Origin: Thermoproteus tenax Kra 1
Lineage (GTDB): Archaea > Thermoproteota > Thermoprotei > Thermoproteales > Thermoproteaceae
Assembly (NCBI RefSeq): GCF_000253055.1
Contig: NC_016070.1
Coordinates: 960,001 to 992,000 of the forward strand
Direction: 5' to 3'
DNA: 32,000 nt
The notes under the pieces were generated by a model that searched no databases, was not told where the DNA came from, and saw only the letters and a list, made by a program, of their open reading frames with translations. Shown one piece after another: positions 1-32,000 of the stretch. The translations under genes were made by a program, and so were the position numbers. Position 1 is the stretch's first letter. Every line of letters begins with the position of its first letter.

Positions 1-312
1 GTCCTAGTCGACGATGCCAATAAGCCCGTGGGTATTATTACTGAGAGGGACGTAGTGAAGGCGCTCGCCAGAGGTCTCACATTGGACGACCAAGCCTCCC
101 GGGCCGGCACTATGGGGGACCTAGTGACGGCGCAGCCCTCCGAGGACGCCTACGTTGCACTGAAAAGAATGCGCGAGAGGAGGATAAGGCACTTGGTCTT
201 GGTGAATAACGACGGGACTCTCGCCGGCGTGATATCTATACGCGATCTGTTGGAGGATGTAGCGTTAAAATACCTCGGGGATAAAGTATGGTGGCCTCCT
301 CCGGAGGATTGA
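1..312 (+). CDS. CBS-domain pair protein, 5' end outside the window
   Basis: Frame 1 is open from base 1 (VLVDDANKPVGIITERDVVKAL...). The track ORF 28..312 starts only at an internal GTG. GIITERDVV and GVISIRDLL are typical CBS-unit endings. Confidence 0.8.
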   Translation, partial: VLVDDANKPVGIITERDVVKALARGLTLDDQASRAGTMGDLVTAQPSEDAYVALKRMRERRIRHLVLVNNDGTLAGVISIRDLLEDVALKYLGDKVWWPPPED

Positions 313-719
313 AGGTCGGGGATCTTGTCAGAAGACCCCCCTTGGTCATCCACCCCGACTCCACGTTGTTGGAGGCGGTTGACAGACTGATGGAGCACAA
401 CGTGGGCGCTCTGGTCGTCGTTAGGCGGGAGGAGCCCGACAAGGCTGTGGCGGTGCTCTCGGAGAGAGACATAGTGCGGGCCCTCAACATGAGGATGGCC
501 CTCTCCACGCCCGTCGAGGCCTTTATGTCTCCAGGGGTTATCTCCATAGAGTACGACCAGCCGTTGTCGAAAGCCGCCGAGCTTATGTGGAGATACAACG
601 TAAGACATTTAGTTGTCACCAAGGAGGGCAAGCTCTACGGAGTCATATCTATACGCGACTTGATCAAGCCTGAATCGCTCCAGGCGATATGTAGGGAGGG
701 GCTGTTTCACAGTTCTTGA
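288..719 (+). CDS. CBS-domain pair protein (143 aa)
   Basis: Two CBS units (...AVAVLSERDIVRAL... and ...LYGVISIRDLI...). Overlaps the upstream CBS gene by 25 nt. The last ~22 nt overlap repeat copy A. Confidence 0.85.
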   Translation: MVASSGGLKVGDLVRRPPLVIHPDSTLLEAVDRLMEHNVGALVVVRREEPDKAVAVLSERDIVRALNMRMALSTPVEAFMSPGVISIEYDQPLSKAAELMWRYNVRHLVVTKEGKLYGVISIRDLIKPESLQAICREGLFHSS

Positions 720-848
720 TCGTTGCCCCCATGCCCGATGGCCCCGCGCCGGAGGCAGCCGGGCTGTCAGCGAAGGCGCAGGCGAGGAGGAGGCCCTTGG
801 GCGCGAGCGGCCGGCTGCAATCAGCGGTGGACGCCTAGGGACAGACGG
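698..848 (+). repeat. Copy A of a ~260-nt GC-rich dispersed element (internally deleted derivative)
   Basis: 721-848 aligns by eye with the reverse complement of 27936-28063 (8 mismatches in 128 nt). 721-791 aligns with 18491-18561 (3 mismatches in 71 nt). The 5' flank ggggctgtttcacagttcttgatcg resembles the 5' end of copy C (ggggctgtttcataccgatcg). About 115 nt present in copies B and C are missing. Confidence 0.85.
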
Positions 849-905
849 GGCGCCTGACCATATAAATATGGTATATACTGGAAAGGGGAAATATATAGCA
901 TTACC

Positions 906-920
906 TCTATAATTTATTTA
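906..920 (+). promoter_or_regulatory. TATA-like box for the thiolase operon (leaderless-type spacing)
   Basis: ctataatttattta is centred ~21 nt upstream of ATG 933 in an AT-rich spacer. Confidence 0.4.
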
Positions 921-932
921 TTGAACATCTTT

Positions 933-2072
933 ATGGTACTGGCCTATCTCGTTGCCGCCGGCATGAGCAAGATAGGCAAGAGGGAGGAGAGCTCGCGGGA
1001 GCTCGTCGAAGAGGCCTTCCGCGAGGTCCTAGAGGTCGTGGATCCGAGGGAGATAGAGGCGGTCTACGTCGGCGTCCAGTCTGAGACGTACGAGCACCAG
1101 ATAATGTACGGCTCCCTCATCGCTGAGGCGCTCGGCCTCCTGCCCAGGGAGGCGTATAGAGTTGAAGCGTGCGCCGCCGCAGGCGCGTTGGCGCTTCATA
1201 ACGCCGTATTGGCGGTCAGATCGGGGCTTGTTGACGTTGCTCTGGCGGTGGGCGTCGAGAAGATGACCGCCAAGAGCACTCAAGAGGTCACAGACGCCCT
1301 CATGGCGGCCAGCGACCTCGTCGACCAGCTCAGCGGAGTGACGATACCTGCCCACTACGCCATGGTGGCGAGGAGGTATATGTACCTCTACGGCGCAACT
1401 GAGGAGGATCTGTGCGCCGTGGCTGTCAAAAACCACAGACACGCTTTAGAAAACCCCAAGGCCCACTTCAGAAAGGCCATAAGCGTGGAAGAGTGCCTCA
1501 GGAGCAAGCCCGTGGCCACTCCGTTGAAGTTGCTCGATTCGGCGCCCATAAGCGACGGAGCGGCACTCGCCGTAGTGGCCTCCGAGAGGGCCGCGAGGAG
1601 GCTGACCGACGCGCCGGTGAAGATATTGGCGTCGACGGTGGCCACGGACACTCTGAGCGTATCCCAGAGGGACGACCTAATCTGGCCCAGGGCAGTGTAC
1701 GAGGCCGCCCAGAGGGCCTACAGACAGTCGGGCCTGGAGCCCTCGAAGATCCAAGTGGCCGAGGTTCATGACGCCTTCACTATAAACGAGATACTCATGT
1801 ACGAGGCCCTGGGATTTGCCGAGAGGGGGAAGGGGTATCTGCTTGCGCGAGAGGGCCAGACCTACATAGGAGGGAAAATACCGGTAAACCCAGATGGCGG
1901 CCTCAAGGCCAGGGGACACCCCATCGGCGCCACGGGCTTAGCCCAGATCTATGAGCTCTACCTACAGCTGACGGGTAGAGCGGGGCGGAGGAACACGGGC
2001 GCCGAGATCGGAATAGCCGTCAACGAGGGCGGCGTCAACTCAACGGCGGTGGTACACATACTGTCGGCATGA
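933..2072 (+). CDS. Thiolase-family acetyl-CoA C-acyltransferase (archaeal, DUF35-partnered type)
   Basis: N-terminus VAAGMSKIGKR, nucleophile-Cys context VEACAAAGALAL, and C-terminal NPDGGLKARGHPIGATG and NEGG motifs. I prefer ATG 933 over the track's TTG 921 because of the TATA spacing. The stop overlaps the next gene (ATGA at 2069-2072). Confidence 0.85.
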   Translation: MVLAYLVAAGMSKIGKREESSRELVEEAFREVLEVVDPREIEAVYVGVQSETYEHQIMYGSLIAEALGLLPREAYRVEACAAAGALALHNAVLAVRSGLVDVALAVGVEKMTAKSTQEVTDALMAASDLVDQLSGVTIPAHYAMVARRYMYLYGATEEDLCAVAVKNHRHALENPKAHFRKAISVEECLRSKPVATPLKLLDSAPISDGAALAVVASERAARRLTDAPVKILASTVATDTLSVSQRDDLIWPRAVYEAAQRAYRQSGLEPSKIQVAEVHDAFTINEILMYEALGFAERGKGYLLAREGQTYIGGKIPVNPDGGLKARGHPIGATGLAQIYELYLQLTGRAGRRNTGAEIGIAVNEGGVNSTAVVHILSA

Positions 2073-2419
2073 CCTCCCTCCTCTTCAGAGGGCTGGCGGA
2101 GGGGAAGCTCTTGGGCTCAGTCTGTCCGAGCTGCGGGGCGCGCGCCTTTCCGCCGAAGCGCCTCTGTCCCAAGTGCTACAGAGAGATGGAGATTGTGGAA
2201 ATACCCAAGAGGGGGTATGTGTTGACCTACAGCGAGGTCTACGTCTCTAACGGCCTCTACGATCCTCCCTATACGGTGGCCATAGCCGATTTCGGCGGGT
2301 TCAGAGTGCCTGGGCTTGTGGACGGCAGAGTAGAGATAGGAGACGCAGTGGAGTGGAGCGTGGCTGAGACCAAAGCGGGCCTGTGGTACAAGTTCAAGAG
2401 GGCTGGAGACAATCCTTAA
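2069..2419 (+). CDS. DUF35-type Zn-ribbon/OB-fold protein (thiolase partner)
   Basis: CPSCGARAFPPKRLCPKC four-Cys ribbon followed by a beta-rich C-terminal part. Translationally coupled to the thiolase gene, the usual archaeal arrangement. Confidence 0.8.
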   Translation: MTSLLFRGLAEGKLLGSVCPSCGARAFPPKRLCPKCYREMEIVEIPKRGYVLTYSEVYVSNGLYDPPYTVAIADFGGFRVPGLVDGRVEIGDAVEWSVAETKAGLWYKFKRAGDNP

Positions 2420-2442
2420 TAATAATGTCTTTCTAGAGATCT

Positions 2443-3660
2443 ATGGAGTTCTCTATAACTGGAGAGGACAAGATATTCCTCGATTCGGTCAAGGCGTTCG
2501 TCGAGCGCGAGATAGCGCCCCGTTGGGTCGATATCGACGAAGGGAGATGGGCCATAGAGGACGTCGCCGCAGCTCTCGGCAAGGCGGGGCTCATAGGGAT
2601 CCCCCTAAGCTCTAGGTACGGAGGCCAAGACGGCGCATTTCTGCAGGCGGCTCTGGCCGTGGAGGAGTTGGCGTACGCCGACCCCTCGCTCGCAACTCCG
2701 GTCTACGTACTGCTTGAGACTGCGTGGCCCTTCGTAGTGCAGAGGTACGGCAGAGATGAGGTCAAGGAGGAGGTCCTGCCCGAGGTGGCCAAAGGCAGGG
2801 CCTTCGTGGGGATAGCGTCCACGGAGCCTCAAGGAGGGAGCGACGTGGCCTCTTTCCAGACCAAGGCTGTGAGGGAGGGGGGCGTCTGGAGGCTGTACGG
2901 CGAGAAGAACATGGTGACCGGCGTGGCGACGGCACTGAACCTCCCCTACGGCGGCGGCGCGGTGGCCATAGTTAGGACGGGGAGGCCCGAGGACAAACAT
3001 AGGGGTATAAGCCTCTTCCTAGCTTTGCTCAAGAGGAGGGGGATCAAGAGGGAGGGGTTCACCTATAGAGACTGGGGCGAAATAGGGCGGCACGGACTTC
3101 CCACGGGGTATCTCACCTTCAACGGGCTGGAGGTCGAGGAGCAGTTCCTCTTGGGAGAGCTCAACGGCGGCTTCAAGATAGCCATGGAGGGCTTCGACTT
3201 GGCCAGGACCATGATAGGCGCGGCGGCCGTCGGAGCAACTCGATGGCTCTTGGACAGAGGCCTTGAGTGGATAAGGCAGAGGACAGTGTTCGGGAGGCCC
3301 ATCGCCTCATATCAAGCGATCTCCTTCAAATTCGCAGAGCTCTACGCGCGCCTGGAGGCAGCGAGGTTGGCGGTGTATAAGGCGGCGTGGATAGCCGATA
3401 GATTCTTCAGAGGGGACACGGCGTTCACCATCAAGGACGTGGCAACCGCTGGGGCCACGGCGAAGCTCCTCGCCGTCCCGCTCGCCGTAGAGACGGCGTT
3501 GGAGGTCATGAAGTGGTTCGGCGGAGCTGCGTACTTTAAGGAGACCAACGTCGCGCGGGTCCTGTTGGGGGCTCTGTCCTACTACGTGGGCGCCGAGGGG
3601 GCAGAGAATATAATGAAGCTGATAATAGCTAGGAACATCGTGGGGAAGGACTATGTCTAA
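2443..3660 (+). CDS. Acyl-CoA dehydrogenase (405 aa)
   Basis: ACAD-like layout: N-terminal helical domain, central GIASTEPQGGSDVAS motif, and C-terminal ...GAEGAENIMKLIIAR aligning with the YEGTxEIQRLVIAR catalytic-Glu motif. Confidence 0.85.
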   Translation: MEFSITGEDKIFLDSVKAFVEREIAPRWVDIDEGRWAIEDVAAALGKAGLIGIPLSSRYGGQDGAFLQAALAVEELAYADPSLATPVYVLLETAWPFVVQRYGRDEVKEEVLPEVAKGRAFVGIASTEPQGGSDVASFQTKAVREGGVWRLYGEKNMVTGVATALNLPYGGGAVAIVRTGRPEDKHRGISLFLALLKRRGIKREGFTYRDWGEIGRHGLPTGYLTFNGLEVEEQFLLGELNGGFKIAMEGFDLARTMIGAAAVGATRWLLDRGLEWIRQRTVFGRPIASYQAISFKFAELYARLEAARLAVYKAAWIADRFFRGDTAFTIKDVATAGATAKLLAVPLAVETALEVMKWFGGAAYFKETNVARVLLGALSYYVGAEGAENIMKLIIARNIVGKDYV

Positions 3661-4801
3661 GTATCCACAGCTGGGGGAGGAGCACGAGCTGGTGAGAAAG
3701 ACGGCTAGGGAGTTCGCCGAGAGGAGGGTGGTGCCGGCCGCCAGAGCTATCGACGAAGGCAACTATCCCAGAGACCTCTTGAGGGAAATGGGCGATCTGG
3801 GACTCCTAGCTCCACATATACCTCAAGAGTTCGGCGGCGCCGGCCTAGACTTCAGAAGCATGGTGATAGTAGTGGAGGAGATAGCTAAGGCGAGCCCCGC
3901 CTTAGCCACGGTAGCGGAGGTGCAGGGCTCCATGATATCCTATAACCTATACCGATACGCTCAGCCCAACGTCAGAGAGAAGTGGTTGGAGGACGTGGCC
4001 AAGGGCCGGAAGATAGTGGCCTTCGCCCTCTCCGAGCCGTGTTGCGGCAGCGATGCTGCGGCTATACAGACGAGGGCCGAGAGGAGGGGCGGAGAGTGGG
4101 TCATTAACGGCGTAAAGCTGTGGATAACCTCGGGCCTATACGCCGACGCCTACCTAGTGGCCGCCAGGACGGGGCCGCCGGAGCTGAGGCATAAGTCCAT
4201 CAGCCTCTTCCTAGTGGAGAGATCGAGATGTATTGAGACATCGCCCATAAAGGTCATGGGAGTCCACGGGACGGGCACCGCCGAGGTCAAATTCAACGAC
4301 TGCGTTGTGGGGGAGGAGGCGCTGGTGGGGAAGCTCAACGAGGGCTTCCAAGTGGTCTTGGACGATTTGAACAACGGAAGGACTTGCGTGGGGGCAATAG
4401 GCTTGGGCATAGCTGAGGCGGCCTTCGCCGAGGCCTACGCCTACTCGAAGAAGAGGACCGCCTTCGGGAGGCCGCTGGCCGAGTTCCAAGTCCTCCAACA
4501 CTACCTCGCCAACGCCTACGTCCAGACAGAAGCCGTGAGGAACGTGGTCTATCTGGCGGCCTTCTACAGAGATGCGGACGATCCGAGCTTCCCCATGTAT
4601 GCCCAGCTGGCCAAAGTGTTGGGCTCTAGACTGGCCGTCGAGACCACCAGAGTCGCCATGCAGATCATGGGGGGCTTCGGCTACTCCACCGAGTCGAGGG
4701 TCGAGATGTTGTATAGAGACGCCAAGGCCACTGAGATCTATGAGGGCGCGAACGAGGTCATATTGAACACGATATATAAATTCTTGGAGAAAGCTCTATA
4801 G
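3653..4801 (+). CDS. Acyl-CoA dehydrogenase (382 aa)
   Basis: FALSEPCCGSDAAA motif, QIMGGFGY, and C-terminal IYEGANEV catalytic-Glu motif. 8-nt overlap with the upstream ACAD gene. Confidence 0.9.
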   Translation: MSKYPQLGEEHELVRKTAREFAERRVVPAARAIDEGNYPRDLLREMGDLGLLAPHIPQEFGGAGLDFRSMVIVVEEIAKASPALATVAEVQGSMISYNLYRYAQPNVREKWLEDVAKGRKIVAFALSEPCCGSDAAAIQTRAERRGGEWVINGVKLWITSGLYADAYLVAARTGPPELRHKSISLFLVERSRCIETSPIKVMGVHGTGTAEVKFNDCVVGEEALVGKLNEGFQVVLDDLNNGRTCVGAIGLGIAEAAFAEAYAYSKKRTAFGRPLAEFQVLQHYLANAYVQTEAVRNVVYLAAFYRDADDPSFPMYAQLAKVLGSRLAVETTRVAMQIMGGFGYSTESRVEMLYRDAKATEIYEGANEVILNTIYKFLEKAL

Positions 4802-5359
4802 GGGCCTCTTCAGCTCGTAGGGCCTCCACCCGAGCTGTCTCCTGAACTCGTTTATGAGCTCCACGGCCTTTTCCTTCTCCTCCTTGGGCATATCCCGCTT
4901 GTGGAGGACTCCCATGAACAAGGCGTAGAGTCTCGCGTTTATCACCTTGGGAGAAAGGCCGTACTCCATGTCCTCCTTGAGCTCGTCCAATATCTCCTTC
5001 ACCTCTTCGGCGCTCGTTAGGCCCTTCCCGCCTATATCTTTCACCTTTCTGCCGAGGTAGAGGCGGCCCCTTTCTACTACTACGACTTTTCCGTTGTCGA
5101 AAGTGACCCTCCCCTTGAACACTCTATCGTAGAACTCCCAAGCATCGGCGGCCTCAGGCTCCAGCTTCCTCAGACGAGTCAGTACGAACCTTCTTATCTC
5201 GTCGCTTGAGACCCTGCCCCTCTTCTTAACCCACTCGTCCAACTCCTTCACTATTTCCTTTGCGACTTCCTCCGAGGCGCCAGCCCTCAGAAGAGAGCTG
5301 TAGACTTTATCCTCGATATATTCCTCCTCAGCCCCCGACCTTTTAACGACTTTGGGCAT
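4796..5359 (-). CDS. ATP-cone domain protein (187 aa)
   Basis: N-terminus VVKRSGAEEEYIEDKVYSSLLRAG...SSDEIRRFVLTRL fits the ATP-cone pattern (V.KRdG..e.f...Ki..sl). I do not recognise the C-terminal half. Convergent with the ACAD gene, with overlapping stop codons. Confidence 0.6.
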   Translation of the reverse strand: MPKVVKRSGAEEEYIEDKVYSSLLRAGASEEVAKEIVKELDEWVKKRGRVSSDEIRRFVLTRLRKLEPEAADAWEFYDRVFKGRVTFDNGKVVVVERGRLYLGRKVKDIGGKGLTSAEEVKEILDELKEDMEYGLSPKVINARLYALFMGVLHKRDMPKEEKEKAVELINEFRRQLGWRPYELKRPL

Positions 5360-5766
5360 TACGAATTGTACTTAAATATTAATGAGTTTAGCTTACATAT
5401 GCCTGAGGAGCAGAAAAAGAAGGAGGAGAAAGAGAGCAAGAAAGTTACAGTTCTGCGGTTCTACGAAGGCGGAATAATGTAGTGGAGCTCGCGTAGTGTA
5501 TAATATTTCGTCATTTTATATCAGAACATCACTGGGAGCTCCAATCGCTATTTAAATCGCTTCGCACCGGAACTAAGCTATTAAAACCTAGGCTATTATA
5601 TAGATCACAATAAAGACAATACATAATTATGTTTTTGAAAATTTGTTTTTTCATAATCAATAAAATTATAATTTCGCTAAATAAAATCTCAATTTTACTT
5701 ATTAATAATTTAAAATATATAAAATATAAAATAATAGAAACTATCCTTATGTAAAAAGATAAAAAT

Positions 5767-5800
5767 TAGCAAAAATAATCTATATAAATAATTTTTGCTA
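5767..5800 (+). promoter_or_regulatory. acs promoter: TATA box (5781-5790) flanked by a perfect 10-bp inverted repeat
   Basis: tagcaaaaat (5767-5776) and atttttgcta (5791-5800) are exact reverse complements. The 14-nt spacer aatctatataaata holds the TATA box ~23 nt upstream of ATG 5808. Confidence 0.5.
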
Positions 5801-5807
5801 CATAACT

Positions 5808-7808
5808 ATGGAAACTCTGGACGTCAAACTACCGTTTAATACTTATGTAATTAATGAACGATATAAGACCTCGCCCGATGCCATCAAGTCCTACTGGGAC
5901 CTCCACAGACGGAGCATCGAGAACTTCGAGGAGTTCTGGGCCTCGATAGCTAGGGAGCTCGAGTGGTTCAAGCCCTGGGACAAAGTGCTGGACGCGTCCA
6001 ACCCGCCCTTCTACAGATGGTTCGTCGGAGGGGAGCTGAATCTGTCCTACCTGGCTCTGGACAGACACGTCAAAACTTGGCGCAAGAACAAGCTCGCCCT
6101 CATATGGGAGGGGGAGCCCGTGGACCAGAGCGGCTACCCGGTGGACAGGAGGAAGCTCACGTACTACGACATGTGGAGGGAGGTGAACAGAGTGGCATGC
6201 ATGCTGCACTGCAACTTCGGGATAGGGAGAGGCGACCGCGTGGCCCTCTATATGCCGATGATTCCAGAGGCCCTTATAGCGATATTGGCCATATGGCGCA
6301 TAGGCGCTGTCCACACTACTATTTTCTCTGGATTCTCCGCCGAGGCTCTCGCCGATAGATTGGCCGACTATAAGCCCAGGGCCGTGATAACTGTGGACGG
6401 CTTCTGGAGGAGGGGCAAGGTGGTGAGGCTGAAGGAGATTGTGGACAAGGCGCTGGAGAAGGCGCCGGGCGCCGAAGCGGTCTTCGTAGTGAGGAGGTTG
6501 GGCCTAAACGACGTGCCTATGACTGAGGGCAGAGACTGGTTCTGGGAGAAGGCCTTGGCCGGCGTAAAACAGAACGCGTATGTGGAGCCCATACCTGTCA
6601 AGAGCGAGGAGATATCCCACATTCTCTACACCTCGGGCACCACCGGGAAGCCCAAGGGCATAATGCACGATACAGGGGGATTCGCCGTCTCAATATACGC
6701 CGATATGAAGCATATATTCGACGTGAAAGACGACGAGGTCTACTGGTGCACCGGCGACATAGGCTGGGGCACCGGCGCCTGGTATGTGGCCTTCGGCCCC
6801 TTCGTCATGGGTCTCACTCAAGTTATGTACGAGGGCGCGCCCGACTTCCCTCAGCCCGACCGCTGGTGGGCGATCATAGAGAGATACGGCGTGAACGTGT
6901 TCTTCTCCTCGCCGACGGCCATCCGCATGTTCATGCGCTACGGCGAGGAGTGGCCGAGGAAGCACGATCTGTCTACCCTCAGGGCCATATTCACTGTAGG
7001 AGAGCCGCAGAATCCCGAGGCCTTCTGGTGGATGTACAAGGTGTTGGGCAACGAGAGGATCTTTGTGGGATCCACCTGGGGTATGACGGAGACTGGCGCC
7101 GTGCCTCTCGATATAGCGCCTGCCCTCTTCCTCCTCCCCATGAAGCCTGGAGCGAACGGCCCGCCCAGGCTCGGCTACGACATAGACGTCGTCGACGAGA
7201 GCGGCAAGCCGGCGCCGCCGGGCGTCAGAGGCTACCTCGTGATCAAGAGGCCGTGGCCGGGCATGCTCCACGGCATATGGGGCGACCCGGAGCGCTACAT
7301 CAAGACGTACTGGTCGAGGTTCCCCGGCATGTTCTACGCCGGCGACTACGCCATAAGGGACCAGGACGGCTACATATGGGTGTTGGGCAGAGCCGACGAG
7401 GTGATAAAGGTCGCGGGCCACCGCCTCGGCACCTACGAGCTGGAGTCGGCGTTTATATCCCACCCGGCCGTCGCCGAGGCCGCAGTGATAGGAGTGCCCG
7501 ACCCGATAAAGGGCGAGGTGCCCATAGCGTTCGTTATACCAAAAGCCGGCGTCAACGCCGACGAGAGACTGGCAACGGAGCTACGCCAGCACATAAGGAA
7601 CACCGTGGGACCAATAGCGGAGCCTGCGCAGATATTCTTCGTGACGAAGCTCCCCAAGACGCGCTCGGGCAAGATAATGCGCAGAGTGCTCAAGGCGGTC
7701 GTCACGGGAGGACAGATCGGCGACGTCACCACGTTGGAGGACGAGACCTCTGTGGAAGAGGTGAAGAGGGTCTACGAGGAAGTGAAAAAAGAAATAACCG
7801 GCCAGTAA
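5808..7808 (+). CDS. acs: Acetyl-CoA synthetase, AMP-forming (666 aa)
   Basis: YTSGTTGKPKG AMP-binding signature (6627-6659), N-terminal FWA...L.W..PW Acs-type region, YWCTGDIGW, and C-terminal LPKTRSGKIMRR. Confidence 0.9.
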   Translation: METLDVKLPFNTYVINERYKTSPDAIKSYWDLHRRSIENFEEFWASIARELEWFKPWDKVLDASNPPFYRWFVGGELNLSYLALDRHVKTWRKNKLALIWEGEPVDQSGYPVDRRKLTYYDMWREVNRVACMLHCNFGIGRGDRVALYMPMIPEALIAILAIWRIGAVHTTIFSGFSAEALADRLADYKPRAVITVDGFWRRGKVVRLKEIVDKALEKAPGAEAVFVVRRLGLNDVPMTEGRDWFWEKALAGVKQNAYVEPIPVKSEEISHILYTSGTTGKPKGIMHDTGGFAVSIYADMKHIFDVKDDEVYWCTGDIGWGTGAWYVAFGPFVMGLTQVMYEGAPDFPQPDRWWAIIERYGVNVFFSSPTAIRMFMRYGEEWPRKHDLSTLRAIFTVGEPQNPEAFWWMYKVLGNERIFVGSTWGMTETGAVPLDIAPALFLLPMKPGANGPPRLGYDIDVVDESGKPAPPGVRGYLVIKRPWPGMLHGIWGDPERYIKTYWSRFPGMFYAGDYAIRDQDGYIWVLGRADEVIKVAGHRLGTYELESAFISHPAVAEAAVIGVPDPIKGEVPIAFVIPKAGVNADERLATELRQHIRNTVGPIAEPAQIFFVTKLPKTRSGKIMRRVLKAVVTGGQIGDVTTLEDETSVEEVKRVYEEVKKEITGQ

Positions 7809-7817
7809 CAACCCTTA

Positions 7818-8213
7818 ATGCCTTTTGAGGCCAAGTTCTACATCTATTGGTCTCAGACAGACGCGGCTGGGATAGCCCACTTCTCGGAGTTCTTCAGCCT
7901 GGTGGAGCACGCCGAGGAGGAGCTCTACAGAGCCAAGGGCGTCTTGGACGCCCACGGCCGGATGCCGAGGGTGGAGGCCTACGCAGTGTTTAAATCGCCG
8001 TTGAGGAGGGGGGATCTTGCGAGGGTCGTGTTGAGGCCTCTGGAGGTTAAAGAAAAGGCCGTCAAATACGGCTTTGAGATATACAACGAGACGACCGGCG
8101 CCCTATCGGCGACTGGCCACATAGTGGCTGTGTGCGTTGAGAACGAGGGAGGAAGGCTCAAGTCAACTAGGTGCCCCCAAGAGCTGTTGGATGCATGGCG
8201 AAGCGTAGAGTAA
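7818..8213 (+). CDS. Hotdog-fold acyl-CoA thioesterase (4HBT/YbgC-like, 131 aa)
   Basis: YIYWSQTDAAGIAHFSEFFSLVEHAEEELYRAKG matches the 4HBT pattern (v.y.DtD..G.v....y....e.A..e.l). Size is typical of a single hotdog domain. Confidence 0.7.
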   Translation: MPFEAKFYIYWSQTDAAGIAHFSEFFSLVEHAEEELYRAKGVLDAHGRMPRVEAYAVFKSPLRRGDLARVVLRPLEVKEKAVKYGFEIYNETTGALSATGHIVAVCVENEGGRLKSTRCPQELLDAWRSVE

Positions 8214-9157
8214 TTGAGCTCGCCGTCCTTTACCCCGGCCCTTTGGCGGGCCGTCTTCTGTCCGGCTGGGGCTTCGAGGTAGTCAAAGTGGAGCCTCCAG
8301 GGGGAGACCCCCTCCGCTCCTACATACCCTCCCTCTTCAACGTCTTAAACGCAGGCAAATACAGCGTGGTCTTGGACCTGAGGAAGGCCGAGGATAGATC
8401 CCGCCTCTACAAGCTGGTGGAGGACGCCGACGTGGTTCTGACGAGCTTCCGGCCCAACGCCGCCGAGAGGCTCGGCGTCTCCTATAGGGCCTTGAGCTCG
8501 GTGAACCGCCGCCTAGTCTATGTGGCAGTGACTGGATACAGCGGCTCCAGCCTCCCGGGACACGACATAAACTTCGCTGCTGTCGCGGGTCTCCTCAAGG
8601 ATGGGCCTATAATACCTCAATGTGTGGACGTGGCCTCCGGGCTGGCGGCCGCCTTCGTGGCGGCGGTCGCTGTAGCGACGGGCCGGGCGGGATACTACGA
8701 GGTGCCCATGGAGGCGGCCGCCCACCTATTGAATTTGCTCAATTTTGCACAGATAAAGGACGGAGTCGCGCCCCACTTAACCGGCAGATATCCTTTCTAC
8801 AACGTCTACAAGTGTGCGGACGGCTCAGTGGCGTTGGGCGCAGTGGAGGAAAAGTTCTGGCGGCGGTTTGTTGCGCTTATAGGCCGGGAGGACCTGGGGG
8901 ACAAGATGTACGACGAGGGAACAACGGCCGAGGTACAGAGGGAGCTTGCAGGAAGGGAATGCTCCGAGCTTCTGAGGAGGGCCGCTGAGGCCGACGTTCC
9001 TCTCTCGCCCGTACGCCCTCTTACCGAGGTCGCCGCCTCAGTGGACCTCGAGGAGCTCATAGGGGTGTTCGCGCCGGCGGGAGGGCCGGCGCCCAAGTTG
9101 GGAGAACACAACCATCTGGCCGAGGACAGATGTGGAGGTCAGCCCCGACAGGAATGA
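8195..9157 (+). CDS. Family III CoA-transferase (CaiB/BaiF/Frc-like)
   Basis: YPGPLAGRLLSGWGFEVVKVEPPGGDPLR is the family III N-terminal signature. I prefer ATG 8195 (MAKRRVIELAV...) to the track's GTG 8171. It overlaps the thioesterase gene end. Confidence 0.8.
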   Translation: MAKRRVIELAVLYPGPLAGRLLSGWGFEVVKVEPPGGDPLRSYIPSLFNVLNAGKYSVVLDLRKAEDRSRLYKLVEDADVVLTSFRPNAAERLGVSYRALSSVNRRLVYVAVTGYSGSSLPGHDINFAAVAGLLKDGPIIPQCVDVASGLAAAFVAAVAVATGRAGYYEVPMEAAAHLLNLLNFAQIKDGVAPHLTGRYPFYNVYKCADGSVALGAVEEKFWRRFVALIGREDLGDKMYDEGTTAEVQRELAGRECSELLRRAAEADVPLSPVRPLTEVAASVDLEELIGVFAPAGGPAPKLGEHNHLAEDRCGGQPRQE

Positions 9158-9244
9158 CGTCACCGCTCAGTGGCGGCACACGTCATCAACTGTGATATCT
9201 AGGTAATATTCTTGAATTTTTAAAAGAGCGTTGCCCCTTATCCC

Positions 9245-10465
9245 ATGAGCCCAAAGACTATATCAATAATTGTTGTAATAATTATCGTTGCCATTGCCGC
9301 CGCGATATTCCTCACCCAACAGAGGGGCACCCCCCAGGCCGGCGCTACTACGCAGAACGCGACCTCTAAACAGATATATGTCATATATGATATAGGCGGG
9401 CGCGGCGATCTGTCGTTCAACGACATGGCCTATTTAGGCGCCTCCAAGGCCGCCCAAGATTTCGGGCTCCAGCTTGTGCAACTTCAGAGCAAGACCCAAG
9501 ACGACTACCTGCCCAATTTGAGACTGGCGGCGAAGAACAATCCACTATTGATAGTGGCCGTAGGCTTTCTGATGACCGACGCAGTTAAGGAGGCGGCCAC
9601 CGAGTTCCCGAACGCCCACTTCGTTATTATAGACGGCTTTGTCAATAAATCAAATGTCTTGTCTATACAGTTTAAGGAGAACGAGGGCAGCGCCCTGGTC
9701 GGCGCCCTCGCGGCGCTTACGGCATACTACTTCAACTGCACCAAGGTGGGCATAGTGTTGGGCATGGACATACCTGTGCTCTGGAAGTTCGAAATAGGCT
9801 ACGCCTACGGCGTGAGGTGGGCGCAACAGTATATTGCCCAGAAGTTCGGCAAAAACGTCACCTTCACTATCTATTACGTCTACACCGGCTCCTTCAACGA
9901 CCCAGCCAAGGGCAAACAAGCGGCTCAAGCCATGTTGGCCCAAGGCGTATGCGTCATATATCAAGCGGCTGGCGCCACAGGCCTAGGAGTTTTTGACGCA
10001 GTGGCTGAGGCAGGACAGAAGATGGGTCGGACAATGGGCCCGCCGTTCGCCATAGGAGTTGACGCAGATCAAGACTACATTAAGCCGGGCTTCATCTTGG
10101 CCTCTATGATGAAGCGCGTGGACGTCGCCGTCTATAAGGCGGCCCAGATGGCGGTCAACGGGCAGTTCAAGGGAGGGCTAATGTTGCTCGGTCTCAAAGA
10201 CGGCGGCGTATCGGTGAGCACGTTGGACGACCTGAACCAGTTCCTACAGTTGGGCATTCAGGCGGGCGCCGTGAAGGCGTCGGACGCCCAGAACATCATT
10301 AATAAAGTCAAGGAGATGCGCGACTCTATACCTCAGTGGATATGGCAGGCTGTGGACGAGCTTAAGGAGGAGATAATATCGGGCAAGGTGCAAGTGCCGT
10401 TGCCCACTACGAGGGACCAGCTTAACTACTATAGACAAGTCCTCGGACTGACCGGGTCCGGCTAA
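9245..10465 (+). CDS. BMP-family (PnrA/Med-like) ABC substrate-binding protein, membrane anchored
   Basis: N-terminal hydrophobic anchor ISIIVVIIIVAIAAAIFL, then YDIGGRGDLSFNDMAYLGASKAAQDFG, typical of basic-membrane-protein nucleoside/sugar binders. TATA-like aatttttaaaag lies ~25 nt upstream. Confidence 0.85.
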   Translation: MSPKTISIIVVIIIVAIAAAIFLTQQRGTPQAGATTQNATSKQIYVIYDIGGRGDLSFNDMAYLGASKAAQDFGLQLVQLQSKTQDDYLPNLRLAAKNNPLLIVAVGFLMTDAVKEAATEFPNAHFVIIDGFVNKSNVLSIQFKENEGSALVGALAALTAYYFNCTKVGIVLGMDIPVLWKFEIGYAYGVRWAQQYIAQKFGKNVTFTIYYVYTGSFNDPAKGKQAAQAMLAQGVCVIYQAAGATGLGVFDAVAEAGQKMGRTMGPPFAIGVDADQDYIKPGFILASMMKRVDVAVYKAAQMAVNGQFKGGLMLLGLKDGGVSVSTLDDLNQFLQLGIQAGAVKASDAQNIINKVKEMRDSIPQWIWQAVDELKEEIISGKVQVPLPTTRDQLNYYRQVLGLTGSG

Positions 10466-11899
10466 ATGATATCTCTCAAGGAAATACACAAAATTTTTCC
10501 AGACGGCACGCACGCCCTCAAGGGCGTCTCCCTCGATCTGAGGCCGGGGGAGGTCTTGGCCCTATTGGGCGAGAATGGCGCTGGCAAGACCACGTTGATG
10601 AAGATTTTGTCGGGCATCTATGAGCCGACCGCAGGCGTCATCGAGATCGGCGGGAGAGCCATCAGGTTCAAAAGCGCCAGAGACGCCCTCAATATGGGCA
10701 TAGCTATGGTGCATCAACACCTCTCCCTAATCGACGAGCTTACGCCCCTAGAGAACGTGGCACTATATATGGGGCCCTCTCTGCGGGGCATCGATAAGAA
10801 TCTCGAGCGAGGGGTGAGGGCAATAGCCGAGTCTCTCGGCTTCGAGATAGACTGGGCAAGGCCGGTGGGAGAGCTCCCGCTAGGAGTTAGACAGAGGATC
10901 GAGATAGTCAAGGCGCTCTATCTGGGCGCCCGCGTGCTGATATTGGACGAGCCTACGTCGTTGCTCTCTCCGCCTGAGGTGAAACAGTTGATTGATACAG
11001 TCAAGACGCTGAGGTCCCAGGGGAGGACTATCGTCTTCATAACGCACAAAATCCCAGAGGCGCTGGCGGTGGCCGATAGAGTCGTCGTCCTACGGCGCGG
11101 GGAGAAGGTCGGGGAATACTCGCCCGACACTAGCCCGGAGACGCTTGTAGAGGCAATGGTCGGTAGAAGATATGCGTGGGCGTTGGAGAGATCGGGCGGC
11201 CCCGGCGATGTGGTGCTCTCGGTCGAGGACCTCTGGGTTTACGAGAGGGGACGGCCCCTACTGCAGGGCGTGTCTCTCTCGGTCCGGAGACAGGAGATCC
11301 ATGCCTTGGTCGGAGTAGAGGGGAATGGGCAGGAGACCCTTGTTGATGTCATTGTCGGCTTGAGAGAGCCGGCGCGGGGGGAGATCAGACTCCGCGGAAA
11401 GCTAGCGTACATACCCGAGGACCGGCACGGCAGAGCTCTCGCCCTGGAGCTCCCCTTGGTTCACAACGCAGTCCTGGGCCTACACAAGAAGTTCTCACGG
11501 AGGGGTCTCTTCGACTGGAGGGGGGCCCGCGGCTTCGCCTCGAAGCTCATAGAGGAGTTCTCCATAGTTGCGCCGGGGCCAGACGCGGTAGCGAAATCGC
11601 TATCGGGAGGCAATCAGCAGAAGCTAGTTGTGGGGAGGGAGCTCAGCAAGGGGGCCGACTTAATAGTGGCGCATCAGCCGACGCGCGGTCTCGACGTAAT
11701 GACCACCGACTACGTACATAAGTTGCTCATGGACGCGAGGAACGCCGGCTCCGGCGTTCTGTTGATAAGCAGCGACTTGGACGAGGCCTTGAAGCTCGCC
11801 GATAGGGTGTCTGTGATATATAGGGGGCGGATCGTCTTAACAAAGCCGCTGGGCGAGACCTCAGTGGACGAAATAGGCAGAGCTATGGCCGGGCTATGA
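10466..11899 (+). CDS. ABC transporter ATP-binding protein, tandem ABC domains
   Basis: Walker A GENGAGKTT (10568-10594), LSGGNQQK signature in the second half, degenerate second P-loop GVEGNGQ (RbsA/nucleoside-type). Starts 1 nt after the SBP stop. Confidence 0.9.
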   Translation: MISLKEIHKIFPDGTHALKGVSLDLRPGEVLALLGENGAGKTTLMKILSGIYEPTAGVIEIGGRAIRFKSARDALNMGIAMVHQHLSLIDELTPLENVALYMGPSLRGIDKNLERGVRAIAESLGFEIDWARPVGELPLGVRQRIEIVKALYLGARVLILDEPTSLLSPPEVKQLIDTVKTLRSQGRTIVFITHKIPEALAVADRVVVLRRGEKVGEYSPDTSPETLVEAMVGRRYAWALERSGGPGDVVLSVEDLWVYERGRPLLQGVSLSVRRQEIHALVGVEGNGQETLVDVIVGLREPARGEIRLRGKLAYIPEDRHGRALALELPLVHNAVLGLHKKFSRRGLFDWRGARGFASKLIEEFSIVAPGPDAVAKSLSGGNQQKLVVGRELSKGADLIVAHQPTRGLDVMTTDYVHKLLMDARNAGSGVLLISSDLDEALKLADRVSVIYRGRIVLTKPLGETSVDEIGRAMAGL

Positions 11900-12906
11900 G
11901 GGGCTTTCTAGACTCTCTGCTCTCCTTCGCCGTAGCCATAGCTGTGGGGGCCGCGGTCGTCTACGCCTCAGGGTACAGCCCCCTTTTGACGTATTACTCA
12001 ATGTTTGTGGTGCCGTTCACCGACGTGGTCTACATCACCTCCGCTCTGGCTGCTGCCACTCCCATAATACTGACAGGTCTGACGTTCGCTCTGGGGCTGA
12101 AGGCCGGCCTCTTCAACATAGGAGGAGAGGGGCAGGCCTATATGGGGGCGCTCGGGGCCGTCATTGCGTCTTACTTCTTCGCCGGTCTGCTTGCGCTCCC
12201 TCTCTCCTTTATCATCGGGATAGGGCTCGCCGTGTTGTGGGCCCTCGTGCCGGCCCTCTTGAGGACGACCAGAGGCGTCAACGAGGTCGTCAGCACCATA
12301 ATGATGAACTGGATAGCGTACTGGTTGACCATCATGGAGGCCTCTACGACTTTTTCTAACCCCATGCAGCCCTCGGAGACTATCAAGACGCCGCCGCAAG
12401 CCAGACTGACGCCTCTGCTGCCTGACACCAGTTTGACCGCAAGCTTCTTCATAGCCGTCGCTGCCGCGCTCCTCGTCCACTGGATGTTGGAGAGGTCGGT
12501 AGTAGGCTATGAGTTATCGGTGGCGGGGGCTAATCCGACGGCCGCCCGAGTGGCGGGGATACCTCAATCTAGGGTGATACTCTACTCCTTCGCATTGGGG
12601 GGAGTGACCTCGGGCATGGCGGGAGTCCTACAAGTGGTCGCGATGCCGCCGTCCTACAGTCTAGCCACCAACTTGGCCAACGTGTACGGCTTGGGGTTTG
12701 ACGGAATAACCGCCGCCATGTTGGGCAGAGGGAGCCCGCTGGGCACTTTGGCCGCAGCGCTCTTCTTGGGTCTGATGGAGGAGGGCGCGAGACATATGCA
12801 AGCTATCGCGTTGACTCCCTTCGAATTTGTGAAAATGCTCCAAGGCATTATGATATTGGTCATAGCGATCAGGATGTTGGAGGTATGGCGTGGGAGGCGG
12901 CGCTGA
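11896..12906 (+). CDS. ABC transporter permease (BMP-system, 336 aa)
   Basis: Polytopic hydrophobic protein with FNIGGEGQ motif. ATGA-type overlap with the ATPase gene. Confidence 0.85.
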   Translation: MRGFLDSLLSFAVAIAVGAAVVYASGYSPLLTYYSMFVVPFTDVVYITSALAAATPIILTGLTFALGLKAGLFNIGGEGQAYMGALGAVIASYFFAGLLALPLSFIIGIGLAVLWALVPALLRTTRGVNEVVSTIMMNWIAYWLTIMEASTTFSNPMQPSETIKTPPQARLTPLLPDTSLTASFFIAVAAALLVHWMLERSVVGYELSVAGANPTAARVAGIPQSRVILYSFALGGVTSGMAGVLQVVAMPPSYSLATNLANVYGLGFDGITAAMLGRGSPLGTLAAALFLGLMEEGARHMQAIALTPFEFVKMLQGIMILVIAIRMLEVWRGRRR

Positions 12907-13754
12907 TACTGCTCACTCAGACAATACACGCGGCTGTGCCGATATTGTTAGCCGCCGTAGGGGAGATATTGGCCGAGAGAAGCGGCGTGGTCAACATAGG
13001 TCTGGAGGGGCTCATGCTCATAGGAGCATTCGTGGGAGTTCTAGTGGGGGACGTAACAAGCTCAGGCCTGTTGGGCATCTTGGCGGCGTGTGCGGTCGGC
13101 CTCGCCCTCGGCCTCCTCCACGGCGCTATCGCGGTGTACCTCAGAGGGGATCAGATCGTGGCCGGCGTTGCCATGAACTTATTTGCAGCGGGCCTCGTGG
13201 CCTACGGCATACAAGCGGTCTGGCACGTGGCTGGCTACAAACAGACGCCCCAGTGGGCCCTCGTGGATCCCAACGTGTTCACCGCCCTCGCCTTCGCCAT
13301 CTCCTTTATAGTTTGGTATATATTGAACAAGACGAGACTCGGCATAATTATAAGGGCTGTCGGAGAGGATCCGGAGGCGGCGTACAGCGCCGGCATAGAC
13401 GTCTTTAAGGTCAGACTGATCGCGACAGCCGTCGGAGCCGCTCTGGCGAGCCTCGGAGGCGCCTATCTGAGCCAGGCCTACCTATCGGTCGTCACCAAAG
13501 ATATATCGGCCGGCAGAGGCTTCATAGCGCTAGCCGACGTCGTGTTCGCCAATTGGAACCCGTTGTTGGCTGTGGCAGGCTCGTTGATATTTGGGTTCTT
13601 CGATGCGTTCTCCTACTGGCTACAACTCTACGGATTCGTGAGATATGAGGTCACGCGCATGATGCCCTATATTGCGACCTTGTTGGTCGTCGCAGGAGTA
13701 ATAGGCAAGGCAAGGCCGCCTAGAGCCTTGGGGAAGCCCTTCAAAAAGGAATGA
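12885..13754 (+). CDS. ABC transporter permease (BMP-system, 289 aa)
   Basis: Polytopic protein with VNIGLEGLMLIGAF motif, paralogous to the preceding permease. 22-nt overlap with it. Confidence 0.85.
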   Translation: MAWEAALILLTQTIHAAVPILLAAVGEILAERSGVVNIGLEGLMLIGAFVGVLVGDVTSSGLLGILAACAVGLALGLLHGAIAVYLRGDQIVAGVAMNLFAAGLVAYGIQAVWHVAGYKQTPQWALVDPNVFTALAFAISFIVWYILNKTRLGIIIRAVGEDPEAAYSAGIDVFKVRLIATAVGAALASLGGAYLSQAYLSVVTKDISAGRGFIALADVVFANWNPLLAVAGSLIFGFFDAFSYWLQLYGFVRYEVTRMMPYIATLLVVAGVIGKARPPRALGKPFKKE

Positions 13755-13766
13755 CCTACTCTCCGC

Positions 13767-15050
13767 CTAAAGGGCGGAGCCTGCGGCTGCAAGCTCTTTA
13801 TTTTTAGTCTCCGGCAGAGCCAACAGGGCTGAGACAAACGCTACTGCGACTACTATGTACGTGTACCACAGGCCCGCGAGCGGATTATTGAACGCGATGC
13901 TCATGGCCTGCATTATCGACGGCGTAAAGCCTCCGAAGAAGCCCAAGCCCAAGTTGAACGCCACAGACATCCCGGTGTATCTCACCCTAGTGGGGAAAAG
14001 CTCGGCCAACGCCGTGCCCAACACGCCGAAAGTGAAAGCCGTCGCCCCGATCATGACGAACACCAGCGCCGACGCCAGAGCTACATCCCTCGTATAGCCC
14101 AGGGCGTAGTATATGGGGTAGTATGTGGCAAGCCCCATCGCGAGGCCTACAAGATATACGCCCCTCCTGCCCCATCTGTCCCCGAGCCATGCGGCGAAGA
14201 TGTAGAGGGGCAGTTGCGCCAACGAGGCGGCGCCGACTATCAAGTTGCTCTCCACGGGCGACCACTTGGGGACTGACGTCAGATAGGTGAATATGTAGCC
14301 CGTCGACGTGTAGGCCAACACGCCGTGGCCCGCGGCAATGACAAGGCCCAACAATATCCATTTCCAGTGTCTGGCGAAGGCCTCGGCGAGGGGCACGCCG
14401 GATATATCGCCGCTGTTCTTTATGGCTTGGAATAGGGGCGTCTCGGCGAGCTTAAGTCTGAAGTATAGGCCCAAGACCGTCAGAACTATTGCCAGAAGGA
14501 AGGGCACTCTCCACCCCCATGCGGCGAAGTCGGACTTAGGAAGGAGGAGGGACGACAAAACCACTGTGAACGACGAGAGGCCGAGGCCGAGAGGCGGTGT
14601 AGCCGAGAGGAAGCCGGCGTAATAGGCCCTCTTGCCGCTGGGGGCGTGCTCCACGACGTAGGTCACAGCTCCGCCGTACTCTCCCCCGAGCGCGACGCCT
14701 TGTATCATCCTCAGAGCTGTGAGGAGGGCGGGGGCCGCCAAGCCGATCTGGTCGTAGGTGGGCACAAGCCCTATAGCCGTCGTGGCCAGACCCATGGTCA
14801 GAAGGGTGGCCAAGAAAGTGGTCTTTCTCCCGATTCTGTCGCCCAAGTGGCCGAACAGCGCTGCTCCGACCGGTCTGACGACGAAGCCTGTGGCGAACAC
14901 TAGCCAAGTGAACAGCAGCGCGGCCGCTTGATCGCTCTTCGGGAAAAACGTGGCGGCAATAAAGGGAGTCAGAGATGCGAACGCAAAAAAGTCGTACCAC
15001 TCTATCAACGTCCCTATGGTCGACGCCGTAACTATAAACCTTATAGACAT
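13767..15050 (-). CDS. MFS transporter, metabolite:H+ symporter (ProP/KgtP/ShiA-like) family
   Basis: About 12 hydrophobic segments. FGHLGDRIGRKTTFLATLLTMG loop 2-3 motif and N-terminal WYDFFAF are typical of the MHS family. Confidence 0.85.
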   Translation of the reverse strand: MSIRFIVTASTIGTLIEWYDFFAFASLTPFIAATFFPKSDQAAALLFTWLVFATGFVVRPVGAALFGHLGDRIGRKTTFLATLLTMGLATTAIGLVPTYDQIGLAAPALLTALRMIQGVALGGEYGGAVTYVVEHAPSGKRAYYAGFLSATPPLGLGLSSFTVVLSSLLLPKSDFAAWGWRVPFLLAIVLTVLGLYFRLKLAETPLFQAIKNSGDISGVPLAEAFARHWKWILLGLVIAAGHGVLAYTSTGYIFTYLTSVPKWSPVESNLIVGAASLAQLPLYIFAAWLGDRWGRRGVYLVGLAMGLATYYPIYYALGYTRDVALASALVFVMIGATAFTFGVLGTALAELFPTRVRYTGMSVAFNLGLGFFGGFTPSIMQAMSIAFNNPLAGLWYTYIVVAVAFVSALLALPETKNKELAAAGSAL

Positions 15051-15260
15051 AATATAGGCTGGAGACTGGTATATATATGTTGGCCGACCCCGGGACGGCC
15101 AGAAGCTCCGCCTTGCTCCTCAGCGCCTTCAATCGGCTTGGGGACGCTCAGCCTGAGGCGCATATTTTGCGCGACTGAAAAGGGGACTCCGCTACGCCTC
15201 GCCGCGATGTCCGCAAATTTTGCGCGATCAGTTTATCTCCTCAATGCCCAGTTCTGGCAC

Positions 15261-16490
15261 ATGCGCGCGTCTGAAGCGAAGTTAATAACGTCGGCCGGCA
15301 TAGGCTGGATGTTCGACGCCATGGACGTGTTATTGTTGTCCTATATATTGGTGGCCGCCGCGGGCGAGCTCGGCATGGGCGTCGGCGAGAAGGGCGCAGT
15401 GATCCTCTTGAACAACTTGGGCATGTTGGCAGGCGCCTTCCTTTTTGGAAGGCTGGCCGACCTCTACGGCAGAAAGCCCATCTTTATGGCGACGTTGATC
15501 TTGTACAGCATAGGCACCGCTCTGACAGCTCTGGCGCCCGACTGGCAATTTTTGGCGGCCGTCCGTTTTCTGACGGGCTTGGGGCTCGGCGGCGAGCTGC
15601 CGGTGGCCGCCTCTCTAGTTTCCGAGCTCTCCTCTGAGGTCCACAGGGGCAGAAACGTGGTGCTCCTCGAGAGCTTCTGGTCTCTGGGCTCTATAGTCGC
15701 AGCGGCCGTCGCAGCCTTCGTATTCCCCGCCTACGGCTGGCGTATCCCCCTAGCGTTGCTCTCAGCTACAGCGCTCTACGCCCTCTACCTCAGGAGGTCT
15801 GTGCCTGAGTCTCCTCTCTGGCTATACTATAGAGATCCCAAGGGCGCTCAGGCGGTTGCTCAGATGTACGGAATCACAGTGGGGCCCGCGCCGAGGCACA
15901 AACTCGGCGAGCTACTCTCTGAGTACCGAAGGCAGACCCTAGTGTTGTTGGCCCTATGGCTCCTCCTGGCCTTTGGGTACTACGGCGTCTTCCTCTGGTT
16001 GCCCACGATGATAGTGAGGAGAGGATACAGCATAGTTGCCACCTTTGAGTACTCCTTTTTGATGTCTCTGGCGCAGCTCCCCGGCTATTTCACAGCCGCC
16101 TATCTGATAGACAGATTGGGGAGGAGGAAGAGCATTTCCCTCTTCTTCTTGGGATCGGCGCTATCGGCGTTGGCCTTCGCCTCAGCGCCCTCGACGTCCG
16201 CTCTGATAGCCTCAGGGGTGGCTCTTAACTTCTTCAACTTAGGCGCGTGGGGCCTCATATATGCCTATACGCCCGAATCTTATCCAACCGATCTAAGGGC
16301 CACTGGAATGGGCGCCGGCGGAGCAGCGGCGCGCGTGGGGATGATAATTGGTCCGCTGATCCCCGCTCTAGTTGGATACGATCCAGCTCTGTTCATCTTC
16401 TCTATATCTTGGATAATAAGCGCAATCATAATAATATTTGGAAAAGAAACAAAAATAAAAAATAAAAATGTAATAAAAACAATTTTTTAA
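15261..16490 (+). CDS. MFS transporter (sugar-porter/NiaP-like)
   Basis: GWMFDAMDV, FGRLADLYGRKPIF and PESPLWL motifs. The track ORF (14928) extends upstream over the divergent MFS gene and is not credible. ATG 15261 or ATG 15207 are the plausible starts. The AT-rich tail codes for ...KETKIKNKNVIKTIF. Confidence 0.8.
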   Translation: MRASEAKLITSAGIGWMFDAMDVLLLSYILVAAAGELGMGVGEKGAVILLNNLGMLAGAFLFGRLADLYGRKPIFMATLILYSIGTALTALAPDWQFLAAVRFLTGLGLGGELPVAASLVSELSSEVHRGRNVVLLESFWSLGSIVAAAVAAFVFPAYGWRIPLALLSATALYALYLRRSVPESPLWLYYRDPKGAQAVAQMYGITVGPAPRHKLGELLSEYRRQTLVLLALWLLLAFGYYGVFLWLPTMIVRRGYSIVATFEYSFLMSLAQLPGYFTAAYLIDRLGRRKSISLFFLGSALSALAFASAPSTSALIASGVALNFFNLGAWGLIYAYTPESYPTDLRATGMGAGGAAARVGMIIGPLIPALVGYDPALFIFSISWIISAIIIIFGKETKIKNKNVIKTIF

Positions 16491-16672
16491 TGCTCTGACT
16501 TTTATCGATTAGAGAATTTAGCTGTGTGCATTGTGATATTATATCAAGGGAGGTAAATTTATTCGGCGGGAACCAAAATCTCAATAGCTCTATCTACAAA
16601 ATATAATCTATTTATTTGAATATAGACATTATGTAAATAAAAGCTTATAAGTATCTAAAAAACAGATTCAAT

Positions 16673-17950
16673 ATGGCAGTAGGCCAAATAAACGCGTTCC
16701 TCGGCAACACGCTCTACCTCCTCCGTCGAAGTATAGAGATGGGCGGTTTCCCTGAGGAGCTCTACGAGATCCTCTCCCATCCAAAGAGGATCCTCACTGT
16801 ATATATCCCCGTTAGGATGGACAACGGCAAGATAGTTGTCTTCGAGGGCTACCGCGTCCAACACAACGACGCGCTCGGCCCCTACAAGGGCGGCATAAGG
16901 TTCCACCCCGAGGTGACCCTCGCCGACGACATAGCCCTGGCCACCCTCATGACCCTCAAGAACAGCCTGGCCGGCATACCCTACGGCGGAGCCAAAGGCG
17001 CCGTTAGGGTCGACCCCAAGAGGCTGTCCCAGAGGGAGCTCGAGGAGCTCAGCCGGGGCTACGCGAGGGCCGTGGCGCCGCTCATAGGCGACGTGGTGGA
17101 CATACCTGCGCCCGACGTCGGGACCAACTCGCAGATAATGGCGTGGATGGTGGACGAGCTGTCCAAGATCAAGGGCTACAACGTGCCCGGGGCCTTCACG
17201 GCCAAGCCGCCCGAGCTCTGGGGCAACCCTGTGAGGGAGTACTCGACCGGGCTCGGCGTGGCGGTAAGTGCGGTCGGCATAGCCAAGATACTCTGGGGAT
17301 CCGCCGAAGGGAAAACCGTCGCTGTCCAGGGCTTGGGCAACGTGGGAAGGTGGGCGGCATACTGGCTCGAGAGAATGGGGCTGAAGGTTGTGGCAGTGTC
17401 TGAGATCAACGGCACATTATATAAAAAAGACGGGCTCTCAGTCGCCGAGTTTGTGGAGAAGGGGAGGACGTTGAGGGGGCCTGACCTACTGAACGAGCTC
17501 TCTAAACACAACGGCGTAGCGCCTCTCCCAGACTCCAACGCGATATTCGGCGTAGATGCAGATATATTAGTTCCGGCAGCCATGGAGAACGTCATCACTG
17601 AGGAGAACGTCGGAAGGGTGAAGGCCAAGGTGATAGTCGAGGGGGCCAACGGCCCGACCACCCCCGAGGCTGAGGCGGAGCTCTACAGAAGGGGCGCCGT
17701 CGTTGTCCCGGACATATTGGCCAACGCAGGGGGCGTGGTCATGTCCTATCTGGAGTGGGTCGAGAACCTGTCGTGGAGCTTCTGGGACGAGGAGGAGACG
17801 AGGAGGAGGCTCGAGAGGATAATGACGGAGAACATGAAGAGGATCTATCAGAGGTGGATCCAAGAGAAGGGCTGGACTATGAGGGACGCGGCGCTGGTGA
17901 TAGCCGTGGAGAGGGTATACAAGGCGATGAAGGCGAGGGGCTGGATTTAA
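16673..17950 (+). CDS. gdhA: Glutamate dehydrogenase (425 aa)
   Basis: [21 protein letters not shown] (catalytic Lys region) and dinucleotide fold [16 protein letters not shown]-like cttataagta lies ~25 nt upstream of the ATG. Confidence 0.9.
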
Positions 17951-17970
17951 ATTGTAAACGGTTTTTCTAC

Positions 17971-18333
17971 ATGCCCGAGCTCCTTAAGTCAAAGGCCCAC
18001 GGACTAGTGGTGACAGGCAAGGATCTGCACTACGAGGGCTCGCTCACGTTGGGGCGGGACATAATGGAGGCAACGGGCCTGCTCCCTCTGGAGAGAGTGG
18101 AGGTCTACAATGTCACAAACGGAGCCCGCTTCACGACGTACGTAATACCTGGAGAAGACGGACAAGTGGTGCTCAACGGGGCGGCCGCCAGACTCGGCGA
18201 GGTCGGGGACATATTGATAGTGGCCTCCTACGAGTGCGCCGCCGATCCAACCGGACATGTGGCCACTGTGGCGATCTTTCAGAACAATAGGCTGAAGGAG
18301 ATCAAAAGGGTCTCGCCCCGCGACCTACGCTGA
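17971..18333 (+). CDS. panD: Aspartate 1-decarboxylase, pyruvoyl-dependent (120 aa)
   Basis: MPELLKSKAHGLVVTGKDLHYEGSLTL... aligns along its length with bacterial PanD ([21 protein letters not shown]...VNGAAA...GDIVIIAS). The self-cleavage Gly-Ser sits at codons 18037-18042. The track ORF 17755 is an upstream extension overlapping gdhA. Confidence 0.85.
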   Translation: MPELLKSKAHGLVVTGKDLHYEGSLTLGRDIMEATGLLPLERVEVYNVTNGARFTTYVIPGEDGQVVLNGAAARLGEVGDILIVASYECAADPTGHVATVAIFQNNRLKEIKRVSPRDLR

Positions 18334-18352
18334 GGGGTCACTACGGCGCACT

Positions 18353-18561
18353 GGGGCAGTTCTCTTCTTGGTTATCGTTGAGAAAAATTCTGCGTCTTTT
18401 GGCGGCAGGCGGAGGGCTTAAACGCGTGTATCTATGGCGGCAAGGGCAGTACCATGAGGCGCCCGACCGGGGCTGCACCTGGAGGGGGGCCGTTGCCCCC
18501 ATGCCCGATGGCCCCGCGCCGGAGACAGCTGGGCTGTCAGCGAAGGCGCGGGCGAGGAGGA
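18353..18561 (+). repeat. Copy B of the ~260-nt GC-rich element (5' two-thirds)
   Basis: 18381-18529 is identical, base for base, to the reverse complement of 28025-28173 (149 nt, checked by eye in 10-mers). 18530-18561 continues with 4 mismatches in 32 nt. Similarity is lost after ggcgaggagga. Confidence 0.9.
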
Positions 18562-18616
18562 AGTATTTGGGCATGACGTCGACAGCTATAGCCCAACCAA
18601 CGGAGTGTGTGCCACG

Positions 18617-18628
18617 TAAAAATTATAT
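18617..18628 (+). promoter_or_regulatory. TATA-like box for the pilus-module operon
   Basis: taaaaattatat is centred ~27 nt upstream of ATG 18649. This is the only AT-rich patch between repeat copy B and the first pilin-like gene. Confidence 0.45.
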
Positions 18629-18648
18629 GGCCCTTTGTGGTCTCCACC

Positions 18649-19047
18649 ATGTTGGGCATCTCCGAGATAGTCGCCTCCGTCCTCCTTTTGATCATCAGTG
18701 TGGCCTTCGCCGCATTGATAGCGGCGATCTTCTACAACGCCTATCTCCAGGCTCAGACCTCTCTGGCCGCCGAACAGGCCGCGAAATATTGCGAGGCGCG
18801 GATAGTGGCGGTGACGAACTCGAGCGGAGAGGCCTCGATCTGGGTCTACAACATGGGCCAGACGCGTTGCTCCTTCGCCGGCGCCTACGCCCTCGACGCT
18901 CAAGGCGACGTAGTTGCGGCGTCTCCGACCTCGGCCTCCGCCGAGCCGGGGGCTCTCGTGGAGATAAACACAACTCTGCCCTACGGCTACCCAGGCTATA
19001 GAATCGCCACCCCCCAGGGACAGACATTCGACTACTGGGGGGGATGA
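18649..19047 (+). CDS. Small class-III-signal (type IV pilin-like) protein (~132 aa)
   Basis: MLG|ISEIVASVLLLIISVAFAALIAAIFYNAY is a short n-region, Gly, then a long hydrophobic helix as in archaeal pilins. Start 18649 is preferred over the track's 18607 because the TATA box lies inside the longer ORF. The start remains uncertain because there is no basic residue before the Gly. The stop overlaps the next start (ATGA 19044-19047). Confidence 0.65.
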   Translation: MLGISEIVASVLLLIISVAFAALIAAIFYNAYLQAQTSLAAEQAAKYCEARIVAVTNSSGEASIWVYNMGQTRCSFAGAYALDAQGDVVAASPTSASAEPGALVEINTTLPYGYPGYRIATPQGQTFDYWGG

Positions 19048-20987
19048 GGGGCATATCCTCAGTCGCCGCGTTCGCGATCTTCATAGTGGTCATTGTGGTC
19101 TTCATGCTCGCCGTGCTCTACTACTACCAGTTGATCAAACAGGCTACGATCCAGGGAGTACAGTATGTGAGACAGTCCGCCCTGCCTCCCGACCAGGAAG
19201 CGGCCTTGGTATACAACGGCTCTTGTTATCTTCAGGCGGCCGGCCCGAAGTACCCCTTCTCGTACTATTTCTCGGTCTACGCGCCCACGGGGGCCCTCTT
19301 CGTGAGCTCCGCTGTCTCTCCGGCATCTCCCTATCAGTTCAAGATCGCGTGTCCTCCGGGGCCCGGGATGTATAAGTACGTTGGAGTCAGACAGAGCGGG
19401 CAGCTGGCCTACCTCTACGTGTACGTGGGCCCCATCGCCGTTTGGCTCCAGAGCAATGGAACTATATACTTCGTCAAAAGGGTGGGCGACTCGGTCGGCC
19501 TCACGCTCTACCTCAACGCATACGACAACTCCACGGGGTGGGCGCCCGTTCAGTACTCCGTTGCTCTGACGTATAACCCGGGCCTCCTGTCTTGCTCGCC
19601 CCAGAGCCTCTCGGCGGGACCTGCCGCTTTGAGCCCTGGGCAGACCGGCGTGTACAGACTGGGCATCGTTCGGTGCACTGCGAAGTCCTCCTTCACATCC
19701 ACCACTATCGGCGCAGTGATAACGCAGTCCTACGGCGGCTACGCCTGGACTGTATTTGTCCCCGCGGTGGCCCAGTTGATAAACGCGTCGGCCGCCTCAG
19801 CTCCTCCGCCTACGTCGGCCGCCTGCCCCGCGTCCCTCTCCTTCTCCCCCTCGCCGGGCGAAGTCCTAAGCGGCTACAACGAGCTCAACGGCTGGATAGC
19901 CGCCTGGGGAGCCTACGGAGGAGGGGCGGCCGTGGCCGTGAGGCCGGGCGTGCTCGTGCCAGACTCGCTGCAGACAGGTACTGGGCCTTATTACGTCCAG
20001 CTGAAGAGCCAACAGATCGGGACGCTCGCGGTGAGCGGCGCGCCCGCGACTGTTACAGTGTCGGGCTCTATGCCCAGCTTCCTCTCATCGCTGAATATAA
20101 CTATTGGCAGCTCAACCGTCTACTTAAACGGGTCCTCTGCCGCAGTGACCCTCCAGCCCGGCGTCTACCCCGTCTATGTGTCAGTGAGGGTCCAGCCCAA
20201 TGCCTCAATCGCTGGCTCAAACGCCACGCTCTATATCTCGTGTGGCTCAACGCAGATCCCCCTCCTCTTCGAGATCCCGCAGTGGGGCGACTGGGGAGTA
20301 CGAGTGGATATATACTACAACCCCTCAAACCAGTGGGGCAATCAGCCGAATTGGCAGAGCTATCAATACGTAGGCACTTGGTCGGTGGGCTCCGTTTACT
20401 TCTGGCTGTCGAGTCGGCACCAGAACCCCTACGGCTTCGCCGTCTCGCGACCCCCGTATTTCTCTATTGCCGGTTTAGATGACACGGCGCCCAAGTGGGC
20501 CGCGGCGTGGCTCCCGCAGTACTCCCCTGGCAAATGGGATTTATTCGCCCTTAGATATAGAGGCGTACTCTACATCCCCTGGAGCGATGTGAACTTCGGC
20601 GTTTGGCACGACGACGGAGCCTACGTATCCATGTGTGGAGTGACTTTAAACGCGTGGTATCCAACAGCGCCCCGCTTTGATTTCGTCAAGGCTCACTGCA
20701 GTAGCAGCGACGTACCTGTAGAAATCGACTACTTCGAGGCGTACGTAGAATCCGTGTTGATCTTCGTCGTCGGGAAAGGCTCTGAAGCGTATATACCGAC
20801 TATAGACGGCGCTTGGTACTGCCCTAATTTTACTTGGAAATCAGGCCCCTATAGTTATGGCCCTGGTCCGGGGTATTGTAATAGCCTCTGGTACTTCTTA
20901 CCTGCCTCCAGCGGCAATGTACCGTATTTCGTAGTGGGCAAATACACGCCGGGCACTTCGGACGGCGGTGGCACGCCTGCGCCATAA
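19044..20987 (+). CDS. Large class-III-signal protein (647 aa) with PA14-like C-terminal domain; candidate pilus-associated adhesin
   Basis: N-terminus MRG|ISSVAAFAIFIVVIVVFMLAVLYYY. Many N-x-S/T sequons (NGS, NGT, NST, NAS, NIT, NAT, NFT). Region 20292-20770 (WGVRVDIYYNP...FALRYRGVLYIPWSDVNFGVWHDDGAYVSMCGV...VPVEIDYFEAYVESVL) follows the PA14/GLEYA pattern. Confidence 0.7.
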   Translation: MRGISSVAAFAIFIVVIVVFMLAVLYYYQLIKQATIQGVQYVRQSALPPDQEAALVYNGSCYLQAAGPKYPFSYYFSVYAPTGALFVSSAVSPASPYQFKIACPPGPGMYKYVGVRQSGQLAYLYVYVGPIAVWLQSNGTIYFVKRVGDSVGLTLYLNAYDNSTGWAPVQYSVALTYNPGLLSCSPQSLSAGPAALSPGQTGVYRLGIVRCTAKSSFTSTTIGAVITQSYGGYAWTVFVPAVAQLINASAASAPPPTSAACPASLSFSPSPGEVLSGYNELNGWIAAWGAYGGGAAVAVRPGVLVPDSLQTGTGPYYVQLKSQQIGTLAVSGAPATVTVSGSMPSFLSSLNITIGSSTVYLNGSSAAVTLQPGVYPVYVSVRVQPNASIAGSNATLYISCGSTQIPLLFEIPQWGDWGVRVDIYYNPSNQWGNQPNWQSYQYVGTWSVGSVYFWLSSRHQNPYGFAVSRPPYFSIAGLDDTAPKWAAAWLPQYSPGKWDLFALRYRGVLYIPWSDVNFGVWHDDGAYVSMCGVTLNAWYPTAPRFDFVKAHCSSSDVPVEIDYFEAYVESVLIFVVGKGSEAYIPTIDGAWYCPNFTWKSGPYSYGPGPGYCNSLWYFLPASSGNVPYFVVGKYTPGTSDGGGTPAP

Positions 20988-21014
20988 TATTTAAGAATCG
21001 ATATTTGGGAGGCC

Positions 21015-22880
21015 ATGAAGTTTATTTTGTTGGTTCTGGTTGGGGCAGCCCTAGTTTTTGCACAAGTCTACGTCTTCAGCGATGGCTCTGGCTATGCAGT
21101 TTTTTCACATATGGGCTTCGCTGTGTATTCCATGGATGGGCGGCTTCAGTATGTAGGAGGAGCGCCGGCCTATCCTGGGCCCACTTGTATAGCCTTCTAC
21201 TCAGGAGCCGGCGTCTCGATCGTCACCCCTAGGGGCGCCCTCAGGGCCTTCTATCCGCTGAACTTCACCCCCACCCTCATCGCCTCGGACTGCAGAGCGG
21301 TGGTCGCAGTGAACCAGACCGCCGGCGTGTATATAGCCCCAGGGGTCCGGTACTCGTTCTTCCTTCCGTCTCCTCCCTACTCTGTATCTATGTTGAACGG
21401 CACTGCCTACGTGCTCGACATGGACGGCGATGTGATCGTGGCCTCCGCGTCGGGCACAGCTGTGGAGCATATAGGAGGATATCCCGCCGGGACTGTTGCG
21501 AGCCCGGACTGCGTTGTCGCCTCGGTGGTCCGAGGGGATACGCAGTACTTCTACAGAGTCGACGGAGGAGTCCCCCAGCTGCTGGCGACGAGGAGGGCCG
21601 AGGTCGGCCTCGCCTACTCCTTCGCCGTGGGGCCCGGCTGTCGTTTGGCCTACGCCGACGGTAGGAAGGAGACTGCTGTGGCTGTCGACGGGCCCTACGT
21701 CATCTACGGCACATCGACGGGCTATATAGAGGTCTACTACGGCGGACAGCTCGTCTACGAGCGGAAGGTCGGCGGGCCTGTCCTCTCGGTGTCGTCCTCG
21801 GGCTTAAACATAGCGTACGAGACGCCGGAGGGCGTCTTCCCGCTCATCCTCATCAACGAGACCGTCGTGTCGAACTGCGGCAACTGGTCCCTCTTGAGGG
21901 AGGCGGGGACTGCCTATTCTCCGCCCTCGGTCATCGAATTTGGCAACGGCACTAGGTGCGTGCTCTCCTCCAACTACACTGCGTCTGGAGTCGTCTATGC
22001 AAACTATGTGCGCCAGTACTACGTACAGCTGAGCTCCCCCCATCCGATGGCAGCTTGGCTTCCCGCCGGAGCTCAATTGCCCCAGCCGCCGTCTGTTGTG
22101 GAGGGGCTTGTGGAGTTGATCCCACTTGGGTGGCAAATAGACGGCCGCCTGCTCCAACAAACCGCCGTCGAGGGGCCCTTGGCGGCCTCCGCCGTCTACA
22201 GAGTGGTGCCCGCCGTTAACGGGACTCTCGGCAACGGCACAATGTTGCTGGTCAAAGTAGAGACGCCCACTATCGTCTGGCCGCAACAGCCCGCGTACGC
22301 CGTAGAGAGGCTCTACTACGTCACAGTCTCGCCGCCTGGGAACGTCTCGGGGGGCCCGGGCTACTATCCCGCCGGCTCCTACGTGACTATATCCGCCGGA
22401 TCGCCGCAGGCGCCCCCAGGCTGCAGATACACCTTCTCTGGCTGGAGGGGCGTGAACGCGACTGCGCCCACTGCGACAGTGCTTGTGGCGGGGCCCATCT
22501 CGGCTGCGCCTGAGTTCGTTGAGGAGTGCCGCGTCCAGCTCTATACACAGTACGGCTCTGTGGTCAACGCCCCCGAGTGGGCGCCGCTGGGGGCCGTCCT
22601 AACGCCCTCCGTGGAGCCGACGGCGGTATGGGCTCCGTTCCCATTTAGGTACGTCTTCGTCGGCTGGAACATCAACGGGGCGATATCTAGGAGCTTCGCC
22701 GTCTCCGGGCCCGTGAGCGCTACGGCCGTGTGGGTCCTCGATCCGACCCCCCTATCGGCAATCGCGGCCGCCTTGGCCGCCGCAAGCATCGCAGTGTTCC
22801 TCGCGTCGAGGAGGCGCCGCCAGGGGCGCGCCGCACTGTTTAAATTCTACGCAAGATATTTATCAGTACACTATCAGTAG
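21015..22880 (+). CDS. Secreted, C-terminally membrane-anchored 621-aa protein with three InlB-B-repeat-like modules
   Basis: Sec-type signal MKFILLVLVGAALVFAQV. The beta-rich N-terminal half may be a propeller (repeated ...DGDVIVASASG..., ...GYIEVYYGGQLVYE...). Three modules at 22017-22740 have the Y-Y-V-x-h...[FL]-x-G-W pattern. C-terminal TM plus basic tail LSAIAAALAAASIAVFLASRRRRQGR. GGGAGG lies 3 nt upstream of the ATG. Confidence 0.7.
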   Translation: MKFILLVLVGAALVFAQVYVFSDGSGYAVFSHMGFAVYSMDGRLQYVGGAPAYPGPTCIAFYSGAGVSIVTPRGALRAFYPLNFTPTLIASDCRAVVAVNQTAGVYIAPGVRYSFFLPSPPYSVSMLNGTAYVLDMDGDVIVASASGTAVEHIGGYPAGTVASPDCVVASVVRGDTQYFYRVDGGVPQLLATRRAEVGLAYSFAVGPGCRLAYADGRKETAVAVDGPYVIYGTSTGYIEVYYGGQLVYERKVGGPVLSVSSSGLNIAYETPEGVFPLILINETVVSNCGNWSLLREAGTAYSPPSVIEFGNGTRCVLSSNYTASGVVYANYVRQYYVQLSSPHPMAAWLPAGAQLPQPPSVVEGLVELIPLGWQIDGRLLQQTAVEGPLAASAVYRVVPAVNGTLGNGTMLLVKVETPTIVWPQQPAYAVERLYYVTVSPPGNVSGGPGYYPAGSYVTISAGSPQAPPGCRYTFSGWRGVNATAPTATVLVAGPISAAPEFVEECRVQLYTQYGSVVNAPEWAPLGAVLTPSVEPTAVWAPFPFRYVFVGWNINGAISRSFAVSGPVSATAVWVLDPTPLSAIAAALAAASIAVFLASRRRRQGRAALFKFYARYLSVHYQ

Positions 22881-22883
22881 CCC

Positions 22884-23372
22884 ATGAGGACGAGGGGTAT
22901 CGAGCCAATAGTCGCCGCTGTGTTGTTGATAGTGTTGGCGGTCATTGGCGCTGTGTTGCTCTACCTCTGGTTCGCTGGATACGTCTCTGGGACTACCTCG
23001 CAGGCCAACCAGCTCTCGGCCTCAGAGAGGCTCAGCATAGAGGCCGCCAATCTAACTTGGACTTCAGGGAGGGGCGCCTACGCCTATCTCTATATCAGAA
23101 ACATCGGCGGAGTCAACTCTACGCTGTCGACAGCCTATCTGCTCCTCCCCGGCTCCTCCAACCCGCTGTGCACTACGAACACAATTACGGTCTACGCCGG
23201 CCTCAGCACGACGGCGGGACCCAGACAGACGCCTGTTATACCGGTCGGTCAAGACAACTTGGTGTACATAAGCTTCGGGCCGGGCTGCACTGTGACCAGC
23301 GGCTACACCTACGTGGTCAAGCTTGTGACGCAGCAGGGCTCGCAGTTCGCGGTCACAGTGACCGCCAGCTGA
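22884..23372 (+). CDS. Archaeal type IV pilin (162 aa)
   Basis: MRTRG|IEPIVAAVLLIVLAVIGAVLLYLWFAGY is a textbook archaeal class III signal peptide and pilin/flagellin-type N-terminal helix. The C-terminal domain is beta-rich with NLT and NST sequons. Confidence 0.8.
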   Translation: MRTRGIEPIVAAVLLIVLAVIGAVLLYLWFAGYVSGTTSQANQLSASERLSIEAANLTWTSGRGAYAYLYIRNIGGVNSTLSTAYLLLPGSSNPLCTTNTITVYAGLSTTAGPRQTPVIPVGQDNLVYISFGPGCTVTSGYTYVVKLVTQQGSQFAVTVTAS

Positions 23373-23381
23373 ACCCCTAAT

Positions 23382-24140
23382 ATGAATATTTTTTTCCAAT
23401 GGCTCCCTCTCATCGTTTTTTCCTCCTCAGCCGCCCTTATAGCTGGCGGCTATCTCCCCTGGAGGAGGGCTGTGTTCAGAGCCAAGCTGGAGGGACAGAT
23501 CCCAGAGACCCTCCGGGCCCTCGCCGACTCGGTGGCCGGAGGCATGGACCTGAGGTCCGCCTTCGAGGTTGTGGCTTCGCTGGGCCTCAGGCCGATGGCC
23601 GACGTAGCGAGGAGGATCCTCGCCCTCACGGCCGTAGGGGGCATGACTGTGGAGGAGGCATTGTGGCAAGTGGCCGAGGGGACGGGCTCGGCGAACTTCA
23701 AGAGGTTCGCGTTGATAGTGGCGGAGGCCGCCCGCAGCGGCGCCAAGTTGCCCGAGGTTTTGGGGACTGCGGCGAGGACGTTCGCCACAGTCGTCGAGTT
23801 CAGACGCGACATTGAGTCCCAGCTGAGGCCCTACGTGGCCTTGTATTACGCACTGATAGTCACGTTCGTAGTCCTCGCCGATGTCCTCGTCTACTTCCTC
23901 CTGCCGCAGTTGGCCCAACTTGCCTCTAGAGTGTCAGGCCCAGGGATAACTCCAGCGGTGATAAACAGGGAGGACGCCATAGTCGTGCTCTACTTCTCAG
24001 CGCTTGCGCAAGCTCTGATCGGCGGGCTTATAATCGGGAGGATCGTCTACTTCTCGCCGTCCGCCGGGCTGGTGCACGCGGGCATCGCCTCGGGAGCGGC
24101 CGGGCTGGCTCTGCTTCTGCCCCTATGGGCGAGGTTCTGA
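23382..24140 (+). CDS. T4P platform protein, single T2SSF (TadB/TadC/FlaJ-like) domain (252 aa)
   Basis: One N-terminal TM, a cytoplasmic helical domain (IPETLRALADSVAGGMDLRSAFEVVA...LPEVLGTAARTF) and C-terminal TM helices, the GspF/TadC domain layout. 16-nt overlap with the ATPase gene. Confidence 0.75.
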   Translation: MNIFFQWLPLIVFSSSAALIAGGYLPWRRAVFRAKLEGQIPETLRALADSVAGGMDLRSAFEVVASLGLRPMADVARRILALTAVGGMTVEEALWQVAEGTGSANFKRFALIVAEAARSGAKLPEVLGTAARTFATVVEFRRDIESQLRPYVALYYALIVTFVVLADVLVYFLLPQLAQLASRVSGPGITPAVINREDAIVVLYFSALAQALIGGLIIGRIVYFSPSAGLVHAGIASGAAGLALLLPLWARF

Positions 24141-25516
24141 AGCTCCTAGAGGAGTACGAGGTCGCCCAATATGTCCACGTAATGATATATGTAGACAAAC
24201 ACGGCTTTAGGGCCTACAGGGCCGTGGAGCCGCCCCTTAGCGATGAGGAGCGGGAGCTTCTGTTGAGGCTTAAACGCGCGATCCAGAACGTAGGCGATGT
24301 GAAAGACGGCATATTGAAGCTCACAAGGGAGCGCAGAGAGGAATATCTGGCGCAGCTCGTGGACAGAGCCGCGCGAGAGTTCAAACTGAACGTGGAGGAG
24401 GAGAGGAGGGGGAAAATAATGTATTATCTGAGGCGTGATCTGTTGGGCTACGGCGTGTTGGATCCGCTAGTGAGAGACCCCTTCGTGGAGGATATACATT
24501 TCGACGGGCCCGGCGTGCCGATCTATGTGTGGCACAGCCGCTGGGAGTCTCTGAGGACGGACATAGTCCTAGACCTGGCCGAGGCCGACGCCTATGTCCA
24601 GAGGTTCTCCGCGCTCGTCGGAAAACCTGTGTCATACGCCGACCCCATACTCGAGGGCATGTTGCCGGAGGGCTACCGCCTAGAGTTGGTCGCGCCGCCC
24701 TCCTCGCCCAGAGGTCCCTCGTTCGTCATCAGAAAGTTCTTCGTAGAGCCGATCACCTTAATAGACTTGGTCAAAATGGGCACGATATCCGCCGAGGCTG
24801 TGGCATATCTCTGGCTCATGTTAGACTACGGCAGAAACATAGTCATTCTGGGGCCCACTGGGGCGGGCAAGACCACGTTGTTGAACGCGCTCTTGCACTT
24901 GATACGCCCCGACGCGAAGGTGCTCACTATAGAGGACACTAGGGAGATCAACATAGTCCACGAGCACTGGCAAGCTCTGTTGACCAGGCCCAGCAGATCC
25001 GAGGGCGTTAGGGATGTGTCCGCGTTCGACCTCCTCGCCGTTGCCATGAGGTCTCGCCCAGACTACGTGGTCGTCGGCGAGATCCGCGGCGAGGAGGCCT
25101 ACGTCCTCTTCCAAGCCTTCGGCTCGGGGCACGCCGGCGCCACCACTATGCACGCCGAGACTATAGAGGACGCCGTGAGGCGACTGCTGACTAGGCCCAT
25201 GTCGGTCCCCCCGATGTTGATAGGCCTCGCCCATGTCTTTGTGCGCATAATGAGGGTGAAGATAGGAGAAAGGATAGCGAGGAGAGTCGTGGAAATAGCG
25301 GAGAACATGGGCATAGCGAGGGGCGGGAGGCCGAGGTTGAACTACGTCTTTAGGTGGAGCCCGGAAAAAGACTCCTTGGAGCGAGTCGGGGAGAGCAGAC
25401 ACCTGGAGACTATCTCCCGCGTTAGGTTCGTCCCCATGGACGCGCTTTTAAGGGAGTTCGAGAGAAGGAAGGAGCTGATAGGCGAAATGGTGAAACAAGG
25501 CTTCTCGTCCCCATAA
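24125..25516 (+). CDS. Type IV pilus/secretion ATPase (FlaI/TadA/GspE superfamily, 463 aa)
   Basis: Walker A GPTGAGKTTLLNAL (24851-24877), TIEDTREI Asp box, Walker B/His box region DYVVVGEIRGEEA...GHAGATTMHA. Confidence 0.9.
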   Translation: MGEVLKLLEEYEVAQYVHVMIYVDKHGFRAYRAVEPPLSDEERELLLRLKRAIQNVGDVKDGILKLTRERREEYLAQLVDRAAREFKLNVEEERRGKIMYYLRRDLLGYGVLDPLVRDPFVEDIHFDGPGVPIYVWHSRWESLRTDIVLDLAEADAYVQRFSALVGKPVSYADPILEGMLPEGYRLELVAPPSSPRGPSFVIRKFFVEPITLIDLVKMGTISAEAVAYLWLMLDYGRNIVILGPTGAGKTTLLNALLHLIRPDAKVLTIEDTREINIVHEHWQALLTRPSRSEGVRDVSAFDLLAVAMRSRPDYVVVGEIRGEEAYVLFQAFGSGHAGATTMHAETIEDAVRRLLTRPMSVPPMLIGLAHVFVRIMRVKIGERIARRVVEIAENMGIARGGRPRLNYVFRWSPEKDSLERVGESRHLETISRVRFVPMDALLREFERRKELIGEMVKQGFSSP

Positions 25517-25590
25517 GCTGTGGCGAGGGTCTTCTCTAGCTACAGGGCAGATCCCGAGGGGACTCTGGAGGCAGTGCGGCAGGGGAAAAT

Positions 25591-26376
25591 ATGAGGCTCC
25601 TCTTCGATCTATACAGGCTGAGCGGCCTCGCCTTCTCCTACAGGAGGTATATCGCCGTTCTGATGGGCGCGCCTGCTGCGGTCGGCTTAGCCGTCGGCGC
25701 GGCGGCCTCCCTTTTGATCTCATCGCCGGCCGGCTTGATCTTGGGCGCTGCGGCGGCCCTTATTACCTTCGCAGTTATTCTGGGGTACCCCGTCCACCTT
25801 GTCTCCTCCAGACGCACCCACTTCGAGAACAACTTCCCCTACACTCTGTCGGTCCTATTGCCTCTGTTGACGGCCGGAGTGCCGCTGGGAAGGGCCGTCG
25901 CACGCCTCGCCGAAGTTGAGGACGACAAATACATCGCCCGCGAGCTCTCCCTTGCGGTGAGAGATATTGTGGTCATGGGCTCGAGCCCCTTGGAGGCCTT
26001 GCTGCACAGCGCCGAGAGAGTGCCCAGCGCCAGCTACAGAGAGACTGTGGATATATTAGTTAGGTCGTCTAGAGTCACGGAGAGACTCGACCTAGTTCTT
26101 ATGGCGAGGCTCGACTGGATGTTGAGACAGAAGCAGATCAGGGCGGCCTCGTTGGCGCGATCTATCTCGCTCTTGTTTGAAATATACGCAGTTGCGGCAA
26201 TGTTGTTGCCCATTTTGGTTTTCACGATGGCGCTCGCCTTGAGCCCGCTGGGCGTCCTCCAAGTGGCCGGGCTATCGCTGGATCCCCTCTCCGTGATGAT
26301 CCTAGCTGGCTTGATCTACTCGCCGATAGCGGGGGCCATGTTCTATATCTTGTTCGACGCATCTGCAACTATATGA
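25591..26376 (+). CDS. T4P platform protein, second single T2SSF-like domain (261 aa)
   Basis: N-terminal TM helices, a helical soluble domain (FPYTLSVLLPLLTAGVPLGRAVARLAE...SPLEALLHSAERVP...) and C-terminal TMs. No alternative start exists between the in-frame stop at 25537-25539 and ATG 25591. Confidence 0.7.
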   Translation: MRLLFDLYRLSGLAFSYRRYIAVLMGAPAAVGLAVGAAASLLISSPAGLILGAAAALITFAVILGYPVHLVSSRRTHFENNFPYTLSVLLPLLTAGVPLGRAVARLAEVEDDKYIARELSLAVRDIVVMGSSPLEALLHSAERVPSASYRETVDILVRSSRVTERLDLVLMARLDWMLRQKQIRAASLARSISLLFEIYAVAAMLLPILVFTMALALSPLGVLQVAGLSLDPLSVMILAGLIYSPIAGAMFYILFDASATI

Positions 26377-26460
26377 AAACTTCTTTTAAAGAGAATTTTT
26401 GCTGAAATAAAGTCGATATCTATTGTTATTGATCGTTAAAAATATTAAAATGGGTGACAT

Positions 26461-26751
26461 ATGCTCGCAGTGTGTCTCACCAAAGAGCTCCTCGTGAAGT
26501 TCTACTCCTCCATGGACTTCAGTCTGAGGGCTCTGATCCACTACAAGTCCCTCGCCGCCTTCGGGTACCCCTTCGACAAAATACTCCTGGAGGAGCCGTG
26601 GCGGACCTACGGAGCTCTGAGGGAGCTCCTGGGAGATCACAACGCACAGCTCATCCTCTCAATGATGTCGAAATGGTTGAACAAAAACGGGTGTAGCCTC
26701 GATATAGAAAAATTAAAGAAGTATCTAAGTGATAGAGGGCTATGGACTTGA
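26461..26751 (+). CDS. Hypothetical 96-aa protein, coupled to the KaiC-like ATPase
   Basis: ORF preceded by an AT-rich promoter-like spacer (ttaaaaatattaaaa 26436-26450). 10-nt overlap with the downstream gene. Predicted helical, with no motif I recognise. Confidence 0.5.
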   Translation: MLAVCLTKELLVKFYSSMDFSLRALIHYKSLAAFGYPFDKILLEEPWRTYGALRELLGDHNAQLILSMMSKWLNKNGCSLDIEKLKKYLSDRGLWT

Positions 26752-27869
26752 TGGAGTTAGCAAAACTATCGGGCGTTACTCTGGTCTACGGGCCAGCCGG
26801 CGCGGGCAAGACCACCTTCGCAGCTTGGTATGTGTACGCCCGCTCCGCGCGTGCCCTGTGGATCTCATTGTTTGAGGACGAGGCCACGTTCCGGCGAAAT
26901 ATGGCAAATCTCGGCTACAACTTCGGCGATAGGTTGATCTTCTGGGAGGCGCCGGCGGTGGAGGATCTGGCCGCCGTCTTTGAGCTGATCGCAGACGCTG
27001 TGGCAAAGAATAAGCCCGATATAGTGGTTCTGGACTCTGTGACTGAGCTTATATCGGGCGGCGACGTCCACGCTGGCCTTAGGGCGGTTCACAATCTTAT
27101 CTATAGGCTTATGAAGAGCATTGGAGCCGATGTGGTGATGACGGCGGAGAGACAAGTCGCAGAGAGGCTTATGTACATCGCCGATAATGTGATCGAGCTT
27201 CGATACGATATCTTCCCCTACGGCACTGTGAGGGAGATGGTCGTGAGGAAGATAAGAGGGTCTAAAGCCGGCTACGCGTTGCCCTACGCCATAGCTGAGG
27301 GGCTCGGCCTCGTCATCATGAAGCCGCCCTCTCTAAGGCGGGCTGGCGAGGTTCTGAAAACCGGCGTTGTCTGTTTCGATGAAACGTTCGGAGGTCTGGC
27401 GCCTGGAGCTGTGTATGCGCTGATAGGTCCGGTGGGAGCCGGCAAGTCTACGTTGATGTTGAAAGTTGCTGAGGGTCTGAGGAGAGCGGGTAAAAGGGCC
27501 GTCTACCTCAGCTTTTTGGGCGATGCCGATATGTTGAAGAACAGATACGATGTAGAGGCCTACAATGCTCCGTTGGACGTGGAGGAGTTCCTGCTCCAGT
27601 TCTTCTCGCTTGCCGTCAGAGAGCGGGCCGATGCAGTCTTGATAGACGCGATAGACTTAATGGCGCAGTTCTTTGGAAAAGAGGTGTTTTTCACCGTGTT
27701 GCTTCAAATTATAAGAATAGCCAAGGCCTCGGGCGTACCCGTCGTGATCTCCCTCGCTCAAGACTGGAATATAACAAACTTCCTAGATGCAGTAGCATAT
27801 ATCTCCAGCGGCACTATAAAGGCCGTGAAGTCTCCGCTCGGGAGATCGGCTTCTGAGACCAAATGTTAG
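26742..27869 (+). CDS. KaiC/RecA-superfamily ATPase with two P-loop domains (375 aa)
   Basis: Walker A 1 GPAGAGKTT (26790-26816) with Walker B DIVVLDSVT. Walker A 2 GPVGAGKST (27426-27452) with AVLIDAIDL. The short-domain, KaiC/ArlH-like architecture and the position next to a T4P locus support the call. Confidence 0.8.
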   Translation: MDLMELAKLSGVTLVYGPAGAGKTTFAAWYVYARSARALWISLFEDEATFRRNMANLGYNFGDRLIFWEAPAVEDLAAVFELIADAVAKNKPDIVVLDSVTELISGGDVHAGLRAVHNLIYRLMKSIGADVVMTAERQVAERLMYIADNVIELRYDIFPYGTVREMVVRKIRGSKAGYALPYAIAEGLGLVIMKPPSLRRAGEVLKTGVVCFDETFGGLAPGAVYALIGPVGAGKSTLMLKVAEGLRRAGKRAVYLSFLGDADMLKNRYDVEAYNAPLDVEEFLLQFFSLAVRERADAVLIDAIDLMAQFFGKEVFFTVLLQIIRIAKASGVPVVISLAQDWNITNFLDAVAYISSGTIKAVKSPLGRSASETKC

Positions 27870-27935
27870 TCCGCATTCACAGAGATGGACAGCGGGACTA
27901 GGACGGCTTGCGAAAAATAGAGGCGGCTCAGAGAT

Positions 27936-28196
27936 CCGTCTGTCCCTAGGCGCCCACCGCTGATCGCAGCCGGCCACTTGCGCCCAGGGGCCTCCTCCTC
28001 GCCTGCGCCTTCGCCGACGGCCCGGCTGTCTCCGGCGCGGGGCCATCGGGCATGGGGGCAACGGCCCCCCTCCAGGTGCAGCCCCGGTCGGGCGCCTCAT
28101 GGTACTGCCCTTGCCGCCATAGATACACGCGTTTAAGCCCTCCGCCTGCCGCCAAAAGACGCAGAATTTTTCTAGCGATCGGTATGAAACAGCCCC
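27936..28196 (-). repeat. Copy C (longest, apparently full-length) of the ~260-nt GC-rich element
   Basis: Its reverse complement contains everything found in copies A and B: 28025-28173 equals 18381-18529, and 27936-28063 is ~94% identical to 721-848. The track ORFs across it are P/R/G/A-rich in both strands. Confidence 0.9.
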
Positions 28197-28257
28197 GCCT
28201 TAAAGGACAAGGCTCTCGGTTGTAATAAAAGATAATAACTACGCCCCATGTAACAAT

Positions 28258-28668
28258 ATGCCCAAGAGGGCGATCCCCCTAAGGGTCTCCGACGTTATGG
28301 TCAGAGAGGTTGTGACCGCCGGCAAGAATACCCCCTTGAGGGAGGTGGCCAACACCATGTACGAGAAGAGGATCGGCAGCGTCGTGATAACCGACGAGTC
28401 GGGCAGAGTGGCCGGGATAGTGACCGAGCGCGACGTAGTCTACGCGTGCGCCCGCGGCATGTCGCCCGACTCGCCCATATGGATGATCATGACCGAGAGC
28501 CCCATAACGATCGAGCCCGAGGCGCCCCTGCTTGAGGCCGTGGAGAAGATGAGGAATCTAAACGCCAGACACCTCCCAGTGGTGGACAAAGAGGGGAGGC
28601 CCATCGGTATATTGAGCATGCGCGACGTGTTGGACCTCGCCTCCCTATTGATAAAAATAAGGGAATAA
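28258..28668 (+). CDS. CBS-domain pair protein (136 aa)
   Basis: Two CBS units (GIVTERDVVYA, GILSMRDVLDL). TATA-like taataaaagataataa lies ~28 nt upstream. Confidence 0.85.
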   Translation: MPKRAIPLRVSDVMVREVVTAGKNTPLREVANTMYEKRIGSVVITDESGRVAGIVTERDVVYACARGMSPDSPIWMIMTESPITIEPEAPLLEAVEKMRNLNARHLPVVDKEGRPIGILSMRDVLDLASLLIKIRE

Positions 28669-28678
28669 AAAGGGGTTT

Positions 28679-30046
28679 TTACGAACTGAAGAGCGGCTGT
28701 CCCTGCGGGAAGACCGTTATCTGGCCGGTTCTGCCCTCATAGAACCCAGCGTTTATCCACGTTGGCGTCCCGTTTACTATCGCCACGCCCATTATCAGAT
28801 AGTTGGCATATATTCTGTCGTGGTATTGGTCTAGATACACTGGGCCCGTGACGCCGACGTAGGTGCCGTTCTGGCCCCACTGCTCCAACACTGAGTTTAT
28901 GACGGTGGGGTCTGTGGAGCCGGTCTGAGCTATGGCGGTCATTATGAACATAGCAGCATCATACGCGTACGGATCGTAGGCTACAGGCGGGTGTCCACAG
29001 AACTGAGTGTATTCTTTGACGAACTGTTGATAGCGCGGATCGCTGGGATTGGGCGCTGCTATAGTGGCCAAGAACTTGGCGGCCGCCAACGCCTTGCCGG
29101 CGCCTTGCAACAACGTGGTGGAGCCGGCTATGCCGTCAGTCCCTATCCATCTGACCTTCGAGAGAACTGGGTCGCTAGCGGCGGCCTGGGCTACAGCCAC
29201 GCCGTCTTGCTCAAACGTCACCATCACAAACGCGGCGTCGGGGCCGGGGGTGCCCAACGCTTGGGAGGCCTTCTGGACGGCGGCCTGCTCGGCGGCCGGC
29301 ATAGCCGAGGGAGATGGGTCGTAGCCGAATGAGCCTAGCACCTGTATCCCGTATTTAGCCGAGGCGTTGGCTATCGCGGCCGAGAGCCCTTGTCCCCAAG
29401 TGTCGGATCTATAGACTATTACAATACGTTTGACCCCCAGATAGTGTAGGAGAGCCGCTATGGCGTTGCCCTGGTAGAAGTCTGTGGGCACCAGCCTGAA
29501 GACATAGGGCTTGGGCACGGCGAGGGCCGGGGACGTTGAGGACTGGCTGACGATGATTATGTGGTTCTGCTCCGCGAAGCCCATCACCGCCGACACCTCG
29601 GCGCTGGCCATGGGCCCTACCACGAACCTAATGCCCTGCGCGTATAGAGTCTGGAGCTTCTGTAGGGCGGTGTTGGGGTCTGTGGCCGTATCCTGAACCA
29701 CCAGCTGGAATTGTATGCCCTTGCTCGCGAACATCTGGTTTGCGTCGTGGACTGCAAGCTGTACAGCGCACTGAGAGCCGAGGCCATAGCTCTGCAGCGC
29801 CCCCGTCAGCGGCAGCAACGCGCCGATGGTGACCGTCTGGACGGCTTGAGTTGTCGTCGACGTAGTGGCGGTCGCCGTTGACTGCGGAGACGTAGTAGTC
29901 GTGGTCGCCGTCGACTGCGTCGTAGTTGTGGTGGCGGACACATAGGCGGACGAGGCCGGCCTCTGGGAGGCAAGATATGCGGCGACAGCCGCTATTATTA
30001 TCACCAATACAACGACCCCGATTATTATGCCTGTCTTCGAGGCCAT
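28679..30046 (-). CDS. Branched-chain amino acid-type (LivK/type I PBP) ABC substrate-binding protein, membrane anchored with Thr-rich linker
   Basis: N-terminal anchor GIIIGVVVLVIIIAAVAAYLA, Thr/Ser/Gln linker, then TIGALLPLTGALQSYG..., typical of Leu/Ile/Val-binding proteins. Divergent from the livH/livM-like genes. Confidence 0.85.
   Translation of the reverse strand: MASKTGIIIGVVVLVIIIAAVAAYLASQRPASSAYVSATTTTTQSTATTTTTSPQSTATATTSTTTQAVQTVTIGALLPLTGALQSYGLGSQCAVQLAVHDANQMFASKGIQFQLVVQDTATDPNTALQKLQTLYAQGIRFVVGPMASAEVSAVMGFAEQNHIIIVSQSSTSPALAVPKPYVFRLVPTDFYQGNAIAALLHYLGVKRIVIVYRSDTWGQGLSAAIANASAKYGIQVLGSFGYDPSPSAMPAAEQAAVQKASQALGTPGPDAAFVMVTFEQDGVAVAQAAASDPVLSKVRWIGTDGIAGSTTLLQGAGKALAAAKFLATIAAPNPSDPRYQQFVKEYTQFCGHPPVAYDPYAYDAAMFIMTAIAQTGSTDPTVINSVLEQWGQNGTYVGVTGPVYLDQYHDRIYANYLIMGVAIVNGTPTWINAGFYEGRTGQITVFPQGQPLFSS
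29858..29937 (-). repeat. Imperfect ~30-nt tandem repeat (about 2.6 units) encoding the Thr-rich linker
   Basis: cgtagtggcggtcgccgttgactgcggaga (29861-29890), cgtagtagtcgtggtcgccgtcgactgcgt (29891-29920), then cgtagttgtggtggcgg. The protein reads TTTTTQSTATTTTTSPQSTATATTSTTTQ. Confidence 0.5.
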
Positions 30047-30084
30047 AAGGCACTATTAAAATGGAACTATTAAAATATTGAAAT

Positions 30085-30098
30085 ATATAGATCTATAT
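30085..30098. promoter_or_regulatory. Perfect 14-nt palindrome ATATAGATCTATAT in the divergent liv promoter region
   Basis: Self-complementary by direct reading. Lies 12-25 nt upstream of the livH-like start. Preceded by two copies of actattaaaat (30052-30062, 30066-30076). Confidence 0.4.
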
Positions 30099-30115
30099 GA
30101 CTAATAGAGGTGGCA

Positions 30116-31090
30116 ATGCTTTTAAATATCATGTTAATCCGCGCCATGTTCAACAGCTTCTTAGACGATGTGTTGATCCCGGCGATAATATTTTCCAATA
30201 TCTACGCACTGGCCTCAATAGGTCTGACGATGACATACATCACGACTAAAATACCTTCGTTCGCGCATGGGGATCTGGCGGCAGTGGGGGCCTATGCAGC
30301 CTTCTATCTCTCATATTTTCTCTACGGCTCCATAATACCGGGCTCCGTCTATGTGGCAATGCCGGCGGCTGCTCTGGCCGGAGCCGCAGTTGCATATCTC
30401 TCCTATATCGGAGTGTTCAGGCCGATGATCAGGCGCAATGCGAGTATAACAACGCTAATGATAGCCTCCTTCGGTCTCCACTTCGTGATATTCGGAATCC
30501 TAGCCATAATTGATAGCGCGGTCCAAACGGCCTACGGGTGGACCACGAGGAACTTTCTCCTGAGCACAGGCCAGATCCATCTGCCCGGCCTCACTCTCAA
30601 CGACGTGATAGCTCTCACGAGCACCATCTTTCTAGCGGCTATATTGGCGGCGCTCTACTGGCTGTTGAACAAGACCAAATTCGGAGTGATCATGAGGGCC
30701 AGCATAGACAACGCCCCCCTCGCCAAGGCGATGGGCATAGAGGTTGAGCGCGTCTACGCCATATCGTGGCTGATAATAGGGGCTATAACGGGCATTGCTG
30801 GGGTCTTCATGGGGATGATATTTCCGGTCACTGAGGAGCTGGGCTGGCTCAGACTGCCGATCATATTCATTGCGGTCGTGGTGGGCGGTCTCTCGAACAT
30901 ATACGGGAGCGTGATCGGGTCCTACATAGTTGGGTTCAGCATGGTGCTCGGCTTCAACTACATTTTGTCTCCTCTGAACCTTCCGCCCGAGTACGAGCTC
31001 GCCATACCCTTCGCTATAGTGATCGCGGTGTTGCTCCTAGCGCCCCAAGGGATAGCTGGGCTGATAGCCGGCGCCAGGCGTAGGACATGA
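30116..31090 (+). CDS. livH: Branched-chain amino acid ABC permease (LivH-like)
   Basis: NIYALASIGLTMTYITTKIPSFAHGDLAAVGAY matches the LivH N-terminal signature. Start is ATG 30116 (or GTG 30110). The stop overlaps the next start (ATGA 31087-31090). Confidence 0.85.
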   Translation: MLLNIMLIRAMFNSFLDDVLIPAIIFSNIYALASIGLTMTYITTKIPSFAHGDLAAVGAYAAFYLSYFLYGSIIPGSVYVAMPAAALAGAAVAYLSYIGVFRPMIRRNASITTLMIASFGLHFVIFGILAIIDSAVQTAYGWTTRNFLLSTGQIHLPGLTLNDVIALTSTIFLAAILAALYWLLNKTKFGVIMRASIDNAPLAKAMGIEVERVYAISWLIIGAITGIAGVFMGMIFPVTEELGWLRLPIIFIAVVVGGLSNIYGSVIGSYIVGFSMVLGFNYILSPLNLPPEYELAIPFAIVIAVLLLAPQGIAGLIAGARRRT

Positions 31091-32000
31091 ACAGACACGT
31101 CGTAGTTCTGGCCGCCCTTGTCGCCCTCGCCGTAGCTCTGTCCGTCTTGCTCGCCCTCTTCCCTGAGCTCAAGGGCATACGCATCTTGCTAGAGAACCTC
31201 CTGATATATATTACTATATATGGAATATATGTGCTCAGCCTCAACCTTGAGGTCGGCTACCTCGGAATACCCCAGTTCGGCAAAGTGATGTTTCTGACGA
31301 TAGGGGCCATAGCGGTAGGCGGCATTGCGACTAAGCTCATGCTCTTGATCTATCAGAGCGTGGTCGCTTCGTCAATAGGCGTATCCCCGCTGAGCAATAT
31401 CCACAACTACTGCACTCTCTATCAGTACTCTGTGATCAGTATAGTGAACCAACAGCTCGCCCTAAACCCCGTCCTTGGGCTCGGCTATCTGCTCTTCGGG
31501 ATTATTCTGGCTATGATACTCTCGGCCGTCCTCGGTCTGTTGTTTGCATATCCGGCGATAAGGCTGAAGGAGGACTACTTGGGCATATTGCTCCTGGTCA
31601 GCGCCGAGTTCATCCGGATCGTCACCTACTACGCTACGCCGGTTGCGTGCGGCGTCAATGGAGCAGTTATTCCAGACCCCTTCGCCTGGGCCGTTGGCGA
31701 GGAGAGGACCCTAGTCTTCCTGGCGGCCTCGGCCCTCTTCTTGGTCGTTGCCTTCTTGGTGTTCCAGAGGTTGGGGAACTCGCCCTTCGGGAGGGCACTT
31801 AGGGCTATACGCGACGCCGAGACTGCAGCGTCGGTGTTCGGCAAAGACATCGTTAAGTTTAGAATCAGAGTGCTCGCCGTATCCTCGGCCTTCGGAGGCC
31901 TGGCCGGAGCTCTACTGGCCTACTATTTCGATTACACTATTCTGGGCACCTTCTTGCCCATTTATACATTCATCGGTTGGACTATGCTCATACTGGGAGG
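31087..32000 (+). CDS. livM: Branched-chain amino acid ABC permease (LivM-like), 3' end outside the window
   Basis: My own translation of frame 1 from ATG 31087 gives MNRHVVVLAALVALAVALSVLL...YVLSLNLEVGYLGIPQFGKVMF...AYPAIRLKEDYLGILLLVSAEFIRIV..., open to base 32000. It is absent from the track only because no stop codon is reached. Confidence 0.8.
   Translation, partial: MNRHVVVLAALVALAVALSVLLALFPELKGIRILLENLLIYITIYGIYVLSLNLEVGYLGIPQFGKVMFLTIGAIAVGGIATKLMLLIYQSVVASSIGVSPLSNIHNYCTLYQYSVISIVNQQLALNPVLGLGYLLFGIILAMILSAVLGLLFAYPAIRLKEDYLGILLLVSAEFIRIVTYYATPVACGVNGAVIPDPFAWAVGEERTLVFLAASALFLVVAFLVFQRLGNSPFGRALRAIRDAETAASVFGKDIVKFRIRVLAVSSAFGGLAGALLAYYFDYTILGTFLPIYTFIGWTMLILG

Follow-up and report, generated by a model that had tools for sequence, protein, structure and literature searches.

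Inverted copies of a short noncoding repeat, identical over 149 nt, flank a type IV pilus operon in Thermoproteus tenax Kra 1

RESULTS

Gene content of the locus

We analyzed a 32-kb stretch of the Thermoproteus tenax Kra 1 genome (NC_016070.1:960001-992000; referred to here as the window), in which two inverted copies of a repeat bracket one pilus module of nine genes (18649 to 27869). The gene content confirmed that the arms enclose exactly this type IV pilus-like module and nothing else, as proposed in the initial annotation of the sequence. The nine genes, all on the plus strand, encode two pilins, two large secreted proteins, two TadC-like proteins, a secretion ATPase, a small open reading frame (ORF), and a KaiC-like ATPase. 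Pilin 1 (18649 to 19047; 132 aa) had a weak Pilin_N match (E = 0.0017, below Pfam's cut-off) and was 59% identical to the product of a 135-aa gene in L002, another Thermoproteus genome. It is followed by a large secreted or membrane protein of 647 aa (19044 to 20987; no Pfam match; L002 orthologue, 51% identical) and by a large protein of 621 aa that has a signal-like segment at its N terminus and a hydrophobic one at its C terminus (21015 to 22880; L002 orthologue, 64% identical). Pilin 2 (22884 to 23372; 162 aa; 73% identical to a 165-aa gene in L002) had no Pilin_N match in Pfam and is called a pilin because a hydrophobic helix lies at its N terminus and because it weakly resembles pilin 1. 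The remaining genes encode TadC-like membrane protein 1 (23382 to 24140; T2SSF, E = 1.8e-12), the type IV pilus secretion ATPase (24125 to 25516; T2SSE, E = 1.3e-31), TadC-like membrane protein 2 (25591 to 26376; T2SSF, E = 1.4e-13), a small 96-aa ORF (26461 to 26751) that is 67% identical to the 94-aa gene preceding KaiC in L003, and, overlapped at its start by this ORF, the last gene of the module, a KaiC/RAD55-like ATPase (26742 to 27869; KaiC Pfam, E = 2.5e-27).

A system consisting of a secretion ATPase, two TadC-like proteins, two PilA-type pilins, a KaiC-like ATPase, and a small partner protein has been described for Thermoproteales subclade 4B (Makarova et al. 2016, PMC4858521). Judged by its gene content, the bracketed operon is a type IV pilus system of this "subclade 4B" type.

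An A/T-rich TATA-like box (taaaaattatat; 18617 to 18628, plus strand) lies inside the bracket, 21 to 32 nt upstream of the pilin ATG at 18649, and this spacing fits that of a putative archaeal TATA box or promoter. Outside the bracket, the left neighbor is panD (aspartate 1-decarboxylase; 17971 to 18333, plus strand). The right neighbor is a CBS-domain gene (28258 to 28668, plus strand), which has its own A/T-rich promoter region (28174 to 28257) outside the repeat. The G+C content of the module (0.52 to 0.64) is within the range of the remaining window sequence. GC skew is slightly negative in the first half of the module; it follows the unusual composition of the secreted proteins, shows no change at the arms, and is therefore uninformative regarding a recent inversion.

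L002 carries an orthologous module in a neighborhood that differs from that in T. tenax. In L002, the first three genes of the module are inverted in place, and one breakpoint corresponds to the present site of the left repeat copy.

Anatomy of the repeat

We counted three copies (A, B, and C) of a GC-rich, noncoding repeat unit of approximately 155 to 265 bp. All three are intergenic and lie within 28 kb of the 32-kb window. Copies B and C are in opposite orientations, one on each side of the pilus operon. Copy C (27936 to 28173, minus strand) is the most complete, comprising a 110-nt segment (28173 to 28064) followed by the full 128-nt core (28063 to 27936). Copy B (18381 to 18572, plus strand) comprises the same segment (18381 to 18490) and the first 82 nt of the core (18491 to 18572), its truncated core decaying toward the pilin promoter. 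Copy A (721 to 848, plus strand) consists of the core only and sits between a CBS gene (288 to 719) and a thiolase gene (ATG at 934). The initial annotation had placed this third copy at 698 to 848 with ~94 to 96% identity to either arm. Its existence holds, whereas its extent and identity are revised: homology to copy C spans 721 to 848 (128 nt, 93.75%), and homology to copy B spans 721 to 802 only (82 nt, 91.5%). The first 34 nt of the core are invariant across all three copies, and outside the identical parts the copies differ by roughly 6 to 12%.

By exact string comparison, 18381 to 18529 on the plus strand and the reverse complement of 28025 to 28173 (i.e., the minus strand) are identical at 149 of 149 positions, and the adjoining sequence, out to 18561 and 27993, contains 4 mismatches in 32 nt. 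Both values agree with those first annotated. A repeat finder delimited the arms as 18381 to 18572 and 27982 to 28173 (192 nt at 95%). Such identity within 32 kb cannot be due to chance. The bulk of the perfect tract is the 110-nt segment (18381 to 18490 and 28064 to 28173) that copy A is without.

Farther outward, copies A and C share a left-flank match in the same register (TAGGGAGGGGCTGTTTCA; 691 to 708, plus strand, in A; 28202 to 28185 in C; 16/18 positions) with a score that was reached by 0 of 2,000 shuffles. In copy A, this stretch codes for the nonconserved C-terminal tail (EGLFH) of the CBS protein. Copy C carries at its outer end a T5 run (28167 to 28171, plus strand) that, in the reading direction of the pilus operon, could signal termination; its mirror run lies at 18383 to 18387 on the minus strand.

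Nature and distribution of the repeat

We considered whether the repeat belongs to a known class of element. Rfam at the gathering score matched no family in the whole window, a relaxed Rfam search (E up to 10) over 27850 to 28300 gave chance-level matches only, and ARAGORN detected no tRNA in the window. With both programs blank, a known RNA family or tRNA-derived element was rejected. A stable RNA or DNA structure was also rejected: folding z-scores of 0.01 and 0.59 indicated no excess folding stability of the repeat, and the number of compensatory pairs was 0 (a count from three sequences only and thus of low power). The sole frame open through copy C, which is the longest open frame of the element, had no homologue among 1.84 billion representative proteins other than the 69-aa ORF called inside copy C in the source genome itself. 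We therefore rejected a decayed protein gene, and the 69-aa call is probably spurious. In the best small ORF, a hand count from the alignment gave 4 synonymous and 4 nonsynonymous substitutions between copies A and C, which is uninformative.

Scans of genome, metagenome, and viral contig collections, conducted with the core pattern only (a 20/21-mer outside the 110-nt segment), returned only chance matches of 21 to 27 nt in high-GC bacteria. A blastn search of phages and plasmids with the 276-nt element, in which the 110-nt segment was included, returned no match. The repeat was absent from the related loci L002 to L005 and L021, and the GC-rich spacer after the CBS orthologue in L021 had no homology to the element. 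The window contained no further copy of the 110-nt segment. The small repeat is thus apparently private to this lineage in the collections searched. The initial annotation had asked whether the element might be scattered at high copy number; three copies in the window and only chance matches of the core pattern in the collections scanned are what we found.

Related loci and the sister strain

The locus of copy A could be compared with that of a syntenic relative (L018), which has the same gene order as the window (i.e., PEP carboxylase, CBS, CBS, thiolase, ACAD, ACAD). The CBS-thiolase spacer is 15 to 33 nt in L018 versus 214 nt here, and this far shorter spacer in the relative shows copy A to be inserted DNA. 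A relic of the original CBS-thiolase junction downstream of copy A was not significant (p = 0.14). Gene order is generally poorly conserved in this group; the panD neighborhood of P. neutrophilum is entirely different and therefore uninformative.

A contig from a sister strain (98.8% identical) stops exactly 30 nt into the stretch common to all three copies. This end point indicates that the sister strain has the repeat too, and it fits an assembly graph with k = 31 at a branching repeat. The sister-strain contigs end at or before the repeat, and the short-read graph contigs of this strain (L006 and L014) cannot span the 149-nt repeat.

Origin of the perfect tract

Identity between the arms is distributed unevenly. 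There are 0 mismatches in the 149-nt tract versus 4 in the adjoining 32 nt of homologous sequence (Fisher p = 8e-4), and the probability of 149 straight matches is 2e-9 at the adjacent divergence and 7e-5 at the lower A-C divergence. Within core positions 35 to 82, the site changes are star-like (1 A-specific, 6 B-specific, and 3 C-specific), indicating that B and C are not simply a young pair. Given the uneven identity and the star-like relationship of the three copies, recent ectopic gene conversion between the arms is the best explanation. We infer that a recent nonreciprocal homologous exchange between B and C left the 149-nt tract, which is thus most likely a conversion footprint and not a sign of wholly young repeats. 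The suggestion of recent gene conversion or recombination made in the initial annotation is accordingly sound, insofar as it refers to conversion or other recent copying.

One point had been missed at that stage. On its left, the perfect tract begins precisely where the 110-nt segment begins, i.e., at the edge of a clean insertion/deletion difference from the third copy. To the left of this edge, B and C are not detectably alike (p = 0.5). The coincidence counts against gene conversion, as conversion would not be expected to halt at that point unless homology itself runs out, and it opens the main rival reading, a young insertion common to both arms. Moreover, 34 of the 149 tract positions are invariant in all three copies, so that most of the signal comes from the 110-nt segment, whose divergence cannot be calibrated against a third copy.

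In this rival reading, which we regard as unlikely although it is the principal competitor, a small insert of mobile or homing type, the 110-nt segment, recently entered the same site (CGTTG) of both copies, and the core, being best conserved at its start, accounts for the other 39 identical bases. The exact agreement of the left ends speaks for it, as does the clean absence of the segment from copy A, where the left-flank match to C keeps the same register. The 5-nt direct repeat CGTTG flanks the segment in copy B; however, this repeat is imperfect in copy C (CGCT versus CGTTG) and would equally fit a deletion from copy A via slippage between short repeats. Also in favor of the insert, 34 of these 39 additional bases do not vary among the three copies, and 0 mismatches in 39 nt has a probability of 0.03 to 0.08 at the A-C divergence. 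On inspection, however, neither the segment nor the whole element has terminal inverted repeats (best end match, 6/12 bases), and the segment recurs neither elsewhere in the window nor, searched as part of the 276-nt element, among phages and plasmids. Its single open reading frame is without an outside protein homologue, and the T. tenax genome paper reports very few transposase genes. Two independent hits at the same site would also be needed, and in practice such an insert would spread by gene conversion anyway. Alternatively, the tract might be the young part of a mosaic, made when the event that placed or turned the operon (e.g., a break repaired by copying from the other arm, or a duplicative inversion) rebuilt part of copy B from C. 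Copy B does look mosaic, its left 149 nt being identical to C and followed by two sites shared with A against C (core positions 45 and 49), with homology lost at core position 82, and the inversion in L002 has one breakpoint at the copy B site. We nevertheless find such a by-product of rearrangement rather improbable: the mosaic involves only a few informative sites, the second breakpoint of the historical inversion (22880 to 22884) is without a repeat, the L002 module has no flanking repeats, and a weak left-flank resemblance of B to A (p = 0.05) suggests that B was once a full old copy. It is scarcely probable that the operon needs the tract on each side, as a functional RNA, a promoter, or a binding site for proteins, and that purifying selection has kept it identical for this reason. 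The outer A5/T5 run could act as an inward TATA-like box or an outward terminator, and the first 34 nt of the core are invariant; however, Rfam, folding stability, and covariation all gave negative results for the repeat, 149 nt without a single difference next to 12% divergence is a rare outcome of selection, and the 110-nt segment is wholly missing from copy A.

Possible inversion of the operon

The homology between the arms would also make the 9.4-kb operon a substrate for reciprocal homologous recombination. Inversion by this route is mechanistically plausible, and the long, highly identical inverted tract (149/149; 192 nt at 95%) is of the kind seen in recombination-prone inverted duplications. 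We infer that the operon could flip and that inversion would be nearly silent. The operon carries its own promoter-like box, the flanks would be alike either way (i.e., both sides would carry the same 149 to 192 nt, with the T5 run at the outer end), and no recombinase gene lies nearby; any effect of flipping is hypothetical. The position of the box within the bracket also bears out the earlier expectation that no promoter-uncoupling phase variation would occur here. As a whole, the combination of a conversion footprint and an operon invertible through the same homology with little consequence is the best explanation of the locus, held with a confidence that we put at about even.

Two further readings assign the repeats a role in switching or moving the operon. 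Bacterial inversion switches classically target surface structures, and here inverted repeats bracket exactly one surface-structure operon; it is conceivable on these grounds that the cassette is a programmed, phase-variable element that switches the pilus on and off or alters how it is regulated. We consider this very unlikely. The promoter-like box lies inside the bracket, the symmetrical arms would give the operon the same immediate flanks in both orientations, no recombinase domain was detected among the large window ORFs scanned against Pfam, the 192-nt arms are far longer than site-specific invertase sites, and a third copy sits at an unrelated locus. Equally far-fetched, in our judgment, is the possibility raised in the initial annotation that the repeats mark the borders of a horizontally moved pilus island, here read as either a composite, transposon-like element or an integrated one. 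The bracket does contain the module and nothing else, and horizontal transfer of type IV pilus loci among archaea has been reported (Makarova et al. 2016, PMC4858521). The module also lies in different neighborhoods in T. tenax and L002, which is weak evidence because gene order is poorly conserved in the group. The window, however, contains no transposase or integrase gene and no tRNA target; there is no direct duplication outside the arms, which are inverted and not direct repeats; the element is without terminal inverted repeats and absent from all collections searched; and the G+C content of the module is ordinary. The third copy lies beside unrelated metabolic genes, as an insertion relative to the relative with the same gene order. 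Module borders in related genomes would be expected to coincide with the repeats, whereas the orthologous module in L002 is without them. The island proposal is thus unsupported.

We see slightly more room, but still very little, for a stronger version of events in which either the operon is a naturally flipping cassette in Thermoproteus cultures, inverted by host recombination between the 149-nt identical arms with its orientation altering expression, or the 110-nt segment represents a novel type of small mobile insert of archaea, homing into copies of its host repeat. Were the operon such a cassette, it would receive gdh-panD read-through in one orientation and face head-on transcription in the other, and the pilus would be the first archaeal surface structure seen to vary through inversion.

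DISCUSSION

The locus is a modest curiosity, reflecting an ordinary kind of genome dynamics, and it leaves knowledge of archaeal pili unchanged. It documents a low-copy repeat apparently private to this lineage, and it warns that assemblies of the region can be mis-oriented. If the cassette inverts, it would extend the culture-level structural heterogeneity of Pyrobaculum to a short noncoding repeat and a pilus operon, and it would offer a locus at which a simple PCR test could measure ectopic recombination and gene conversion in a hyperthermophile living at about 86 to 90 °C.

Several known systems resemble parts of this arrangement. The subclade 4B pilus system has the same gene set as the bracket, a likeness that concerns the cargo and not the repeats; unlike its description, the present module also carries two large secreted proteins, and, in our reading, that paper makes no mention of flanking repeats (PMC4858521). 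With miniature inverted-repeat transposable elements (MITEs) and composite transposons, the locus shares a short noncoding intergenic repeat in several copies, two inverted copies flanking a gene block, and a 5-nt direct repeat by the 110-nt segment in copy B. Unlike them, it has no terminal inverted repeats, no partner transposase, and no duplication outside the pair, and its three copies in the window lie within 28 kb, with none found in other genomes. The fim and hin switches and the invertons of Bacteroides and Clostridioides likewise have inverted repeats flanking DNA tied to a surface structure. Their arms, however, are ~10 to 40 bp and are served by a dedicated recombinase, in contrast to the long arms here with no recombinase gene nearby. 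Inversion in those switches repositions a promoter or a coding end against a gene that stays in place, whereas here the promoter-like box travels with the operon.

Closer in mechanism are the duplicate tuf genes of Salmonella and the inverted repeats of chloroplasts, which are examples of ectopic gene conversion between repeats. As here, a perfect tract lies inside diverged paralogues, and the arrangement also allows inversion. Those repeats are functional genes kept alike partly by selection, whereas the present repeat is noncoding with no detectable function, and its putative conversion is read from a single genome.

The nearest parallel for inversion comes from cultures of P. oguniense, in which deep sequencing revealed three inversions at 17 to 35%, two of them bounded by inverted duplications (Bernick et al. 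2012, PMC3558965). The repeats in P. oguniense are duplicated genes (e.g., the glutamate dehydrogenase gene), and both orientations were observed; here, the arms are 192-nt noncoding stretches with 149 identical bases. At 149 to 192 nt, they are much shorter than those gene-length repeats, which counts against inversion of the T. tenax operon. The two cases nonetheless share their setting in the Pyrobaculum-Thermoproteus group, inverted duplications around a segment of roughly 10 to 170 kb, the lack of a clear physiological role, and host homologous recombination as the presumed agent (PMC3558965).

Inverted copies around the pilus operon

By exact string comparison, 18381-18529 (+) and the reverse complement of 28025-28173 were equal at 149 of 149 positions, bearing out the perfect inverted identity described in the initial annotation; the adjoining 32 nt contained 4 mismatches. 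A repeat finder returned the arm pair (copy B on the left, copy C on the right) as 18381-18572 and 27982-28173 (192 nt; 95% identity), with 9,409 nt separating the arms. The third copy (copy A) also exists, although its earlier description (698-848; 94 to 96% identity) was slightly generous: it spans 721-848 (+) and is 93.75% identical to the right arm over 128 nt and 91.5% identical to the left arm over 82 nt.

As previously claimed, the arms enclose the pilus module and nothing else, i.e., nine codirectional genes (18649-27869, +) in the order pilin 1, two large secreted/anchored proteins, pilin 2, a TadC-like protein, a secretion ATPase, a second TadC-like protein, a 96-aa ORF, and a KaiC-like ATPase. 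This exact bracketing arises partly because the copies sit in operon-boundary spacers. The module matches the "subclade 4B" type IV pilus system described for Thermoproteales (PMC4858521), and the T. tenax genome carries three putative type IV pilus operons (PMC3189178). On the left, the bracket is adjoined by gdh-panD and, on the right, by a CBS-domain gene, with a branched-chain amino-acid ABC transporter beyond it; the remainder of the window encodes ordinary metabolism. A 450-nt intergenic low-GC stretch (5360-5807; 0.41 in the surrounding 1-kb window versus about 0.58), flanked by an ATP-cone gene (-) and an acetyl-CoA synthetase-like gene (+), is presumably a divergent promoter region.

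A composite repeat unit

Alignment of the three copies shows that the repeat is a composite unit. In copy C (-), the most complete of the three, the 18-nt left-flank motif (28202-28185) is separated by an 11-nt spacer from a 110-nt segment (28173-28064), to which the 128-nt core (28063-27936) is joined. In copy A, the left-flank motif (691-708, +) is 16/18 identical to that of copy C with the register kept (a score reached by 0 of 2,000 shuffles), and the 11-nt spacer is followed at once by the core. Copies A and C are thus set apart by a clean indel of 110 nt located precisely where the core begins. Copy B (+) combines the 110-nt segment with a core cut short after 82 nt; its homology stops 45 nt short of the pilin TATA-like box, and its left flank has only a marginal resemblance to that of copy A (P = 0.05). 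The 5-nt direct repeat CGTTG is present on both sides of the segment in copy B, and the left repeat is imperfect in copy C. Given this layout, the perfect tract is made up of the 110-nt segment and core positions 1 to 39, 34 of which are invariant across all three copies. According to hand counts of a tiny sample, 8/8 differences between copies A and C (721-848 and 27936-28063) and, with one exception, the differences specific to copy B (18491-18572) are transitions (G/A or C/T), a pattern that would be consistent with deamination-driven mutation in a hyperthermophile.

The copy A locus was compared with two relatives. The gene order in L018 is that of the window (PEP carboxylase, CBS, CBS, thiolase, zinc-ribbon protein, ACAD, and ACAD), with a CBS-thiolase spacer of 15 to 33 nt (4276-4308) versus 214 nt in the window (720-933). 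Judged by this comparison, copy A is inserted DNA. The window spacer contains copy A and an A/T-rich, promoter-like stretch, and the thiolase operon in T. tenax probably gained its own promoter. At the same site, L021 has an unrelated, GC-rich spacer of 246 nt (1568-1813); the space downstream of the second CBS gene seems prone to gaining noncoding inserts. The A-C homology starts immediately past the codon for Cys, the final conserved residue of the CBS protein, and the tail EGLFHSS is not common to orthologues. The "CBS relic" is therefore more likely to be element sequence giving CBS a new C terminus than a carried-along CBS piece.

In a 98.8%-identical sister strain, a contig stops at window position 750, exactly 30 nt inside the stretch that all three copies share. 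Logan assemblies use a k value of 31, and a stop of this kind indicates that the assembly graph branches there. At least two different left contexts must therefore precede the core in this strain too, and the repeat is thus present in the sister strain as well.

Regarding the nature of the repeat, a known or structured RNA was rejected: there was no Rfam family at the gathering score (noise only at E values up to 10), no hit in a tRNA/tmRNA search, no gain in folding over shuffled sequence on either strand (z = 0.01 and 0.59), and no compensatory pair in the three-copy alignment. One frame of copy C is open throughout, and a decayed gene was also rejected, given that the only phmmer match among 1.84 billion representative proteins was a 69-aa ORF that the annotation of the source genome itself places on copy C. 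This hypothetical ORF (P0240; 28154-27948, -) lies entirely within copy C and is probably spurious. A widespread element was likewise rejected, as a core 20/21-mer gave only chance matches (21 to 27 nt; unrelated high-GC bacteria) in genome, metagenome, and viral collections, phage and plasmid collections gave no repeat match, and the repeat was absent from the fetched related Thermoproteus loci. The repeat appears to be restricted to this lineage. For the T. tenax Kra1 genome, very few transposase genes are reported, along with just seven repeats longer than 300 bp (PMC3189178), a threshold that the present repeat does not reach.

Origin of the perfect tract

Mismatches are erased by nonreciprocal exchange and not by reciprocal crossover. 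The mismatch density is uneven (0/149 versus 4 in the next 32 nt; Fisher P = 8e-4), and an unbroken run of 149 matches has a probability of 2e-9 given the adjacent B-C divergence and 7e-5 given the lower A-C divergence; for the 110-nt segment by itself, the probability is 4e-7 to 8e-4. These statistics rest on three copies. At core positions 35 to 82, differences are star-like (1 A-specific, 6 B-specific, and 3 C-specific changes); taken as a whole, copies B and C therefore do not form a young pair. The simplest reading is that the arms recently underwent ectopic gene conversion with each other, which would have produced the tract. The earlier suggestion of recent conversion or recombination was reasonable. 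The main rival is a young insert, in which the 110-nt segment entered both copies and may have duplicated a 5-nt target. The same picture would be expected, and the left edge of the perfect tract is indeed the edge of the segment. However, the segment has no terminal inverted repeats, no other copies of it were detected, two hits in the same site would still be needed, and the indel is accounted for just as well by loss of the segment from copy A between the CGTTG repeats. Copy B, which sides with A against C at core positions 45 and 49, is possibly a mosaic made during a rearrangement.

The module in other genomes

The initial annotation also raised the possibility that the repeats are the ends of a mobile pilus island. 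Several things speak against this: no recombinase, integrase, or transposase domain and no tRNA were found in the window, there is no direct duplication outside the arm pair, the GC content of the module is within the range across the rest of the window, and copy A is located at an unrelated metabolic locus. A further point against it is that another Thermoproteus genome, GCA_002497345.1 (L002), has orthologues of all nine genes (51 to 78% protein identity) in a different neighborhood, and no inverted repeats flank them. Even P. neutrophilum has a different gene order at panD.

In L002 (1793-6714, compared with window 18649-23372), the first three module genes are inverted in place, so an internal module inversion occurred in one of the two lineages. 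This trio (pilin, 630 aa, and 682 aa) is head-to-head with the second pilin gene, with divergent starts 44 nt apart. Just downstream of the KaiC-like gene of that locus are two inverted 34-nt matches (L002:11230-11263 and 14302-14335; ~3 kb between) resembling tRNA 3' halves (GGGTTCAAA...). In two other Thermoproteus assemblies (L005:9819-11116 and L003:425-1815), a KaiC-like gene and a small partner ORF adjoin ammonium transporter, PII, and NAD synthase genes without preceding pilus genes within the available sequence. The KaiC pair appears to be a separable module.

Possible inversion of the bracketed segment

Homologous recombination between inverted repeats inverts the intervening DNA. The feature is real and its kind ordinary, i.e., a low-copy repeat with a putatively converted tract, and the segment between the arms is potentially invertible but probably neutral. 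The consequences of inversion look minimal. An A/T-rich box (18617-18628) and the pilin ATG (18649) lie inside the bracket and would move with the cassette, in agreement with the earlier view that promoter uncoupling is not expected. The arms are symmetrical and inward-pointing, so the same 149 to 192 nt would lie on each side in either orientation. For outward transcription, a T5 run is present at the outer end (28167-28171, +; mirror, 18383-18387, -). If the cassette were inverted, only longer-range effects would change, e.g., gdh-panD read-through or direction relative to replication. With the promoter-like box traveling with the cassette and the arms symmetrical, nothing favored a programmed switch.

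In P. oguniense cultures, three inversions of 22 to 173 kb were present at 17 to 35%, and inverted duplications lay at the ends of two of them (PMC3558965). Because the present arms are much shorter, the expected inversion rate is lower than in P. oguniense.

Follow-up and report, generated by a model that had tools for sequence, protein, structure and literature searches.

Makarova et al. (2016) defined a Thermoproteales subclade of type IV pilus (T4P) systems, subclade 4B, that combines an ATPase, two TadC proteins, two PilA pilins and arCOG05471 with a large signal-peptide protein and with arCOG01174 accompanied by arCOG03758. In the Thermoproteus tenax genome paper (2011), TTX_1130-1136 had been entered as a putative operon for a type IV pilus, and the T. 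tenax 4B cluster is named, with its RecA-like ATPase and DEATH-like protein, in a 2026 preprint. For the orthologous filament of P. calidifontis (PDB 8FK7) a cryo-EM structure has been published, and the structure paper discusses a KaiC neighbour as a link to the archaellum. A similar KaiC-archaellum idea in a preliminary description of the DNA studied here was already present in that paper.

The window that we analysed is a stretch of 32,000 nucleotides of T. tenax Kra1 (genome positions 960,001-992,000); genome (TTX) coordinates equal the window coordinates used below plus 960,000. Nine ORFs, g1-g9 (TTX_1129-TTX_1137), were found at positions 18649-27869 of the forward strand. Their products are two small pilins, a pilin-like protein of 647 aa, an anchored secreted protein of 621 aa, two T2SSF proteins, a GspE/FlaI-type ATPase, a helical protein of 93-96 aa and a two-domain KaiC-like ATPase. 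The arCOGs and gene content of TTX_1129-1137 fit all nine parts of subclade 4B. Judged from sequence, g1-g9 are very probably the T. tenax Kra1 copy of this system. The preliminary description had regarded the module as a candidate uncharacterised system and its parts list as unusual. This list is the one that defines subclade 4B, and the matching arCOGs are assigned to these genes. It was right that the module is not an Ups, Aap or archaellum system, and that archaellum accessory genes and a prepilin peptidase are absent; the remaining large ORFs in the window revealed neither.

The nine genes are co-directional and tightly packed, with the overlaps and gaps reported earlier. The spacing is -4 nt for g1/g2 (ATGA at 19044-19047), 27 nt for g2/g3, 3 nt for g3/g4, 9 nt for g4/g5, -16 nt for g5/g6, 74 nt for g6/g7, 84 nt for g7/g8 and -10 nt for g8/g9. 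These values stand, but the gaps of 3 and 74 nt are secondary, resulting from loss of a stop codon and from a nonsense codon, respectively. Pfam searches recovered T2SSE, T2SSF and KaiC as anticipated, but not Pilin_N, for which the scores of g1 and g4 were below the cut-off. No Pfam family was found for g2, g3 and g8.

Three products (g1, g2 and g4) have the class III-like N-termini noted before. In each, one strong hydrophobic segment directly follows the Gly, and these N-termini are kept in orthologues. The pilin g4 (TTX_1132, arCOG03871; 22884-23372, + strand; 162 aa) matched the P. calidifontis flagellar-like pilus 8FK7 over residues 1-159 (E = 1.1e-25), with no gap in the first ~60. Most of its 177 homologues are from Thermoproteus and Pyrobaculum, and its ATG is preceded, at a distance of 21-28 nt, by a TATA-like ATATTTAT. 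The 132-aa product of g1 (TTX_1129, arCOG03870; 18649-19047, + strand) begins with MLG|ISEIVAS and is a PilA-family pilin, either a second or a minor one. It matched 8FK7 (E = 7.8e-8), has a single N-terminal hydrophobic segment (residues 7-25) and is 66-73% identical to its orthologues, and a TATA-like AAAAATTATAT is located 20-30 nt upstream of the gene. The Lys/Arg that usually precedes the Gly is absent from g1 (MLG|I), which counts against the overall assignment. The third product, g2 (TTX_1130, arCOG07037; 19044-20987, + strand; 647 aa), begins with MRG|ISSVAAF and was FlaFind-positive in the T. tenax genome paper. Its first 60 residues are nearly invariant among orthologues, and it contains 10 Cys and 9 N-x-S/T sequons. 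We found no Pfam or PDB match for g2. It is described in the literature as adhesin-like or Ig-rich; an Ig/hook-like or PA14-like character was not reproduced in our analysis. It is probably a large minor pilin or adhesin.

The 621-aa product of g3 (TTX_1131, arCOG05471; 21015-22880, + strand) is, as described earlier, secreted by a Sec-type route and anchored in the membrane at its C-terminus; its hydrophobic segments lie at residues 3-21 and 580-598. It carries 11 sequons and 8 Cys, and shares 67-70% identity with its orthologues in T. uzoniensis and P. neutrophilum. In the literature, arCOG05471 is described as 'S-layer-like'. In T. tenax the stop codon of g3 has been lost, and the frame reads 19 codons onward through the TATA-like region of g4, adding a 19-aa cytoplasmic tail that is specific to T. 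tenax. The 3-nt gap between g3 and g4 results from this loss, and hence offers no evidence of coupling.

The two separate single-domain T2SSF-like proteins of the preliminary description were recovered as g5 and g7. The upstream half of the platform, g5 (TTX_1133; 23382-24140, + strand; 252 aa), matched Pfam T2SSF at 1.8e-12, has about 4 hydrophobic segments, and is 55-68% identical to orthologues that occupy the same position. The downstream half, g7 (TTX_1135, arCOG01812; 25591-26376, + strand; 261 aa), matched T2SSF at 1.4e-13, has about 6 hydrophobic segments and is 61-76% identical to its orthologues. Between them lies g6 (TTX_1134; 24125-25516, + strand), 463 aa as encoded and 100% identical to T. 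tenax protein CCC81774. Its proposed identity as a FlaI/TadA-type ATPase agrees with its Pfam T2SSE score (1.3e-31), with Walker A GPTGAGKT at 24851-24877 and with its best PDB matches, A. fulgidus GspE (2OAP, 3e-96) and FlaI (4II7, 2e-67). In Kra1, however, a TAC-to-TAA nonsense codon at 25514-25516 removes a 26-aa C-terminal tail that is conserved in 111 of the 112 full-length g6 homologues. The severed 3' end (25517-25594, + strand) is still in frame and would encode AVARVFSSYRADPEGTLEAVRQGKI before a TGA that overlaps the ATG of g7 as ATGA. The 74-nt gap between g6 and g7 exists because this severed end lies past the nonsense codon. Since a single-base change removes the last 26 residues of the ATPase, the type IV pilus system may be weakened in Kra1, and the locus may even be non-functional in this strain.

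The final two genes form a separate unit behind an AT-rich intergenic region (26377-26469, + strand), consistent with the earlier proposal of a small-protein/KaiC unit with its own promoter. This region, where GC is lower (26001-27000), contains AAAAATATTAAAA at 26437-26449 and likely holds the g8-g9 promoter. The ORF of g8 (TTX_1136, arCOG03758; 26461-26751, + strand) does encode 96 aa from its ATG, as noted before, but its true start is probably GTG at 26470, because the resulting 93-aa form begins with MCLTK as in all orthologues. It is a small all-helical cytoplasmic protein, with 20 invariant columns in an alignment of 7 orthologues and six helices in an AF2 model (pLDDT 70.5). There was no Pfam, PDB or Foldseek match, and among 1.84 billion proteins only 25 clusters matched. 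A literature proposal for arCOG03758 reads 'DEATH-like, replaces KaiB'; the DEATH-like assignment was not reproduced here. We predict that g8 is a partner of g9 (TTX_1137, arCOG01174; 26742-27869, + strand), a 375-aa KaiC-like ATPase of two domains. Pfam KaiC matched g9 in 2 stretches (2.5e-27), and two P-loops are present. Walker A, FEDE and Walker B are all found in domain 1, whereas domain 2 retains Walker A but lacks the acidic pair. The best PDB matches were full-length KaiC proteins, and none of the 44 PDB matches was a FlaH/ArlH-named chain.

By homology with described systems, g4 (major), g1 (second or minor) and g2 (large, adhesin) would each enter the membrane with the N-terminal helix. 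Trimming after the Gly would fall to a PibD-type prepilin peptidase whose gene lies elsewhere, with TTX_0979 as the candidate given in the T. tenax genome paper. The single-domain TadC-like g5 and g7 would form a split platform, used by a hexameric GspE/FlaI-type ATPase, g6, to push pilins into a helical filament. From 8FK7 we expect a filament with a long, partly polar N-terminal helix and non-supercoiled, 10-strand packing; for g4 this packing is a prediction, because it shares only 43-45% identity with the P. calidifontis pilin (locus L011). A glycosylated, Cys-rich and extracellular g3, held by its C-terminal anchor, would probably be an envelope or S-layer-associated accessory. The separately promoted g8 and g9 would act as a cytoplasmic regulatory pair, in which g9 has a catalytically competent domain and a degenerate one while g8, small and helical, stands in for KaiB. 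By analogy with the action of ArlH on ArlI, the pair would probably gate either assembly or expression. That T. tenax forms the filament, that it processes g1, g2 and g4, and that g9 makes any contact with g6 are inferences.

A 192-nt inverted repeat brackets exactly g1-g9, as a 9.4-kb block. The left arm, R1 (18381-18572, + strand), lies between panD and g1 and is a 3'-truncated copy of a ~240-nt repeat; the right arm, R2 (27936-28176, - strand), is the longest copy, lies between g9 and a CBS gene and overlaps TTX_1138, annotated as a hypothetical ORF. Over 192 nt the two arms show 95% complementarity, with a 181-nt core at 98%. A third, partial copy occurs 17.5 kb away at 721-848, which marks R as dispersed and not as a dedicated terminal repeat. 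The genomic context of the module differs in each relative; CBS and binding-protein genes are on the g9 side in T. tenax and on the g3 side in T. uzoniensis.

We weighed several other readings of the locus. These repeats could mark a mobile or invertible cassette, in which the entire 9.4-kb block is inverted or transferred by way of R1/R2. The precise bracketing by complementary arms, the varying context and neighbours, and the different closest relatives of g1-g3 and g4-g9 favour this idea. It is nevertheless quite improbable: no transposase or recombinase was found in or adjoining the module, R has its third copy, and a flip of the whole module leaves every promoter-gene relation unchanged and therefore has no switch function. 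Decay of the locus in Kra1, with the ATPase nonsense mutation abolishing assembly so that nothing is built in the sequenced strain, is unlikely but deserves serious weight. The TAA stands in place of a Tyr codon and the tail that it cuts off occurs in each of the 111 other full-length homologues, a contig 98.85% identical in DNA (L015) keeps TAC and an intact 489-aa protein, and the ancestral stop of g3 is also lost. Yet the other eight genes are full length compared with their orthologues, the catalytic core of g6 is untouched and the DNA of its tail is perfectly in frame, so that the change is either very recent or a sequencing error; according to the T. tenax genome paper, coverage by Sanger sequencing was 8-fold and errors occurred at a rate below 0.4e-4.

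Other readings concern the kind of filament. The module could encode a motor-like or switchable proto-archaellum, in which g9 with g8 acts on the ATPase as ArlH does, and which serves rotation, retraction or surface motility instead of plain adhesion. ArlH belongs to the KaiC family, g4 aligns gap-free to the helix of the P. calidifontis pilin, and in that pilus the 10-strand packing resembles that of the archaellum and the helix is lengthened and partly polar. The authors of the structure propose Thermoproteales T4P as archaellum ancestors, and their paper mentions Pyrobaculum motility without an archaellum operon. However, the same paper reports no supercoiling in about 300 P. calidifontis cells, and ArlF/ArlG stator genes are absent both there and from our window. 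Moreover, g9 has two domains, the second degenerate, compared with the single domain of ArlH, and matches KaiC rather than FlaH chains. The likely separate promoter of g8-g9 and their variable order (g9-g8 in P. neutrophilum and WP30) are more in keeping with a regulator than with a core part of a motor. We consider the motor reading improbable. A previously unrecognised class of archaeal surface filament, whose parts list would differ from that of every described T4P locus, is extremely improbable. Such a class might be suggested by a gene set absent from archaellum, Ups, Aap and Bas, and by the lack of Pfam families for g2, g3 and g8, but the set equals the published subclade 4B, the orthologous filament is solved and the T. 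tenax operon was listed in 2011. Literature and locus comparison contradict this reading, and it was rejected.

Both T. uzoniensis and P. neutrophilum carry the full set of nine genes. The orientation of g1-g3 differs among relatives. The closest relatives of g1-g3 differ from those of g4-g9, and the locus is a mosaic. This mosaic, the variation in g1-g3 orientation, the g6 nonsense codon and the 192-nt inverted repeat are new in our analysis. None of the Ups, Aap, archaellum and Bas systems has this gene set, and the split platform of g5 and g7 resembles bacterial TadB/TadC. In P. calidifontis, g1-like and g2-like genes lie on one strand of L011, and a pilin, T2SSF, T2SSE, T2SSF, a 93-aa protein and a 373-aa KaiC-like protein on the other, at 43-76% identity to g4-g9; the published locus spans 5461 bp (L011 2696-8156). 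The described Pyrobaculum T4P locus, which the preliminary description had named as a possible counterpart, thus shares with T. tenax the same set and order, pilin-TadC-ATPase-TadC-small protein-KaiC, across g4-g9.

The module was taken from a six-frame ORF list of the window, and the families of its nine genes (g1 to g9) were assigned with Pfam. The genes correspond to TTX_1129 to TTX_1137 in Table S8 of the T. tenax Kra1 genome paper, in which gene coordinates equal window coordinates plus 960,000, and all of them are on the forward strand. The module opens with g1 for a small pilin (18649-19047; TTX_1129, arCOG03870), followed by g2 for a pilin-like protein (19044-20987; TTX_1130, arCOG07037), g3 for a putative anchored secreted protein (21015-22880; TTX_1131, arCOG05471) and g4 for a second small pilin (22884-23372; TTX_1132, arCOG03871). 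The assembly ATPase gene g6 (24125-25516; TTX_1134, annotated as VirB11/GspE) stands between two genes for platform proteins, g5 (23382-24140; TTX_1133) and g7 (25591-26376; TTX_1135, arCOG01812, TadC). The last two genes are g8 for a small helical protein (26461-26751; TTX_1136, arCOG03758) and g9 for a KaiC-like ATPase (26742-27869; TTX_1137, arCOG01174).

From g1/g2 to g8/g9, the successive spacings are -4, 27, 3, 9, -16, 74, 84 and -10 nt. The tight co-directional packing reported in the preliminary description, with its overlaps and the ATGA at g1/g2, was thus recovered for all nine genes. The distances given for the remaining gaps (3-84 nt) were also correct, but the 74 nt that follow g6 turned out not to be intergenic. 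Pfam matched T2SSF in g5 (1.8e-12) and g7 (1.4e-13), each with several hydrophobic segments, in agreement with two separate single-domain membrane proteins. The one FlaI/TadA-type ATPase was likewise confirmed, by a T2SSE match in g6 (1.3e-31) with the Walker A motif GPTGAGKT at residue 243. KaiC was matched in two stretches of g9 (2.5e-27), Pilin_N appeared only below threshold, in g1 and g4, and no Pfam family was found in g2, g3 or g8. At the DNA level, the P-loop of g6 and the two of g9 show up together as a repeat family. The arCOGs listed above belong to the set of subclade 4B of the archaeal type IV pilus (T4P) systems.

Neither the nine proteins nor the other ORFs of the window matched Pfam families of ArlF/ArlG, ArlX or ArlC/D/E, and no prepilin peptidase family was matched among the ORFs of the 32-kb window. 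The other large ORFs encode CoA-metabolism enzymes, ABC and MFS transporters, glutamate dehydrogenase, PanD and CBS proteins, so that the reported lack of archaellum accessory genes and of a prepilin peptidase near the module is borne out. Prepilin peptidases are commonly encoded away from T4P loci, and a peptidase missing from the window therefore does not exclude T4P membership. In the genome paper, TTX_0979, which is located outside the window, was proposed as the prepilin peptidase. Among three putative type IV pilus operons, the same paper listed TTX_1130-1136; it reported no flagellum operon in T. tenax.

The small pilins are homologous to the subunit of the flagellar-like pilus of Pyrobaculum calidifontis (PDB 8FK7). 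The match of g4 extends over its whole length (E = 1.1e-25, 43-45% identity), and the alignment is ungapped to about residue 60, including the polar helix extension (...YVSGTTSQANQLSASERLSIEA versus ...YVTRATSQAEQLSAAEQLKIEA). Judged from this alignment, the N-terminal helix of g4 would be lengthened and polar at its C-terminal end, as in 8FK7. The match of g1 to 8FK7 is weaker (E = 7.8e-8). Furthermore, g1, g2 and g4 each have one strongly hydrophobic segment, which starts at residue 7-9 directly after a Gly, and g2 (TTX_1130) is FlaFind-positive in the genome paper. These observations argue for the three class III-like N-termini that had been predicted.

The g2 protein combines its class III-like N-terminus with a length of 647 aa. 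PA14 was among the Pfam families that the preliminary description proposed to search for, and a WHDDG motif in g2 had likewise prompted the impression of a PA14 domain. With the isolated C-terminal 231 aa as query, Pfam gave no PA14 match even at E = 10, a profile search based on three sequences gave no match in the PDB, and the single-sequence AlphaFold model was unusable (pLDDT 32.5). The 621-aa g3 protein contains 8 Cys and has a hydrophobic segment at either end, which agrees with its description as a Sec-secreted, C-terminally anchored protein. In T. tenax, g3 reads 19 codons past the ancestral stop (...QGRAALFKFYARYLSVHYQ, then stop) through AT-rich DNA at 22824-22883; P. neutrophilum has a TAA stop at this position, and T. 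uzoniensis a TGA. The extension ends 3 nt before the ATG of g4, and the narrow g3/g4 spacing thus results from the loss of the g3 stop in T. tenax. A TATA-like element, ATATTTAT, is found in the DNA of the extension, 21-28 nt before the g4 ATG, from which we infer that g4 has probably kept its own promoter despite the read-through.

Matches of g6 in the PDB were 2OAP (3e-96), FlaI (4II7; 2e-67) and CpaF (2e-45). The protein is 100% identical to a catalogued T. tenax protein and 75-80% identical to Pyrobaculum and Thermoproteus orthologues from the same locus type, and its placement in clade 4B is based on the latter identity and on the papers that name the 4B loci of T. tenax and T. uzoniensis. 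In the region 25514-25594, a TAA closes the g6 frame at a position occupied by Tyr or His in relatives. Downstream of it, 78 nt stay in frame (AVARVFSSYRADPEGTLEAVRQGKI, then stop) and encode a conserved 26-aa tail, of which the TGA overlaps the g7 ATG as ATGA, as it does in relatives. This tail is present in all but one of 112 full-length homologues, with identities as low as 39%, the exception being the T. tenax protein. Moreover, a contig from run SRR28178317, which is 98.85% identical over 1830 bp, carries TAC at the site and encodes the full 489-aa ATPase. The intact TAC allele and the tail in homologues imply that the Kra1 reference contains either a single C-to-A nonsense mutation specific to the strain or a sequencing error. 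Since the premature stop is missing from the near-identical environmental allele, Kra1 is possibly a natural partial loss-of-function strain, if the reference is not in error. This matters in practice for T. tenax as a study organism.

By its sequence, g9 belongs to the KaiC superfamily. It has two RecA-like domains. The first, with Walker A motif GPAGAGKT, the invariant FEDE and an hhhhDS motif, is apparently competent. The second domain has the Walker A motif GPVGAGKS and a GD in place of the Glu pair, and its Walker B Asp is replaced by Arg in Pyrobaculum orthologues; it is probably inactive. The PDB matches of g9 were full-length KaiC proteins, with no FlaH- or ArlH-named chain among them. 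A KaiB partner was not found, as no thioredoxin-like or KaiB family was matched and the neighbour of g9 is the helical g8. All orthologues of g8 start with MCLTK or MCVSK, and the ATG at 26461 would add three residues (MLA) in T. tenax, so that the GTG at 26470, which is also the annotated start, is most likely the true one. The pairing of a 96-aa protein with a two-domain KaiC-like ATPase, as previously described, therefore holds for both genes and for the two domains, but probably not for the start of g8. The element AAAAATATTAAAA, located 21-33 nt upstream of this GTG, supports the suggestion that g8 and g9 form a unit with its own AT-rich promoter.

Very few sequences belong to the g8 family: a search of 1.84 billion representative proteins gave 25 clusters. 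Makarova et al. 2016 (PMC4858521) considered arCOG03758 to be DEATH-like and a stand-in for KaiB, a view repeated in a recent preprint (bioRxiv 10.64898/2026.04.22.720090). The AF2 model of g8 is all-helical, with six helices (pLDDT 70.5). A Foldseek search of the PDB for a DEATH-like fold reached only E = 4.6 at best, and a profile search of g8 against PDB sequences gave chance matches only. Conservation of the g8-g9 pair extends to 6 relatives. In the loci of Pyrobaculum sp. WP30 (12308-13674) and P. neutrophilum (13483-14911), the two genes are in reverse order compared to T. tenax, with the KaiC-like gene first. The WP30 gene for the KaiC-like protein aligns in another frame over its C-terminal half, and a frameshift is possible.

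All nine genes were found in T. uzoniensis and P. neutrophilum, and most of them in Thermoproteus sp. UBA157, Pyrobaculum sp. WP30 and several MAG contigs. Their orientation varies. The g1-g2-g3 block is divergent from g4-g9 in T. uzoniensis, UBA157, a Thermoproteaceae MAG, WP30 and P. calidifontis, while all genes are co-directional in T. tenax and P. neutrophilum; in one MAG locus, the g4 pilin is on the g1-g2 strand. The degree of identity differs between the blocks as well. In comparison with P. neutrophilum and T. uzoniensis, respectively, identity is 73% and 66% for g1, 72% and 53% for g2, and 70% and 67% for g3, but 58% and 70% for g4, 57% and 64% for g5, 55% and 65% for g8, and 44% and 62% for g9. 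Hence, the nearest of these two relatives is P. neutrophilum for g1-g3 and T. uzoniensis for g4, g5, g8 and g9, which suggests block exchange. The T. tenax locus is mosaic, and its differing nearest relatives and variable orientation fit, and illustrate, the modular evolution already proposed for such systems. An inversion of g1-g3 specific to T. tenax, as origin of the co-directional order and the 3-nt junction, was rejected because the same order recurs in P. neutrophilum, where the junction of g3 with g4 is homologous too. The CBS and binding-protein genes are on the g9 side of the module in T. tenax and on the g3 side in T. uzoniensis; the genomic context thus differs between species, and rearrangement has clearly occurred.

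An inverted repeat of 192 nt (95% complementary; 18381-18572 and 27982-28173) brackets g1-g9 exactly. Its arms belong to a GC-rich dispersed repeat of about 240 nt, here called R, with three copies in the window: a 3'-truncated copy at 18381-18572 (+), the longest copy at 27936-28176 (-) and a 5'-truncated copy at 721-848 (+). The annotated hypothetical gene TTX_1138 (27946-28155, -) sits inside the longest copy and is probably spurious. The arms showed no Rfam match at the gathering threshold or at E up to 1, no tRNA was found in them, and their folding energy was no better than that of shuffled sequences (z-scores 0.35 and 0.75), so a structured RNA gene was rejected on present evidence. R was also unmatched in phage records, viral contigs, metagenome contigs (searched with two patterns) and the loci of relatives; the collections searched thus gave no match for a viral, plasmid-like or widespread element. 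No support was found for R as an agent of module rearrangement. Two CBS-domain genes, at 288-719 (143 aa) and 28258-28668 (136 aa), each adjoin a copy of R, the third copy being just after the first gene and the right arm just before the second. The recent preprint associates CBS proteins with the T. tenax 4B cluster.

Elsewhere in the window, two short imperfect tandem repeats were observed, at 29855-29934 (period 33 nt) and 31101-31158 (period 30 nt), the former in the Thr/Ser-rich linker of the periplasmic binding protein gene (28679-30046, -). GC content drops to 0.41 in 5001-6000, compared to about 0.59 around it. The low-GC stretch itself, 5360-5807, is located between an ATP-cone gene (4796-5359, -) and a divergent acetyl-CoA synthetase-like gene (5808-7808, +), and is presumably a long divergent promoter region.

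Domain content, the homology of g4 and g1 to a filament-forming pilin and the conservation of the nine-gene set are documented here or in the cited papers. In the mechanism we propose, the pilins g4, g1 and g2 would be cleaved after Gly by a peptidase encoded elsewhere and assembled on a split platform of g5 and g7, comparable to TadB/TadC, with a hexamer of g6 as the power source. The g2 protein may serve as adhesin or tip pilin and g3 as an accessory anchored in the envelope, whereas g8 and g9 may control assembly or expression. A more specific version, in which the KaiC-like protein and its arCOG03758 partner act as a phosphorylation switch, docked on the ATPase like ArlH on ArlI, and in which g1-g3 are an exchangeable cassette, seems to us improbable. 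If true, the switch would give 4B pili regulated dynamics, with extension and retraction or even torque, and would make the Thermoproteales 4B system a surviving link from adhesive pili to the archaellum, while a re-orientable g1-g3 adhesin cassette, which in T. tenax is nearer to Pyrobaculum than to Thermoproteus, would create pilus-tip diversity between lineages. The published work on P. calidifontis already raises a link between KaiC and the archaellum, and novelty would lie only in the demonstration. The function of the KaiC pair beside T4P genes is nevertheless a real question, already stated in the literature, and bears on the origin of the archaellum motor.

Similarity to the archaellum raises the possibility that g9 has a motor-like role of the ArlH type. 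Both systems have a FlaI-related ATPase, a KaiC-superfamily ATPase in the locus, subunits with class III signals and a lengthened pilin helix. We do not favour this role. The T. tenax locus is without ArlF, ArlG, ArlX and ArlCDE, and thus without stator genes, and it encodes two single-domain platform proteins instead of one ArlJ. Furthermore, g9 has a small partner and two domains, of which the second is degenerate, unlike the single-domain ArlH; the g8-g9 unit appears to have its own promoter and varies in gene order; and the homologous filament of P. calidifontis is not supercoiled. Control of assembly or expression by g8 and g9 is therefore the reading that we retain.

Two other systems are more distant. 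The bacterial Tad/Flp machinery shares a CpaF-like ATPase and two separate T2SSF proteins that flank or follow it, but the T. tenax pilins are of archaeal type, secretin and outer-membrane parts are missing, and nothing in Tad corresponds to the KaiC-like pair or to the anchored g3. The T4P of P. arsenaticum (6W8U, Par_PilA), which serves as a virus receptor, comes from the same organism family. In contrast, its pilin belongs to another family and is encoded by a solitary gene, and its ATPase falls in clade 4E; 6W8U was absent from the PDB matches of g1 and g4, even at E up to 10.

The closest structurally characterised relative is the P. calidifontis pilus. The authors of 8FK7 (2023) described an N-terminal helix that is intermediate in length and polar at its end, 10-strand packing as in archaellar filaments but without supercoiling, and a locus with a KaiC-family ATPase but without ArlF/ArlG, and they argued that the archaellum is likely to have descended from Thermoproteales T4P. 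The locus that we fetched via its pilin carries a g2-like gene (>903 aa) and a g1-like gene (137 aa) on one strand. The other strand encodes the pilin (142 aa), a T2SSF protein (256 aa), the T2SSE ATPase (491 aa), a second T2SSF protein (261 aa), a 93-aa protein and a KaiC-like protein (373 aa), with 43, 55, 76, 66, 55 and 44% identity to g4-g9, respectively. From the g1-like gene to the KaiC gene it measures 5461 bp, exactly the length of the region in the paper's figure. Gene order from pilin to two-domain KaiC-like ATPase, the adjoining g1- and g2-like genes and the lack of ArlF/ArlG are thus the same as in T. tenax. Conversely, the g1- and g2-like genes are divergent from g4-g9 in P. calidifontis, its g2 is larger and no g3 was seen in the stretch that we fetched. 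In T. tenax, the globular domain of the g4 pilin has 18-20 additional residues and the ATPase is truncated, and the system is known here from its genes.

Agreement is complete with subclade 4B as defined by Makarova et al. 2016 (PMC4858521). This Thermoproteales-specific group has an ATPase with two TadC-like genes and two PilA-family pilins, a KaiC-like arCOG01174 paired with the helical arCOG03758 and, as optional parts, an S-layer-like arCOG05471 with C-terminal anchor and conserved Cys and a large adhesin or minor pilin with a signal peptide. The 2026 preprint repeats the definition and explicitly names the T. tenax 4B cluster. All nine T. tenax genes are accounted for by this definition: g4-g7 and g1 as the ATPase flanked by TadC-like genes with the two pilins, g3 as the anchored arCOG05471, g2 as arCOG07037, and g9 with g8 as the KaiC pair. 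Hence, the preliminary description is accurate in its account of the genes, but its view that the parts list is unusual does not hold, as the gene set is the published 4B set and a Pyrobaculum locus with the g4-g9 order produces a filament whose atomic structure has been solved. Its reading as a new, uncharacterised system is not supported. With locus, parts list and KaiC-archaellum idea in print, the module carries little weight as a discovery, and what is new is minor: the nonsense codon in the ATPase gene, the read-through of g3, the dispersed repeat on both flanks, and the polymorphic orientation combined with mosaic ancestry. The locus itself is already known and of a known kind, without substantive difference from subclade 4B, of which T. 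tenax is a cited member.
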